Assembly (NCBI GenBank): GCA_049322915.1
Contig: JBMOPW010000032.1
Coordinates: 64,001 to 128,000, forward strand
From: Candidatus Zhuqueibacterota bacterium
Lineage (GTDB): Bacteria; Zhuqueibacterota; Zhuqueibacteria; Thermofontimicrobiales; Thermofontimicrobiaceae
DNA length: 64,000 nucleotides
Direction: 5' to 3'
Part shown: piece by piece, positions 1-64,000 of the stretch
How positions within the stretch are numbered: the first letter of the stretch is position 1
How the letters are laid out: the number at the start of each line of letters is the position of its first letter
Translations under genes and position numbers: made by a program
The notes under the pieces: model-generated
Seen by the model: the letters and a program-made list of their open reading frames with translations, nothing else
The model's database searches: none
What the model was told of the DNA's origin: nothing

Positions 1-170
1 TGGCTTTGGAACGTGATTTCTTTTTTTACATTGTAAAATAAAACAGTGGGCTCAGGCAGCAGATTTAATCACCGATTAAAATGTCGTTCGAACGGAATGG
101 CATGGAAATTGGCGCCAAACGCCCGGGATGAGATACGTCGTGACTCGGGTCAATCAATAACTATCGGAAT

Positions 171-773
171 ATGTCAACAGGTTATTTCTCAAATTCAATG
201 CAGCGGGCAGTGGATGAGTTATCCAAATTGCCCGGGATCGGAAAAAAGTCGGCGCAACGCATCGTGTTTTTCTTGCTCAAAATACCGCGAGATGAGGTGG
301 CTGCTCTGGCACAGGCGCTGACGAGTGTGAAGGATAGCGCCACATATTGTTCCATTTGTTTCAATATCACCGATACCAATCCCTGCGCCATTTGTACGAA
401 TACGAAAAGAGACCAAACGACGATCTGCATTGTTGAAGAAGCGAACGATGTCCTCGCTTTTGAAAAGACAGGAGAATACAAAGGCCTTTATCACGTACTC
501 GGCGGAGCGTTATCGCCTTTGGATGGCATCGGGCCGGATGATTTGAAAGTGAAAGAATTATTAGCGCGTCTCACTGACGATGTGAGGGAGGTCATCCTGG
601 CGAATAATCCGAATGTCGAAGGAGAGGCAACGGCTCTTTATCTGGCAAAATTGATGAAGCCATTAGGATTGAAAATCACTCGAATTGCCCGCGGAATACC
701 CGTGGGCACTGACATCGAGTATGCCGATGAAATCACGCTGGCAAAGGCGCTGGAAGGAAGAGTTTCGATATGA
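171..773 (+). CDS. recR: Recombination mediator RecR
   Basis: HhH motif LPGIGKKSAQR, C4 zinc finger (CSIC..CAIC), Toprim motifs YHVLGG and NPNVEGEATA. Confidence 0.97.
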   Translation: MSTGYFSNSMQRAVDELSKLPGIGKKSAQRIVFFLLKIPRDEVAALAQALTSVKDSATYCSICFNITDTNPCAICTNTKRDQTTICIVEEANDVLAFEKTGEYKGLYHVLGGALSPLDGIGPDDLKVKELLARLTDDVREVILANNPNVEGEATALYLAKLMKPLGLKITRIARGIPVGTDIEYADEITLAKALEGRVSI

Positions 774-881
774 AAAGTCACAGCGCTCTCCTTCCAAGGA
801 ATGGATAAATCAGATTGACATGCAGCTTCATGAAATTCGTGATTAACCCGAAGATTATTTAGTATGTACCGGGGAGCAAGA

Positions 882-1502
882 ATGAATTTTCCCACGCAAT
901 TAACAGTGCTTCGAATTATTCTTACACCGGTTTTCCTTTTCCTAATATTCATCCATGGATTCAATTTTAAATTACTTGCATTTCTCGTTTTCATCATCGC
1001 CAGCCTGACGGATTGGTACGATGGCTACTATGCAAGGAAATTCGGGACTGTTTCCAAATGGGGTAAATTTCTGGACCCGCTGGCGGATAAGATTTTAGTA
1101 TCCGCCGCTTTGTTTGCCTTTTATAGCCTCGGCTATATAAAACTGTGGGTTGTCATCATCATTGTCGCTCGCGATTTTTTAATAACCGGCCTGCGTTCGT
1201 ATGCCCTGTTTAAGCAGCGTCCCGTTGTCACTTCGCAATTAGCCCGCGTCAAAACCTTTGTACAGATGGGCTCGGTTTTTATCATCTTTATCTATATGAT
1301 GTTCGATCACCTTGCTTTATCCCGGGATTCGCAATTCCAGATGATTGAGTTATTAACGAAAATTCAGTTCATCGATCGGATGATGGTGTTTGTGGTTTTT
1401 CTCACGGTGTACACAGCCATCATGTATTTAATTGAAAACCGCAACCATGTCACCGATTTTTTGAAAGCATGTTTCAGCGTTTTTAAACCGTCAGGCCTGT
1501 GA
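882..1502 (+). CDS. pgsA: CDP-diacylglycerol--glycerol-3-phosphate 3-phosphatidyltransferase
   Basis: N-terminal MNFPTQLTVLR; CDP-alcohol phosphotransferase motif DWYDGYYAR..GKFLDPLADK; start placed at ATG 882. Confidence 0.92.
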   Translation: MNFPTQLTVLRIILTPVFLFLIFIHGFNFKLLAFLVFIIASLTDWYDGYYARKFGTVSKWGKFLDPLADKILVSAALFAFYSLGYIKLWVVIIIVARDFLITGLRSYALFKQRPVVTSQLARVKTFVQMGSVFIIFIYMMFDHLALSRDSQFQMIELLTKIQFIDRMMVFVVFLTVYTAIMYLIENRNHVTDFLKACFSVFKPSGL

Positions 1503-1622
1503 ACCCGAAAGATTCACGAAGCACCGGCTGAACGAACGTCTAAATCCATTTCCCTGATGAATTGCCGGGGACTGTGCCCTACGCCTCACCATGTCTCCCC
1601 TAAATCAAAGAAGGCTAAGCCG

Positions 1623-2090
1623 ATGATTTTCTTCTCGAGAGTGATCGCGACGTTTTTAGGCATTGGATACTCGCCTGTTGCACCAGGCACGATGGGCGCA
1701 CTGGCGCTGGCTGTTTTGTATTGGTTTCTCCCAACGTTAACGGCCTTGCAGTTGCTGGGGGTAATCTGCGTTGTGATTTTTTTCGGTGTGCACTGCTCGT
1801 CAGTCACAGAGAAAGCGACGCAGGAAAAGCTGGGGCATGAAAAAGGAAATGACCCCGGAATCATCGTCATTGATGAGGTTGCCGGTATGCTCATCGCCCT
1901 GATCGCTCTCCCCAAAACGCTGCCGTACGTCGCGGCTGCTTTTGTGCTATTCAGAGTATTCGATATTTTCAAGCCGTTCCCTGTCAGAAAATTTGAAAAG
2001 CTGCCAGCCGGTTGGGGGATCATGTTCGATGATGTAATGGCCGGGATTTATGCGAACCTGATTTTACAGATCGCCGTGTTCGTGCTTTGA
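1623..2090 (+). CDS. pgpA: Phosphatidylglycerophosphatase A
   Basis: APGTMG, DPGIIVIDEVAG, FRVFDIFKP and GIMFDDVMAG motifs; start placed at ATG 1623. Confidence 0.93.
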   Translation: MIFFSRVIATFLGIGYSPVAPGTMGALALAVLYWFLPTLTALQLLGVICVVIFFGVHCSSVTEKATQEKLGHEKGNDPGIIVIDEVAGMLIALIALPKTLPYVAAAFVLFRVFDIFKPFPVRKFEKLPAGWGIMFDDVMAGIYANLILQIAVFVL

Positions 2091-2193
2091 TGAGTGAATT
2101 GATCTTTTCCTCATGATTTTCATGAGTTGAAAAAGATTGACCACTATCGGGCGAGGTCCGGGAAGTTTGATGATTCACAATTCAAAAAAAATC

Positions 2194-2222
2194 TTGATTA
2201 ATAGATTTGTTTATTGTATATT
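2194..2222 (+). promoter_or_regulatory. Putative sigma70 promoter for thpR-recA
   Basis: TTGATT-N17-TATATT. Confidence 0.5.
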
Positions 2223-2284
2223 TTAATCAAGAATTTGCCGCATGTTATCTTGCTTTCAGCAGGCCAATGAGTCGGGGAAATGGA

Positions 2285-2854
2285 ATGTCGTTGATTCGTA
2301 CTTTTATTGCCATTCAAATTCCGGCGGAGATGAAGAAGGAGATCGGAACGCTTCAGGAAAAATTCAAATCTGTTGGAAAAAGTGTCAGTTGGGTGAGACC
2401 TGAAAATATCCATGTCACATTGAAATTTTTAGGTGACACGAATGAAGCGCGCATCGATGAGATTGAGGGGAAAATCAAACTGGCGGTCAGCGGCGTTCAA
2501 CCATTTCAGATTGAAGTCAAGGGCGTCGGCGCCTTTCCAAACTTACGGCGACCCAGGGTCATTTGGGTTGGCGCGGCGAGCGAACCTGCTATGCTGGAAA
2601 CAATCGTCGAGAAACTTGAGAAAAATTTGAAGGAGTTGGGTTTTAAACCGGAAGATCGGAAATTCACAGCACATCTGACAATAGGTCGGGTGAAAGACGC
2701 GCCGGATGGCGTCGCGCTGTCCGGGAAGGTTCAGGCGTTTGCCCAATTCAATGCCGGATCATTCGAGACTGCGTCCATTGAATTGATAAAAAGTGACCTG
2801 CTCCCGACGGGCGCAAGATATACCACGCTGAGAAAAATCGTGCTACTTAATTAG
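2285..2854 (+). CDS. thpR: RNA 2',3'-cyclic phosphodiesterase (2H family)
   Basis: RTFIAI start, two HxT motifs (HVTLKFLG, HLTIGR), FP..RRPRVIWVG; typical position before recA. Confidence 0.92.
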   Translation: MSLIRTFIAIQIPAEMKKEIGTLQEKFKSVGKSVSWVRPENIHVTLKFLGDTNEARIDEIEGKIKLAVSGVQPFQIEVKGVGAFPNLRRPRVIWVGAASEPAMLETIVEKLEKNLKELGFKPEDRKFTAHLTIGRVKDAPDGVALSGKVQAFAQFNAGSFETASIELIKSDLLPTGARYTTLRKIVLLN

Positions 2855-2894
2855 AAGCGTTGTTCAACAATTTACTTTATAACTGAGGTAAACT

Positions 2895-3941
2895 ATGTCC
2901 AATGATATGGAAGAACGAAAGAAAGCATTGGAACTTGCAATAACCCAAATCGACCGGCAGTTTGGCAAAGGCTCGGTGATGCGTCTGGGAGATGAGAAAG
3001 CGCGCGAGCGGGTGAAGGTGATCTCGACCGGCTCCATTTCTCTGGATGCCGCATTGGGCATTGGCGGCATTCCGCGCGGCCGCATCATCGAAATATTTGG
3101 CCCGGAATCTTCGGGCAAGACGACGCTGGCTCTGCATGTGATTGCAGAGTCGCAAAAGCTCGGCGGGTTGGCAGCTTTCATCGATGCGGAACATGCGCTG
3201 GATGCGGCTTATTCTAAAAATTTAGGGGTGGATACGGAGAACCTGCTCATCTCGCAACCGGATACCGGCGAACAGGCTTTGGAAATTACAGAGACCCTGG
3301 TGCGCAGCGGTGCGATTGATTTGATCGTCATCGATTCCGTGGCGGCATTGGTGCCTCGCGCTGAAATCGAAGGTGAAATGGGTGATGCACAGATGGGATT
3401 GCAGGCGCGACTGATGTCCCAGGCCATGCGAAAACTCTCCGGCGCCATCAGCAAATCCAATTCGTGCGTCATTTTCATCAATCAGATTCGGGAAAAAATT
3501 GGCGTGCTGTTCGGTAATCCGGAGACCACCACCGGCGGCCGGGCGCTGAAATTTTATGCATCAGTCAGAATTGATATTCGAAAGACGGCGTCGATCAAAG
3601 ATAAAGAAAATATCATCGGCAATCGGACAAAAGTGAAGGTGGTAAAAAATAAAATGGCGCCACCGTTTCGTGAAGCCGAGTTCGATATCATGTACGGGAC
3701 AGGCATCTCGCGTGAGGGCGATGTGATCGATCAGGCCGTGAACCACGAAATCATAGAGAAAAGCGGCACGTGGTTTTCGTTCGGCGATGTTCGCATGGGA
3801 CAGGGACGCGAGAATGTGAAACGATTCCTACTTGAAAATCCCGACATTTACAATGAAATCGAACTGAAGGTGCGAAAAGCGATGGGTATTCTATTCGATT
3901 CGAAAGAAGAAGAAAAACCCGCCGCAAAGCCACAGGCATAA
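2895..3941 (+). CDS. recA: Recombinase RecA
   Basis: Walker [27 protein letters not shown]. Confidence 0.99.
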
Positions 3942-4028
3942 AAAATTTTCCCCAGTGGGATGGATATCAAAGTCGGGATATGCACCGTGTCATAATCTTG
4001 TAACCATTTTCATTCACGAAATAGTCAG

Positions 4029-4700
4029 ATGGTGACTAAAAAAATTACCCAGATTGTTATTCAGCAAAAACGAAAAAATCGGTGTTCAATATTTCTGGAT
4101 GATGAATTCGCTTTTGGGCTGAACGAGGATGTTGTTTTTCAATATGGATTAAAAAAGGGGGATGAATTAACAGAGAAACAGGTTGAAGAGATACTTGTTT
4201 CCGAAGAGAAGAAAGCGGCCAAAGAACGGGCATTGAATCTGTTATCGTTTCGCGACCGAAGCGAGAAGGAGCTACGGACAAAGCTGAAGCAGGCTGGTTT
4301 TCAGGAGGCTAACGTCGACAGCGCCATCGATGAACTGAAGCGCCTCCGCTTCATTGATGATAGAAAATTTGCAATGAATTTTGCTCAGAGTAAAATGATG
4401 GCAAAGCCCTTGGGCGAATTTCTGCTCCGACGGGAGTTGAAGCAGAAAGGGATCGATGAAGAAATCATCGAACAGGTAATTGAAAATATTTTTGGAGAAA
4501 CAGATCAGGTAGCGCTGGCACTTCGAATTGCCGGACAAAAATTGAGACAAATTAAGAACCTGGATGAAACGAAGAAGAAAAGACGCGTGAGCGATTTGCT
4601 GCTGCGTCGCGGATTTAATTGGGATGTGGTCTCACAGGTGTTGGACCAGTGGGACGACTTGGGTGCTACGGATGAAGGGCCCGATGCAAATGGTGGGTGA
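4029..4700 (+). CDS. recX: Regulatory protein RecX
   Basis: ALNLLSFRDRSEKEL, ELKQKGI and LLRRGF motifs; directly after recA. Confidence 0.92.
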   Translation: MVTKKITQIVIQQKRKNRCSIFLDDEFAFGLNEDVVFQYGLKKGDELTEKQVEEILVSEEKKAAKERALNLLSFRDRSEKELRTKLKQAGFQEANVDSAIDELKRLRFIDDRKFAMNFAQSKMMAKPLGEFLLRRELKQKGIDEEIIEQVIENIFGETDQVALALRIAGQKLRQIKNLDETKKKRRVSDLLLRRGFNWDVVSQVLDQWDDLGATDEGPDANGG

Positions 4701-4861
4701 ATTTTGATACAATGTCATTCAAAATTTAGCATTTAACAATACGAGACACGTTCAAAAAGTAATTGCCCAATGTGGTTCCCCGAAGAAAATCTTCATTTCA
4801 ACCCGCTTCGCAGTGTAACAGACAGACGGTAATAATTCATTTCCAATGGAAAAGGTGTAAC

Positions 4862-7489
4862 ATGACATCGAAAGAGATACGCAGTTCGTTCATTAGATTT
4901 TTTGAAAAATACAATCACAAATTCGTCCCCAGTTCGCCGGTGGTTCCCATTGATGATGCCACATTGTTGTTTGCAAATGCAGGAATGAATCAGTTCAAAA
5001 ACATTTTCCTGGAACTCGAAAAACGCGACTATACGCGCGCGGTCAACTCACAGAAGTGCATTCGAGTGAGCGGAAAACACAACGATCTTGAAGAAGTCGG
5101 CAAGGATACTTATCATCATACGTTTTTCGAAATGCTGGGCAACTGGTCGTTTGGCGATTATTATAAAAAGGAAGCCATCGCGTGGGCATGGGAATTGCTG
5201 ACCGACGTCTGGAAATTGCCGAAAGATAAACTTTACGCAACGGTTTTCCGGGAAGATGATGAAGCAGAATCGCTGTGGTGGTCTGTCACGGATATTCAGA
5301 AAAATCATGTGTTGCGTTTCGATGAAAAGGATAATTTCTGGGAAATGGGCGAAATCGGTCCGTGCGGCCCCTGTTCTGAAATTCATATTGATCTGGGCCC
5401 GGGGGCTTGCGATAAAAAAAATGTACCTGGCCACACATGTCATGTAAACGGCGGTTGTGCCCGTTATATTGAACTGTGGAATCTTGTTTTCATTCAGTAC
5501 AATCGTGAGACAGACCATTCCCTCACCGAACTGCCAGCGAAGCATGTGGATACCGGCATGGGATTTGAGCGGGTCGTTTCGGTGCTGCAAGGAGTACCTT
5601 CAAATTACGACACGGATATTTTCAAACCCATCATCAATAAGATCGCCGAACTGACGGACAGTCCCTACGAACAGGGAACTGCGGGCATGGCGCATCGCGT
5701 GATTGCCGACCATGTACGCGCGTTGACATTTGCCATTGCTGATGGCGCCTTGCCTTCAAACGATGGGCGTGGCTATGTGCTGCGACGTATTTTGCGGCGG
5801 GCAGCGCGCTTTGCCCGGACGTTGAATGTGACGGACCCGGTCATCTACAAATTAGTTCCCACAGTGGTGGATGTCATGGGGCAGGCGTTCCATGAAATTA
5901 AAGATAAACATCAGTACGTCGCCATGGTGATCAAGTCCGAGGAGGAGAGCTTCAACAATACGCTGGATAGAGGCATCGAGCTTTTTGAAAAATTAGTGCT
6001 GGAATTGTCAGCTAAAAAAATCCGTGAGATACCCGGCGAGGAAGCATTTCGTCTGTATGACACGTACGGTTTCCCGCTGGACCTCACGCAGCTCATGGCA
6101 GAGGAAAAAAACATGACAGTCGATGAACGCGGATTTCAGGACGAAATGGAAAAACAACGAGAGCGCGCTCGGAAGGCTGGCAAATGGGATTACAATCTGG
6201 AAGTGAATTTTAATGATTGGGAAATAGTGAGTTCCGGCTCAGATTCTGAATTTCTGGGATATACTTCGCTGAATACACCGGCGCAAATTCGAATGATGAA
6301 GCGGGAGGCGGATCAACTCTACCTTGTTCTGGACAGGACTCCCTTTTATGCTGAATCCGGCGGGCAGGTCGGCGATCAGGGTGAGATTGAGGGGACTGGC
6401 GTACTTCTGGCCGTGACCAATACAATTCGAATTGGCGAAAAGATTGTTCACATCGCCAAAGGTGATTTGCCAGTAGCGCTGAAAAATCCCAATGTCACCG
6501 CCAGAGTGAAGCGGGATCAGCGGATGAGCACGGCGCGAAATCACACAGCCACTCATTTGCTTCAGGCCGCCTTACGACAGGTGCTGGGCGACCATGTTCA
6601 CCAATCCGGTTCGCTGGTAACTCCGTTTCGTTTGAGATTTGACCTGACTCATTTCGAACGTATTTCCAGCGAGCAGTTGGAAAAGATTGAGCAAATCGTC
6701 AATGAAAAAATATTGGAAAATATACAAGTTGATGTGCAGCATACGACCTACGACAAAGCCAGAGAAATGGGCGCCATGGCGCTGTTCGGTGAAAAATATG
6801 GGGACGAGGTTCGTGTGATTCAAATCGGCGAATACAGCATGGAGCTTTGCGGCGGGACTCATGCTTCGGCCACTGGCCAGATTGGGCTATTCCGTATTGT
6901 TTCCGAATCCAGCGTGGCGGCTGGAATTCGCCGCATCGAAGCCACCACCGGAGAAGAGTCCCTGCGTCGCGTTAACCAGGAGCGGGTTATTCTTTCTGCT
7001 GTCGCTGATTCGTTGAATACCCCGGTGGATGAAATTACGCAACGAATTCTTCATTTGCTGAATGAGAAAAAGGCGCTGGAAAAAGAGCTACAGAAATTAC
7101 GTATGCAGGACTCTGCTCAGGAAGTGTCGAAGTGGATAGAAAATGCGCTGCAGATCGATTCGTTCAAACTTGTGGTCAGCAAATTGCAGCCGGAGTCAGT
7201 GGATGAACTGAAGAAGATCGGCGATGAGCTTCGGAATCGACTGAAGTCCGGAATTGGGCTGATTGGCGCAATCATCGATGACAAGATCAATTTTCTGTGC
7301 GTGGTGACGGATGATCTGGTTGCGCAGAAAAATTTAAAAGCCGGGGACATCGTAAAATCAGTGGCGTCCATTGCTGGTGGAAGCGGAGGCGGTCGGCCGC
7401 AAATTGCGTTGGCCGGGGCAAAAGATCTGGCCAAATTCGATGCTGCGCTGGCTGAGACCGAGAAGATCGTGCGATCGAAATTGAATTGA
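4862..7489 (+). CDS. alaS: Alanine--tRNA ligase
   Basis: LLFANAGMNQFK, HHTFFEMLGNWSFGDY, editing motifs HTATHLL and ELCGGTH, C-terminal GGSGGG; start placed at ATG 4862. Confidence 0.99.
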   Translation: MTSKEIRSSFIRFFEKYNHKFVPSSPVVPIDDATLLFANAGMNQFKNIFLELEKRDYTRAVNSQKCIRVSGKHNDLEEVGKDTYHHTFFEMLGNWSFGDYYKKEAIAWAWELLTDVWKLPKDKLYATVFREDDEAESLWWSVTDIQKNHVLRFDEKDNFWEMGEIGPCGPCSEIHIDLGPGACDKKNVPGHTCHVNGGCARYIELWNLVFIQYNRETDHSLTELPAKHVDTGMGFERVVSVLQGVPSNYDTDIFKPIINKIAELTDSPYEQGTAGMAHRVIADHVRALTFAIADGALPSNDGRGYVLRRILRRAARFARTLNVTDPVIYKLVPTVVDVMGQAFHEIKDKHQYVAMVIKSEEESFNNTLDRGIELFEKLVLELSAKKIREIPGEEAFRLYDTYGFPLDLTQLMAEEKNMTVDERGFQDEMEKQRERARKAGKWDYNLEVNFNDWEIVSSGSDSEFLGYTSLNTPAQIRMMKREADQLYLVLDRTPFYAESGGQVGDQGEIEGTGVLLAVTNTIRIGEKIVHIAKGDLPVALKNPNVTARVKRDQRMSTARNHTATHLLQAALRQVLGDHVHQSGSLVTPFRLRFDLTHFERISSEQLEKIEQIVNEKILENIQVDVQHTTYDKAREMGAMALFGEKYGDEVRVIQIGEYSMELCGGTHASATGQIGLFRIVSESSVAAGIRRIEATTGEESLRRVNQERVILSAVADSLNTPVDEITQRILHLLNEKKALEKELQKLRMQDSAQEVSKWIENALQIDSFKLVVSKLQPESVDELKKIGDELRNRLKSGIGLIGAIIDDKINFLCVVTDDLVAQKNLKAGDIVKSVASIAGGSGGGRPQIALAGAKDLAKFDAALAETEKIVRSKLN

Positions 7490-7503
7490 AAATGAGACCA
7501 AAC

Positions 7504-8247
7504 ATGAGTACCTGGGAAAAGTTGCTTGCCATTCAGAAACAATGGGGTACCGGCTATGTGGTGCTGATAGACCCTGATAAACAACCGCTGGAACATAGCG
7601 TGAAACTTGCCCTGCGCGCAGAGCAGGAAGGCGCAGATGTTATCTTCATCGGAGGGAGTTTGCTTTCCACACCGATATTTGATGAACTTGTGAAACAGAT
7701 CAAAGAAAGTGTGAAACTGCCGGTCATTATTTTTCCGGGCGGGGTCCAGCAAATTTCCCGACATGCAGATGCTATCTTGTTCATGTCCGTCATCAGTGGA
7801 AGGAATCCGGATTTATTGATCGGTCAGCACGTCATGGCTGCACCGATAATCAGGATGTTAAAAATCGAAGCTATCAGTATGGGCTATATGCTTATCGAAT
7901 CCGGTCGCGTCACTTCCGCCGAGTTCATGAGCAACACAAAACCAATTCCACGTGATAAGGCTGATATCGCTCTGGCCCATGCTCTGGCCGCAGAATACCT
8001 GGGGATGAAACTGATTTATCTTGAAGCGGGCAGCGGGGCGCTTGAGCCAGTGCCGGATGAGATGATTTCCGCAATTGCCAAAACATGCCGCCTGCCCATC
8101 ATTGTCGGCGGGGGAATCAGGACGCCGGAGATTGCCAGACAAAAAGCCGATGCCGGCGCGTCTTTCATCGTTATTGGCAATGTATTGGAGACTAATTCAG
8201 AGAGAGGGGCTATTTCTCAATTCTCTCACGCGATTCACCGACGTTAA
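7504..8247 (+). CDS. Geranylgeranylglyceryl phosphate synthase, group II (GGGP/HepGP family)
   Basis: LIDPDK, IGGS, FPG, ISGRNPDLLIG, YLEAGSGA and VGGGIR motifs. Confidence 0.9.
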   Translation: MSTWEKLLAIQKQWGTGYVVLIDPDKQPLEHSVKLALRAEQEGADVIFIGGSLLSTPIFDELVKQIKESVKLPVIIFPGGVQQISRHADAILFMSVISGRNPDLLIGQHVMAAPIIRMLKIEAISMGYMLIESGRVTSAEFMSNTKPIPRDKADIALAHALAAEYLGMKLIYLEAGSGALEPVPDEMISAIAKTCRLPIIVGGGIRTPEIARQKADAGASFIVIGNVLETNSERGAISQFSHAIHRR

Positions 8248-8258
8248 AAAAAACTGAA

Positions 8259-9068
8259 ATGACTATGAGCCCGAAATTAATAGATATTCATTCCCATATT
8301 CTTCCCTTCATCGATGACGGTTCGGAAAACTGGGAAAGTTCCCTTAGCATGCTGCAGAATGGTGAGAAGGAAGGTATTGTTGCCATTGTTGCGACGCCCC
8401 ATGTGCTGAGCCAGACAGATTTTAAATCGGAACAAAAGATTATTGACGCCTATCTTGAACTGCAACGTCGGGCTGTTCAGGCCGGACTCAAAATAAAAAT
8501 TTATTTGGGATGTGAAATTTATGCTCAGCATGACACGTCCCTGAACTACCAGATCGCGACTTTGAATAACAATAAAAAGTACTTTCTGATGGAATTTCCG
8601 ATGAGCAGCATACCCCGTTTTGTCCCTGAGATGTTTTTCAAATTCATCGTGAATGAAAAAATTCCCATTGTGGCGCACCCGGAGCGGAATCTCGGTTTTC
8701 AAATGAAACCCATGCTTGTGTACGACTATGTGCAGCGCGGCGCGCTCATGCAAATCAACGAGGGCAGTTTACGGGGAAAATATGGCCAGCATGCTCAAAT
8801 GTTAGCCGTGAAAATGATCGAAAATAATCTGGCGCATTTTATCGCATCTGATGGTCACAAACCAGATGGCCGGACTGTGACGCTGTTGCAGAGTTACGAG
8901 GCCGTTGCAAAAAATTTCGGCAAAGACAAGGCAGAACTCCTGTTCTGCCTGAATCCCAAAAAGGCCATCAATGGCGAGCCCATTATCAACGACAATCCCC
9001 TTCCGATCGAGAGTGAATTGAAGCCAAAATTCTGGCAGAAGTTCAAGTGGTTCAAGAAAAGCATTTAA
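8259..9068 (+). CDS. CpsB/CapC-family PHP protein-tyrosine phosphatase
   Basis: IDIHSHILP..DDG, ATPH, AHPERN and ASDGH motifs. Confidence 0.88.
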   Translation: MTMSPKLIDIHSHILPFIDDGSENWESSLSMLQNGEKEGIVAIVATPHVLSQTDFKSEQKIIDAYLELQRRAVQAGLKIKIYLGCEIYAQHDTSLNYQIATLNNNKKYFLMEFPMSSIPRFVPEMFFKFIVNEKIPIVAHPERNLGFQMKPMLVYDYVQRGALMQINEGSLRGKYGQHAQMLAVKMIENNLAHFIASDGHKPDGRTVTLLQSYEAVAKNFGKDKAELLFCLNPKKAINGEPIINDNPLPIESELKPKFWQKFKWFKKSI

Positions 9069-9174
9069 TTTGACGATTGTGTTTACTGCGTTATTTTTTA
9101 CCACCGCCTTGATTTCACTGGTACGCTCATATTCCCGGCATCCTCAACGCAAGGGAAAATAAATTAAAATTTTC

Positions 9175-9202
9175 TTGATTATTTTGCAATTAATGTTATA
9201 TT
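9175..9202 (+). promoter_or_regulatory. Putative sigma70 promoter (extended -10) for the sensor kinase
   Basis: TTGATT-N16-TATATT with TG before the -10. Confidence 0.45.
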
Positions 9203-9287
9203 CCACATACACCAGACCTGATCATGGCCACGAGTCGGAAACAGGTATTTTACAGTAACGACAACGGTTAAAGTACGGGTATAGCCC

Positions 9288-11825
9288 ATGCTGAGACGAA
9301 TGCCACTTTTCCAGATAGCATTAATTTTTATCCTGCAAAATTTCTTCCTTCTGTCTCTGACTTATTCCGCAGACAATGAATTGTACTATCGATTGAAAGA
9401 GCGTTGGGTTCGTAATTTCGACAATGTCCTTCCCATTGATATTAATAATGATGGCATTGATGAGCTTGCCATTCAAAACGGAGGTCAGATAGACATCAAT
9501 GATATTGGCTTAAATAATTATGACAGAAGTTTTCGGATCGCAGCGCCGACACAATATCAAATTACTCCCCTTTTGACGGCAACGAAAAATTCGCTCCTGT
9601 TCTTGATGTCGTATTTGAATGAAGATTCCTGCGTGCATAAAGTTTTATTGCCCACCAATCTCACGCGTGGACAGAGCATCCCCATAGACTCGCTAAAACC
9701 ACTTATTTCATTTTATAGATCAGACAGCGCATCCCGGTTCGATTTCAGGGAATCTTTAGAGTTGTTAGGAAGCTATGCCACTAAATCCGGTGATAACATT
9801 ACGTTGTTTAATAAAATGACACCCTGGGATGCGAAAGGTACAAGAGGACTCATCGCTTATGATATTTATAAAGGTAGGGTGATTTGGCAGCGAGAGTCTG
9901 CTTCGGTCATTCATTGTTTTCAGTTGGATGATATCGATGGCGATGATGAAGTTGAAATAATTGTGGGTTCGTACGCCAACCGAAACGGAGTGAGGGGTGG
10001 CGGGATGACTGATGACAGCAGTTACGTGATTATCTACGAGGCAGATGGCACAGAAAAATGGCGGCGGGCAACAGGTCCGTATTGGACAGGGGCATGGACG
10101 GGTGCGGGTAATTTTAAAAATAATCAGCGGAAAAAATTGGTTATCCATCAATATAGCTTAAGAATTACCTCTGCCAACCAGGATGAAATTTATATCGTTG
10201 ATCCCCGGACAGGCGACATGATTGTACCTCCTAAAAGGATAGGAAATCAATTGACTCGTTCCGATAATACATTTTTAAATATCTGTCACGATTTTGACGG
10301 CGATGGTTCAGATGAAATTGTCATCGGCAGCACCGATGGCTTTGTTCGATTGCTCAATGGTGATTTGTCAGTAACACAAAATTCCGAATCATTTGAAAAA
10401 AAGTATGTCCAGATCAGTGCAGTTGAAGACCTGGATGGTGATGGATTATTGGAAGTTGTTTGCGTTATTCCAAACGAACGAATTATTATTCTGAATCATC
10501 AACTTAAAACTCTTTTTTCCTGGCCACTACCTGTTCCGACTAATGCTCGAGTAAAAGTTATTCATGGCGACAGAAAAGCTTACCTGCTTGTTTCTTTAAC
10601 TCAGGAGTCCCAAAGTGTATACCGTTTGTTCGAATTGCAGCGATCAATCTACCCTTTCGAGCAGGTTGAAAAAGTAAAAAGCCTTTCCCTCTGGGTGGTG
10701 GCAGCCTGTATACTCGTTCTCTTCATTATTTTAATTCGAAATCTTTTTTTTGGGACAAAGGCAAAAAAAATCCTTCCCGAATTGCTGGAACAGGCGAACC
10801 TGCTGGATCATTGCCTGCTGGTCACAAAAGCTGGCATGATGTATGAGGTTGGAAAATTATGGAAATCTCTATTCCAAATTCAGATCCTCAATCCCGGCGG
10901 GAAGCATTGGACTGAAATGTTCAAAGCAGATTCATTGAATCAGGTGAAGACTATTTTATCTGAATTTATCGAACACCGGTCCAATGAAAAATCGCTCATG
11001 ATATCGATCCGGGGTAATGGAGAGCAAATAGCGATTCGGTTGAAATCGCTGTATTTACCAAATGTTAAATCATTTTGCTTCATGATATTTGATATGTCCG
11101 AAGAAGCGCATGTTCGGCAGGTGAAGCACTGGGCTCAGGTGGCGCAACGGTTGGCTCATGGCATAAAAAATCCTCTTACCACTGTGAAGCTGAATGCTGA
11201 AGAGCTTCGACATGTGCTCAGAAAGAATTGCCGGGAAAAAATTCCGGATATCGATGATTATTTTGATGCCATGATCCACCAGGTAAATAAATTGAAAAAA
11301 ATGAGCGATGGCTTCATGCAATTTGTGGAATTTGAAAAGCCGAATTTACGAAGCGCCGATTTAAATGAAAAAATTAGTGAATTGGTGAATTTGTGGAAGC
11401 CGGAAAAATCAGCAGGAATAGAAATCGAGCTGGAGCTTGACGAAGGACTGGCCCCGACAATGCTCGACGTGCAGCAATTTGAATTCGCTCTGAAAAATGT
11501 CTTTTTTAATGCAATGGAAAGCATGCCAAACGGCGGGCGTATTTTAATTTCGACACGACGGGTCAGACTGTTGAACAGCGACAAAGGGCATTCGGCTAAA
11601 AATTATAATGAACTACAAATCAGGGATACCGGCTGCGGAATTCCGCCTGAGTTTCTGGAAAAAGTGACCCAGCCGTATTTCACCAGAAATAAAATTGAAG
11701 GCACCGGCCTGGGGCTGAGCATCGTTCAAAAAATTATGGATTCGCACGAAGGCCAACTGGAAATTTTTAGCGAGGTTGATTTCGGCACAACAGTCTCTCT
11801 TCGGTTCAGAATAAAGTCGGATTGA
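9288..11825 (+). CDS. Sensor histidine kinase with extracytoplasmic FG-GAP/VCBS-repeat domain
   Basis: Signal peptide; repeated DxxxDGxxE motifs; one TM helix; H-box LAHGIKNPL; N box NVFFNA; G boxes DTGCGI and GTGLGL. Confidence 0.88.
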   Translation: MLRRMPLFQIALIFILQNFFLLSLTYSADNELYYRLKERWVRNFDNVLPIDINNDGIDELAIQNGGQIDINDIGLNNYDRSFRIAAPTQYQITPLLTATKNSLLFLMSYLNEDSCVHKVLLPTNLTRGQSIPIDSLKPLISFYRSDSASRFDFRESLELLGSYATKSGDNITLFNKMTPWDAKGTRGLIAYDIYKGRVIWQRESASVIHCFQLDDIDGDDEVEIIVGSYANRNGVRGGGMTDDSSYVIIYEADGTEKWRRATGPYWTGAWTGAGNFKNNQRKKLVIHQYSLRITSANQDEIYIVDPRTGDMIVPPKRIGNQLTRSDNTFLNICHDFDGDGSDEIVIGSTDGFVRLLNGDLSVTQNSESFEKKYVQISAVEDLDGDGLLEVVCVIPNERIIILNHQLKTLFSWPLPVPTNARVKVIHGDRKAYLLVSLTQESQSVYRLFELQRSIYPFEQVEKVKSLSLWVVAACILVLFIILIRNLFFGTKAKKILPELLEQANLLDHCLLVTKAGMMYEVGKLWKSLFQIQILNPGGKHWTEMFKADSLNQVKTILSEFIEHRSNEKSLMISIRGNGEQIAIRLKSLYLPNVKSFCFMIFDMSEEAHVRQVKHWAQVAQRLAHGIKNPLTTVKLNAEELRHVLRKNCREKIPDIDDYFDAMIHQVNKLKKMSDGFMQFVEFEKPNLRSADLNEKISELVNLWKPEKSAGIEIELELDEGLAPTMLDVQQFEFALKNVFFNAMESMPNGGRILISTRRVRLLNSDKGHSAKNYNELQIRDTGCGIPPEFLEKVTQPYFTRNKIEGTGLGLSIVQKIMDSHEGQLEIFSEVDFGTTVSLRFRIKSD

Positions 11826-11867
11826 AAAATCAGAAAATATTACATAAAAGTTGAAATGATGAGTCCC

Positions 11868-11883
11868 TGGCATACGGATTGCA
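11868..11883 (+). promoter_or_regulatory. Sigma54 (-24/-12) promoter
   Basis: TGGCATACGGATTGCA, exact GG-N10-GC spacing, 60 bp upstream of the regulator gene. Confidence 0.65.
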
Positions 11884-11943
11884 TATTTAGCTTTGCTTCA
11901 CGAAAGATAACTAAAAGATGAACCCCAACTACAGCCATATTCA

Positions 11944-13302
11944 ATGACGCCAGGAGCTAAAATACTAATTACTGATGATGATACTTCTATTTGCCAAATT
12001 CTCAATAAAATATTATCCGGTGAAAATTATAATGTTTGGGAAGCGCACTCCGGTGTTGAGGTGCTTCGAATGGTTTCTGAAAATGATTTCGATTTAATTC
12101 TACTCGATTTGCAAATGCCGAGCATGAGCGGAATTGAAGTCGCCCAAAGAGTCATTGCCGAACACCCCCAGATCCCCATTGTCCTCATTTCTGCCTATGG
12201 AACCGTTTCTAAAGCCGTGGAAGCGACAAAAATTGGTGTGTACGATTTTCTGGAGAAACCCCCGGATCGCGACCGGATTCTTGTCACCGTTCAGAATGCA
12301 CTTGCTCATGGTCAATTACAGAAGGAATTATCTCTTTACAAAAAGGATTATCTCGATCGGTTCAAGATGGTGGGGCAATCTCCCCAAATACAAGAAGTGT
12401 ACAGCCTCATCGAAAAAGTGGGACCGACCGAGTCTTCCATTCTCATTATGGGCGAAAATGGTTCGGGAAAAGAACTGGTAGCCCAGGCGATTCATCAATG
12501 CAGTGCACGGAAGGATCGGCCACTTGTGAAAATGAACTGCGCTGCTGTCCCTGATAACCTCTTGGAGAGCGAGCTATTTGGGCATACCAAAGGAGCATTC
12601 ACCGGCGCCTATTTTGCGAAAAAAGGCCGCATCCAGGCCGCCCATGGAGGAACTCTGCTCCTGGATGAAATAGGCGATATGAGTCCATCCGCTCAGGCAA
12701 AGGTGCTGCGCTTTTTAGAGAGCGGTGAAATTCAGCAGGTCGGGTCCACAGAAATCGCCACAGTGAATGTGCGCGTGGTCGCTGCCTCCAATAAAAATAT
12801 TCTAAAGATGGTTGAAGAAAAGTCGTTCCGTGAGGATTTATTTTATCGATTGAATGTTTTTTCAATTACCGTTCCCCCGCTCCGGGATCGGAAAGAGGAC
12901 ATCCCGCTGTTGCTGGATTATTTTATTGAAAGATGTTCGGATGCCAATGGCGTCAATCGGCCAAGGCTGTCTCCTTCAGCGCTGAATTATCTTCGTGGCT
13001 TTGACTGGCCTGGTAATGTTCGCCAACTCAGGAATTTTGTCGAGCGGTTGATGGTTATGAAAGAGGGAGATTTGATAGAGTTGAGCGCCGTGCGGCAACT
13101 GTTATCCCCAAGGGATAGACAATCGAATGTGCCGGATTCAATCCGCTCCCTCCATAATGCGCGCCAGGAATTCGAGCGCGACTATATTCTGAGTGTGCTG
13201 GAGTGCAATGAATGGCGCGTGGCGAAAGTGGCGGAAATTCTTGGCGTGGACAGAGTGAATCTATATCGAAAAATGAGGCAACTGGGAATAAGCGGGAAGT
13301 GA
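11944..13302 (+). CDS. Sigma54-dependent response regulator (NtrC/NtrX family)
   Basis: Receiver (TDDD, LLDLQMP), AAA+ domain ([22 protein letters not shown]), Fis-type HTH. Confidence 0.95.
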
Positions 13303-13372
13303 TTCTGAAAATGTAATAAAAATGAAACAAACGCTGTAGTATTTTTGACGACAGCGAAATATATTGAAAATT

Positions 13373-13402
13373 AAAGGGATGCCGGTGGGTATCCTTTTTT
13401 TT
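13373..13402 (+). terminator. Rho-independent terminator
   Basis: AAAGGGATGCC-GGTG-GGTATCCTTTT stem followed by a T tract. Confidence 0.65.
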
Positions 13403-13506
13403 GTGGCAAAAGTGCCTGTTCAAGCGCCGCTCAAGGTCGATGTTTTATTGTATAGCGACATCAGTGACTATGAGTTGAAAAAAAGTCGATCAGGGAGTTG
13501 TGATTT

Positions 13507-13761
13507 ATGAAAGATGATGGGATGCAAAAGCTGCTTTCTGATTTTTCCTGGGCTTACAACCGGCTAAATGAAGGATAGAATTCAAATAGTCAGGAGAATC
13601 TCTTGATTGATGTCGCGGATCAAAGATTCGAATTTATATTTGAGTTAAGCAGGAAATTGATGAAGCGCTAATTGAATTATCAGGGCGTCGAGGTGAACAA
13701 TCCTCTTCTCAGGTCTTTATTAAAACTGATGGAACAGGATATTAAAAAAGAGATGGATTGA
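13507..13761 (+). pseudogene. Degraded HI0074-family nucleotidyltransferase substrate-binding (HEPN) protein
   Basis: Frame from ATG 13507 reads MKDDGMQKLLSDFSWAYNRLNEG*NSNSQENLLIDVADQRFEFIFELSRKLMKR*LNYQGVEVNNP; QRFEFxFELxxKLMK family signature; in-frame stops at 13576 and 13669. Confidence 0.75.
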
Positions 13762-13827
13762 AAATTGACTCCGCGTGTCAGAAAATCCAGCCTATAAACT
13801 TTCCTCACCCACCTTCCCAATTTTCTC

Positions 13828-13856
13828 TTGACTATTACCCCAATTTATGCTATATT
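13828..13856 (+). promoter_or_regulatory. Sigma70 promoter
   Basis: TTGACT-N17-TATATT with extended TG. Confidence 0.6.
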
Positions 13857-13925
13857 TTACCGCTTTTTTGTGACAGGTCCGAGCATTACATACACTCATT
13901 ATTTAAAATATCTGGAGGGGTTGGA

Positions 13926-14990
13926 TTGAAGACAGATTTCAACACAATTGATGATAGCTATGATTTAGTCATACATTTGTTGAGCTTCTCCTATTTCTTT
14001 GGTGATTATTCCGTTGTCTTTCATGTCATGAATACCAATTCGACGGTTCATCTCTCAATTAAAAAAGGAGATATTGCTGCGCTGCGGAAATTTGCAGTGC
14101 GTAACTGGGTAAATTTTGAAGCGATCCCGGCGGATCAGCGCCAGGAGTTGGATTCAATTTACTCTGAAATCACTTCTAAATACGGGCAGCAACTGAAAAA
14201 TCAGTTGGCGCCTCTGCCGACGGAATTTCTGACCGATCTGGGAAAACGCGCGCTTGGTTTTGGTCATTACAAAGATGCCTATGCGGCATTCAATGCGATC
14301 AAGGCGCATGATAAACAAGTCAATGAATCATTGGTTCAGGCCGGGGAATTATTGCAGTCGAAGGAGGTCAACAATCCATCAGCCGACGCTGAAACCAGCA
14401 AGGATTCCGCATTTTATGTGAAAGTCTCTCAGGCTGTTGATGCTGTGTATGAGGCTGTGAAATTGAAAAACCCCTTTGGCGGACAGTTTCAAGACCTGGG
14501 TCCGGATTTACACATGAAGGATACCGAGAGCATGCGGAAGTTCATCAAATATGTGGAATTGAATCTATTGAAAGAGCTCATCGAATTTTCCATCAGTTAT
14601 CTTCTCGATGATCGGCAAATTGCGGATCGAATCATCCCGGCTCTGTCCAGTGGGAAAGTTCGAAAAATTTTCCTGCGTCAGTTAGCAGCGAAATTTTCAC
14701 TCGGAGAAGAACGATATAGCCAATTTGTGGCGAACTATCAATCTGCTGTGGAAAAATTGAAGACCGCTAAAACCGAGGTCGATTATTTTATCGTTCAAAA
14801 GACGTTGCTCGGGAGAGGTACCGGTGAAAATGTGGCGCACCAATTTCTCAGGGAGCTTTGTTTGGAGCATCCAATCAGCGCGATGCTCGTATTGCGTCAG
14901 CCGACGCCGGGAGGGAACGTCATCATCGCGCCGATAATGCTCAAATCGGGCGTTTCGCTAATGGATTTTCTTGAACTGGGCAATGTGTGA
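13926..14990 (+). CDS. Hypothetical alpha-helical (possibly TPR-like) protein
   Basis: Long ORF; TTG start 13926 after GGAGG and downstream of the promoter; alternative ATG 14028; no family recognised. Confidence 0.75.
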   Translation: MKTDFNTIDDSYDLVIHLLSFSYFFGDYSVVFHVMNTNSTVHLSIKKGDIAALRKFAVRNWVNFEAIPADQRQELDSIYSEITSKYGQQLKNQLAPLPTEFLTDLGKRALGFGHYKDAYAAFNAIKAHDKQVNESLVQAGELLQSKEVNNPSADAETSKDSAFYVKVSQAVDAVYEAVKLKNPFGGQFQDLGPDLHMKDTESMRKFIKYVELNLLKELIEFSISYLLDDRQIADRIIPALSSGKVRKIFLRQLAAKFSLGEERYSQFVANYQSAVEKLKTAKTEVDYFIVQKTLLGRGTGENVAHQFLRELCLEHPISAMLVLRQPTPGGNVIIAPIMLKSGVSLMDFLELGNV

Positions 14991-15202
14991 TTGGACACTG
15001 CAGTTCCTGAATGTTTTTCGAGCAGAGTTTTTTTCCCGGGAGGTTTCTCAGAAAAACTCACTTCAAAATTCGGATACTTCAAAAATGAGTCCACTCTAAA
15101 GAGCCAATCTGCGGCAGTGTTTTTTCAGAGTGTACTTAAAAATAAAAAAAAGGAAATCGGCATTGGCTGTTTTCCTTTTTATTTATCGGAGGGAAGGTTT
15201 CT

Positions 15203-18200
15203 GTGTCATTTGAGGATAATCGATTTTATCTTGGAATTGATGTCGGTTCAGTGAGCATTAAATTGTGTCTTGTGAGCAGCGAAATCAACGGGTCAGTCTT
15301 ATCCGATATTTATCATTCGAATCCCACTCAATTTCACCCGCCGTTTTTTCATCAGATTCCCCAACAGGGCATGTATTCTTTTTTGCTGACAACCTACCAA
15401 CGGATCCAGGGTGAGCCACTCAAAGCCGCGGTGAATTTACTGTTGCCATTGCTATCCCTGCTGCCGGAAAAATTTGAGATTAATCTTTCAGCGACAGGAG
15501 CTGGCGGAAAAATCATTTCCCGGGTGCTGAATATTCCATACGAAAATGAGTTTCGGGCGATTGCCCGAGGGGTTGGTATTTTTCATCCCGAAGTCAGGAC
15601 GGTACTGGAAATTGGAGGCGACAGTTCGAAATACATTGTCCTGGACAAAATTGATTCCGAAACCACCGGCATTCTGGATTACGAAGTCAACGGCGAATGC
15701 GCTGCCGGAACCGGCTCGTTCATCGATCAGCAGGCGTCGCGGTTGTTGTATGCTGTGGAAGAAGTCGGCGGTATTGTGATGAGAGCCGGCAAGCCGGCGA
15801 ACATTGCCGGCCGTTGTTCGGTATTCGCGAAGTCCGACATGATTCATGCGCAGCAAAAAGGATTTCAGCCGCCGGAAATACTCAAAGGATTGTGCCAGGC
15901 GGTGGTCAGAAATTTCAAAGGGGCCATCATCAAGGGGAAGGAAGTGATCCCGCCTGTCGCGTTCATTGGCGGCGTGGCAGCAAATCGGGGAATCGTGGCG
16001 GCGGTGAAAGAGCTGTTTCAGTTGGAGGAAGACTCGCTGATTGTCCCGACGTATTATGCGTGGCTGGAATCGATTGGGACTGCGTTGCTCGCCGGCGGCC
16101 AGTCCGATTTTCGCTCCGTTGAAATTTTAAAAAATTCGCTGCAGCAATCCGGCAATCAATCCAAGCAATTTGATGTGATGGAGCCGATTCGCCGGGATAA
16201 ATTGCTGCTCATGCGGGAAAAAGAGATCCCGATTGAGTTGAAAAAGACATCGGAGAAACTATCCGTTTATATTGGCATTGATATTGGATCTGTCACCACC
16301 AAATTGGCGGTGATTGATGATTCCGGCAATCTGCTCAAAGGTATTTATACGAAAACCCAGGCCCGACCCATTGAAGTCGTGACAAAAGGTCTGGCTGAAA
16401 TCAGCCAGGAATTGGCTGAGCGAATTGATATCAAGGGCGTGGGAACCACCGGCTCCGGCCGCGAGTTAATCGGCGAACTCATCAGTGCGGACACGATCAA
16501 AGATGAGATCACTGCGCACAAAACAGGCGCCATGTACGTCAGCGAGACGATAACGCATATTGCGGTCGATACAATTTTCGATATTGGCGGACAGGATTCC
16601 AAATACATATCTCTTGAAGATGGCATTGTCGTTGATTTCACGATGAACGAAGCGTGCGCCGCCGGCACTGGGTCTTTTCTGGAGGAGCAGGCGGAAAAAT
16701 TGGGAATCAATATTCAGCGGGAATTTGCCGACCTCGCCTTTCAATCGACTCATCCCATTCGGCTGGGCGAGCGCTGTACTGTGTTCATGGAGAAAGAGAT
16801 CATCCCGTATCTGCAGCGAGGGGCGGAGAAAAAGGATATTGTCGCCGGACTGGCCTACTCCATTGTCACTAATTACCTCAATCGTGTTGTGGCCGGCCGG
16901 AGAATTGGAGATGTCATTTATTTTCAGGGCGGTACAGCCTACAATGACGCTGTGGCTGCTGCGTTCGCGACTGTTCTGAACAAGCAGGTGATTGTGCCTC
17001 CTTACAACGGAATTCTGGGCGCGATTGGCGCAGCGCTTCTCGCCCGCGAAAAGATGAAACGAACCGGAAAAACAACATTGTTTCGCGGATTCAATCTCGA
17101 ACACATCACCTATACCTTGCGTTCATTCACATGCAAGGGGTGCACCAATTTTTGTGATATTCAGGAATTCAATGTCGAAGGGAAAAAAACCTATTGGGGC
17201 GATAAATGCTCGGAGCGCTATCGGAAAGAAGTGAAGCTGGAACGGGAGCCGATTATTCCTGATTTATTGGCGGCAAAAGAGGCGCTGCTTCTGTCCGATT
17301 ATCGGGCGGAGGGTAGCCGCAAGCAGACGATCGGCATCCCACGAAGTATGTATTTTTATGACCAATTCCCGCTCTGGTACACCTATTTTCATGCGCTCGG
17401 TTTTCCAGTTGTAATTTCCGATGAAACAAACCGACAGATCGTCCACGCCGGCGTTGAAAGCAGGGTGGCGGAACCCTGCTTCCCGATTACTGTGGCGCAT
17501 GGGCATGTGACCAATCTGCTGCAAAAAAACGTGGACTTTGTCTTTGTCCCGAATGTCGTCGATGCCGAGACACAGTTCGGGAAGACCAATTCTTTCTTCT
17601 GTCCCTGGGGCCAGACCCTGTGTTACGTGCTTCGGGCGACGCCAGCCTTCATTCCGCATCGCGATAAAATTCTCTCTCCGACGATTCGCTACCGGCTTGG
17701 CATTGAAGAAGTAAAAAAGCAATTCAGCGAGATGGCGGAGCAGTTGGGGATTCGACGGCGCGATAGCGATCTGGCCATTGAAAAGGGCTACGCGCGCTGG
17801 CGCGAGGTGAATTCCAAACAGTTGCTCACTGGAAAAGAATCAGTGGAGAAAATTTTGCGCTCTGGTGCGCAGGCCATTGTGCTGCTCGGTCGCTCGTACA
17901 ACATCTACGATAAAATGGTGAACCTGAATGTCCCGGCCAAGCTGCACCAGTTTTACGGCATCAATATCATTCCATTGGATTACCTGGACATCGATTCGAT
18001 CGATATCTCTGATATCAATGACAACATGTACTGGAATTACGGGCGAAAGATTCTGCAGGTAGCGCGTTGGTCTTCTCAGTACGACTCGATTCATTTAATT
18101 TATATCACGAATTTCAAGTGCGGACCGGATTCCTATATCAAACATTATGTGCGCGAAGCGGCGAAAAAGCCCTATCTGACGATTCAGTTCGACGAGCACG

Positions 18201-18265
18201 GAAATGACGCCGGCATAATGACTCGCTGCGAGGCGTATCTCGATAGCAAAGGATTTTTACGGTAG
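15203..18265 (+). CDS. Acyl-CoA dehydratase activase (two BadF/BadG/BcrA/BcrD ATPase domains + DUF2229-like region)
   Basis: GIDVGSVS and GIDIGSVT; CAAGTGSF twice; RCSVF and RCTVF; CKGCTNFC; CFPITVAHGH; FKCGPDS. Confidence 0.9.
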   Translation: MSFEDNRFYLGIDVGSVSIKLCLVSSEINGSVLSDIYHSNPTQFHPPFFHQIPQQGMYSFLLTTYQRIQGEPLKAAVNLLLPLLSLLPEKFEINLSATGAGGKIISRVLNIPYENEFRAIARGVGIFHPEVRTVLEIGGDSSKYIVLDKIDSETTGILDYEVNGECAAGTGSFIDQQASRLLYAVEEVGGIVMRAGKPANIAGRCSVFAKSDMIHAQQKGFQPPEILKGLCQAVVRNFKGAIIKGKEVIPPVAFIGGVAANRGIVAAVKELFQLEEDSLIVPTYYAWLESIGTALLAGGQSDFRSVEILKNSLQQSGNQSKQFDVMEPIRRDKLLLMREKEIPIELKKTSEKLSVYIGIDIGSVTTKLAVIDDSGNLLKGIYTKTQARPIEVVTKGLAEISQELAERIDIKGVGTTGSGRELIGELISADTIKDEITAHKTGAMYVSETITHIAVDTIFDIGGQDSKYISLEDGIVVDFTMNEACAAGTGSFLEEQAEKLGINIQREFADLAFQSTHPIRLGERCTVFMEKEIIPYLQRGAEKKDIVAGLAYSIVTNYLNRVVAGRRIGDVIYFQGGTAYNDAVAAAFATVLNKQVIVPPYNGILGAIGAALLAREKMKRTGKTTLFRGFNLEHITYTLRSFTCKGCTNFCDIQEFNVEGKKTYWGDKCSERYRKEVKLEREPIIPDLLAAKEALLLSDYRAEGSRKQTIGIPRSMYFYDQFPLWYTYFHALGFPVVISDETNRQIVHAGVESRVAEPCFPITVAHGHVTNLLQKNVDFVFVPNVVDAETQFGKTNSFFCPWGQTLCYVLRATPAFIPHRDKILSPTIRYRLGIEEVKKQFSEMAEQLGIRRRDSDLAIEKGYARWREVNSKQLLTGKESVEKILRSGAQAIVLLGRSYNIYDKMVNLNVPAKLHQFYGINIIPLDYLDIDSIDISDINDNMYWNYGRKILQVARWSSQYDSIHLIYITNFKCGPDSYIKHYVREAAKKPYLTIQFDEHGNDAGIMTRCEAYLDSKGFLR

Positions 18266-18363
18266 CCACTCTCTGAATCTGGAAAAACAGAAACCACGAT
18301 ATCGATAGTACTGTGTGGGTCAGGCTTTGGGACAAGTTCGCTTTCAGCGGGATGTTATGAGAT

Positions 18364-18402
18364 AAAATAAAAAGCCCCCGGGACACGGGGACTTTTTATT
18401 TT
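18364..18402. terminator. Bidirectional terminator between convergent genes
   Basis: AAAATAAAAAGCCCCCG-GGACA-CGGGGACTTTTTATTTT. Confidence 0.75.
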
Positions 18403-18560
18403 GAGCGCATTGAAACGGAGGGTTATTTGATTCTTGAATGAAATCGCAATGGATTTTATCGTCAACATGTCAGAAATTCATCTCGATGGATCCCTCGTTT
18501 TGAAATGACGTCGATATTCCGGCGTCCCATAAATATGCACGAATCGACCCTGTTTACGCT

Positions 18561-19211
18561 TCATTTCGATGTAACAAAAACGCTATCCACGACTGTTTTC
18601 TCAAGGTAGATCAATTTCATCACTGGCACTTCTTCCGGCACTTTATTGACCGGCAGGGGATGGTATTCCATCAGGCCCTGTTTATATCCCCACATTTCAA
18701 CGGACGTCACGTCTTCTGTTTGTTCCAGATGCATTTTAATGGGAATCCCTTTGTAGTTTCTGCGCAGGCCGCGCAACAGGGAAGCGAAAATTGCGCCCAT
18801 GGCTCGCACAGAATCCGGAGCGCTTTCGAATCGCTCCGGAGAGTCGTTGGAGTTGGCCGTGAATTTAACATTGCCGCCAAAGCTCCACAGATTCATTATT
18901 TTTTGAGCCTTGCTGCTTGGCGTGAGCAGGTAAATCCTACCGCCGGGGAATGTCCTGGCAATATCCAGCTCTCCGAACCCGTCGCCGGATAAATCGTAAA
19001 TGACCATTTTATCAATCTTATCCTCCGGGATCATGAAATCTTCCGCAAAGAAGTCGATGAGTTTTTTGTTGGTCACCGTTGTGGTTTGAACAATGGCCTG
19101 ATCGATTTGAATTTCCTGACTCTGTCCGAAGGCCTCAGCACCGAGAAAGGTGAAGAAGGCGAAAGCTGAGAGTCGTATCGCGACTTTGAATGATGTATGT
19201 TCTCGTATCAT
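18561..19211 (-). CDS. Secreted hypothetical protein
   Basis: Signal peptide ending AEAFG; DLSGDG Ca-binding-like motif; ATGA overlap with the upstream TPR gene. Confidence 0.75.
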   Translation of the reverse strand: MIREHTSFKVAIRLSAFAFFTFLGAEAFGQSQEIQIDQAIVQTTTVTNKKLIDFFAEDFMIPEDKIDKMVIYDLSGDGFGELDIARTFPGGRIYLLTPSSKAQKIMNLWSFGGNVKFTANSNDSPERFESAPDSVRAMGAIFASLLRGLRRNYKGIPIKMHLEQTEDVTSVEMWGYKQGLMEYHPLPVNKVPEEVPVMKLIYLEKTVVDSVFVTSK

Positions 19212-20680
19212 TGCTTGCTCCTGGTTTGTTTCCATTTGTTGAAATATTCTCTGGCTTCATCGTAAAGCCCGGCGCTTTTATGAGCGCGCACCATTAAGGA
19301 CAGCAGTTCATTGGTCTCATCTTCGGACAGGCCATTGGAATCGGCCAATGCTTTCTTCCCGTGAAAGATGGCCTGGTCCGGGTCGTTCCACAACAACGAG
19401 ACCAGCTCAATGTGGGCTTTGGCCCCCTGATCCCATTTGAACGAGGCGGCTTTGGTGAAATAGGCCAGCGCCAATTTTTTCTCCTGTTTGTCCCTGGCTT
19501 CAATCCCTAACCGATACAGCATGGCGCCATAGCTATCGAAAAATGGCTGAATTTCTTTCGCGGTCATTCCAAAATTTTCATAGTCCAGGGTTTCGTAGAC
19601 CAGCTTCATCCGTTCAACGGCCTGGGCCTTCTTGCCCAGGATTTCAAATTCGACAACGGCCAGCTTGTGAAAGACACTCATTTTCGCTTTTCGAGTCTGA
19701 AGCATGTTCAACAGACTCTCGCATGCCTGCGCCATGGCGTCATAGTTCTTTTCAGATTCCAGAGCGAGAATTTTATCGAACAATTCCGAGGCGCGGATAT
19801 TGCCGTCATCCCATTGAATCCATTTCACGTAATTTTCCAGGTCGGTTTTCTCCTGCGGCGTTCGAACAAATGGCTCGGCGACTTGAAACGCTTTGAGCGA
19901 GCGAGTATCGTCGTACATTCGGGCGTAGGCGTCGCCCTGGGCGTACATGTAGTAAAATAATTTGGATGTGTCGGGCGGCGTCTCAAAACTTGTCTTGAGC
20001 AACACTTTTTGGGCTTGCTGGAAATTGAGAAGCGCTTGTTCAAAATTTTTCACGGCCAATTGATTTTCAGCCAACAGCCTGAACAGTTCGTGTTCGCCTT
20101 TTTCAATGCGAGTGAGCCGCTCCAAAATTTCGATGGCTTTCTCATAATTTTTTTCAATTCCAAAAATGTGCTGCAAATTGTAATAGGCAACAGCCAGCAG
20201 GACACGGGCATTTTTATCAAAGGGATTGATTTTCACGGCTGCTTCAAGATGCTGCTGTGCCTGTTGGCAATAGGTCAGGGCCTCTTTTGCGCGTAATTCC
20301 CTTGTCCCGTTATTGGTCAGCTTTTTCCACTGGGACAGGTTTTGCGAGCCCAGATTCATCTCACGATCGAACTGCTTTTTATCTGCCGATGAAAGGCTCT
20401 TTTGATTTTTGATATCCTGCTCAAGGAATGTGCAGAACTCATCGACCTGATCCAGCCGCTTCTTTCCTTTCTGGGAAAATACATTGGCCTCGCCTTCCTT
20501 CTGAGCCGAAACAAAATTATTGTTCGCGGTTTCGATGGACAGAACAACTGTCGTGCTGTCCAGACCAGGCGGAATACTCAATTTCTTCACATGATTTCCC
20601 CCGGTGGTTGCGCAGCCGGAAAGGCCAATCAGCCACGCTCCCAACAATAATCTAATAAAAATGGAAATTGTCTGTTTCAT
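19208..20680 (-). CDS. TPR-repeat lipoprotein
   Basis: Lipobox LSG-C23; multiple TPR-like helical pairs (e.g. LEAAVKINPFD, YEKAIEILERL). Confidence 0.82.
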   Translation of the reverse strand: MKQTISIFIRLLLGAWLIGLSGCATTGGNHVKKLSIPPGLDSTTVVLSIETANNNFVSAQKEGEANVFSQKGKKRLDQVDEFCTFLEQDIKNQKSLSSADKKQFDREMNLGSQNLSQWKKLTNNGTRELRAKEALTYCQQAQQHLEAAVKINPFDKNARVLLAVAYYNLQHIFGIEKNYEKAIEILERLTRIEKGEHELFRLLAENQLAVKNFEQALLNFQQAQKVLLKTSFETPPDTSKLFYYMYAQGDAYARMYDDTRSLKAFQVAEPFVRTPQEKTDLENYVKWIQWDDGNIRASELFDKILALESEKNYDAMAQACESLLNMLQTRKAKMSVFHKLAVVEFEILGKKAQAVERMKLVYETLDYENFGMTAKEIQPFFDSYGAMLYRLGIEARDKQEKKLALAYFTKAASFKWDQGAKAHIELVSLLWNDPDQAIFHGKKALADSNGLSEDETNELLSLMVRAHKSAGLYDEAREYFNKWKQTRSKQ

Positions 20681-20785
20681 TTTTATTATTCACCTCCACG
20701 TTTGTACCTGAAACTATTTCGTTCGAATGTTACTTTTGCATCGGATGCCATGCCATCCATCGTTGAAAGGATGGCCCAATCGTCC

Positions 20786-21934
20786 TTACTTTTTGGATTG
20801 TGTTCTCCACCATGACCAGAAAATCTGGTAAAATGAAGCGGCGCGATCACCAGGCGCAGAACGCGAACTGATCAGCGATTTCATTTCATTCGCTTCGCGG
20901 ACGACATTGCCAATGGTGAGGTAGTTGCTTTCTTCCCGAATTCCGTTATCTTTCAACATCGTGTAATCATCGCTTTCTACGAGGCACACCCGAAGAAGCA
21001 TTTCGATTTCATTGCACGACAGCAGGAAATGATAGTGACGGCCGCTATAGGTGAAAGGAACGGCGGAGGATAAATCGCCGCTCTGATGACCCATCTCATA
21101 CGCAATGAGTTTCGGAATGGGGCCGGGGTGGGCTTTCATCCACTTTATCAATTCATGCAGATCGAGCGTCGCTGTGCCACCGCCGGACCCGGAAGGAAGG
21201 GAAATGCCAGCGCCAGAATTCGCTCCACCGCCTCGGGTCGTTCGACCGCCGCCTGCCCCGGAAAGTCCGGTACCTCCTGCGCCGGAACCAATGCCAGCGC
21301 CAAATCCTGAACCCTGGCCAGAGCCGGCGCCGGCGCCTGAACCTGCGCCATAGCCAGTCCCTGAACCGCCTCCGCCAAGGGTGACTTTCGGCCCGCTGGA
21401 GGTTCCGCTGCCACCTGACCGTCGTGACGGCGCCATGGATGAATTGCGATTTGTAATTTCACTGGATATGTTCAGATCATCATAACTTCTGCTAGACCGG
21501 GAGACATTGGTGGAGATGTTTGACGATTCAGTCTGCGAGCCGCCAGAGCCTCCGCGCTTGCCGGCTTTAGCCTCGCGGGAGATGAAATTTTTCATATCAA
21601 ATCCCTGAACAATCGAAGCGACGCTGATTTCAGATTTTGACTTTTGAACGGACGGTGCATTGTGTTTGCTCTGGACTCTGGTAGAACCTGCCGATTGCTT
21701 GCTGATGCGGATTTCATTTCTCGTTGTCGTGAGCATTTTTGGCGGCGTGAAGGTCAATTTAATCAGTTCCTTCATCTCCAACTTCACATCATTCAATTTC
21801 TGCTTTTCCGGTAGCATGGTAAACGAAAATATCTGAGCCATCAAATAAAGGAGCGCCAAGACTGTCAGAGTGATCAGCCCTGACAGTACATGCAGATTTT
21901 CCTGCCGGTTGATGTAATTAATTATAACTTTCAT
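20786..21934 (-). CDS. TonB/TolA-like single-pass protein with Gly-rich linker and unrecognised C-terminal domain
   Basis: N-terminal TM helix with a His (LHVLSGLITLTVLALLYLM); long Ser/Gly-rich linker; overlaps the end of the second exbD gene. Confidence 0.6.
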   Translation of the reverse strand: MKVIINYINRQENLHVLSGLITLTVLALLYLMAQIFSFTMLPEKQKLNDVKLEMKELIKLTFTPPKMLTTTRNEIRISKQSAGSTRVQSKHNAPSVQKSKSEISVASIVQGFDMKNFISREAKAGKRGGSGGSQTESSNISTNVSRSSRSYDDLNISSEITNRNSSMAPSRRSGGSGTSSGPKVTLGGGGSGTGYGAGSGAGAGSGQGSGFGAGIGSGAGGTGLSGAGGGRTTRGGGANSGAGISLPSGSGGGTATLDLHELIKWMKAHPGPIPKLIAYEMGHQSGDLSSAVPFTYSGRHYHFLLSCNEIEMLLRVCLVESDDYTMLKDNGIREESNYLTIGNVVREANEMKSLISSRSAPGDRAASFYQIFWSWWRTQSKK

Positions 21935-22316
21935 AGTTCAATGTCTTTTCTATTTTATTTCGATGACAAATATCAAACACATCGACTAATTTTTGCATGA
22001 TGCTTGATTTGTGCGGTTCAATGGTGATGATGAGTTTTTCATTGTACCTTTTGTAAAGATCGTTTTTGCTGACGAGCAGGTTTTCCAGATCTGATAAGGA
22101 TTGAACCTGAGTCGATTTGCCGCCGTCATCCAGCTTGAATGAGTTCTGGAAAATGGTGAGGCGGGCATCGTGGAACATGTATTTTACCGATTCATCCGAC
22201 ATGGCGGAGGACAGGTCCACGTAATCAGTTTTAAGCCGACTGATGTTGATGAAGCCCAACAGCACGATCAACGCCACATCGATGAGCCTGATCATCAGGC
22301 GCGTATTTGAATTCAT
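21918..22316 (-). CDS. ExbD/TolR-family protein (second copy)
   Basis: TM segment LIDVALIVLLGF with the conserved Asp; C-terminal SIMQKLVDVFDIC. Confidence 0.8.
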   Translation of the reverse strand: MNSNTRLMIRLIDVALIVLLGFINISRLKTDYVDLSSAMSDESVKYMFHDARLTIFQNSFKLDDGGKSTQVQSLSDLENLLVSKNDLYKRYNEKLIITIEPHKSSIMQKLVDVFDICHRNKIEKTLNYESYN

Positions 22317-22326
22317 AACTCCCTCT

Positions 22327-22731
22327 TCATTCTGTCATTGACGTCATAACATCCAGGCCTTTGGCGAGACCCAAATCCCGGCACAACCTGACGACGGCCA
22401 GGCCCTGCTCGACCGGCGAATCCCAGTCTGCGCGTATTCTAACGCCTAACACAGCGCCCTTGCTCTCCGCCTGTCGCGCTTTCTCGAATAAATAGTTCTG
22501 AAGCTGTTCAATGCGCGTCATGGTGAGCATCCCGCCATCAGCGTGATAGGTGCCATCATTCTTTACCCCGATGACAATGGTGTTAGCGTTCTCCGGCGCG
22601 CCTTCTGAGGCTTCCGTGCTCCTGGGCGGATCGATCAGCGTTGTCGTGTCGATTTGAGAAATGGCGATGAACCCGAAAAGGAGGATGAAGACGACGTCGA
22701 TCATCCGAATCATTAATGAAGTTTTGCCCAT
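22327..22731 (-). CDS. ExbD/TolR-family protein
   Basis: TM segment MIDVVFILLFGF with the conserved Asp; VRIRAD motif. Confidence 0.87.
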   Translation of the reverse strand: MGKTSLMIRMIDVVFILLFGFIAISQIDTTTLIDPPRSTEASEGAPENANTIVIGVKNDGTYHADGGMLTMTRIEQLQNYLFEKARQAESKGAVLGVRIRADWDSPVEQGLAVVRLCRDLGLAKGLDVMTSMTE

Positions 22732-22756
22732 AGAATGTGCCTTTTCATTTTTGTGC

Positions 22757-22797
22757 AAAAAAACGGCTCTCCCGAAAGTGGCATGCTTTCGGGAGAG
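22757..22797 (-). terminator. Intra-operon rho-independent terminator
   Basis: Perfect 12-bp stem CTCTCCCGAAAG/CTTTCGGGAGAG followed by CCGTTTTTTT on the minus strand. Confidence 0.75.
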
Positions 22798-22811
22798 TCA
22801 GTCGAACGAAT

Positions 22812-24791
22812 TTACTTCAGGTACAGAATTCGTTTGCTTGCTTTGAAATTATCTGTGGTCATCCGATAGAGATAGATGCCGCTGCCCAAATCCTGTCCGG
22901 CGTCGTTGCTGCCATCCCAGGTAATTGTATGAGCGCCGGCGTTTTGAACTCCGGAAACCAGACTTTTCACTTTTTGACCCATCAAATTGTAGATATCAAT
23001 TGTCACATTTCCTGTGTGATTCATGAAATAGGCGATGTTGGCTTTCCCATTGAATGGATTGGGATAGGCCGCGCCCAGATTATGTCTCTCAGGAAGATTC
23101 TCGTCTTTGGAAAAATCAGAAACAGAGGTGCTCGATGCGATTGCAGTCAGCGGACCGTAGAAGCTGGCGGTGCTTCCTGTGATTTCCACATCAGCGATTT
23201 TATAATAATAGGTTTGGCCGGATTCAACATCGGCATCTGTGAATGAATAATGATGCATCGCGGATGAGTTGCCCGAAACCGGGATCACTTCGGGATTGAC
23301 TATTTTGTATTCACCGTCAGCAGCGTCGCTGCGGTAAATGTCGTATCCCATATTTTCGGTCTCGGATTGGCTGGTCCAGTCTAGCATGATTCCGCCAAAG
23401 TGGAACACATATTTGAAAGAATCAATTTCAACGGTGACAAGGGGTTCGCGATCGGTCACAATGAATCCAAAATCGACGTCCAGTCTGGCTTCGCATTCGG
23501 CCAGAACAATCGGCGCGCTCGGATCAATGCTGGTGGTCAATGCGACATTGGTCTCGCTCATGTACGGGTGATCAATGTCGACAAAGTAGGTGCCGGCATT
23601 CAGATTCTGGAACAGATAAAAACCGAGTCGGTTGGTGCGCACGCTGTCCATGAAGGTATCAGCATCCGGCTCATACATATTATTGTCATTATCCTTGTAC
23701 AGCGAGACTTTTACTGAGGGAAGTCCAGCTTCCATCATATCACGAAGCCCGTTGGAATTTTTGTCATAGAAAATTCTATCGCCAATGCTGGCGCAGCCGG
23801 TCGCTTCGAGCGGAAGTTTGAACGCGATCATATTCCAGACGCCGCTCAGCGCTGGCAGTTGCGGATTGTCCATTTGAGATTCCAACTGGAAAGAAGCCCA
23901 GTCCTCTTCAGAACGCACCGGGACAAGAAATTCAACCATGGACCAGCGATGCCGAATTCCGATACCATCGGAAAGCGGATTGGTATCGATGGCGGGATCT
24001 GAATTGGACGAATTGATGTAATCCACGGCGCCTTGTGTATCAGCGATATTATCATCCGGTGTTGCGCCGAAGCCCATTTTGTACCAGATGGCCGATGCGC
24101 TGGCTCGTTCGTAGACGCCGGCAAATATTTTCACCGAACCCCATCGCTCGAAGCGGTTGCCTTCAATCGGGAAGGTCACTGTTTTGGTCAATGGAGGCTG
24201 GCTGGCAGCATTGAAATAATCCAGGCCATCAGCGATCCAGATATTCGATTCAGGCAGATTGGGCAGGCTGTAAATCGCCACAAGTCCGCCGCCGTAGATA
24301 CCGCCGCTGGTGGGACGAACCGGGAGTTGAATGTCGTCCACTTTATAACGGTGGTCGCCGAGTACTAAAACATCGCTCGCATCAGCGCGATAGGTGAAAT
24401 TCAACGTGGTTGCTTCCTGCGAATAGCCAATGCACGTCGCATTTTTCGTCACGGTGAGGCCTTCATCGTTGCTCAACGTGATGATGATGTCCGTGAGTTG
24501 CGCCGGAGTCACATTGGAGAACGCACTGAAATACACGTAGCCGGCGACAATTTCAGCATCTTCAGGAATTTTCATTAATGCAGTGGCTTCCCCGCGGAGG
24601 CCAAGTGAACCAAGACTGGTGACGCCAACATCATATTTACCGGTAAATACCGGCAGCGTAATGTTCAATTGTTCATTGCCATCAGCGTAGCCCATTGATG
24701 CAACAAATGTCACTGACATGAGCAAGCCGATTAGCCCCATGGCCACTTTCCGGCGCCATTTTCCTTTTTGTAACGTGTTAGACTTTTTCAT
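22812..24791 (-). CDS. Secreted multidomain protein with SdrD B-like domain and T9SS type-A/FlgD-like C-terminal domain
   Basis: Signal peptide; SIGDRIFYDKNSNG..EAGLPSVKVSLY; LDWTSQSETENMGYDIYRS; C-terminal YPNPFN..WDG..SGIYLYRM..K. Confidence 0.82.
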   Translation of the reverse strand: MKKSNTLQKGKWRRKVAMGLIGLLMSVTFVASMGYADGNEQLNITLPVFTGKYDVGVTSLGSLGLRGEATALMKIPEDAEIVAGYVYFSAFSNVTPAQLTDIIITLSNDEGLTVTKNATCIGYSQEATTLNFTYRADASDVLVLGDHRYKVDDIQLPVRPTSGGIYGGGLVAIYSLPNLPESNIWIADGLDYFNAASQPPLTKTVTFPIEGNRFERWGSVKIFAGVYERASASAIWYKMGFGATPDDNIADTQGAVDYINSSNSDPAIDTNPLSDGIGIRHRWSMVEFLVPVRSEEDWASFQLESQMDNPQLPALSGVWNMIAFKLPLEATGCASIGDRIFYDKNSNGLRDMMEAGLPSVKVSLYKDNDNNMYEPDADTFMDSVRTNRLGFYLFQNLNAGTYFVDIDHPYMSETNVALTTSIDPSAPIVLAECEARLDVDFGFIVTDREPLVTVEIDSFKYVFHFGGIMLDWTSQSETENMGYDIYRSDAADGEYKIVNPEVIPVSGNSSAMHHYSFTDADVESGQTYYYKIADVEITGSTASFYGPLTAIASSTSVSDFSKDENLPERHNLGAAYPNPFNGKANIAYFMNHTGNVTIDIYNLMGQKVKSLVSGVQNAGAHTITWDGSNDAGQDLGSGIYLYRMTTDNFKASKRILYLK

Positions 24792-24847
24792 GGTCCATCT
24801 CCTTAATTGTTAAAAGTGCGATTAGTTAGTATGTGCTGGTTGTATGT

Positions 24848-26215
24848 TTATCGAATCAGATTGAGCAAGCCCCGGTGAAGAACCTGATTTCCATCTGAAA
24901 TCATGAACAGGTAACATCCCGGCAGCATCAGGTTTCCTGCTTCATCGCGACCATTCCAGAATCGTTCGCCATTGGATAAATTTTTTATTTCAAGACCTGA
25001 CCTGTTCATAATCGAAATAACCCAGTTTGTTGGTGTTGTGTCGCCTTTTTTGAACTCGACCCAATCGTTGATCCCGTCGTCATTGGGCGTAAATGGATTC
25101 GGTGTGACTTCGATCTCCGGTTCATCCGGCGGTTCCTCCGGATCAATGGGTGGATCCGGTGGATCAGGCGGATCAGGTGGATCGACCGGCGGATCCACGG
25201 GCGGATCAATGGGAACAGTTTCGTACGGCGCGATGTAGCTGGATGTATCGGCGCTGGTGTTGGTGTTCACATTCACATCGATGCGAACGTAGCGTCGCTT
25301 ACCATCCTTTGCCGGATTGTGGGTCGAATAGGTGATCCGATAGCGATGGTGGAGGAGCTTGGAAATGGCTCGATAAATTTCCTCGAGATCGCTGGACGTG
25401 GGGCTGTAGTAATAAAGCCCACCGGATTGGTCAGCCAAATCTTTCAGAATATTTTCCTCCGGACTATTTGGATTCAAACCCAGTCCTATCGTGAAGACCC
25501 GAATCTCATGCGAAAGAATGGCAGTCAGCGCCTCGGCGTAGCTGTACTGGCTATCTTTGTCCGCGCCATCGGTCATCAAAATGATAGCTCTGTTTTTGAT
25601 GCTGCTGGTGAAAAGATAGACTGAATGGATCAGCGCATCGAATATGGCAGTCCCACCCATCGACTCCATCCGATTGATAGCCGCGTTGAGCGTATCTTTC
25701 ACGGTTGTAAAGTCACTGTCAGTCTGCGGCTGATGCGAGAAACTGACCAGGGCGGATTGGTCTTCACCCTGCATCAGATTCACGAACACGCTGGCGGCTT
25801 TCTTCGAATCTTCGATGGGCTGACCGCGCATACTGCCGCTTCGATCCAGCGTCAGAATCACGCTGAAGCCAATTTCATTCGACGTCAATTCTTCGACCAG
25901 AATGGGCAACTCCCGCGTATTGTCTTCCCTCACTTCAAAATTGTCTTCATCCAGTTCGCCGATGACAAAGCCGGCGTCGTTCGTGACAGTGACGAGGGAG
26001 ACGATTTTTGGGAATTCGGCGGCCGAAACCTCGTTATAGATTAACGTCAGACTATCCAGTTGAGTCGCCTGAATGATGCTGTCGTCCAGTTCAGCGCTCA
26101 CCGCCGGTGGGACCAGGTGTGTTTCGGTGATCCAGGCCGGGAAAAGCAGTATCACAACTGCCATTCCGATGAGGATAATCCGTCTGTTTTTGTATGTCCA
26201 ATATGTTGATTGCAT
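24848..26215 (-). CDS. VWA-domain protein with Pro-Asp linker and T9SS type-B (gliding-motility CHU_C) C-terminal domain
   Basis: MIDAS DRSGS..GGTA..TDG; C-terminal PNPFTPNDDGIND..NRSG..WNG..PGCY..GLLNLIR; alternative start 26281. Confidence 0.85.
   Translation of the reverse strand: MQSTYWTYKNRRIILIGMAVVILLFPAWITETHLVPPAVSAELDDSIIQATQLDSLTLIYNEVSAAEFPKIVSLVTVTNDAGFVIGELDEDNFEVREDNTRELPILVEELTSNEIGFSVILTLDRSGSMRGQPIEDSKKAASVFVNLMQGEDQSALVSFSHQPQTDSDFTTVKDTLNAAINRMESMGGTAIFDALIHSVYLFTSSIKNRAIILMTDGADKDSQYSYAEALTAILSHEIRVFTIGLGLNPNSPEENILKDLADQSGGLYYYSPTSSDLEEIYRAISKLLHHRYRITYSTHNPAKDGKRRYVRIDVNVNTNTSADTSSYIAPYETVPIDPPVDPPVDPPDPPDPPDPPIDPEEPPDEPEIEVTPNPFTPNDDGINDWVEFKKGDTTPTNWVISIMNRSGLEIKNLSNGERFWNGRDEAGNLMLPGCYLFMISDGNQVLHRGLLNLIR
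25118..25213 (-). repeat. Coding tandem repeat encoding the DPP linker
   Basis: PIDPPVDPPVDPPDPPDPPDPPIDPEEPPDEP. Confidence 0.8.
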
Positions 26216-26264
26216 GATCACTGCACCTTTGTTTGCTGAAGGCAATTTTAAAAAAAGAGTTACA

Positions 26265-27197
26265 TTAATAATTCGTTTCATAAGCCATGCCCATCGAGCG
26301 ATCGACGCGCGGTTTCTTCTGTGTCTGATAGTTCATCTCAATGGTTTGAATTTCCATATCGCTTTCTTCCATTTGGCTGGATTGCGTCGATGGCCCTTTG
26401 TTTTCGTGTATCAGTAAAACCTGACGAATCGCTTCAGAGCGCTCGGATAGCTGATTGAGTTGAGCATTGAACATTGTGAAAAGATAGGTTGAGAAAAAGT
26501 TCAGCGCGATACTGATGACAATTCCGACCAGCGTGGTGACGAGAGCGATACTCATCCCCTGAAGAATTGTGGGGCCGTCCATTTTTCCCGAATGGAAGGT
26601 CAGGAATATCCCCCACACAGTACCTAACAAGCCCAAAGCTCCCGATGTATCGGAAAGATAATTGATGATCCGGTTGAACGATTCGAACGAGTCCCGTTCT
26701 GATGCCACAAATTTATTGACGTCATTTCCAATGGGTTCGGCGCGATGGGTTTTTTCGAATGTCACCAGTATCTGATGAAAAAGACGCCATGCCCGCGTGG
26801 GATTCTTGCCCTGACTCATGCGCAATATCCGTTTCAAATCGTTGAGTTTAATTTTTCCCTGCATCAGGACTTGTGAGCGGGATTTATCCCGATACTCGAA
26901 CAAAGCCCGGTAGCTAATGAGCATGATTCCGCCTGCCGTGATCAATACAAATGGCCAGAAGGTCCAGTCGCACCATTCAATTAGTTTCCAGGCAGTCAGT
27001 TTGGCGCCTTGTTCCGATTGGACTGTCGCAGTGCTGTTGACGGCTTTCTGAGCTTCGGCTGTGGTGCGGGTTGTTTGTTTTGCATTGGCCTGCATGGGAG
27101 TCAAACTGATGAGCAGTCCGCTCACTCCCAAAATCACGACGGACACAACCCATGTGAAGAATGACTTTCTGTTGTTGCTGCCTATGTGCTTTTCCAC
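26265..27197 (-). CDS. MotA/TolQ/ExbB proton channel protein
   Basis: GLLGTVWGI and ALVTTLVGI motifs; three TM helices after an N-terminal signal-like segment. Confidence 0.9.
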   Translation of the reverse strand: MEKHIGSNNRKSFFTWVVSVVILGVSGLLISLTPMQANAKQTTRTTAEAQKAVNSTATVQSEQGAKLTAWKLIEWCDWTFWPFVLITAGGIMLISYRALFEYRDKSRSQVLMQGKIKLNDLKRILRMSQGKNPTRAWRLFHQILVTFEKTHRAEPIGNDVNKFVASERDSFESFNRIINYLSDTSGALGLLGTVWGIFLTFHSGKMDGPTILQGMSIALVTTLVGIVISIALNFFSTYLFTMFNAQLNQLSERSEAIRQVLLIHENKGPSTQSSQMEESDMEIQTIEMNYQTQKKPRVDRSMGMAYETNY

Positions 27198-27257
27198 GAT
27201 GTATCTCCTCTTTTTCAGAATGAATGAGTACTTTATATTAGCAAAAAAATTAATTTC

Positions 27258-28955
27258 TTATGGCGCCATTTTATTGACCTGTAAATTTTTCTCCTGCTTG
27301 AATTGGAGAACGACTGTCCGATTGATTCGCGTTACCGTCACTTTTTTCGATGGAGACGATTTGGCTTGGCCCCGCAATGATTTGATTGATAAGTCGCAGG
27401 TATACTCACCAGCGGGAACCAGTTCGCCCCAGTTGTCTTTCCAATCCCATAGCAGTTGCTCGGGCAGCTTCTCCGTTCCCCGAATTGTGCGAATGGTTTT
27501 ATTGTGACTGTTTTTAATTTCCAGGGTCCACTCTTTGACCTGCCGCACACGGCCGCTCACCATCGGTGAGATAGAAAGATGTTCGTGCGAACAGCGGGGC
27601 TTGCTGTGCGACTGATTCTCCTGGCCGGAGTAAAAGCCTGTCAGACTGACTGTCCCGGTGGAGTTGAGCGAGGCCACGCCAACCCGGTCGCCGGAGACGA
27701 TTCCGTTCTTTTGCAGATAAGATTTCAAAGCTCGCGCATCTTCCATTGAGGATTCTTCTGTTTGAAGAATGAGGCTCAGGCCGGGATGTTGTTTCAATTT
27801 ATTCCGAATTTCAATTCCTAATTTGACGTGTCGTTCCTGGCGAATTTTTAGAGTCTCGGAAGGACTCAATGGGCCGGTCGGGACGATGAGCAGATTTCGA
27901 AATGCGCCATCAGTTTTCAGATACTCCGGCGCTAACTCTGCAATGTGTTCTAATTGAGAAGGATACAGATCCGCCGGCATGCTTCGCACCACCTTCTCCT
28001 CGAAAATTTGCATGAACGGGGTCGAGAGAAGCAATTCCGGCTCACCGATATCCGGTCCCCGATCGAAGATATGCGTGTAAATGGCCTCGTGAGAACCCAT
28101 GGAAACAGCGGCCATATTCTGGCGGGGTAAATCTAAACCGTATTGAAGTTTGTTGTTTTCCGAAAGGCTGAACTGAATTTCCATTTTAAAGGGCATGGTA
28201 TTTTCAAATGACAATTGCACAAGTCCCCAGCCTTCGCGCTGGAGCGAAACAGCCAGACCATAATGCACATTCATTCCGTCATTTTGCAGAAGCACGGTCG
28301 GGGTAATATAACCGAAGCTGTAACCGACTGCTGCGGAGATTTCCCGCAGTAGCGGCGCCGCAGTCTGATAACCCATGTCCGGCTGATTTACATGGTTGAC
28401 GCCTATGCCGATGCTCCAATTGCCGGGATTCCAAAATGCGCCCATGCCGAAATTAAGGCCATTTTTACCCAGGCTGCCGGCGAGCAACGGATCGATTGCA
28501 TGCGCCTCGGAAAAATTGTCGCGGGAAAAACCAAATCTTACCAGACCAATTTTCAGTCCAACACCCAACTGGGATGCAATTTTCCGACTGACGAGAAGCG
28601 AGCTGTTCAATTCCGAATAAATGCCAGCCGAATAGTATCGCAGATCAGCGCCCAGCCCCAGTTCCAGCGGCAGTAAAAACGGAAAACTAACGCTGACATG
28701 ACTTTCGTTGATGCCGAAAGAGTTATCCGGCACAAAACCAATGTGAAATGAGCGTATTCCGAGAGAGACCTGACCATATTGAAATGAAACCATGGCCGGA
28801 TTCACTTCCGAAATCCAGGGATGGGATTTTCCAACGACATTGTTAATGTCGTAGGTTTGCGCATCGACAGCGGTGTTCAGGATTGCAGTGAGCATGAACA
28901 GAGCGAAGCATGCAACAAGGGCAAACTTTATCATTGTTAATTTCTTATTCAGCAT
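27258..28955 (-). CDS. PorP/SprF-family outer membrane barrel fused to a degenerate OmpA-like region and a FlgD-like Ig domain
   Basis: NPA; DPLL; GIGVNHVNQP; YGLD..GSHE..F; then LKQHP..ARALKSYL..GI; then WTLEI..WDWKD..GELVPAGEY. Confidence 0.75.
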   Translation of the reverse strand: MLNKKLTMIKFALVACFALFMLTAILNTAVDAQTYDINNVVGKSHPWISEVNPAMVSFQYGQVSLGIRSFHIGFVPDNSFGINESHVSVSFPFLLPLELGLGADLRYYSAGIYSELNSSLLVSRKIASQLGVGLKIGLVRFGFSRDNFSEAHAIDPLLAGSLGKNGLNFGMGAFWNPGNWSIGIGVNHVNQPDMGYQTAAPLLREISAAVGYSFGYITPTVLLQNDGMNVHYGLAVSLQREGWGLVQLSFENTMPFKMEIQFSLSENNKLQYGLDLPRQNMAAVSMGSHEAIYTHIFDRGPDIGEPELLLSTPFMQIFEEKVVRSMPADLYPSQLEHIAELAPEYLKTDGAFRNLLIVPTGPLSPSETLKIRQERHVKLGIEIRNKLKQHPGLSLILQTEESSMEDARALKSYLQKNGIVSGDRVGVASLNSTGTVSLTGFYSGQENQSHSKPRCSHEHLSISPMVSGRVRQVKEWTLEIKNSHNKTIRTIRGTEKLPEQLLWDWKDNWGELVPAGEYTCDLSIKSLRGQAKSSPSKKVTVTRINRTVVLQFKQEKNLQVNKMAP

Positions 28956-29462
28956 GGTGGTCTCGTCGTTTTGGATGAAATCCCTGCATTTCTTCTTGTA
29001 CTTTCGAGCGGCTTGTTTCAGGGGAAGGCTCACTCGTTTTGGTACTGTCTCAGGCAAGAAGAATACCAGTTTATGCTGTTGTCTATTTAAGTATACAAAA
29101 TTTTTGCTGGTTGCCAGATTGGGATGTGGATTAAATCATCATTTTTAGTGAATTATGAACTGATAGAATTTTCAAGAAAAATGGAGGTCTGAATCAGCAT
29201 GAGGAAAAATAATCCGGGCTTGTGGTGTTCCAAAACCTATTTTGGTAAACAAGTTTGAAATTTGAATTACAAAAAAGGAAAAATATTGGGAGAGTTTTTG
29301 GTTGGAAAATAATTTATTGCGGACAAACCATAGTGAGAGCGACCTGAGTATGGGGAAGCGCTCCGTTCGAACAGCTTGAAAGCGTTTCTCCGCTGCTGGC
29401 AAAGACGCTGATTTGGCTAGTGAGAGTCCTGATTCGATGGGGTGCATCGAGGTTTCGCCGAT

Positions 29463-29501
29463 AAAAAAAACGCTCCCTGGTATTCGACCGGGAGCGTTTT
29501 T
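29463..29501. terminator. Terminator after the M14 peptidase pair
   Basis: AAAAACGCTCCC..GGGAGCGTTTTT inverted repeat with A/T tracts. Confidence 0.75.
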
Positions 29502-29521
29502 GATACTATTAAGTTGGGCGA

Positions 29522-31333
29522 TTATTTCAACACAATCTCTTTTTGATGAACTCCGCCCTTTTGACAATCCAATTTCACCTGAACCTTTCCGCCGCCCTCG
29601 ACGAGAAATTCATACTGGACTTCGGCGTTGCCGGGTATGCCCCGTGTGAGCTTCAGGTTTTTCAGATCCTTTTGATCGATAAGGGTCACATCGCTATCCT
29701 CAGCTTCGAGAAAGTAACGCCGAAATTGAGCCGGTACACTGCTGAATCGCGAGGCCTTATTGAGGCCGGCGGCCATAACTTTCACGTTTCCATCGATGGA
29801 TAGCTGATCCGGTCGCTGCACTTTTCGCTCGATGGCGGCCGCGGACATGGTGGGCATGAGCCGCTCGTTGTAAATGCTCACGTTCAGTTTGAAAAGATTG
29901 TTCGCCAATTTTTCGTAACTCAATTCTTTGATAACTGGCAGAGGCATTTCATACGCATGCAGCAGGCAGAAAGCCATGTTGCGGTGGCATAGCTCCTCCA
30001 GCAGCCAGGTGGGCGGCACGCGACCGCTCAGCTTGGTCTCGTCGCGATCGATCGTCACTTTTCCTAACTGCGGGTGATTGATGTCGTGCATTGGAATAAA
30101 TATATTTTGCATGTCAATATATTTGTCGAAAAATTCTCGCTCCTCCTGAGTGTCCTCGCCATTGTTGTCGAAATCAGCGCGGGATGTCCACAACTCGTTG
30201 GAATAGGAATAAATGCCAAGCAGGTCATGGGTGAAATCAATGAATCCACCCCAGACGGAATAGAGTCCGCTCCAGATGACGATGTAGCGGTACTTGTCAA
30301 TAATTTTTTCACCCTTCTTGCCAATTTCATCATAGACTGAGACATCGGCGCGTTGATACTCGCCGTGCAATTCAACGCCCGGGCCTCGTAGAATCATCCC
30401 GCCGGAATTGTGAAACGCCTGCACCCCGGCGATGTTGGGATGCGAATACAGAAAATCGCGGGTGCGCTGCGATTCGATCCAGGTGAATGGATAATCACCG
30501 GCGCCTCCCTGAATCGATTTCGGTTGCCAGAATGAAGCGAAATCGCGATTGGGATCGTAACCGCCACCGCCATCTTCATTGTATCGCCCATCGCCATCGT
30601 TATCGATACCCTCGGAACCGATAAATTTGTAGTCGCCCACCTCATCTTTTTTACCTTCAATGTTTTTTTGAATGGGCACCAGCCGATCCCCAATATCGCT
30701 CAATCGATGCGTCCCTTGTCCGGGTTGAACCTTCATGAACATGGAGCCGACTTCTCCGTCGTTATCCAGATCCTCCGGGCCATCTTCGTCGTAGAGACCG
30801 TCGTCGTCGCTGTCATATGGATATTGCCCGGAACGCGCCGATGCGCCGTTGTGCAGCCACAGGTCTCTCCCATCGGGATTGACAGATGGAAAAATGTAAA
30901 ACACCCGCTGGTCGACCATCTTTTTCACGTATTCGTTATAGGGATAATTTTCCATCAGGTACCAGATGGTATAGAGACAGACCTCGCCGCCCTGAATTTC
31001 GTTGCCATGAATGTTGGCGTCGATGTACATGGCGCTCTTTTTCATTTCATCGCCTGTGTCCGGATTGTTGATGGTCATGTACCACATCTCCCGCCCCTGA
31101 AATGATGTGCCAATGGACCGCAGTTTGAGAAATTTGGGATAGGCCTGTTCCAGTTTTCGAAGCGCAGCTTCCATCTCTTTCCAATCATGATACCGATTGA
31201 ATTGAAGATCGACGTTTCGTGTTTTCCATGTGCGCGGAAGGTAGTCCTGAGCCGGCAGCGTGGCGGCGCTCATCATCGCCACCATAGCCAGGAGAAGAAT
31301 GCGATGTATAAGATGTGTTGTTTTTAATTTCAT
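29522..31333 (-). CDS. M14 zinc carboxypeptidase (secreted)
   Basis: IHGNE, NPDG, NRDF, AFHN and SNELW motifs; DxDxDG insert. Confidence 0.9.
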   Translation of the reverse strand: MKLKTTHLIHRILLLAMVAMMSAATLPAQDYLPRTWKTRNVDLQFNRYHDWKEMEAALRKLEQAYPKFLKLRSIGTSFQGREMWYMTINNPDTGDEMKKSAMYIDANIHGNEIQGGEVCLYTIWYLMENYPYNEYVKKMVDQRVFYIFPSVNPDGRDLWLHNGASARSGQYPYDSDDDGLYDEDGPEDLDNDGEVGSMFMKVQPGQGTHRLSDIGDRLVPIQKNIEGKKDEVGDYKFIGSEGIDNDGDGRYNEDGGGGYDPNRDFASFWQPKSIQGGAGDYPFTWIESQRTRDFLYSHPNIAGVQAFHNSGGMILRGPGVELHGEYQRADVSVYDEIGKKGEKIIDKYRYIVIWSGLYSVWGGFIDFTHDLLGIYSYSNELWTSRADFDNNGEDTQEEREFFDKYIDMQNIFIPMHDINHPQLGKVTIDRDETKLSGRVPPTWLLEELCHRNMAFCLLHAYEMPLPVIKELSYEKLANNLFKLNVSIYNERLMPTMSAAAIERKVQRPDQLSIDGNVKVMAAGLNKASRFSSVPAQFRRYFLEAEDSDVTLIDQKDLKNLKLTRGIPGNAEVQYEFLVEGGGKVQVKLDCQKGGVHQKEIVLK

Positions 31334-31398
31334 GTTATTATTCCTCCAGATGGTGTAGACAGATAAAAGTTACCGATGATTTTGACCCAACGGATTGG

Positions 31399-33318
31399 TT
31401 ATGGTAGCTTCACCGTTGTCTGAAATTCTCCGCCACCCTGGCGAGCCCAAAGCGCGATATCAACTTTCTGGCCCGGCGGAGAAATGATAATCCACGTGTA
31501 TTCTTTTTCAGCGCCGGCTTCCAGATTGTTCAGATCGTATCGTTTCTGGCCTCCGAAAAGTTTCATGTCCTTTTCGTTTTCGAATTTCAATCGGGTCACA
31601 ATCGGATACAGGTTTCGACTCTTCTGCCCCATCTCCGTCGCGTAAGGAAATTTTCCAGTGTTGCGAAGGGTGACCTTCACTTCGTACAGGTTAGTGGATA
31701 ATTTCCTGGTTTGCGGCGCATCCATTTTTATTTCAGCAAACTGGGATGCGAGATACAGCGCGAATTTGGTGTGACTCTGACAGAGGGAATCGATGAGAGC
31801 GGAAGGGGCGTTTGTTCGGATGTACGGATAGAACCCGCCAATTTCCACGTCGCCAAGCTGCTGATGCTGAAATGTTTTCCACGGCAGGAAGCCAATGCCA
31901 TTGTTCTTCTCATCGACCCATTTCAGCCATCGCTGGTCAGTTCCGCTCGCATCGGCTTTTTCGCCTTCCGCGCCGGCCGGGCGCGCGCCGGGGAAGGTGC
32001 GCATGCCACCGCGTCGACCCGAGGGTCGCTGCTGTTCAGCGTCGGAATTTTCGCCGTCGCTTCCTTTAGGTTCAGGCTTGTCGTTTTTCTCGTTTCGCAG
32101 TGACCACAAATTGCACGAAAAAGCCGGTACGCCATATTGAAAATACGCCCACTCCAGCATGGAACCGAATGGCTTGTCCGACACCGCAGTTTCAATTTTG
32201 GTCAGCTCTTTGTATTTCTTACTGACCTGATTGAACAGTGGCAGGTCTTTGTCATCGGTCTTCTGCGGCTGAGGATCCTGGGCCCGGGGTCGGGACGTTT
32301 CCTGTTCAGAGCCCCGGCGGCGTCCGAAACGGACGAACATTTGAGACTCTTGTTCATCGGATCTTTTTACTTCGGCAAACGAGGCTTTGCCGCATTCAAT
32401 GCCGGCCGAGGCTGCTAAATTATCGTATTTTGAAAAAATCAAAACGCTGCAAATGTTCTTGTGCGGCGAAGTTTTCAGCTCTGGTATGTAGCGATTCATG
32501 AAATCAATCACTGCGCGGGTCTCGGCTTCCGACGCCGGGTATATGTTCAATCCTTTTATGTCATAGCCGAAATTGTGGGGGAAATTCCGATTGATGCTCA
32601 TGCCGGCGATACCGTCCTCATTGTATAACTCATCTCCGTCATTGTCAATTCCCTCGGGATAGACGCTGTATAGGCTGTCCATAGGCGTCTCCGGTTTTTT
32701 GGGATTCAAAAGACGGCTGTCTTTGCCGTTCAAAACCCAGGCGCCTTTTTTATCTTTCACCCGCATCCACGTGATGAGCTTGTTCCCGTCCAGGTCTTCC
32801 GGGCCATCTTCATCGAGCTGCCAGTCGTAATCATCGTCGACTTGCTTAATGTTTCCCTGGACATCGGACAATGTTCCGGCAAAGAACATTTCTGCACCGT
32901 CCGGATTGACTCTCGGAATAATGTAAAATGTTCGCGAGTCCAGAATGGCTGTAATTTCCTGATCTGAGCCATAGCCCGCAGCCAGCGTTTTAGCGATGCC
33001 CAGTGCCACTTCGCTGCCGATGACGTGATCCCCTTCCAGATTCCCGCACAGGAGCAGCGCCTGCTTTTGTTCCGGCGCCATGCCTTTTTCGCCGGAGAGT
33101 TGCAGCATCCAGATATCGCGTCCCTGACCCGTCGTTCCAATGGACGAGAGCCGGGTTATTTTGGAATAGCGCGTTGACAGCTCTTTCAGCGCCTGAGTTA
33201 GCTCTTTGTAATTGTGATACCCTGCCGATGGCGCATAACTGTCATTCGCTGCTAAGGATGTGAACGAAGTGAGCGCGAGAATGAAACAGGTGAGAATGCA
33301 TGTTAAAATCAGTTTCAT
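31399..33318 (-). CDS. M14 carboxypeptidase homolog, probably catalytically altered or inactive
   Basis: NPDG and NRNF retained, but HxxE is EGDH, the third Zn His is absent (IFSKY) and the catalytic Glu position is Asn (SCNLW). Confidence 0.82.
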   Translation of the reverse strand: MKLILTCILTCFILALTSFTSLAANDSYAPSAGYHNYKELTQALKELSTRYSKITRLSSIGTTGQGRDIWMLQLSGEKGMAPEQKQALLLCGNLEGDHVIGSEVALGIAKTLAAGYGSDQEITAILDSRTFYIIPRVNPDGAEMFFAGTLSDVQGNIKQVDDDYDWQLDEDGPEDLDGNKLITWMRVKDKKGAWVLNGKDSRLLNPKKPETPMDSLYSVYPEGIDNDGDELYNEDGIAGMSINRNFPHNFGYDIKGLNIYPASEAETRAVIDFMNRYIPELKTSPHKNICSVLIFSKYDNLAASAGIECGKASFAEVKRSDEQESQMFVRFGRRRGSEQETSRPRAQDPQPQKTDDKDLPLFNQVSKKYKELTKIETAVSDKPFGSMLEWAYFQYGVPAFSCNLWSLRNEKNDKPEPKGSDGENSDAEQQRPSGRRGGMRTFPGARPAGAEGEKADASGTDQRWLKWVDEKNNGIGFLPWKTFQHQQLGDVEIGGFYPYIRTNAPSALIDSLCQSHTKFALYLASQFAEIKMDAPQTRKLSTNLYEVKVTLRNTGKFPYATEMGQKSRNLYPIVTRLKFENEKDMKLFGGQKRYDLNNLEAGAEKEYTWIIISPPGQKVDIALWARQGGGEFQTTVKLP

Positions 33319-33497
33319 ACCGATGCCTCCATTTATAATGAAGTGTGAATGAGGATTTAATCCATGATAAAAGATAAAACGTGATTCTATGAAAAACAAG
33401 CGATATCTATTTGTCTCTGCGCAGGATGCACGTCAGGAAGAGCCGGAACATGGATGCATGAAAAATTGATATAACGAGTTGTTTCAGCGAGAGGGGA

Positions 33498-34217
33498 TTA
33501 GCATTTGGTCACGCGATTGGTCTCTGATTCGATTTGGTAAATATCACGATTCTCCAGAGGAACCCAGGGCTGTTCTTTGAAATGCGGCAGCACTTCAGAG
33601 CTGAAAATGGTGAAATCCGGCCCGGTCAGCATTTTCATGCGGTAGTAATTCGGATTGACTGACCACCAATTGGCGATGAAAGAAGTCTGCCCGTTAGAGA
33701 GCATGAAATTCGCGCTCGTGAAATCGTTCAGGCCGTCCAGTTTCCTCCTGAGATGCGATGCCTCAATTTCGTTTTTGAATGAAGAAAGCAGATAGTAAAA
33801 AAAACGCTCCGAGTCCGTCGTGCCCTGGATTTTTAAAGACGCATCGAAAGTAAGTTCATCGCGCACAGTGCCGTTATGAAAAAACATGTGGCGATGGCGT
33901 CGAATTTCGGCCTCGAACGGATGCACATTCTGCAACACAACGTTCCCGCGCGATGCGCGTCGGGCGTGAAGCATGATGAGTCTGGAATTCACGCTTCGGA
34001 ATTGGTCAATACGGGGATCGGTGTAAATTGGTTCGATGGAACGAAATGCTTTCAACGTGTTGTCTGCAAGAAAGCAAATCCCCCAGCCATCTCTGTGGGT
34101 GAATTGTTTGGATTCATTTTCTTCATGTCGCTCGTTTTGGTCGGACGCCATAACAATCATATCATCAATCAGCCAGTTGACGTCGACTGGCCCGAGACTG
34201 AACATCATTCGGCACAT
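33498..34217 (-). CDS. Class II glutamine amidotransferase (YafJ/EgtC-like)
   Basis: MCR N-terminus; HRDGWG, HARRAS, NVHPF, HNGT and TDSE motifs. Confidence 0.9.
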   Translation of the reverse strand: MCRMMFSLGPVDVNWLIDDMIVMASDQNERHEENESKQFTHRDGWGICFLADNTLKAFRSIEPIYTDPRIDQFRSVNSRLIMLHARRASRGNVVLQNVHPFEAEIRRHRHMFFHNGTVRDELTFDASLKIQGTTDSERFFYYLLSSFKNEIEASHLRRKLDGLNDFTSANFMLSNGQTSFIANWWSVNPNYYRMKMLTGPDFTIFSSEVLPHFKEQPWVPLENRDIYQIESETNRVTKC

Positions 34218-34227
34218 GGAATTTCCC

Positions 34228-37086
34228 TCATTTTACGCATACCAGTTTACGAATGGTCTGGCGGCCTTCACTATTCAGAGAATAGAGATAAACGCCGCTG
34301 GCGACAGGGCGCTGCCGGGTGTCGGTGCCGTCCCACCTGACTTCGTAGACTCCAGCGGACTGTTTGCAATCGACCAGGGTTTTGATAAGCTGACCGCGCG
34401 TATTGAAAATTTTTATCACCGTATGGACAGGCTCCGTCTGATCCACGGAGTAGCGAATGACCGTGCTGGCGTTGAACGGATTGGGATAGTTTTGGAATAA
34501 ATGAATTCCGCCGGGCGTGGTCTCGGATACGTCAGCCACCCGGTCGATGATGCCGGAACCCGGCGAAGCCAATCGTCGATCAGTGTAAATATGAAATTCT
34601 CCGGGATTCAGGCTGATGGGATCGCTGATGTTGCTGACTGTGAGGCTGTCACCGTAAAAATAATCGTACCAGACGCCGGTGCGTTGAAATTGAGGATTGG
34701 CCGCGGCTGCGGTCACTCCGAAATTGCCGATGATTGAGACGCTCATGGTTTGGTGGGTGATATTGATTCGCTTGATCGAGCCGCCGACAGCCAGCGCCAC
34801 CTGGGATTCAGGACTGGTGAATGCTTCGTTTTCCTTTCGAAGATGGATTAAAGCGGCAAAGGTTTTGTAGAGATTCTGACGATCCGAATCCTGGTAATAA
34901 TCCCAGCGAATCGGTTTATTGCCCAGCCGTCCATTGTATTCGATTGAAAAATCATAGCCCAGTTCGCCGAATTGCCAGATCATTTTCGGCCCTGGCAATG
35001 TGAAGAAAAACGCCCCCGCCAGTTTCATTCGGTTCAAAGCGGTGGGCAGTTCTTTGATTGAATAACTGCCGGAACTATTGCCATATTCCAAATTTTTATA
35101 CATGAGCCGCTCTTCGTCGTGGCTTTCCATGTAGGTGACAAGGTGCGGCGCTGACCAGTCGCGCGTGTCATAAAATCCCCAGGAAAAATCGGATTTGCCT
35201 GAATCGTGATAGCCCATTGTTGCTTCATTGTAGTTATGATTGGAATTGCCCCACAGCATCATGCCATAGCCGGCCAGCTCTTTCTCCTCGCTGTTCTCGG
35301 CGAAATGCTCCAAAATGACGTAAGCTGTGGAATCGACAGCCCATATCTGATCGGCCATTCGTTTTAGAATGGCAATTCGGGACGCATCGTATTGGCTGGC
35401 GAGCGATTCGTTATAGCTGCCATTTCCAATATAGCTCACCCGCTGCGTGAATCCTTTGGTGAGGTCGAATCGGAACCCATCGATTCGGAATTCCTCCAGC
35501 CAGTATCGATTCACGCGATCAACGTACTGCTTTGTGGAATAGCTTTCATGGTTGAAATCATAGCCGACATTGTAAGGATGCCGGGCCTGGTACCCGCCGT
35601 AGTTGAGATCATAATCGGCATTGTACCAGATATTATCGGATGAAGGAGGTCCGTTGTTTCCCTCACTGAACAGCCTCACCAGCGGCGCCTGTCCGAACGA
35701 ATGATTGAGGACAATGTCCAGAATCACGGCAATGCCGCGCTGATGGCAGGCATCGACAAAGCGTTTGAGCTCATTCTTTGGTCCATAATATTTATCCGTG
35801 GCGAAGTTCAGAGAGGTATTATAGCCCCAGCTTTCGTTCCCCTCAAATTCGGCAACAGGCATCAGTTCGATGGCGGACACCCCTAAACGCTGGAAATAGT
35901 CCAATGAGTCGATGAGGGTTTTGTAATCATGCTCCGCTAAAAAATCCCGAATGAGCATTTCGTAAATGACCAGACCTGATATTTCGGGCCGGTCGAAATC
36001 GTCGGTCTGCCACTGGTATTCGTCCTGATTGATTTGAAAAACAGACGCGATTTCAGTCGTTTTGCCGTAGGGATAAGCCATCAGCCCCGGGTAGGTCGCG
36101 TCGGTAATATACGAATCATACGAAGGATCCAGCACTTTTTCGGAATAAGGGTCGGCGATGCGTGTTTCGCCATCGACTAAATATTGGAAAGCATATTCTT
36201 TGTCCGGATCGAGGTCTGTCAGCGTCAGCCAATAGCGTTGCCGGTCCGGGGTCTGATACATGAAATGGGCCGGATCTGCCAGCCAGTTATTGAAATCGCC
36301 AATGACGTATGCGAATTTTTTGGTGTAGGGCGCGTGCAGCACCAACGTGACAGTGGAATTGTCCACGTAGTTAATGCCATCTCCCACTCCGGCCGGCAAC
36401 GGCTTCAATTCCGGTGAAGCGCCCTGGTAGGCAAACGTGACTGAGTCTGCGTAGACGCCGCCGTTTTTCGTCCCGATATTCAGCGCCACAGTGTGACTTC
36501 CGTTGGCGAGTTCCGGCAGGGTGAATTTCAGAAGCGACAAATCAGCGATGTAATAATTTTCCATCGTCGCGATGATTTCACCGTTCAAAGAAATTGTCGA
36601 CTGGCTCAACAGAAGTGTATCATTCTCAGCGACGAAAATGCCGGCGATCAGGTCAGGATTTTTTTCCGACAGCACCGATCCGTTTTTAGGCAGGATTTCG
36701 AAAATCATGATTTCGGTAACTTCAAGGATTGAATTGAAGTACCCGCCGGATTCGATCATCGGATTCAATGGATCGGAAAGCCACTGGTTGGATGTCCCGC
36801 TCTCATTGAAATGCTCATGAAATTTGTAGAGCTGTGTTTCTCCAACAGGCAACCGATAGCTTTTTACCCAGCATTGAAGCGAATCAATATAGGTCATCAG
36901 CGAAGGGGCGGTTGGCGCAATGACTCCGCTGCTGTTAGGCCCCCAATTGTTGAACGCCCCGGGCACAAATGCCCGGACAACATCCGGCTTGGTGGGATAA
37001 TGCCGAAATGTGATCTGGATAAATTCCTGGGCCCGGGATTGGGCAATGAGAATGAGGACACAGATGGCCATGAACACATTTTTCAT
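34228..37086 (-). CDS. GH13 alpha-amylase family protein with CBM48-like domain and T9SS type-A/FlgD-like C-terminus
   Basis: GFRFDLTKG, ILEHF and ESHDEER catalytic regions; IGDFNNW; C-terminal QNYPNPFN..WDG..SGVYLY. Confidence 0.9.
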   Translation of the reverse strand: MKNVFMAICVLILIAQSRAQEFIQITFRHYPTKPDVVRAFVPGAFNNWGPNSSGVIAPTAPSLMTYIDSLQCWVKSYRLPVGETQLYKFHEHFNESGTSNQWLSDPLNPMIESGGYFNSILEVTEIMIFEILPKNGSVLSEKNPDLIAGIFVAENDTLLLSQSTISLNGEIIATMENYYIADLSLLKFTLPELANGSHTVALNIGTKNGGVYADSVTFAYQGASPELKPLPAGVGDGINYVDNSTVTLVLHAPYTKKFAYVIGDFNNWLADPAHFMYQTPDRQRYWLTLTDLDPDKEYAFQYLVDGETRIADPYSEKVLDPSYDSYITDATYPGLMAYPYGKTTEIASVFQINQDEYQWQTDDFDRPEISGLVIYEMLIRDFLAEHDYKTLIDSLDYFQRLGVSAIELMPVAEFEGNESWGYNTSLNFATDKYYGPKNELKRFVDACHQRGIAVILDIVLNHSFGQAPLVRLFSEGNNGPPSSDNIWYNADYDLNYGGYQARHPYNVGYDFNHESYSTKQYVDRVNRYWLEEFRIDGFRFDLTKGFTQRVSYIGNGSYNESLASQYDASRIAILKRMADQIWAVDSTAYVILEHFAENSEEKELAGYGMMLWGNSNHNYNEATMGYHDSGKSDFSWGFYDTRDWSAPHLVTYMESHDEERLMYKNLEYGNSSGSYSIKELPTALNRMKLAGAFFFTLPGPKMIWQFGELGYDFSIEYNGRLGNKPIRWDYYQDSDRQNLYKTFAALIHLRKENEAFTSPESQVALAVGGSIKRINITHQTMSVSIIGNFGVTAAAANPQFQRTGVWYDYFYGDSLTVSNISDPISLNPGEFHIYTDRRLASPGSGIIDRVADVSETTPGGIHLFQNYPNPFNASTVIRYSVDQTEPVHTVIKIFNTRGQLIKTLVDCKQSAGVYEVRWDGTDTRQRPVASGVYLYSLNSEGRQTIRKLVCVK

Positions 37087-37138
37087 GCAGTGATTCCTTT
37101 TTCTTATGTGGGTGAAAAGCGCCCTGACTGTGACTGGC

Positions 37139-37630
37139 TCAGCGAGACTCGAGCTTTTTTCTCGTATAATCCAGCAGACCTCCTGCGTCGCGAATGGCTA
37201 AAATTTCCGGCGGCAATGTGGGGAACGTGAATTGCCGGGAGCCAATGGCAATGACGCCCTTTTCCAGATTCAATTCCACGGCATCCCCCTGGCGGAACGC
37301 GTCAATTGCATCCGGGCATTCGATGAGAAGCAGGCCCTGGTTGATGGCTGCGCGATAGAAAATGCGGGCATAGCTTTTGGCAACGACCGCCTTGATCCCC
37401 ACAGCGCGCAAGCCCAATGCCGGCTGCTCCCTTGAACTGCCGCACCCGAAGTTGCTGCCGGCGAAAATAATATCGCCCGGCTTCACCTGCGAGGCAAAAT
37501 TGGGATCGAGATCCTCCAGCAAATGCGGTTTGATTTCCTCGGCCGTGCTGCACGTGTATGTGTATTTCCCCGGAAAAAGCATATCAGTATTGATATCATT
37601 TCCGTAGTACCAGACTTTGTGTGCTGACAT
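37139..37630 (-). CDS. 3-isopropylmalate dehydratase/homoaconitase family small subunit
   Basis: DINTD, NFGCGSSRE and SYARIFYR motifs. Confidence 0.9.
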   Translation of the reverse strand: MSAHKVWYYGNDINTDMLFPGKYTYTCSTAEEIKPHLLEDLDPNFASQVKPGDIIFAGSNFGCGSSREQPALGLRAVGIKAVVAKSYARIFYRAAINQGLLLIECPDAIDAFRQGDAVELNLEKGVIAIGSRQFTFPTLPPEILAIRDAGGLLDYTRKKLESR

Positions 37631-37664
37631 ATTTTTCCTCGTAATATTTTATAGAAAATGTTAT

Positions 37665-37780
37665 GCTACAAAGGCGCGAAGTCACAAAGAAAAAAAATAA
37701 TTATTCATGTGAATAGTAGAAAAGATAAAGTAACTATCGATTTTTTTCATGTTTTCTTAGAGTCTTCGAGTCTTCGCGGT
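37665..37780. repeat. Imperfect inverted repeat built from NCNCRAAG octamers (REP-like)
   Basis: GCTACAAAGGCGCGAAGTCACAAAGAAAA versus TTTTCTTAGAGTCTTCGAGTCTTCGCGGT. Confidence 0.5.
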
Positions 37781-37800
37781 AAAATAGTAAAAGGGTCGAT

Positions 37801-39063
37801 TTATAAAATTTCTCGCGGATCAGTGATCGTGCCTGTCAGCGCCGAAGCGGCGACCGTCGCCGGGCTGGCTAGGTAAATCTCCGATTCTTTACAGCCCATG
37901 CGTCCTTTGAAATTGCGATTGGCCGTGCTGAGGCACACTTCGTTGGGCGCGAGAACGCCCAGATGAGCGCCCAGACATGGGCCACAGCCGGTGGGAAGAA
38001 TGATCGCGCCGGCGTTGCTCAGCGTTTCGATATAGCCTAATTTGAGCGCCGCATTGAAAATCGAACGGGACGCCGGCAACACCAGAAATCGCACGTTGGA
38101 AGAGATTTTTTTGCCTTTTACCATGGCGGCGGCGATTTCAAAATCGCTCAATCGGCCGTTGGTACAGGTGCCAAGCAGACATTGGTGCAGTTCAATTCCG
38201 ACGACCTCCGAGATTTTAGCGATGTTGTCGACCGTGTGCGGTTTGGCCACCACCGGCTCCAGTCTGGATAAATCATAACTCCATTCGGAAATGTACGATG
38301 CGCCTTCATCCGCCCAGATTTTTTCGTAGCGGTCAGGCCCAATGCCCACAGATTTCAGGTAGGACCCGGCGCGCTCATCGATGGGAAACACCGCAACTTT
38401 GGCGCCCATTTCCACGCCCATGTTGGCAATGGTGATGCGGTCATCGATGGTCAAAGTGCGGATATCTCCGTGGAATTCAACAGAACAATAATTTGCGCCG
38501 TCGGCTTTGATATCGCCAATAATTTGCAGCACCAGATCTTTGGCAGAAACGCCGGTCGCGAATTTCCCTTGTAAATTAATTTTGATGCTCTGCGGCACTT
38601 TCAGCCAGGTCTCGCCGGTGAGCAGCAGCGCGGCGGCCTCGGTGCGGTCGATGCCGGTGGAAAAAACGCTCAGTGCGCCGTACGAGCAGGTGTGTGAATC
38701 GCTGCCCACGATGATGGTTCCCGGCACTGCAAATCCCTTTTCGATGACTATCTGGTGGCAGATGCCTTCGCCGGCATCGAAGAAATTTTTCAGGCCAAAT
38801 TTTTTGACAAATTCTCTCACCGCTTTATGGCCGGCGGCTGTTTTCTCATTCGCGGCCGGAACCACATGATCCAGAACAATCACGGATAGGTCGGTATTGA
38901 CCACACCGTATTTTTCCAGTTCCTTCCCTATTTTCCCGATAATTGCAGCGGTGTTGTCATGCGTCAGCAGGTGGGCCGGTCTCACCGTTACAATCTGGCC
39001 GGCGACAACCTGGCTCAACCCGGCGTGTTTTGCCAGCACTTTTTCAGCGAACGTTTTTGCCAT
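37801..39063 (-). CDS. 3-isopropylmalate dehydratase/homoaconitase family large subunit
   Basis: THD, LDH, GICHQ, DSHT, GTCTNGR, CGPCLG and STANRNF motifs. Confidence 0.92.
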   Translation of the reverse strand: MAKTFAEKVLAKHAGLSQVVAGQIVTVRPAHLLTHDNTAAIIGKIGKELEKYGVVNTDLSVIVLDHVVPAANEKTAAGHKAVREFVKKFGLKNFFDAGEGICHQIVIEKGFAVPGTIIVGSDSHTCSYGALSVFSTGIDRTEAAALLLTGETWLKVPQSIKINLQGKFATGVSAKDLVLQIIGDIKADGANYCSVEFHGDIRTLTIDDRITIANMGVEMGAKVAVFPIDERAGSYLKSVGIGPDRYEKIWADEGASYISEWSYDLSRLEPVVAKPHTVDNIAKISEVVGIELHQCLLGTCTNGRLSDFEIAAAMVKGKKISSNVRFLVLPASRSIFNAALKLGYIETLSNAGAIILPTGCGPCLGAHLGVLAPNEVCLSTANRNFKGRMGCKESEIYLASPATVAASALTGTITDPREIL

Positions 39064-39348
39064 ATTTTATCCTTCTCATTTTTCGTCGGTTGAATTGAAA
39101 AATGCGTTTATTTCATGTAAGCTTTGAATGGCGTACCAATGAATTTTGCATCATCTTTCTGCCCCGAAGACGCCAGGGCGCGAAGACTTCCCTGAGCAGA
39201 TTTTAATGCGCGACCCGGAAGAATTCGACAAGAGGAATTCTCCGGTACAAATTGTTTTATTTGATTTTTCGTCAGCTAAAATTCAGCGATGACACAGATC
39301 GGCGACCAATCGATGCCATTTAAAATCGAACTGTTTCCTGGATATAAA

Positions 39349-40914
39349 CTAAAATTTTCCGGTATACCTGGTCCATAAATCATCGCCCAATTGCCACCAA
39401 TCCCGAACAATCTGTTCCATGAAAGCGTTGCTGTACTCGGTCAGAAATTTCCTGGCTTTTTGGGGATTCTGCTGAAACAGGGTCGCTGCCTTTGCTTCGA
39501 TGGCTGATTGCCGGGAAAAAGCTCTCTGCTCGACGGCTGTCCTCGCGGAGTCCACGTCGACGCGCATCACGCCCCATTTTTGGGCGGCCAGGTCGGCCAC
39601 GCGATTGAACGCCCACCAGGCGCACTCCCGATTGAAGCCATCGCGGCCATTCACTTTGTAGGACGCTGGCACATCGGTAATACCCACGTAAATTGGCGCA
39701 TAGGCAGTCATGGCCGGGTTATCATATCCCAGCCAAACCAGACCACCGACCGGGTCTGGCAGCCAGCGCCGCGCCTGAGCGACGAACACGTAATTGCAGT
39801 AATATCGGGCAATGCAGCGCTCGCCCATCTCATTCCAGCCGCCATTGATGTTGAACAATGGCATCATATCATAATCCATGAATGGATTGGCATAGGGACT
39901 TTTGACCGCTTCGCCCTTTTCATTTTTAACAAGAATATTTTTGGTCATGTCGAACGGGGTATTTTCGAAGGTGTCCCGCATAATGGCCATCACATCATTG
40001 ACAGCGACCAGGCTGTCCGGCTTGACGGAAAAGGGGTAATTCTCGGAATTGGGATCAAGCTTCAACGACGGCGCCAGAATATCGAGGACGCGCCATTCCC
40101 TGCGGCGAGTGGCAAAGCTGGTGCGGCTGTCCGGCGCGTAGACATAGCAGAATTCAAAGGGCATACCGGTCTTCGGATCCCACCAACCGTAGCGCTGCGC
40201 CACATCGAAAACATTGTCCGATGCCATGAAATAATCGGGGTTGTCCAGATCGATCTGCCGGAGGCGGCTGCCATTGCCGTTCACGCTGACATGATCGTCC
40301 GGAACTCGCTGGGCAGCCCAGACAGCGCCGATCTGATCGTGGCCGCAGCCCAAAATTTCCAGACACCAGATCTCATTTTTATCGCCGATAGCGAGATGTT
40401 CGCCTTCATCGTTGTAACCATACTGGCGCGTCAGTTCATCGATGAGCAAAATCGCCTCCCTCGCTGTTTGCGCGCGCTCCTGAACCAGGCGGCACAGCTC
40501 CTCGATGGTGAACATGGCGTTTTTGTTGCGGAGCGTATCGCGCCCGCCAAAGGTGGACTCGCCAATCATCACCTGATTCTCATTCATGCACGGGTACGAG
40601 GTGTTGATGAACTGGAAGGTTTCGCTGACCTGAGGGATATTGCCGATGAAAATCGCTTTGGAAAGATCGGCAGGACTCTTTGTCAGTTTTGTGTTTTTGT
40701 AAATGGCGCACAACGAACCGGACCTGAATTTCTGATGCGGAATAATATTGAACCAGGTCCGCGATGTGCGGCTGTCCGAGGCATAGGCCACGATGACAGA
40801 ACTGTCTCTGGTGGCTTTTTTACCGGCCATTACTGTCGTGCAGGCCTGCGATTGAATCGGAAAAATTAGAATTTGAAGAAAGAAAAACAAAAGAATAGGT
40901 TTAAAAGTATTCAT
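39349..40914 (-). CDS. C69 family dipeptidase (secreted Ntn hydrolase)
   Basis: Signal peptide then CTT; MNENQVMIGESTFGG; AREAI; WAAQRVPDD. Confidence 0.88.
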   Translation of the reverse strand: MNTFKPILLFFFLQILIFPIQSQACTTVMAGKKATRDSSVIVAYASDSRTSRTWFNIIPHQKFRSGSLCAIYKNTKLTKSPADLSKAIFIGNIPQVSETFQFINTSYPCMNENQVMIGESTFGGRDTLRNKNAMFTIEELCRLVQERAQTAREAILLIDELTRQYGYNDEGEHLAIGDKNEIWCLEILGCGHDQIGAVWAAQRVPDDHVSVNGNGSRLRQIDLDNPDYFMASDNVFDVAQRYGWWDPKTGMPFEFCYVYAPDSRTSFATRRREWRVLDILAPSLKLDPNSENYPFSVKPDSLVAVNDVMAIMRDTFENTPFDMTKNILVKNEKGEAVKSPYANPFMDYDMMPLFNINGGWNEMGERCIARYYCNYVFVAQARRWLPDPVGGLVWLGYDNPAMTAYAPIYVGITDVPASYKVNGRDGFNRECAWWAFNRVADLAAQKWGVMRVDVDSARTAVEQRAFSRQSAIEAKAATLFQQNPQKARKFLTEYSNAFMEQIVRDWWQLGDDLWTRYTGKF

Positions 40915-40939
40915 TATGGTCACAATTTTTTATTTTACT

Positions 40940-41290
40940 TTATTCACTATTTTCTGTATTCAGAGTTTTTAACAGATTTTGAATTTTGATTTTTAAGTCA
41001 GGCAAGTCATTTACAATAACAGCCCAAACGATTTCTGCATCAATTTCGAAGTAGTTATGTACGAGAATGTTTCTCATACCGATAATTTTGTCCCAAGGAA
41101 TTTTATCGTATTGCCTTTTGAATTCTTTAGAGAGTCTCGCCCCAGCTTCACCTATAATTTGTAAATGGTGAATGATCCAATTTTGGATTAATTCTTCTCC
41201 TTCAAATTCTGACTTGCCGTATTGGGAGTATTTTTCAATCCGAGAAATTGCTTCATTGATATCAAAGATTCTTTCAATATCGTTCCTCAT
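40940..41290 (-). CDS. HepT-like HEPN ribonuclease toxin (DUF86)
   Basis: LQIIGEA, IPW and RNILVH (RX4H) motifs. Confidence 0.9.
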   Translation of the reverse strand: MRNDIERIFDINEAISRIEKYSQYGKSEFEGEELIQNWIIHHLQIIGEAGARLSKEFKRQYDKIPWDKIIGMRNILVHNYFEIDAEIVWAVIVNDLPDLKIKIQNLLKTLNTENSE

Positions 41291-41577
41291 AAAGGTTTTG
41301 CCTCCTTGAGTATTTTATCCCGAATCCGATTTCTCAGTCCTCTTTCGGTTACAATATCTACTTTTCGTCCAAGAAGATTTTCCAATTCTGTAGATAATCC
41401 CCCGAGGTCGAATAAACTTGTGCCAGATTCCACATCAACTAAAATGTCAATGTCACTTAAGTCATCATACTCATCTCGGGCTATAGAACCAAAGATTCTG
41501 ATATTGAATGCCCCATGTTTTTTGGAAATGGCAAGGATTTCATCTCTATTATTTTGAAGAAATTTTGCTAAAGTCAT
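41287..41577 (-). CDS. Minimal nucleotidyltransferase antitoxin (MntA-like)
   Basis: FGSIAR..SDIDILV and LLGRKVDIV; 4-nt overlap with the HEPN gene. Confidence 0.9.
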   Translation of the reverse strand: MTLAKFLQNNRDEILAISKKHGAFNIRIFGSIARDEYDDLSDIDILVDVESGTSLFDLGGLSTELENLLGRKVDIVTERGLRNRIRDKILKEAKPL

Positions 41578-41620
41578 TGGACTGTCACCAATTATTAATA
41601 AAATTACTGAACGAAAAGGT

Positions 41621-43432
41621 TTAATTTCCCAACAACCCTCCCCGCTGATATATTTCCAATTGAACGCTGGAAAATGGCTCGCCCTGAAACGTCTTCTGTT
41701 GCGTGATCAGCTTGATCAGCCCTGTCTCGAAATTCACCTGAATTTCCTCGCCGTCCTGAATTGTCGTTAGCGCCAGATCCGCCCGTAGAATGGGCATGCC
41801 GGCATTGATGGCGTTGCGCTCGTAAATTGCGCCGAACGATTCGGCGATGATGACCGATATGCCGAGGCTTTTGAAGCAATCCACGGCCTGCTGACGGGAA
41901 CTGCCTGCGCCAAAATTTTTCCCGGTGATGACAATGTCCCCTGGTCTGGCTTTTTTCGAAAAGTCCTCCCAGCCTTTGAGATTGTCAAATGTGTACTGGC
42001 CCATCTGGGTGATGTCCGTAATGGCCAGATAGCGGTTGTGAAAAATCATGTCTGTATCGATATTGTCGTGACGAATGACCCAGACCCGGCCCTGGACAGC
42101 TTTTGGTTTGGGACCGGCTGCTTCAACTTTTTTGTCCTCGGAACGCTGCTTTCGTTTGACAAGGCCGGATTGAAATAAAATGGGATTCCTCGGAATGCGC
42201 TTGGCGACGGTGATAATGCCGGCGCAGGCCGACGCGGCAACAGTCGCTGGCGAAGCCAGATAAACATCGCCTTTGCCCTGTTTGCCGGTGAAGTTCCGGT
42301 TCCCGGTGCTGATGGTGATCTCGCCGGGACCATTCTGCCCAATTTGTCCATTGGCGCAGCCAGCGCAGCCGGCATTGCCAACCAGCGCCCCGGCGTCTTT
42401 GAACACTTCAATGAGACCATCGTCCAGGCAGCGTCGCCAGACAGAGTCCGTGGCCGGGACGATTTTCAGCACCACGCCCGGCGCAATTTTCCGTCCGTTG
42501 AGAATGCGGGCAGCCTCCACCATATCTTCGTAACGGCCATTGGTACAGGAACCGATGAAGGCGGAGTCGATTTTGATGTCGGCGATATCGCACGTCGTGA
42601 TCACATCTTCCGGATGGCCCGGGCGGGAAATGAGCGGCTCCAATCCCTCAATATCCACCACCAGTTCGCGAAGGTATTCCGCATCCGGATCGGCGTAGAC
42701 TGGCGTCACCTTTTTGCCATTTGCGTGATTGCTATAATCGATGACTTCCTGATTGGGCGGGAAAAGCATGATGATGCCACCCATCTCCGTGTTCATGGAG
42801 GCAATGGTGATCCGCGCGGCCAGACCCAGTTCATCCACAATATCGCCATAGACTTCGGAGGCGCAGCCCAGGAGCCCGTTTGCGCCGGTCACGCGCAAAA
42901 TCGCCAGCGTGATGTCTTTCGCAGTGGCCAGGGGATTTGGCTTGCCCTTCAAAATAACCTTCACTGTGGGCGGGACTTTGAACCAGATCTTGCCATAGGC
43001 CCAGGCAGCGGCAATATCCTGATCGCCCATTCCCTGACCAAAGGCGCCTATCGCGCCCATGATGTTGGCATGGGAATCGGTGGAAATAAAGGTATCGCCG
43101 GGTTTCACCAGCCCTTTTTCAATGGCGATGTGCGTGCCAATTCCCTGGTCGACATCGAACAGATTGATCCCTGTCTCGCGGGCGAAGAGACGGCAGATGT
43201 GCTGATTGGTCGCGTATTTTTGATCCGAGCCACCCGGGTTACAGTCGAAAGTGAAATAGGTTTTCTCCGGATTGTCTATGGTCAGGTTGCTGTCTTTGAT
43301 ATTTTTAACGACATTCGCGCCGCCGAAATCACGCGCAACACGCGCATCGATGGCTACGTCCGCGATGTCGCCCGGTTTGACGGGTCTATTGCTATGAGAT
43401 TCAATAATCTTCTCGATGATTGTCTTACCCAT
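41621..43432 (-). CDS. Fused LeuC-LeuD/homoaconitase-type aconitase family hydro-lyase
   Basis: DSHA, GSCTNGR, CAGC and STGNRNF, then a linker and swivel domain (DNIDTD, NFGAGSSR). Confidence 0.88.
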   Translation of the reverse strand: MGKTIIEKIIESHSNRPVKPGDIADVAIDARVARDFGGANVVKNIKDSNLTIDNPEKTYFTFDCNPGGSDQKYATNQHICRLFARETGINLFDVDQGIGTHIAIEKGLVKPGDTFISTDSHANIMGAIGAFGQGMGDQDIAAAWAYGKIWFKVPPTVKVILKGKPNPLATAKDITLAILRVTGANGLLGCASEVYGDIVDELGLAARITIASMNTEMGGIIMLFPPNQEVIDYSNHANGKKVTPVYADPDAEYLRELVVDIEGLEPLISRPGHPEDVITTCDIADIKIDSAFIGSCTNGRYEDMVEAARILNGRKIAPGVVLKIVPATDSVWRRCLDDGLIEVFKDAGALVGNAGCAGCANGQIGQNGPGEITISTGNRNFTGKQGKGDVYLASPATVAASACAGIITVAKRIPRNPILFQSGLVKRKQRSEDKKVEAAGPKPKAVQGRVWVIRHDNIDTDMIFHNRYLAITDITQMGQYTFDNLKGWEDFSKKARPGDIVITGKNFGAGSSRQQAVDCFKSLGISVIIAESFGAIYERNAINAGMPILRADLALTTIQDGEEIQVNFETGLIKLITQQKTFQGEPFSSVQLEIYQRGGLLGN

Positions 43433-43502
43433 TATTCTCCTCCGCAGCAGTTAGCTTGTGAATTCATCCAATATGAAAAAGCTTGATTCAGGAACAGGGG
43501 AA

Positions 43503-43530
43503 AATATAAAAAAAATATTCTACAAATCAA
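43503..43530 (-). promoter_or_regulatory. Putative sigma70 promoter of the fused aconitase gene
   Basis: Minus strand TTGATT-N16-TATATT. Confidence 0.45.
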
Positions 43531-43613
43531 ACAAATTCTTTTTGGAAAATGAAACGCAAGGGGAGATTGAAGGAGCAGCTCAGGCGCGGGAAAAGCGGTC
43601 AGCGCTGAAGGAG

Positions 43614-43735
43614 CGATGCTGCGGGACACAGGGAAAGCGCCGGAGTGTCGCTGTGCGGCCATTCCCATCGCATTCGGAAATCGGTTCGGCTATGAGTCCA
43701 CGGTACAGCCAGTGGCGGCGGCTGATGCAGCATCG
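43614..43735. ncRNA. Candidate structured RNA (unassigned)
   Basis: GC-rich island in an AT-rich intergenic region; nested pairings CGATGCTGC/GCAGCATCG, CGCCG/CGGCG and GCTGT/ACAGC. Confidence 0.3.
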
Positions 43736-43746
43736 AAAATTCTATC

Positions 43747-43775
43747 TTGACATTCAGGAATATTTCAATTATTTT
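43747..43775 (+). promoter_or_regulatory. Putative sigma70 promoter of the decarboxylase operon
   Basis: TTGACA-N17-TATTTT. Confidence 0.5.
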
Positions 43776-43914
43776 ACTATTGAACAAATAGCGACCTGAG
43801 ACGTAAAGCAAGGGTGCCTGTAACTTCCAGCCGTGTCTGTAGATTCCCGCCATGTGAGAATAGAAATGTGGTGAGAGAGATAGAAATTTAAATTGAAAAA
43901 TGGAGGAGCGCATC

Positions 43915-45402
43915 GTGCAACAAAAAATGAGAGATGGATCAGAGGAGCCGCACCGCGACATGCTGCCGAACGAGTTTCAGGCGCATGCAAAGCAGGCTGT
44001 TGAGTGGATCGCCAACTATCTCGAAAATATGGACGCGTTTTCAGTGCTGGCAAAGACAAAGCCCGGGGATATCAAACGAAATCTGCCGGGAAATCCGCCG
44101 GACCGGCCTGTAAGTTTTGAGAAAATATTTCGTGATTTTGAAGCGCTCATCCTCCCCGGGATCACGCACTGGAATCATCCCCGGTTTTTCGGCTACTTCT
44201 CGGTCACCGGTTCATACCCCGGCATCATCGGCGAATTGCTGGCCAGCGCCCTCAATGTCAATGCCATGCTCTGGAAGACGTCGCCGGCCGCCACGGAATT
44301 GGAGGAGACCGTGCTCAATTGGCTTCGGCAAATGGTGGGATTGCCGGAACAGTTCGTCGGCGTGATCAATGACACTGCATCGGTGGGCAGTCTGTGCGCC
44401 TTGGCCGCGGCGCGGGAGTGGGCGAATTTTGACATTCGGCGAAAAGGACTGGCCGGTCGGACGGATATTCCGGCGCTGGCCATGTACACGTCAGTGGAAG
44501 CGCATTCATCCATCGAAAAGGCGGCCATTGTCCTCGGCATCGGCCAGGAAGGCATGCGGAAAATACCATCAGATGCCATTTACCAAATGGATGTCGCAGC
44601 GCTTGAATCAGCGATAAAAAACGATATGGCTGCCGGCATAAAACCAATTTGCGTCATTGCCACTCTCGGCACCACGTCGACGACCAGCGTGGATCCCGTG
44701 AAAAAAATCGCTGACCTGTGCCGGAAATACAGCGTGTGGCTGCACGTCGATGCGGCGTACGGAGGCGCTGCTGCGGTGCTTCCGGAAAAGCGCCATCTTT
44801 TCGACGGATGGGAACTGGCGGATTCCATCATTGTGAATCCGCACAAATGGATGTTCACTCCCATCGATTGCAGCGTGCTGTTCTGTCAGCGGCCCGAAAT
44901 ACTGAAGCAGGCATTCAGTCTGACGCCGGAATACCTGCGCACCGCAGAGGCGGATGAAACCATGAATTACATGGAATACGGCGTGGCTCTGGGACGCCGC
45001 TTCCGGGCGTTAAAATTATGGATGATACTCAGCGCATTGGGCCGCGAAGGCATCGTCGACGCCATCCGATCGCACATCGAATGTGCGCAGCGATTGAAAT
45101 CGAAAATGGAGGCGCATCCCGGTTTTGAATTATTGGCGCCGGTCCCGTTCAGCACACTGGTTTTTCGGTATTGCCCGGAAACAAGCCGCGGACAAAACGA
45201 TGAAGCGACCCTCGCCCGGATCAATGCATTGAACGAAACTCTGCTGGACAGGATCAATGCGACCGGGCGCGTGTTCCTGTCGCACACGAAATTGAAGGGC
45301 AAATATGCCATCCGGCTGGCAATTGGAAATTTGAAAACAACCTGGAAGGATATCGCGCTGGCGTGGGACATCATTCAACAAGAGGCTAACCAGTTGCAGT
45401 GA
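43915..45402 (+). CDS. Group II PLP-dependent (aromatic-L-amino-acid-like) decarboxylase
   Basis: PGITHWNHPRFFGYF, SPAATELE, HVDAAYGG, NPHKW and RFRALKLW motifs; GTG start after GGAGG. Confidence 0.9.
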   Translation: MQQKMRDGSEEPHRDMLPNEFQAHAKQAVEWIANYLENMDAFSVLAKTKPGDIKRNLPGNPPDRPVSFEKIFRDFEALILPGITHWNHPRFFGYFSVTGSYPGIIGELLASALNVNAMLWKTSPAATELEETVLNWLRQMVGLPEQFVGVINDTASVGSLCALAAAREWANFDIRRKGLAGRTDIPALAMYTSVEAHSSIEKAAIVLGIGQEGMRKIPSDAIYQMDVAALESAIKNDMAAGIKPICVIATLGTTSTTSVDPVKKIADLCRKYSVWLHVDAAYGGAAAVLPEKRHLFDGWELADSIIVNPHKWMFTPIDCSVLFCQRPEILKQAFSLTPEYLRTAEADETMNYMEYGVALGRRFRALKLWMILSALGREGIVDAIRSHIECAQRLKSKMEAHPGFELLAPVPFSTLVFRYCPETSRGQNDEATLARINALNETLLDRINATGRVFLSHTKLKGKYAIRLAIGNLKTTWKDIALAWDIIQQEANQLQ

Positions 45403-45473
45403 CGCGCGCGCCGACGGCGGGTTGCACTCCTTTTTTCTCACAACATGGATTGAGACGATTCAAAATTTTACTT

Positions 45474-46373
45474 ATGATGACATCACATTATTTCTACTTT
45501 CTCAGGCATAATATCGCAGCGAGGCTCTTCGGCCGGCGAAAGCCACTGTTAGCCGGATTCAAGATCACCTACCGCTGTACGCTGAAATGCCGCTCCTGTC
45601 CGTTCTGGCGAATGGACCCTGTATCTATTTCCTACGATGGCGCGATTCGCGTGATGGATTCTCTGGCCGGGCATGGCGTTCGGCTGCTCATCTTCGAAGG
45701 CGGCGAGCCGTTTCTCTGGCGAGATGGCGACTATTCGCTCGACGATCTGGTCGCCTACGCCAGACAAAAATTCTTCAGAGTCGGCATCACCACCAACGGC
45801 ACGTTGCCCATCAACTCTTCGGCGGATGTGGTGTGGGTCAGCATCGACGGACTGAAAGCGGCGCACGAACATAATCGAGGCCCGAGTTTTGAAAAAATTC
45901 TGGCCAATATCCGGCATTCACACCATCCAAAAATTCTGGCTAACCTGACCATTTCCAGTCTGAATGATGGCGAGATTCCTGAGTTGGTCAAATTTCTCAG
46001 GCCCATTGTGAAAGGCATGACCATTCAGTTCTATTATCCATTCCCCAATTCAGAAAATTTGTGGCTTCCGGAATATCGGCGGATTGCCGTACTCAATCAA
46101 TTAATTGCCCTCAAAAAACAGGGGTATCCCATACTGGATTCAGTGTCCACGCTCGAAGGATTGAAGAAAAATACCTGGCGCTGTCATGATTGGCTGATCG
46201 CCAGCGCCGAGCCGGATGGAAGGATAAATATTGGCTGCTATTTGAAAGACCGTGCGGAAATATCCTGTGAAAAATGCGGATTTGCAGCGCACGCAGAAAT
46301 ATCCGGGGCCTACGATTGGGACTGGGAAGCCATCATGGTTGGCCGAAAGACCTTTAATTTCCGAATATTTTAA
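45474..46373 (+). CDS. Radical SAM protein with C-terminal Cys-rich (SPASM/Twitch/DUF3463-like) domain
   Basis: CTLKCRSC, GGEP, TTNG, VSIDG; C-terminal C..GC..CEKCG. Confidence 0.85.
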   Translation: MMTSHYFYFLRHNIAARLFGRRKPLLAGFKITYRCTLKCRSCPFWRMDPVSISYDGAIRVMDSLAGHGVRLLIFEGGEPFLWRDGDYSLDDLVAYARQKFFRVGITTNGTLPINSSADVVWVSIDGLKAAHEHNRGPSFEKILANIRHSHHPKILANLTISSLNDGEIPELVKFLRPIVKGMTIQFYYPFPNSENLWLPEYRRIAVLNQLIALKKQGYPILDSVSTLEGLKKNTWRCHDWLIASAEPDGRINIGCYLKDRAEISCEKCGFAAHAEISGAYDWDWEAIMVGRKTFNFRIF

Positions 46374-46474
46374 CAGCGACATTGTCAGCGAATAAAAATT
46401 GATCGTGAAATTCATCAGGTTCCTATCCACTTTTATAGGATGAATCGGGCTAAAAACAATGTGAGGAAGACGGT

Positions 46475-47485
46475 ATGAAGAATCGAAAAATGCTTGTGGC
46501 GTTCATTGTGTTGGCGACAGTGATGGGCGTCGCCAGGCTGTTTGCCGCGGATGATCTTTGGCCGGAAATTCAGCCGTACACGACCGGCTATTTGAAAGTC
46601 TCGGAATTGCATAAAATCTACTATCAATTGGGCGGGAATCCCGAAGGAAAAGCCGTGATGGTGCTGCACGGCGGACCGGGCGCCGGATGCTCGACGCACG
46701 ATTTTCGTTATTTCAACCCGGAGAAATTTCACATCATTCTGCACGACCAGCGGGGCGCAGGCAAGAGCGAACCGTACGCCGAGCTGAGGGAGAACACGAC
46801 GCAGCATCTGGTCGGGGATATCGAGAGATTGAGGGCACACGTCAACGCGGACAAAGTGATTTTATTCGGAGGCTCATGGGGATCAACGCTGGCGCTGGCC
46901 TACGCTGAAGCCTATCCGGACAATGTGAGCGGCATTATTTTGCGCGGTGTTTTCACAGCGGCCAAAGCGGAAATCGATCACTTTTACCACGGCAATACCG
47001 CCACCTATTTCCCTGAAAATTTTGATATGCTCATGGGCCAGATTGATGCTCCGGAAAAGAAGAACTATCCGGTACAGTTATTGAAAAAAATTCAGAGCAA
47101 TGATGCGAAAATCAAAAATGAGGCTGCCAAAGCCTGGGCGCGCTACGAGGGGAAAATTGCATTTCTGGACATGCCGGATGATCGATTGGAGAAGATTCTG
47201 GAGCAGTGGCCATTCTACGCATTTTCCCTGATTGAAAATCACTACATGGCCAATGGATGTTTTTTGGCCGAACGCCAACTGCTGAACAATACCGATAAAA
47301 TTGCATCAATACCCACCATCATCATCAACGGGCGCTACGACGTGATTTGTCCGCCAATTACCGCCTACACCCTGCATAAAAAATTACCGCGGTCGACATT
47401 GTGGATCATTGAAGCCGCCGGTCATTCATCGAGCGAACCGGGCGTCAAAAGCGCGCTGGTTAGGGCGGCCAAAAAATTTGAATGA
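46475..47485 (+). CDS. pip: Proline iminopeptidase (S33), with signal peptide
   Basis: HGGPG, DQRGAGKS, GGSWGS, GRYD and AGHS motifs. Confidence 0.93.
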   Translation: MKNRKMLVAFIVLATVMGVARLFAADDLWPEIQPYTTGYLKVSELHKIYYQLGGNPEGKAVMVLHGGPGAGCSTHDFRYFNPEKFHIILHDQRGAGKSEPYAELRENTTQHLVGDIERLRAHVNADKVILFGGSWGSTLALAYAEAYPDNVSGIILRGVFTAAKAEIDHFYHGNTATYFPENFDMLMGQIDAPEKKNYPVQLLKKIQSNDAKIKNEAAKAWARYEGKIAFLDMPDDRLEKILEQWPFYAFSLIENHYMANGCFLAERQLLNNTDKIASIPTIIINGRYDVICPPITAYTLHKKLPRSTLWIIEAAGHSSSEPGVKSALVRAAKKFE

Positions 47486-47585
47486 AATGAAAATGATATG
47501 GACTGTTCATCTATCGGTAACATGGTGTCATTAGCTTTCTGTGCGAAATGTCTTGATTGCTGTGTACCTAATCTGGAGGAAGAAG

Positions 47586-48737
47586 ATGAAATCGAATGGA
47601 CGAAATTTTTTCAAAATTGTGGCGGTGTTGCTGGCGCTGCTCGTTTCGTTGGTGACCAATAGCTATGCCCAGGTTGAAGCACGAACAGAAGTCGCCATCC
47701 CGGACATTCCCGGCTATCGCACCTTGAAATGCGATTTTCACATGCATACGGTCTTTTCCGATGGATCGGTCTGGCCGACTGTGCGCGTGGATGAAGCCTG
47801 GCTGGAAGGATTGGATGCCATCGCCATCACCGATCACCTCGAATATCAGCCGCATAAAAAAGATGTGTCCACCAGCCACAATCGCTCCTATGAAATAGCG
47901 CTGCCAAGAGCCACAGACCTGGGCATTATTTTGATCAAAGGCGTGGAAATCACCAAGTCCATGCCGCCGGGACATTTCAATGCCATTTTTATTGGCGACG
48001 CCGATGCGATCGATCATGACGACTGGAGAAAGGCGTTGAAGGCAGCGAACGATCAGGGCGCATTTGTGTTCTGGAACCATCCGGGATGGGTTGCCCAGGC
48101 GCCCAATGGCGCAACATGGTGGGATGAACACACGGAGTTGTTCAATCACTCTCAGTTCCAGGGAATTGAAGTGGTAAACTGGTACGATTACTACCCCACC
48201 GTCTTTCAGTGGGCGCTCGATAAAAACCTGACGATCATCGGCAATTCCGATGTGCATCCGCCGACCAATCTCGGCTTTGATTTAGCCGGCGGCGCGCATC
48301 GCCCGATGACACTGGTCTTTGCCAAAGAGAAATCCGCGGAGTCCATCAAAGAGGCGCTCATCAACCGGCGGACGGCTGTGTATTTTGAGAATTTGTTGAT
48401 CGGGACCGAGCCTTTTCTGAAGCCAATTTTTTACGGGTCCGTGAAGCTGTCCACGCCCAAAGTGACGCTTGGGGCAAAGGGGCGAGTGAATCTTCAAATT
48501 CAAAATACGTCGCAGGTCGGGTTTGAACTGGTGAAAAATGGGGACATTCAGGGTCTCACTTTCCCTGAGACGATACAGTTATTCCCGCACAAAACTGTGT
48601 TGCTGGAACTGCGCCGGGGAGAAGGTGCAACGCCCGCCTCCGGTCCGGTGAAGCTGCCTTACAGGGTGAAAAACCTGCTGATAGCCCCGGATCAGGGCTT
48701 ACCGGTGGAACTGGTCATCGATGTCGAATTCATTTAA
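47586..48737 (+). CDS. Secreted PHP-domain phosphoesterase (Sb-PDE-like)
   Basis: CDFHMHTVFSDG, ITDH, GHFNA, WNHPGW and NSDVH motifs. Confidence 0.85.
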   Translation: MKSNGRNFFKIVAVLLALLVSLVTNSYAQVEARTEVAIPDIPGYRTLKCDFHMHTVFSDGSVWPTVRVDEAWLEGLDAIAITDHLEYQPHKKDVSTSHNRSYEIALPRATDLGIILIKGVEITKSMPPGHFNAIFIGDADAIDHDDWRKALKAANDQGAFVFWNHPGWVAQAPNGATWWDEHTELFNHSQFQGIEVVNWYDYYPTVFQWALDKNLTIIGNSDVHPPTNLGFDLAGGAHRPMTLVFAKEKSAESIKEALINRRTAVYFENLLIGTEPFLKPIFYGSVKLSTPKVTLGAKGRVNLQIQNTSQVGFELVKNGDIQGLTFPETIQLFPHKTVLLELRRGEGATPASGPVKLPYRVKNLLIAPDQGLPVELVIDVEFI

Positions 48738-48755
48738 TACGGTTGTGAGAAAGCG

Positions 48756-48792
48756 CCCCTCCTGATGAGTCCATGCCAGGAGGGGTTTTTTT
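48756..48792 (+). terminator. Rho-independent terminator
   Basis: CCCCTCCTG..CAGGAGGGG followed by TTTTTTT. Confidence 0.75.
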
Positions 48793-48925
48793 ATTTATAG
48801 GTTAAAGGTCGGGATAATCACGAAGATTTCATTGCGGAAAGGCAATTTCAGGGAGGGCAAGTCATCGTTGCATGTGCGGCGCTGTCCGGTATGGCATCAC
48901 GCGTCTCCCTGAGCCGTGAATTCGA

Positions 48926-50188
48926 TCATGAATTTTTTCGACCGAATTGAAGTTTTCGTCTTAGAATATTTTGTATTGTCCGGAAGAAAGCGAAAATCGG
49001 CCGCGGAATCCGGATTGGTCTCCGATACGCTGCGCTGCGGGCAGGATACAAGTTAAAGTAGAAAAACCTGCCGCCGAACCAGAGCGAGAGGATGAAAAGA
49101 ACGATGGCTGTCCTGAGCAGGGTTGTCTTTGGCTCGTCGATGATGGCAGCAGGCCTGGAGATGACATCGCCGTTTATTCGAAAGATGGGATTCAGATACA
49201 TGGTTGAACCGGAATTTTCAATTTCGGCTCGGATGTAGGTATCGCCCTGGGATAAATTTAATTCGGCGTAGTTTTGATTTTCCGTCACGGAAACCAGTTT
49301 CCCGTCCTGGCCGATGAACCGGATTTGCCCGGCCGGATTTTTCAATTGAATGCGATAGGTGTTCTCAACCACGCTGGCGAAAAGCAGCGAGTTGTCATTC
49401 ACTGCATTCCGTCCTTCCACGCCGTACATCTGGCCTTTTTTCAGGGCGGATAATACGTCTTTTTCCGCTGTCGTTTCGGCGTTGATCATGGTCCAGCATA
49501 CGCCGGTTTGGTTGGGATCGTGGACATTGTGGGAATCATCGTCGCCAATGAGCCAGACCGCTCGACCTGCGGAGAGCGCCTCATCCCACAAAGCAACGGA
49601 TTTGCGGTAATGATTCAGCACCTCGATGGCATCGTAATTTGTCAAAATCTTCATGTTGCCGGATTCATAGCCGTGCATGAATCGGGGATGGGCGATGGCC
49701 ACGAATGGATTTTCTTCCTTCAGCAAGTTCAGGATATTTTGTTTGTGATGTTCATTTTGCCAGAACATGTATTCATGCCATAATACATTTTTCGCTCCGA
49801 TGACCACCTGATGCCGCTTCTTCATGTTGTAGCCATGCTCGTAAACCGGGATGAAAGAAATGTCCATGTCCTTCATTTTATTGATATACTGGTAGTCGGA
49901 AATGGTGATGATGTCGTAGCCTAATTTTTTGTATTGCTCAACGACGTCTTCGGTCCGGTTTCTCCCGTCTGTAGCGCCCAGCCAGGAGAGCGATTGCACC
50001 TGAAAATTGGCCTTGAACCAGTCAGGATTCATGTCCTGGTATGGATTGAACCAGGTATTTCCGGCAAAGGGTCGGGGCTCTGGAAATTTATAAATGGGAC
50101 AGGTCGCGTAGCGAACCAGGGCATGAACGATGATGACGCCAATCAGAACGAACAAGACAAGAAGAAAATTATTTATGATACGTTTCAC
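48926..50188 (-). CDS. Membrane-anchored PHP-fold protein with degenerate metal site
   Basis: N- and C-terminal TM helices; AHP, IEVLN and DDSH retained; HxH is QVQ and DH is DY. Confidence 0.7.
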   Translation of the reverse strand: MKRIINNFLLVLFVLIGVIIVHALVRYATCPIYKFPEPRPFAGNTWFNPYQDMNPDWFKANFQVQSLSWLGATDGRNRTEDVVEQYKKLGYDIITISDYQYINKMKDMDISFIPVYEHGYNMKKRHQVVIGAKNVLWHEYMFWQNEHHKQNILNLLKEENPFVAIAHPRFMHGYESGNMKILTNYDAIEVLNHYRKSVALWDEALSAGRAVWLIGDDDSHNVHDPNQTGVCWTMINAETTAEKDVLSALKKGQMYGVEGRNAVNDNSLLFASVVENTYRIQLKNPAGQIRFIGQDGKLVSVTENQNYAELNLSQGDTYIRAEIENSGSTMYLNPIFRINGDVISRPAAIIDEPKTTLLRTAIVLFILSLWFGGRFFYFNLYPARSAAYRRPIRIPRPIFAFFRTIQNILRRKLQFGRKNS

Positions 50189-50203
50189 AGGAGCCTCCGC
50201 ATT

Positions 50204-51772
50204 TTAATGAATCTTTGTTCCATTGAAGACAGGATAATTTTTCAGCAAGTTTTTACAATGGTGAAAATAAATGGTTTTGGAAATGACGCCGCCTCGTTCG
50301 ACAAGAATGGAATCCGGCGCTGAGATGGATTCAAAATAAGTGGAATAGTGTTTGTGCGGATCGTGTGCATACACATTGGTCGAGATGAAGAGGCCATCCC
50401 GGCCGCGCATATCCAGTGAAGCATCCCAGATACCGAATCCTCGCGAATCGGTTTTATTGAAGCACATCACGGTGAATTTTCCCCGGGTGGCGAATTCCGC
50501 TTCGCCGCTCAGGAACCATTTATGGGTGAAAAGAAATGTGCTATCCGGATGAATGTTATGGGCTTCTAAATAGTGATTGATCTGATCCCAGCCGATAAGA
50601 TCCAGCGTAGCGTCTTTATAAAAATTTTGTTTTGACATCCATTTTCTTTCGGCCATTTTTTCAAGGTGAAAGATGCCGAATTTTACGTGAAGAAACCCGA
50701 CGATCATTAGCATGAAAATGAAAACGATGGAACTGTACACATATTTTTTAAACCACGGTCGCGAGTTCAGTTGCGCCTGGATGTGGCGAGCCAGGGGGAC
50801 CAGTAAAATCACATAGCCCGGCATGGTCCAATGCGGCAGGATTGGCTTGAACAATGAGATGAAATTGATGACGACGACCGGCAGTGTTCCAAAGAAAAAG
50901 TAGAGCCGATATTCAAGGTCGCGCTTCAAAAGTCCGCGCGACAGCGTCAGGTACATTACATAGACCAGGGGAACGAAAATCATGGGAGTGAGATAGGCCG
51001 CCTGTCCTCCGATTGCCTGGAGCAGACGCTGCAACGAGATGTTATGGCCGATCGCGCGCCCGCCTTGAAACAAAAACGAGGCAAAACCGTGCTGGTAATT
51101 CCAGAGGATGACCGGAGAGAAAACAATCAATGCGAACAACGAGTACAGATAGGGGCCGGGCCTTCGGAAGATGCGCGGAAAGCCTATGACCGAATACGAC
51201 ATGATCGAAATGGCCAAAAATAGACCATGATATTTGGAAAGCATGGTCAGTCCTGTGAAGGTCCCGGCAAGCAGCCAGTTCACAGTTCGTTCGGGATTGT
51301 TGATCAGAGAGACGTGAAAGAACAGGGCGCATATCCAGAAAAAAAGCAGGCCGGCATCGGGCAAGATCATGGCGCCGGCGCCCAATGCGAAAATGGGAGT
51401 GAGATTGAGCAAAACGAAGGCGATCACTGACTCGCGCGCGGTCAGCCATCTCCTGCTCAGCCGATAGAAGAGCAGGCTGGAAAGAGAGAAGGCTAAAATT
51501 GCGCCGAGCCGAATGGTCAGTGGTGTTATTTGGCCAAGCAGAAACGGGAAGAGGCCGGCCAGCCAGGCCACGACCGGCGGATGATCGAAATAACTCAAAG
51601 ATGGCCGGAGCGAGTAGCTGAAATAATACGCCTCATCGAAACCGGGATAGAGAGCCGCTGCCAGTGCGATTCGAGCCACGAGTGACACGCCCGAAATAAT
51701 GAGAACCGAGCGCGGAAACAGTCCCGTCGATGGGCTGGTTTGTGGATAGCTGATGTGTGTTTTAGTTTCCAT
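50204..51772 (-). CDS. ArnT/PMT-family (GT39/GT83) glycosyltransferase
   Basis: DEAYY, YFDHPP, PD, LSKY and PVILWN motifs; multiple TM helices. Confidence 0.88.
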   Translation of the reverse strand: METKTHISYPQTSPSTGLFPRSVLIISGVSLVARIALAAALYPGFDEAYYFSYSLRPSLSYFDHPPVVAWLAGLFPFLLGQITPLTIRLGAILAFSLSSLLFYRLSRRWLTARESVIAFVLLNLTPIFALGAGAMILPDAGLLFFWICALFFHVSLINNPERTVNWLLAGTFTGLTMLSKYHGLFLAISIMSYSVIGFPRIFRRPGPYLYSLFALIVFSPVILWNYQHGFASFLFQGGRAIGHNISLQRLLQAIGGQAAYLTPMIFVPLVYVMYLTLSRGLLKRDLEYRLYFFFGTLPVVVINFISLFKPILPHWTMPGYVILLVPLARHIQAQLNSRPWFKKYVYSSIVFIFMLMIVGFLHVKFGIFHLEKMAERKWMSKQNFYKDATLDLIGWDQINHYLEAHNIHPDSTFLFTHKWFLSGEAEFATRGKFTVMCFNKTDSRGFGIWDASLDMRGRDGLFISTNVYAHDPHKHYSTYFESISAPDSILVERGGVISKTIYFHHCKNLLKNYPVFNGTKIH

Positions 51773-51893
51773 GAATTTCTTCGTTGAAATCAATAAAGCC
51801 AATTTCGAAAAATTATTGTTGCAGCGTTACAGTCACATTACGATGCGGTGATATTTCTGCGTCAACAGGTGGGAAAAATTTTAGATTTAGTCA

Positions 51894-51921
51894 TTGATCT
51901 TTTCAGCGAAAATAGTATATT
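51894..51921 (+). promoter_or_regulatory. Putative sigma70 promoter
   Basis: TTGATC-N16-TATATT. Confidence 0.4.
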
Positions 51922-52040
51922 GAATGATCGATATGGGTTCCGCCATATCTGCGCTTTCAACGGGGCAGACGGGCGAACTGCTCCGTTGACTGGAGTGTAT
52001 GAAGACAGTAAAAATTGAAATCATGAAAAGGATAGTGAGC

Positions 52041-53156
52041 ATGCTGAATCTGAAACAGATTGTGAAACCGACTTTGTTAATCGATAAAACACGGGCGTTG
52101 GAAAACATCAAACGAATGATGGAAAAAGCCAGGCTCAGCAACGTCCGCTTTCGGCCGCATTTCAAGACGCATCAATCAGCCGCTATTGGGCAGTGGTTTT
52201 CGGAGAGCGGCGTGGAAGCGATCACGGTGTCGTCCGTGGAGATGGCCGGCTACTTTGCGGCGCATGGCTGGAACAATATTACGATTGCCTTTCCGGCCAA
52301 CATCCGCGAGATCGACGCAATAAACGCGCTGGCGAAAAAAGTCTCGTTGGGATTGCTGGTCGAATCCATGGAATCGATTGTTTTTTTGGAGACCAATCTG
52401 ACGGCTCCGGTGGATATCTGGCTGAAAATTGATGTCGGTTTATTTCGCACCGGTATCAACTGGGATCGGGTTGCGGAGGCATTCAACCTGATTGAGAAAA
52501 TGACAGGCAGCGCAGTTCTTCATTTCAAAGGACTGCTCACTCATGCCGGGCATACCTATCAGGCCGAATCAACCGATCGCATTCGGGAGATTTACGCTGA
52601 TACAGTGGCGCGGCTCCAATCGATGAAATCGGGGCTGGCCCGGAAAGGAGTGAACCGTCTGGAGCTCTCCCTGGGCGATACGCCCTCATGTCGTCTTGTT
52701 GAGAATATTGCGGGTGTGGATGAAATTCGTCCCGGCAATTTCGTTTTTTATGATGCCATGCAACTCAATCTCGGCGTCTGCGATGAGACCGATATTGCAG
52801 TGGCTGTTGCCTGTCCCATTGTCGCCAAACATCCGGCGCGGAATGAAGTGGTGATTTACGGCGGGGCGGTTCACCTGTCCAAAGACAGTCTCGTGGATCG
52901 GCGCGGCCAAAAAATATTTGGCTATGTGGCCATGCTGCACGAACGCGGCTGGAGCTCTATGATCCCTTCCGCTTATGTTTCCTCGATTTCCCAGGAGCAT
53001 GGTGTGGTGACTGCGCCAGACCCGGTCATGAAAAATCTGAGCATTGGCGACCTGATTGCGGTTATCCCGGTTCATTCCTGCCTCGTCATCAATCTGCTCA
53101 GGGATTACCTGTCAACCGATGGTATAATCCTGACCACAATGAGTTCACGGGAATGA
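52041..53156 (+). CDS. D-TA family PLP enzyme (D-threonine aldolase/D-serine dehydratase-like)
   Basis: RPHFKTH, THAGHTY, GDTP, EIRPGNFVFYD, SQEHG and PVHSC motifs. Confidence 0.88.
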   Translation: MLNLKQIVKPTLLIDKTRALENIKRMMEKARLSNVRFRPHFKTHQSAAIGQWFSESGVEAITVSSVEMAGYFAAHGWNNITIAFPANIREIDAINALAKKVSLGLLVESMESIVFLETNLTAPVDIWLKIDVGLFRTGINWDRVAEAFNLIEKMTGSAVLHFKGLLTHAGHTYQAESTDRIREIYADTVARLQSMKSGLARKGVNRLELSLGDTPSCRLVENIAGVDEIRPGNFVFYDAMQLNLGVCDETDIAVAVACPIVAKHPARNEVVIYGGAVHLSKDSLVDRRGQKIFGYVAMLHERGWSSMIPSAYVSSISQEHGVVTAPDPVMKNLSIGDLIAVIPVHSCLVINLLRDYLSTDGIILTTMSSRE

Positions 53157-53192
53157 TCCATCATGTCTCTGAAAAAAATTCAAAAATAATGC

Positions 53193-53221
53193 TTGACTTT
53201 TTGGAATTGATGCTGTATATT
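53193..53221 (+). promoter_or_regulatory. Sigma70 promoter of the rrf2-suf cluster
   Basis: TTGACT-N17-TATATT. Confidence 0.6.
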
Positions 53222-53231
53222 CAGGTTGAAT

Positions 53232-53254
53232 ATAAGACTAAAATAGTCTGGTAT
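53232..53254. promoter_or_regulatory. Rrf2/IscR type-1-like operator 1
   Basis: ATAAGACTAAAATAGTCTGGTAT (AGACT-N5-AGTCT palindrome). Confidence 0.75.
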
Positions 53255-53292
53255 GAACCAGGCGAAAAATAAACATATTTTTTTTTATTAAA

Positions 53293-53315
53293 ATAAGACT
53301 GATAAAGTCTGGTAT
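53293..53315. promoter_or_regulatory. Rrf2/IscR type-1-like operator 2
   Basis: ATAAGACTGATAAAGTCTGGTAT. Confidence 0.75.
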
Positions 53316-53319
53316 TTGC

Positions 53320-53736
53320 ATGATGCGATTGAGTAAAAAAGTCGAATATGGCCTGATTGCCCTCGAATACATGTCGGAAAAGAGGTATGGTGAATTGACG
53401 ACTGCCAGAGAGCTCGCGGATAAATTCAATATTTCATTGGAACTGATGATGAAAATTCTGCAGAGCCTGGTTCGGAGTGCACTGATTGTTTCGGTGCAGG
53501 GAGTGCGTGGCGGCTACTACCTGGAAAAATCGACGTCGGACATCAACATGAGCGAAATCATCGCTGCGATAGACGGGCCTTTTCGACTTGTGGATTGCAT
53601 CAAAAGCAGCGGACCGTCGAAATGTGGCCGTGATAAATATTGCCACATCCGAAAACCGTTGGAGAATATTCAGGCGAAGCTGGAAGATTTTTTCAATGAA
53701 ATTTCATTGAAAGATTTTAACGAGAAATTCAAATGA
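53320..53736 (+). CDS. Rrf2-family regulator, IscR-like with three Cys
   Basis: LSKKVEYGL, SVQGVRGGYYL, C-X8-C-X5-C. Confidence 0.92.
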   Translation: MMRLSKKVEYGLIALEYMSEKRYGELTTARELADKFNISLELMMKILQSLVRSALIVSVQGVRGGYYLEKSTSDINMSEIIAAIDGPFRLVDCIKSSGPSKCGRDKYCHIRKPLENIQAKLEDFFNEISLKDFNEKFK

Positions 53737-53747
53737 GGAGTTGATAC

Positions 53748-54305
53748 GTGGCGCGAACCCTTTCGAACATGATGGCATTGGGAACCCTTGCACCAGATTT
53801 CCTATTGCCCGATGTGGTGACGGATACAGAAAAATCCCTGGCCGAGCTAAAATCAGAGAAAGCAACTGTCATCATGTTCATCTGCAATCACTGCCCGTTT
53901 GTGAAACATGTTCAGAGCGGGATCGTGCAACTGGCCCGGGATTATCTTCCGCGAGGCGTTTCGTTCGTTGCCATCAATTCGAACGATGTCGGGGCTTACC
54001 CGGACGATTCGCCTGAGAACATGAAAGCGGTTGCGAAGAAATTCGGCTATCCCTTTCCCTATTTATTTGACGAGAGTCAGGAAGTCGCCAGAGCGTACGA
54101 CGCTGCCTGCACGCCGGATTTTTATATTTTCGACAGCGAGCTAAAATGTGTCTACCGCGGTCAAATGGACGGCTCCCGCCCGGAGAATTCTGTCCCTGTC
54201 ACCGGGAGCGATCTCCGCAGGGCGCTGGATGCAATGTTAGCCGGCCGGCCGGTCGACGCCAATCAATTGCCGAGTCTCGGCTGTAACATCAAATGGAAGT
54301 CATGA
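53748..54305 (+). CDS. Thioredoxin-like (AhpC/TSA) protein
   Basis: FICNHCPFV, AACTPDF and SLGCNIKW motifs. Confidence 0.9.
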   Translation: MARTLSNMMALGTLAPDFLLPDVVTDTEKSLAELKSEKATVIMFICNHCPFVKHVQSGIVQLARDYLPRGVSFVAINSNDVGAYPDDSPENMKAVAKKFGYPFPYLFDESQEVARAYDAACTPDFYIFDSELKCVYRGQMDGSRPENSVPVTGSDLRRALDAMLAGRPVDANQLPSLGCNIKWKS

Positions 54306-54361
54306 GCGATGGGACGCCTGTGTGGACTCATCAATGGAAGTCATTTTTTTAAAGCGCAAAT

Positions 54362-54384
54362 ATAAGACAAAATTAGTCCAACAT
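54362..54384. promoter_or_regulatory. Rrf2/IscR type-1-like operator 3
   Basis: ATAAGACAAAATTAGTCCAACAT upstream of the suf genes. Confidence 0.6.
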
Positions 54385-54416
54385 GGACTGTTGATTCATT
54401 AAAATCAGGAAAGAAA

Positions 54417-54719
54417 ATGCTGACCCAGGAAAAAGTGATGGCGGTCCTGTCCGATGTGTATGATCCCGAACTGATGGTTAGTATCGTTGATCTCGGCCTT
54501 GTGTACGGCGTCCGGATCGGGGAACGAATGGTAACAATCGAAATGACCCTGACATCTGTCGGGTGTCCTGCCGGCGAGATGCTGGAGCGGGACATTAGAA
54601 AGCATCTCAGAGAACTGCCAGGCATCGAAGCCGTGGAAGTAGAGTTCGTCTGGGATCCACCCTGGGAGCCGTCGATGATGACGGAAGAAGCCCGGCTGGA
54701 ATTGGGATATGATATTTGA
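54417..54719 (+). CDS. sufT: DUF59/SufT metal-sulfur cluster assembly factor
   Basis: DPEL..IVDLGLVY, TLTSVGCP and WDPPW motifs. Confidence 0.88.
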   Translation: MLTQEKVMAVLSDVYDPELMVSIVDLGLVYGVRIGERMVTIEMTLTSVGCPAGEMLERDIRKHLRELPGIEAVEVEFVWDPPWEPSMMTEEARLELGYDI

Positions 54720-54750
54720 AAATCAATCAATTGTAAAGGAGAGAGTCACC

Positions 54751-55539
54751 ATGAATAACGGACATACTTTGAAAATAGAGAACTTGTATGCGCGGATCGA
54801 TGGGAAGGAGATTTTACGCGGCATCAACCTGACAACGCGGACTGGTGAAGTTCACGCGCTGATGGGTCCCAATGGTTCAGGCAAAAGTACGCTGGCGAAT
54901 GTGCTGATGGGTCACCCCAAATACGATGTCACTGATGGAAAAATACTCATCGATGACGTGAATGTGCTGGAATTGCCGGCAAATGAGCGGGCATTGATGG
55001 GGCTGTTTTTGGCGTTCCAATATCCGGTGGAAATTTCTGGCGTGACGGTCGCTAAATTTTTGAAGCGAGCCGTGGAAGCCCGGCGAGCGTTTTCCGGCAA
55101 TGGACAGAAATTAAATGTTTCCGGCTATATCAAAGAGTTGAAAGAGAATGTTGACTTTTTGGAGATGGACAAGAATTTTGTGAATCGCTATTTGAATGAA
55201 GGATTCTCCGGCGGCGAGAAAAAGCGAATGGAAGTACTGCAGATGCTGATGCTGAAACCGAAATTTGTGGTGCTGGACGAGACCGATTCCGGGCTGGATA
55301 TCGACGCGATAAAGGTTGTTTCCAAAGGGGTGAATAAACTGCGCGGACCTCAGCTCAGTGCATTGATCATCACCCACTATCAGCGCATTTTAAATTACGT
55401 CTCTCCGGACTTCGTTCACATCATGTATCAGGGGAGAATTGTTACATCAGGCGGCCCGGAACTGGTGGGCGTGCTGGAAGAGAAAGGGTACGAATGGATC
55501 AAAACGAAATACGGCGTTGCTGAAATGAACGCAGTTTAA
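54751..55539 (+). CDS. sufC: Fe-S assembly ATPase SufC
   Basis: GPNGSGKST, FQYP, FSGGEKKR, LDETDSGLD and ITHYQR motifs. Confidence 0.97.
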   Translation: MNNGHTLKIENLYARIDGKEILRGINLTTRTGEVHALMGPNGSGKSTLANVLMGHPKYDVTDGKILIDDVNVLELPANERALMGLFLAFQYPVEISGVTVAKFLKRAVEARRAFSGNGQKLNVSGYIKELKENVDFLEMDKNFVNRYLNEGFSGGEKKRMEVLQMLMLKPKFVVLDETDSGLDIDAIKVVSKGVNKLRGPQLSALIITHYQRILNYVSPDFVHIMYQGRIVTSGGPELVGVLEEKGYEWIKTKYGVAEMNAV

Positions 55540-55575
55540 GTCATTGACCTTTTTCGAATTCAAGGAGAAAATAAA

Positions 55576-56985
55576 ATGAACTCTCAGGAATTTAATATCG
55601 GAGTCGCTTCCGATACATATAAATATGGATTTCATGACCCGGAAACATCGGTGTTCAAAGCGCAAAAGGGGCTGAGTCGCGAGGTCGTTCAGCAAATATC
55701 TGCCCATAAAAATGAGCCGGAATGGATGAAAAATTTCAGGCTGCGAGCCCTGGAAATCTTTTGGAAGAAGTCCATGCCCAATTGGGGCGCAGATTTGTCT
55801 CGGATCAATTTTGATGAAATTTATTATTATGTGAAGCCAACGGAATTCCAGCAAAGAAGCTGGGATGATGTGCCGGAAACCATCAAAAACACGTTCGACA
55901 AATTGGGCATACCCGAAGCGGAACGAAAATTTTTGGCCGGCGTCGGCGCCCAGTACGATTCCGAGGTTGTGTATCACAATCTGAAAGAGGACCTGGCCAG
56001 GCAGGGCGTTATTTTCGTCGACCCGGAGACTGCGGTGCGGGAGTACCCGGATTTGGTCAAAGAATATTTCGGCACAGTGATTCCGCCATCCGACAATAAA
56101 TTTGCGGCGTTGAACAGTGCGGTGTGGTCCGGCGGCAGCTTTGTCTACGTGCCGCCCGGTGTGAAAGTCGAAGTGCCGCTTCAGGCCTATTTTCGGATTA
56201 ATGCCAAAAATATGGGACAGTTCGAGCGCACGCTCATCATCGCCGATGAAGGCAGTTTTGTCCATTATGTGGAAGGTTGCACCGCCCCGATTTACACAAC
56301 TGATTCCCTGCACAGCGCAGTGGTGGAAATCATCGCCAAGAAAGGGGCGCGCGTGCGGTATTCAACCATTCAAAACTGGTCCGGCGATGTGTACAATCTG
56401 GTGACCAAGCGGGCCATTGCCCACGAGAATGCAACGGTGGAATGGGTCGACGGCAACATCGGCAGCAAGGTGACGATGAAATATCCTTCGGTGTATCTGA
56501 TGGGGCAGGGAGCTCACGGAGAGATTTTATCCATCGCGTTTGCCGGCAGGGGCCAGCATCAGGATACCGGCGGAAAAGTCGTCCACGTCGCCGATAACAC
56601 GACCTCTGTCATCACATCAAAATCGATCAGCAAAGATGGCGGCCGCGCCGGGTATCGCGGGCTGTTGAAGGTCTACGAAGGACTGCATCATGTCAAATCC
56701 AATGTCGTGTGCGACGCGTTGATCCTGGACGAAAAATCGCGCAGCGACACCTATCCCTATATCGAAGTGAATGCGAATGATGTTTCCATCGAGCACGAAG
56801 CCAGAGTCAGTCGCATCAGCGAGGAGCAGTTGTTTTACCTGATGAGCCGGGGACTGAGCGAGCAGGAGGCGTCCATGATGATTGTGAATGGCTTTATCGA
56901 GCCGCTTGTCAAACAACTGCCCATGGAATACGCCGTCGAATTGAATCGGCTGATTGAACTGGAAATGGAAGGTTCGGTGGGTTAA
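55576..56985 (+). CDS. sufB: Fe-S assembly protein SufB
   Basis: [28 protein letters not shown] and HEA motifs. Confidence 0.97.
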
Positions 56986-57021
56986 ATAGCGCCCACTTCG
57001 TTAACAGAGGAGAATGAAATT

Positions 57022-58299
57022 ATGAACGATTATTTTTTCGATATAAAAATATTGAATGAATTGGTCAGCCGAAGATCAGAGCCGGGCTGGGTGAAGGATG
57101 CGCGCAACGCGGCGCTGACTCAATTCGTAAATCAGCCCTGGCCGGGCATCCGGGATGAGGAATGGCGGCGAACCAATATTTCGCACATCAATTTTCAGAG
57201 TTATGAAATTCTCAATGGATACAAAGATGCAGGGAAATCCGAGCCTGTCGATGAATTGCCCGGGAAAAGCGGTCTGGCCGAGTTTCGGGGACATCAGTGC
57301 ATCAGCGCGAAGATCAGAAAGAGCCTCGACGACCGAGGAGTCATTTTCACCACATTATCCGACGCCATGAATCGACACGCGGCATTGGTTCAGCGCTATC
57401 TGCCGGCCCAAAAGGAAGATGGCAAATTTGAAAGTCTGAATAAGAGCCTCTGGACTCACGGCGCGTTTTTATACGTGCCTGCTTTTGCTGAAATCAGCGA
57501 GCCGTTTCTACTTTCATTCCATGAAGCCGGAGCAAAGAGCGCCAGTTTTCCGAATGTGATGGTGATACTGGAAAAAGGCGCCCGGGCCGAGCTTCGCACC
57601 GACATTTCCAGTGAAGTGGGCCAGGAAATTTTTCGCAATGCCCTGGTTCATCTGTACGTGGAAGACGGTGCGGCGTTGAAGTATTTTGAATTTCAAAACC
57701 TTAACGACGCATCCCTGAATTTCTCCAATAACCATGCCCGTGTGGCCCGGGATGGAGAGATTCAATCGGTGGTCATCAATACCGGCAGCGCGCTGAGCAA
57801 GACTAATTTCAGGTGCGAGTTGCAGGGGCCTGGCGCCAATGCTCATGTCAATGGAATTTACTTTGCCAATCACAATCAGCATTTCGATTTGCGCACGGTG
57901 CAACACCATGAAGCGCCGCAGGCCGCGAGCAATTTGCTTTACAAAGGTGTGGTGAAAGATCGCGCGCACACAATCTATCAGGGCATGATAAAAGTCTTTC
58001 CGGATGCGCAGCAAACGGACGCGTATCAGTCCAACAAGAACCTTGTGCTGGACGACCATGCGCGAGCCGATTCCATCCCGGGCCTGGAAATTCAGGCCAA
58101 CGATGTGAAATGTAGCCACGGTTCCACGACAGGCCGGGTGAACGATGATGAAATCTTTTATCTCATGTCCCGGGGCATTTCACTGGACGAGGCCAGAAAA
58201 ATGATCATCAGCGGATTTTTCGAAGACGTTATCTTGAAGCTGCCAGCGGATTTGCAGGACGCTGTACGGGAACAATTGGAAACGAAATTAGAAAGTTGA
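57022..58299 (+). CDS. sufD: Fe-S assembly protein SufD
   Basis: EEWRRT, PGLEIQANDVKCSHG and FYLMSRG motifs. Confidence 0.95.
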   Translation: MNDYFFDIKILNELVSRRSEPGWVKDARNAALTQFVNQPWPGIRDEEWRRTNISHINFQSYEILNGYKDAGKSEPVDELPGKSGLAEFRGHQCISAKIRKSLDDRGVIFTTLSDAMNRHAALVQRYLPAQKEDGKFESLNKSLWTHGAFLYVPAFAEISEPFLLSFHEAGAKSASFPNVMVILEKGARAELRTDISSEVGQEIFRNALVHLYVEDGAALKYFEFQNLNDASLNFSNNHARVARDGEIQSVVINTGSALSKTNFRCELQGPGANAHVNGIYFANHNQHFDLRTVQHHEAPQAASNLLYKGVVKDRAHTIYQGMIKVFPDAQQTDAYQSNKNLVLDDHARADSIPGLEIQANDVKCSHGSTTGRVNDDEIFYLMSRGISLDEARKMIISGFFEDVILKLPADLQDAVREQLETKLES

Positions 58300-58306
58300 G
58301 GGACCC

Positions 58307-58618
58307 ATGGAGAATTGGATAAAAGCAATGCCTGTCGAAAATTTGAAATCCGGCAGTCAGCTTTTCGTGCACAACGGGAAACGCATTGCGCTGTTCAAAC
58401 TGGATGATGGCATCTTTGCGATTGACGATGAATGTTCCCATGCCAATGCCTCCCTTTCCGAAGGGTGGATTGAAGAGGGTCAGGTGGAATGTCCCCAGCA
58501 CGGCGCGCGGTTCGATATTCGCACCGGGAAGAATCTCCGGTTTCCGGCTGTCACCCCGGTCGCTGCGTATCCAACGAAGATCGTCGATGGATTTGTCTTT
58601 GTGAGTTTTGAAAATTGA
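58307..58618 (+). CDS. Rieske-type ferredoxin
   Basis: CSH..CPQHG. Confidence 0.9.
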   Translation: MENWIKAMPVENLKSGSQLFVHNGKRIALFKLDDGIFAIDDECSHANASLSEGWIEEGQVECPQHGARFDIRTGKNLRFPAVTPVAAYPTKIVDGFVFVSFEN

Positions 58619-58672
58619 AAAGCGGGTCGAAATTAAAGTCAACTCATAAAAAAATTCCGGGCAGGCGAAGGA

Positions 58673-59956
58673 ATGGAAACAAACAGCACAACAGTACGGC
58701 GAAAGGTTAGCGAATCAGGATTAAATCCGGATGAACTGCGTCAGGATTTCCCGATCCTGTCGCGAAACATGTCCGCAGCAAAAAATAACGGACAGTTCAC
58801 GCGGCTCATCTATTTCGATAATGCCGCGACGACCCAGAAACCGCGGCAGGTGATAGAGGCGCTGGTTCGTTATTATGAAAATTCCAACGCCAATGTCCAT
58901 CGCGCGCTGCACACACTGGGCGAGGAGGCGACCGGGGCGTACGAGAAAAGCCGAAGGAAGGTGGCGTCGTTCATTCGCGCCAATTCCACTCGCGAAATCG
59001 TTTTCACGCGGGGAACCACGGAGTCCATCAATCTGGTAGCGACGGCATGGGGTCGGAAATTTCTTCAGGCCGGCGATGAAATAATACTGACGGAGATGGA
59101 GCATCATAGCAATTTGATTCCCTGGCAATTATTGGCCAAAGACAAAGGCGTCCGGCTGCGATTCATCCCGCTGCTGGAGAACGGCACGTTAAATTTTCGA
59201 AGTCTGGGAGAATTGCTGAATGAGCGGACAAAGCTCATCTCGCTGGTGCATGTTTCCAATGTGTTCGGGACAATTAATCCTGTCCGCGGATTGATTCGCA
59301 AGGCGCATCGGCGCGGCATTCCAGTGCTGCTGGATGGCGCGCAGAGTGTGCCGCATTTGCCGACAGATGTGCAGGAACTGGACTGCGACTTTTTAGCATT
59401 TTCAGGACATAAGATGTGCGGGCCAACCGGGATCGGTGTTTTGTACGCCAAAGAAAAATGGCTGGAGCAAATGGATCCATACCAGGGAGGCGGCGAAATG
59501 ATCAGTTCTGTATGGCTGGATCGTGCGACCTGGAATGAGTTGCCTTACAAATTCGAAGCCGGGACGCCGAACATTGCCGGAGCGATTGGATTGGGCGCCG
59601 CGATTGACTATCTATCCCGGTTGGGACTGGCCGGGATCACGCGCTACGAACAGGAGCTCACCACCTACGCCTCGTTGAAGCTGCACCGGATCGATGGCAT
59701 GAAGATATACGGCAAAGCGCCCGAGCGCAGCGGGATCATCTCATTCAATCTGGATGCCATTCACCCGCACGATATGGCGCAGTTCCTGAACAATACCGGG
59801 ATTGCGGTGCGCGCCGGCCATCACTGCGCGCAACCAGCCATGCGAAAATTGGGATTAGCGGCAACGACCCGCGCCAGTTTCTATTTTTACAACACATTCG
59901 AGGAAGTCGATATTTTCGTGGACGCAGTCAAAAAAGCAAAGGAGTTTTTTGCCTGA
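58673..59956 (+). CDS. sufS: Cysteine desulfurase SufS
   Basis: DNAATTQKP, EHHSN, SGHKM and RAGHHCA motifs. Confidence 0.96.
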   Translation: METNSTTVRRKVSESGLNPDELRQDFPILSRNMSAAKNNGQFTRLIYFDNAATTQKPRQVIEALVRYYENSNANVHRALHTLGEEATGAYEKSRRKVASFIRANSTREIVFTRGTTESINLVATAWGRKFLQAGDEIILTEMEHHSNLIPWQLLAKDKGVRLRFIPLLENGTLNFRSLGELLNERTKLISLVHVSNVFGTINPVRGLIRKAHRRGIPVLLDGAQSVPHLPTDVQELDCDFLAFSGHKMCGPTGIGVLYAKEKWLEQMDPYQGGGEMISSVWLDRATWNELPYKFEAGTPNIAGAIGLGAAIDYLSRLGLAGITRYEQELTTYASLKLHRIDGMKIYGKAPERSGIISFNLDAIHPHDMAQFLNNTGIAVRAGHHCAQPAMRKLGLAATTRASFYFYNTFEEVDIFVDAVKKAKEFFA

Positions 59957-60387
59957 TGGAATTTGAGGATTTATACCAGGAAGTGATTTTGGATCACTAT
60001 CGGCATCCCCGTAACTTTGGGAGCACCGTGGCTCAGTGCATCCGGGTGGAACATGACAATCCTGTCTGCGGCGATCACATCGCGCTCATGCTCGTCATGA
60101 ACAGCGACGGCATTCTGGAGGACATCAAATTTGAAGGCGCCGGCTGCGCCATCAGTATGGCGTCGGCGTCGATGATGACCGAGGCGGTGAAGGACAAATC
60201 TGCAGACGACGTCCTGGCCATGATTCAGAAAATACTGCAATCCCTGCGCGGTGAAATCGCCTCTGATTTTCTCGATGAGCATGGCGATTTATCTGCATTG
60301 AAAGGGGTGGTCAAATTTCCCGTTCGCGTCAAATGCGCGACATTGGCCTGGCATGCGCTGAAGGATGCAATCAGTCTGAAAAAGTGA
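59956..60387 (+). CDS. sufU: SUF-system NifU-family protein SufU
   Basis: ILDHYRHPRN, NPVCGD, GCAISMAS and RVKCATL motifs. Confidence 0.93.
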   Translation: MEFEDLYQEVILDHYRHPRNFGSTVAQCIRVEHDNPVCGDHIALMLVMNSDGILEDIKFEGAGCAISMASASMMTEAVKDKSADDVLAMIQKILQSLRGEIASDFLDEHGDLSALKGVVKFPVRVKCATLAWHALKDAISLKK

Positions 60388-60566
60388 AGCTGCCGTGGCG
60401 AGATGGACAGAAGCCGGTGGACTATTCCATGCCAGAGGCGGTGACGATGCGATTTCGTACCGTGAGGCAATATCCGCTCGCACGCCCGGGGCGCTTTTCA
60501 ATGACAAAGTCATTACTCAATAATTCGTTGAAGCAATCACCATGTACACGCAGAAAGGAATTCAAG

Positions 60567-61130
60567 ATGAAGTCGATTCAAATGACAGTTTTCATTTTGA
60601 TCGTCGTATTCATGACGATGCTGGTGCTGACCCCGAATTATGCACAGGAGAAAGCAGCGTCGGGTATGGCCATCAATGAGCACTTGAAACCGTTGCTGCC
60701 GTTCATTGGGAAAACCTGGAAGGGCGAGTTTGCCAATTCCACGCCGGAGAAACCAATGATCGACGTTCAGAGTTGGGAACTGATTTTAAATGGCCAGGCC
60801 ATCCGAATCATGCATTCCGTGAATGACGGCGCATACGGCGGAGAGAGCATCATCGTGTGGGATGCACAGAAAGAGAGCCTTGTCTATTTCTATTTCACAA
60901 CTGCGGGATTCTACACCCAGGGGACATTTTCTTTCGACGGGGAGAAATACATCAGCCATGAATTTGTGACCGGCAATGCCCAGGGCATCACCGAAGTGAA
61001 AGGGATTGGCGAAATTCTGGCGGACGGACGAATGCGCAGCAGCTCTCAATACCTGCAACAGGGCGCATGGGTGGATGGCCACACAATTCATTATGTCGAA
61101 GACGCTTCTGCCAGACCTGTTTTTAAATGA
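60567..61130 (+). CDS. Secreted hypothetical protein (lipocalin-like beta barrel)
   Basis: Signal peptide; LLPFIGKTWKG motif; start placed at ATG 60567. Confidence 0.7.
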   Translation: MKSIQMTVFILIVVFMTMLVLTPNYAQEKAASGMAINEHLKPLLPFIGKTWKGEFANSTPEKPMIDVQSWELILNGQAIRIMHSVNDGAYGGESIIVWDAQKESLVYFYFTTAGFYTQGTFSFDGEKYISHEFVTGNAQGITEVKGIGEILADGRMRSSSQYLQQGAWVDGHTIHYVEDASARPVFK

Positions 61131-61209
61131 CGCAGGCTGAGATCATCGAACAGTCTCTCCGTCAGGAGGCTGGCTTGAATCAGAATATTTTGGAAAGAGT
61201 TACATTACC

Positions 61210-62064
61210 ATGAATAACTTCAGGGAAATAAAAACGACCCTCGATGCGAAGCCGACTCTGGAAGGCGCCGGGGTGAAACTGAACAGGGTGTTCGGGTTCA
61301 ACGAGGTGCCTGGATTGGACCCGTTCCTGCTGCTGGATGATTTTGGTTCAGATGACCCGCAGGATTACATCGCTGGTTTTCCGTGGCATCCGCATCGCGG
61401 GATTGAAACGGTGACGTATCTCCTGCACGGTGCGGTGGAACATGGCGACAGCATCGGGAATTCTGGAATAATCAATTCAGGGGATGTGCAGTGGATGACC
61501 GCCGGCAGTGGCATCATTCACCAGGAAATGCCCAAAAAGGTCAGCGGCACGATGCGCGGATTTCAGTTGTGGGTCAATCTGCCGGCATCCCATAAAATGA
61601 TTCATCCCCGCTACCAGGAAATTGGGACTGATCAGATTCCTGAGGTGGTTGTCGATGAACATGTCTCGGTGAAAATTATTGCCGGGCAGATGCATGGGAA
61701 AAAAGGCCCGGTTCGGGATTTGACCGTCGGGACAGAATTTTTCGATGTGACCATGGCGCCGAATTCGTCTTTTGAAATAGCAGTTTCAGAAGGCAGGACA
61801 TCCTTTGCGTACATCGTTTCCGGAGACGGCCATTTCCAGCCGGAGTCGGACCGGGTGCTTCGGCAGGGGCAACTTGTGCTGTACGATGATGGGGCGATGA
61901 TTAGCGTGCGGACTGCGGAGCATCCTGTCCGGTTCCTGCTCCTTTCCGGCGCTCCCCTGCGAGAGCCGGTTGCCTGGCTCGGGCCCATTGTGATGAACAG
62001 CCAGGAAGAACTGAATGTGGCGTTTCAGGAACTCCAAGCCGGGACATTCATTAAAAACAGGTGA
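61210..62064 (+). CDS. Pirin family protein
   Basis: DPFLLLD, HPHRGIETVTY, MTAGSGIIHQE and QLWVNLP motifs. Confidence 0.93.
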   Translation: MNNFREIKTTLDAKPTLEGAGVKLNRVFGFNEVPGLDPFLLLDDFGSDDPQDYIAGFPWHPHRGIETVTYLLHGAVEHGDSIGNSGIINSGDVQWMTAGSGIIHQEMPKKVSGTMRGFQLWVNLPASHKMIHPRYQEIGTDQIPEVVVDEHVSVKIIAGQMHGKKGPVRDLTVGTEFFDVTMAPNSSFEIAVSEGRTSFAYIVSGDGHFQPESDRVLRQGQLVLYDDGAMISVRTAEHPVRFLLLSGAPLREPVAWLGPIVMNSQEELNVAFQELQAGTFIKNR

Positions 62065-62130
62065 GGCCGCGTTCGCGCAACCCGGGGGCGCGTCGTTGAA
62101 AACATGGAAATGTAACCAGGAGGTGGTAAC

Positions 62131-63069
62131 ATGAGACGGGTGGTCTTTTATTCAATAACATTAATTTTATTGATGACAGGTTTAACTCATTCACAGGAAA
62201 AAAAGATGAAATTCAAAGCGTTGACCAAAGAGGAAGAAGCCGTCATTATTTACAAAGGAACGGAGCGGCCATTCACTGGCGAGTATTATACTCACAAAGA
62301 AAAAGGGACTTATACCTGCAAACAATGCGGCGCTCCGCTGTACCGGTCTGAGGATAAATTCGATTCGCACTGCGGCTGGCCGAGCTTCGATGATGAAATC
62401 CCCGGCGCGGTTCAGCGGGTTCCGGATGCGGACGGACGGCGGACTGAAATTTTATGCAATGCCTGCGGCGCTCATCTCGGCCATGTGTTTCTGGGAGAGG
62501 GATTAACGGATAAAAATACGCGCCACTGCGTCAATTCCATTTCGTTGAATTTCACTCCGGCCCAGGCAACGACCGATGTCGAACAGAAGGTGCAGCGGGC
62601 CTATTTTGCCGGCGGTTGTTTCTGGGGCGTCGAACACCTTTTCAAAGACGTCAAAGGAGTGATTTCCATAAGCGTCGGGTACATGGGAGGGCATACGACA
62701 AATCCCAGTTACAAAGAAGTATGCGCAGGAAACACGGGACATGCCGAGACCATGGAGGTCGTATTCGATCCGGGCGTCACTTCGTACGAAACGCTGGCGA
62801 AATTATTCTTCGAAATTCACGATCCGACTCAGGTGAATCGGCAGGGGCCGGATATTGGCGAACAGTACCGTTCGGCAATTTTTTACGCCAGCGATGAGCA
62901 GAAAAAAATCACTGAAAAACTGGTGAGCATTCTAAAAGACAAAGGCTATAAAGTGGCAACTGAAATTACAAAGGCTGATACATTTTGGCATGCCGAAGAT
63001 TATCACCAGGATTATTATCTGAAAACTGGAAAGCAGCCTTATTGCCATCGGTATACAAAACGATTTTAA
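62131..63069 (+). CDS. msrAB: Bifunctional methionine sulfoxide reductase MsrB-MsrA, with signal peptide
   Basis: GTERPF, CGWPSF, HLGHVF, RHCVNS, then GGCFWG and AEDYHQDY. Confidence 0.93.
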
Positions 63070-63085
63070 CAGAAAGGGTAACAAA

Positions 63086-64000
63086 ATGACATCGTTTTTG
63101 AATTTTAAAAAAGCTATTGTTATATTAGCGATTCTTTATCCCATCATTGCTTTCGGGCAGGAGCGCGACACACTCAAGGTCGATGCCGTCGAATTAATCA
63201 ATGGTCGTGAAGTGCAGGGGCAGACGAAATACTCGGTCGCGAGGGATAATTACGTTTACCTGTTCGCGCAGGAGAAGAATAAAAAGCGGTTCGAGAAATC
63301 GCCTGAGCAATTCGAAATTCAACTGGGCGGCGCTTGCGCCCGGATGGGCATTCTGAGCGGAAAAGGCGACACTGATCTGTACACCGTCCATGAAAACAGA
63401 CTGTTTATTTTTGCTTCAACGTCCTGTAAAAATACATTCCTGAAAGATCCGTCCCTGGTGCTGGAGCAGGATGATGCCAGACCTGAAACCACGCCGGAAT
63501 TGTTATCCCAGGGGCAGGCGCTTTTGCAAAAAGCAATTCAGGCGATTGGCGGTGAAGATAAACTGAACAGTCTTCACAGCTATCAGGAACGAATTGTGAC
63601 CGTGAATGAGTACGAGGGCAGGAACGTGGAAATTAGCAAAATCCACACGTTTGTTATTCCCAATAAATTGAGAGTGGATGATACCTGGGACACCTATGCC
63701 TGGGCATCGGTTGTTTCAGAAATGGATGCTTTTAAGCTCAGTTCAAGCGGGTACCGCGCCATGGTCCCGATCCAGGTACATGCTCTCCGGCGGCAGTTTT
63801 TGAGGAATCCCATTTTTCTGCTAAGCAATCGGAAGATGGAAGGGTTTATTGCAGTGGCCAGCGGCGCCGAACGCGTTGCCGGAAGGGAACTGGAGATGCT
63901 GACGCTCTTCATCGATGGCGCGTCCAGCACATTAGGAATTGATCCGAAATCCGGAAGAATTCTGAGCATTCGCTACAAGGATTTTGGGCCGGGCATGTTC
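63086..64000 (+). CDS. Partial secreted protein: YHS-like N-terminal domain plus LolA-like region (runs off the window)
   Basis: Open frame from ATG 63086: MTSFLNFKK..YLFAQEKNKKRFEKSPEQF..GGACA..IFASTSCKNTFLKDP..LLQKAIQAIGG. Confidence 0.7.
   Translation, partial: MTSFLNFKKAIVILAILYPIIAFGQERDTLKVDAVELINGREVQGQTKYSVARDNYVYLFAQEKNKKRFEKSPEQFEIQLGGACARMGILSGKGDTDLYTVHENRLFIFASTSCKNTFLKDPSLVLEQDDARPETTPELLSQGQALLQKAIQAIGGEDKLNSLHSYQERIVTVNEYEGRNVEISKIHTFVIPNKLRVDDTWDTYAWASVVSEMDAFKLSSSGYRAMVPIQVHALRRQFLRNPIFLLSNRKMEGFIAVASGAERVAGRELEMLTLFIDGASSTLGIDPKSGRILSIRYKDFGPGMF

Follow-up and report, generated by a model that had tools for sequence, protein, structure and literature searches.

Organisation of the locus

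The locus described here occupies positions 18561-28955 on the minus strand of a 64,000-nucleotide stretch of DNA (hereafter the window) from an uncultured KSB1 bacterium and is composed of nine co-oriented genes, g1 to g9 (Table 1), with overlaps of 17 nt between g2 and g3, 17 nt between g6 and g7, and 28 nt between g8 and g9. The initial annotation had listed nine co-oriented, partly overlapping genes with these assignments, and the coordinates, strand and profile searches confirm the list except for the label "TonB-like" given to g7, which is true of the topology of this protein only, because a TonB_C domain was not found.

Table 1. Genes and regulatory elements of the locus, in the direction of transcription (positions refer to the window)
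Feature	Position	Strand	Basis
Sigma-54-type -24/-12 element, TGGTAT-N5-TTGCC, upstream of g1	29053..29068	-	pattern match
g1, PorP/SprF-like outer-membrane barrel + tail fusion	27258..28955	-	PF11751, weak FlgD-Ig at C-terminus
g2, ExbB/TolQ-family proton-channel subunit, short form, 310 aa	26265..27197	-	PF01618
g3, VWA protein with Pro-rich linker and type-B T9SS CTD (cargo/adhesin)	24848..26281	-	VWA, CHU_C, TIGR04131
g4, DUF3344/SdrD_B protein with type-A T9SS CTD (second cargo)	22812..24791	-	SdrD_B, Por_Secre_tail, TIGR04183
GC-rich hairpin, 12-bp stem, then T-run, between g4 and g5	22767..22797	-	terminator-like site
g5, ExbD/TolR-family subunit 1	22327..22758	-	PF02472, 48.1 bits
g6, ExbD/TolR-family subunit 2	21918..22316	-	PF02472, 23.5 bits; paralogue of g5
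g7, inner-membrane-anchored periplasm-spanning protein, proposed force transducer	20786..21934	-	no family
g8, TPR lipoprotein	19208..20680	-	TPR_19, 41.1 bits, and other TPR families
g9, secreted (periplasmic) protein	18561..19235	-	signal peptide, no family

The barrel and its cargo

The 565-aa product of g1 clears the cut-off of the PorP_SprF profile PF11751 (48.6 bits against 22.3) while remaining under that of NCBIfam TIGR03519 (57.6 against 90.55 bits), and a type-B CTD gene adjoins the barrel gene in most loci; the barrel is best described as PorP/SprF-like. Proteins of this family are usually single-domain barrels of about 300 aa, a form from which g1 departs: in the 599-aa ORF the match to the barrel stops around residue 326 and gives way to a tail of about 270 aa, consisting of a helical region and then a FlgD-like Ig domain (weak match). 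Such a tail follows the barrel in 25/25 aligned g1 homologues, and fusions of roughly 570-615 aa are kept across phyla.

The cognate type-B cargo of g1 in the window is g3, two genes downstream. This protein combines a VWA domain (70.5 bits), with a DRSGS sequence that we take to fit the MIDAS pattern, and a type-B CTD at residues 394-477 of 477 (TIGR04131, 35.6 bits for a cut-off of 35; CHU_C PF13585, 39.5 for a cut-off of 27). In g4, SdrD_B (52.3 bits) and Por_Secre_tail (43.6 bits) matches are accompanied by a type-A CTD at residues 576-656 of 659 (TIGR04183, 46.9 bits for a cut-off of 23). In the window, exbB and exbD are separated by an insertion of VWA/type-B and type-A cargo genes, and g3-type genes are present in one to three copies per orthologous locus. 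In the commoner cassette, found in most relatives, the gene just upstream of the PorP fusion encodes an FG-GAP/Ig type-B cargo, and the form with the VWA/SdrD insertion is derived and lineage-specific, at the family level. The sigma-54-type element, which occurs twice in the window where 0.45 matches would be expected by chance, was found upstream of the PorP gene in 9/11 VWA-type orthologous loci and upstream of the cargo gene in 0/16 loci of the basic type.

The motor subunits and the periplasmic proteins

The product of g2 matches MotA_ExbB (57.2 bits) and, when aligned to E. coli TolQ, keeps the threonines of TM2 and TM3 (GLLGTVWGI and ALVTTLVG), the ExbB TM2 motif being present in 55/55 family sequences. 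The two ExbD/TolR-family subunits, the first of which likely has its true start at the ATG at 22731, are clear paralogues, and a separate second copy is kept in most loci. Each bears an Asp in its TM helix (RMIDV in g5, RLIDV in g6), as do 57/59 ExbD1 and 48/49 ExbD2 family sequences; the misses correspond to one truncated ORF and to RYIDI variants, where the Asp is still there. The earlier claim of intact motor residues holds. The profiles that the initial annotation had named (PorP_SprF, CHU_C/TIGR04131, TIGR04183, MotA_ExbB and ExbD) all match, ExbD doing so in g5 and falling slightly below its cut-off of 25.4 bits in g6.

A stem similar to that of the g4/g5 hairpin, CCTCCCGA...TCGGGAGG, is found at the equivalent place in 6/7 loci examined, the window copy being the only one with a clear T-run after it. 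The hairpin is possibly an attenuator or an RNA-processing element; it may split transcription of the operon, which counts against reading the genes as a self-contained module.

In g7, a TM helix at the N-terminus is followed by Pro/Lys-rich and Gly-rich stretches and by a conserved domain of about 125 aa at the C-terminus, and the invariant columns of the family are W, D, G and FY..F..WW. No Pfam or NCBIfam family, TonB_C included, matches it at E up to 0.01, and its structure model (pLDDT 86.5) found no clear match among solved folds, with a best Z of 5.7. The family amounts to 275 representative clusters among 1.84 billion. The topology is TonB/TolA-like; the anchors of TonB and TolA carry a motif with a His, and this residue is not conserved in g7. 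Gene order and topology are what suggest that g7 may be coupled to ExbB/ExbD. The remaining two proteins are g8, in which an LSGC lipobox can be read, and g9, which has an invariant D..G....D loop, no family in Pfam/NCBIfam profile searches and a structure model (pLDDT 83.2) for which the fold search gave no match.

Conservation across loci and genomes

Sixty-five loci seeded on g7, with lineages as labelled in database records, were compared. The PorP fusion, ExbB, two ExbD, g7, the TPR protein and g9, that is, all seven core parts, occur together in 36/65, and most of the loci short of the full set are interrupted by contig ends. Taken individually, PorP is present in 52, ExbB in 55, two or more ExbD in 53, a type-B CTD in 50, g8 in 54 and g9 in 56. 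These loci belong to KSB1, Calditrichota, Balneolales/Balneolaceae/Cyclonatronaceae, Melioribacteraceae and other lineages, meaning that the genes are co-conserved across phyla, and the synteny was seen also in 20 loci from related genomes. There are two kinds of exceptions. Five loci have cargo, PorP, g7, g8 and g9 without ExbB or ExbD, so the motor genes need not lie in cis. In four Rhodothermales loci, ExbB, g7, g8 and g9 occur without PorP, the link to PorP being therefore not universal; in the only one of these examined, genes for DUF4402, CarboxypepD_reg and a Plug fragment adjoin.

The source genome, whose close relatives are metagenome bins only, has a second copy of the module, whose type-B cargo is 1527 aa long. 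Copies number from 1 to about 5 per genome and, where there are several, the adhesin differs from copy to copy; copy number tracks type-B cargo genes and not SprA. Among 41 related genomes, SprA is present in 40 and g7 in 21, while type-B CTDs above the curated cut-off occur in 14, all 14 of which are g7-positive; type-B cargo is, in this sample, restricted to module-bearing genomes, with most of the corresponding genes directly upstream of a PorP fusion. The cluster therefore appears as an accessory module for type-B cargo and not as a general engine of type IX secretion.

Relation to type IX secretion

The genome search for T9SS genes that the initial annotation had proposed gave a divided picture. 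The source genome encodes SprA (SprA_N, 145.5 bits in a 2034-aa ORF), PorV (258 bits, cut-off 250), two PorU (869 and 819 bits) and about 200 type-A CTD matches; GldL, GldM_1st and GldN profile searches gave no match and the best GldK score was 128 bits, below the cut-off of 350, so that neither a GldL/GldM motor nor a GldK/GldN ring was recovered. It could be proposed that the module replaces GldKLMN as the general energiser of secretion through SprA wherever GldL/GldM are absent. The gene order porP-porK-porL-porM-porN would be paralleled by that of the module. In addition, GldL and GldM_1st were found in 0/41 related genomes, although these lineages may lie beyond the reach of the models, and both match in one shared set of 9/41 genomes of a control sample; GldL exceeded its cut-off in 0/29 g7-positive genomes from other phyla. 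However, in the 29 high-quality related genomes SprA is present in 29/29 and g7 in 17/29, with four entire families (f4, f5, f7 and f9) having SprA and no g7 match, which argues against the cluster replacing the complete GldKLMN engine. Moreover, copy number follows type-B cargo instead of SprA, and in the control sample, where 25/34 SprA-positive genomes are without GldL and GldM, g7 occurs in only 2/25. Such a replacement is unlikely.

Proposed function and alternatives

The explanation that we hold, with moderate confidence, to be the correct one is that a Ton/Tol-like motor acts on a PorP-anchored adhesin, forming a self-contained accessory envelope module of several FCB-group lineages. 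In the proposed mechanism, an ExbB/TolQ-type proton channel in the inner membrane and a heterodimer of the two ExbD/TolR paralogues would convert proton-motive force into mechanical work, which g7, with its inner-membrane anchor, extended Pro/Lys- and Gly-rich linker and family-specific C-terminal domain, would transmit across the periplasm in the manner of TonB/TolA. The target of the force would be the periplasmic tail of the PorP/SprF-like outer-membrane barrel, with the TPR lipoprotein g8 and periplasmic g9 probably serving as scaffold. The barrel would hold a surface adhesin through the type-B C-terminal domain, the VWA protein here and an FG-GAP/Ig protein in most relatives, and the motor could thereby load, release, tension or move it. 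In the window lineage, the operon would be driven by the sigma-54 promoter. From gene content and synteny we infer all physical contacts, the direction of force and the cell-surface outcome. The explanation is favoured by the domain matches, the conserved linkage, the intact motor residues and the confinement of type-B cargo to module-bearing genomes. Against it stand the missing TonB_C domain, the unmatched fold and the non-conserved His of g7, the loci lacking ExbB and ExbD or lacking PorP, the g4/g5 hairpin, and the sub-cut-off scores of g6 and of the barrel with TIGR03519.

One sub-case of this explanation is a surface-motility machine (gliding/focal adhesion), convergent with Agl-Glt or SprB movement, in which the motor would translocate the PorP-held adhesin along the cell. 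In Flavobacterium, the mobile adhesin SprB is held by carriers of the PorP/SprF type (PMC9143113). The parts list, in which one TolQ-like and two TolR-like proteins are accompanied by a TPR protein, an extended periplasmic protein and an adhesin of VWA or integrin-like FG-GAP type, fits such a machine, as does the presence of several copies with different adhesins. Nevertheless, the analysis identified neither a track nor a cytoskeletal component, g7 is devoid of the TonB_C domain that GltG carries, and gliding is not mentioned in the KSB1 papers searched. Motility is held to be an unlikely outcome of the module.

In another reading, the cluster would be a Tol-Pal-like envelope-maintenance paralogue (TolQ, TolR, TolA-like and CpoB-like TPR proteins) that merely adjoins surface-protein genes. 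TolQ is indeed the best solved relative of g2, tolQ and tolR are the best NCBIfam matches (31 and 24.8 bits, far under the cut-offs of 221 and 127), and there is a likeness to TolA and CpoB in the topology of g7 and in the TPR lipoprotein. Besides, the T9SS-associated PorE has been argued to consist of Tol-Pal-like parts (PMC12204202). Yet TolB and Pal/OmpA families match none of the nine genes, and the linkage to PorP fusions and type-B cargo is tight and specific. Furthermore, the module is missing in 12/29 high-quality relatives and multi-copy in others, which makes it a poor fit to a housekeeping system, and this reading is considered very unlikely.

Still less probable, to the point of being extremely unlikely, is an ordinary Ton system serving TonB-dependent nutrient transporters. 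ExbB with two ExbD is a common Ton operon layout in the FCB group, and the Plug-domain fragment beside ExbB in the Rhodothermales relative would agree with it. The nine proteins, however, gave no match to the TonB-dependent receptor and Plug families; canonical MotA_ExbB genes number seven elsewhere in the source genome, and next to one of these lies a TonB (contig C4) that does match TonB_C; and the linkage to PorP and cargo is conserved. The initial annotation had made its interpretation depend on co-conservation of the genes, on the PorP/SprF nature of the barrel and on a motor not dedicated to ordinary TonB use, and none of the three points turned out against it. Its proposal of an undescribed, pmf-driven apparatus for surface display, adhesion or motility is supported and still provides the best fit. 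A literature search found no description of a motor operon paired with a PorP anchor and an adhesin cargo, and this pairing of motor, outer-membrane anchor and adhesin may be a new way to power cell-surface proteins.

Comparison with known systems

The SprB/SprF and PG1035/PorP pairs of the Bacteroidota T9SS share with this locus the proximity of a PorP_SprF barrel gene to a gene for adhesin-type cargo with a type-B CTD. They differ in that about 270 aa of conserved periplasmic tail extend the barrel here, an ExbB/ExbD-type motor is encoded together with the pair, as are g7, g9 and a TPR lipoprotein, and the carrier genomes have no GldL or GldM match. The likeness to Ton systems, including the FCB-type exbB-exbD-exbD-tonB arrangement, lies in an ExbB with TM threonines and two ExbD with TM Asp, after which comes an inner-membrane protein with one membrane pass and an extended, Pro-rich linker. 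In contrast to TonB, g7 has neither a TonB_C domain nor a clear fold match, and what it would act on in the outer membrane is a PorP-like barrel instead of a TonB-dependent transporter. With regard to Tol-Pal, the difference is that TolB and Pal are not encoded among the nine genes.

The Agl-Glt machinery of Myxococcus xanthus offers a parts-list analogy only (TolQ-like, two TolR-like, periplasmic coupler, TPR, barrel(s) and VWA adhesin), whereas the outer-membrane and cargo parts are here of T9SS type (PorP, type-B CTD) and the carriers belong to the FCB group, not to Myxococcota. Finally, the GldLM/PorLM-PorKN-PorP core likewise encodes a proton-driven inner-membrane motor together with a lipoprotein, a periplasmic protein and a barrel of the PorP family. 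GldN and GldM domains were not found in the source genome, where the best GldK score is below the cut-off, and the motor belongs to the ExbB/ExbD family and not to GldL/GldM; unlike that core, the module is an accessory one present in multiple copies, and its distribution follows type-B cargo and not SprA.

Architecture of the cassette

The nine tightly packed genes that the initial annotation had read as a hybrid of a PorP/SprF barrel, type IX secretion system (T9SS) cargo and an ExbB/ExbD/TonB-like motor were all recovered, and are here called g1 to g9. Neighbouring reading frames overlap by 17 nt (g2/g3), 17 nt (g6/g7) and 28 nt (g8/g9). Profile scans with Pfam and NCBIfam bore out the gene labels given to them, that of g7 only in part, and assigned no family to g7 or g9. 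The cargo genes g3 and g4 end in type-B and type-A C-terminal sorting domains (CTDs), respectively. The motor residues were also intact, as had been stated: the transmembrane (TM) helix Asp is present in both ExbD paralogues (RMIDV in g5, RLIDV in g6), and alignment of g2 with E. coli TolQ showed that both TM threonines are retained. Family-wide, the two ExbD motifs were conserved in 57/59 and 48/49 sequences and the ExbB TM2 motif in 55/55. Among PDB sequences, a profile search with the PorP fusion gave a weak FlgD-Ig match, and phmmer searches with g5 and g6 gave nothing useful.

Features of the cassette, its flanks and other loci discussed in the text (scores in bits; window positions unless a contig or locus is named)
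Feature	Position	Strand	Description
Cassette g1-g9	18561-28955	minus	
g1, PorP fusion		minus	PorP_SprF 48.6, cut-off 22.3; NCBIfam TIGR03519 57.6, below cut-off 90.55
g2, ExbB		minus	MotA_ExbB 57.2
g3, VWA/type-B		minus	VWA 70.5; type-B CTD: CHU_C 39.5, TIGR04131 35.6 (cut-off 35)
g4, SdrD_B/type-A		minus	DUF3344; SdrD_B; type-A CTD: TIGR04183 46.9 (cut-off 23)
g5, ExbD		minus	ExbD 48.1
g6, ExbD		minus	ExbD 23.5, slightly below cut-off 25.4; clear g5 paralogue
g7, Gly-rich protein		minus	
g8, TPR lipoprotein		minus	TPR repeats; LSGC lipobox read off the sequence
g9, secreted/periplasmic protein		minus	
Sigma-54-type -24/-12 element, TGGTAT-N5-TTGCC	29053-29068		upstream of g1
Second sigma-54-type element	11868-11883		just 5' of the sigma-54 activator gene at 11944
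GC-rich hairpin (CCTCCCGA...TCGGGAGG type), then T-run	22767-22797	minus	between g4 (last cargo gene) and g5 (first exbD)
Histidine kinase and sigma-54 activator genes	9288-13302	plus	
Two tandem M14 genes	29522-33399	minus	upstream of the operon
Intrinsic terminator	~29476-29492		end of the M14 gene nearer the operon
sprA locus of the window's genome (L101)	C4:92550-101576		
g8 paralogue cluster of the window's genome (L102)	C20:238908-243349		
Rhodothermales chromosomal locus	L095:281-11871		PorP-less form

Conservation and forms of the module

The module is real and widely conserved. Of 41 related genomes, 23 have full-length homologues of the PorP fusion, commonly in several copies each, and the expected co-conservation of the genes was found, the cassette order being kept after the PorP fusion in 20 fetched regions. 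Close relatives bear the title candidate division KSB1 (Zhuqueibacterota). A motif scan seeded with g7 yielded 65 loci titled KSB1, Calditrichota/Caldithrix, Balneolales/Balneolaceae/Cyclonatronaceae, Melioribacteraceae, Rhodothermales and, in one case, a Gemmatimonadota-labelled bin, these taxa being the depositors' record titles, with several "Cytophagia" labels on contigs that also belong to the sample of KSB1 relatives. All seven core parts (PorP fusion, ExbB, at least two ExbD, g7, g8 and g9) were present in 36 of the 65 loci; taken singly, the PorP fusion was present in 52, ExbB in 55 and two or more ExbD in 53. Five loci had PorP, g7, g8 and g9 without ExbB or ExbD, four Rhodothermales loci had ExbB, g7, g8 and g9 without PorP, and many of the remaining loci stop at contig edges. 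The motor-less satellite loci (n=5) and the Rhodothermales loci without PorP point to g7-g8-g9 as a modular core, able to use motors in common and to switch clients.

In the common form of the cassette, the first gene encodes a large protein of FG-GAP/Ig/CARDB type that bears a type-B CTD; next come the PorP fusion, a long ExbB whose C-terminus carries Big_1 domains, two ExbD and g7-g8-g9. A second copy, of this form, lies on contig C7 of the window's own genome; its cargo has 1527 aa, and it lacks the TPR gene. The form found in the window has a short ExbB, and its exbB and exbD are separated by an insertion of one to three VWA/type-B genes plus a type-A gene; it is limited to the window's family and near relatives. 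A complete set of the seven core parts is present in Balneolaceae bacterium ANBcel3 (L084), by title not a metagenome bin.

Several loci depart from these arrangements. The satellite loci (L044, L048, L053, L061 and L066) hold type-B cargo, the PorP fusion, g8 and g9, with no exbB/exbD, L044 stopping short of g8 and g9; their g7, called in L044, L048, L053 and L066, has 414-430 aa and is longer than usual. The one Rhodothermales locus inspected (L095) contains g9, three DUF4402 genes, a 776-aa protein, a CarboxypepD_reg protein, a Plug-domain fragment, ExbB, g7 and g8. Domains are shuffled in loci of other KSB1 families (L019-L021, L039 and L041), where a VWA protein has a type-A-like tail and the type-B CTD lies on a separate protein of ~290-320 aa. 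Three tandem g8 TPR paralogues of ~495 aa each are located in the window's genome away from both motor clusters.

Relation to type IX secretion

A search of the window's genome (6.25 Mb, 96% complete) for sprA and porV, which had been proposed as a check, found both. With these, two PorU genes and about 200 tblastn matches to the type-A CTD of g4, the genome possesses a type IX system on its outer-membrane side. GldL, GldM_1st and GldN were without a match in this genome; for GldK there were only weak matches of the FGE-sulfatase type, and the neighbourhood of the best of them (contig C34) held no gldKLMN-like operon. The genome also encodes nine MotA_ExbB proteins, seven of them canonical.

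If the cassette replaced GldKLMN as a general T9SS engine, it would be predicted to track SprA. The 41 related genomes (G000-G040, 29 of high quality) were compared with a control of 41 genomes (G041 and G046-G085) from the phylum of a Rhodothermales carrier. SprA was found in 40/41 related genomes, 29/29 high-quality ones and 34/41 controls, and g7 in 21/41, 17/29 and 2/41. GldL scored over cut-off in nine of the 41 control genomes, GldM_1st matched in the same nine, and neither matched in any related genome (0/41; 0/29 high-quality). Both g7-positive control genomes were negative for GldL/GldM, 25 SprA-positive control genomes were without both GldL and GldM, and SprA was present with no g7 match in four whole families of relatives (f4, f5, f7 and f9). 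The predicted tracking is thus absent (SprA 29/29 against g7 17/29 in high-quality genomes), and the replacement reading is unlikely. Type-B CTDs over cut-off occurred in 14/41 related genomes, all of them g7-positive, and most of the sub-threshold type-B matches adjoining a PorP fusion likewise fell in g7-positive genomes, the single exception noticed being G003, a genome 56% complete. Because g7 follows type-B CTDs and not SprA, the module is accessory, tied to type-B cargo and its carrier.

After sprA, the window's genome has an M28 peptidase-family gene, whose start we take to resemble glutaminyl cyclase, and then a canonical exbB-exbD-tonB set. The latter was considered as the T9SS motor and rejected as a general account: the sprA-M28 pair was kept in 13/16 related loci and the exbB-exbD-tonB adjacency in just 3/16.

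Outside the classical Bacteroidia, no GldL/GldM match was obtained in many FCB genomes that do encode SprA, PorV and PorU along with hundreds of CTD proteins. Either the breadth of the GldL/GldM models is insufficient, or SprA operates in many FCB lineages without a GldL/GldM motor. The cassette bears on the energy source of type IX-like secretion and of surface display in such GldL/GldM-negative genomes.

The g7 and g9 proteins

The description of g7 as TonB-like holds for its topology, a TM helix followed by an extended linker, and fails for its C-terminus, which gave no TonB_C match. The linker comprises Pro/Lys-rich and Gly-rich stretches and leads to a conserved C-terminal domain of ~125 aa, predicted with confidence (pLDDT 86.5). 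Foldseek searches of the PDB with this domain returned nothing at E up to 0.001, and a wide VIA-align comparison found no clear solved counterpart, the best Z of 5.7 being in the noise range; the TonB_C and TolA-III folds were missing from the matches listed, an absence that does not exclude them. With 275 representative clusters among 1.84 billion, the family is a small, specific one, and its domain is almost invariably C-terminal in proteins of ~350 aa.

For the g9 fold, Foldseek against the PDB gave nothing, and profile searches of PDB sequences with g7 and g9 produced just spurious antibody-linker matches. The ESM Atlas look-alikes of both proteins all scored <0.9 and serve as leads only. 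A complex prediction with the PorP tail, g9 and the g7 C-terminal domain scored 0.01 against a mark of 0.32, a result that weighs neither way.

Regulation and flanking genes

The TTG at which the longest ORF begins is overlapped by the sigma-54-type element upstream of g1, so that the ATG at 28955 is the likelier start of g1. Such an element lies upstream of the PorP gene in 9/11 VWA-type loci and upstream of the cargo gene in 0/16 basic-type loci; in the window, the pattern occurs twice, against 0.45 expected by chance. A hairpin stem similar to that between g4 and g5 was found at the same position in 6/7 loci inspected, and the hairpin may attenuate transcription into the motor genes.

Elsewhere in the window, the gene of an NtrC-type sigma-54 activator comes after that of a histidine kinase bearing FG-GAP repeats. 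As candidate dedicated regulators, this kinase and sigma-54 response regulator were absent from the fetched flanks of the orthologous KSB1 loci. Four other loci (L057, L059, L073 and L076), two of them titled Calditrichia or Calditrichaeota, also have a sigma-54 activator gene close to the cassette. The two M14 genes encode zinc carboxypeptidases and are syntenic in a same-genus relative; the terminator at the end of the nearer one is strong.

Proposed mechanism

In the simplest mechanism, inferred down to its contacts, ExbB and an ExbD1/ExbD2 heterodimer would form a proton-driven stator and g7 would span the periplasm, as TonB and TolA do. Its family-specific C-terminal domain would engage the periplasmic tail of the PorP-like barrel, either directly or via g8 and g9, while the barrel would hold the type-B CTD of the adhesin. 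The transmitted force could load, release, tension or move this adhesin. More boldly, the cassette could represent an unrecognised class of trans-envelope machine, in which a Ton/Tol-type 5:2 motor actively moves or pulls a PorP-held adhesin through the new transducer g7, a reading that we consider tentative and rather improbable. If true, each adhesin would in effect have its own independent, modular motor, giving surface motility or force-dependent adhesion to FCB lineages without GldLM; judging by the Rhodothermales form without PorP, the g7-g8-g9 core of the cassette could be re-plugged to further clients in the outer membrane.

Comparison with known systems

Full-text searches of the openly accessible literature found the cassette nowhere described. 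Term look-ups in PMC11683472, PMC9012183, PMC12204202 and PMC11205867 likewise gave no description of it; in the two KSB1/Zhuqueibacterota papers (PMC11683472 and PMC9012183) they did not yield T9SS, TonB, gliding or adhesion. The passages of PMC12204202 consulted discuss PorE as a Tol-Pal-like fusion and do not cover the cassette. The module is apparently undescribed so far, and the interpretation first put forward, of an undescribed pmf-driven envelope apparatus mixing two parts lists, is supported in outline. It is also open to testing, the L084 carrier not being, by title, a metagenome bin.

To our knowledge, energy of the inner membrane reaches the outer membrane by only a few routes (Ton, Tol-Pal, Agl-Glt, GldLM/T9SS and flagellar stators), to which the cassette would bring two novelties: its transducer protein and, as client, a PorP-type carrier together with the adhesin. 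The cassette does not belong to the Ton system, having no TonB_C domain and no transporter, nor to Tol-Pal, since TolB and Pal are absent, nor to the canonical T9SS core, since GldK, GldL, GldM and GldN are absent. Its inner-membrane half would work in the manner of a Ton or Tol system and its outer-membrane half in that of the SprB/SprF or PG1035/PorP pair, and its parts list is similar to that of Agl-Glt.
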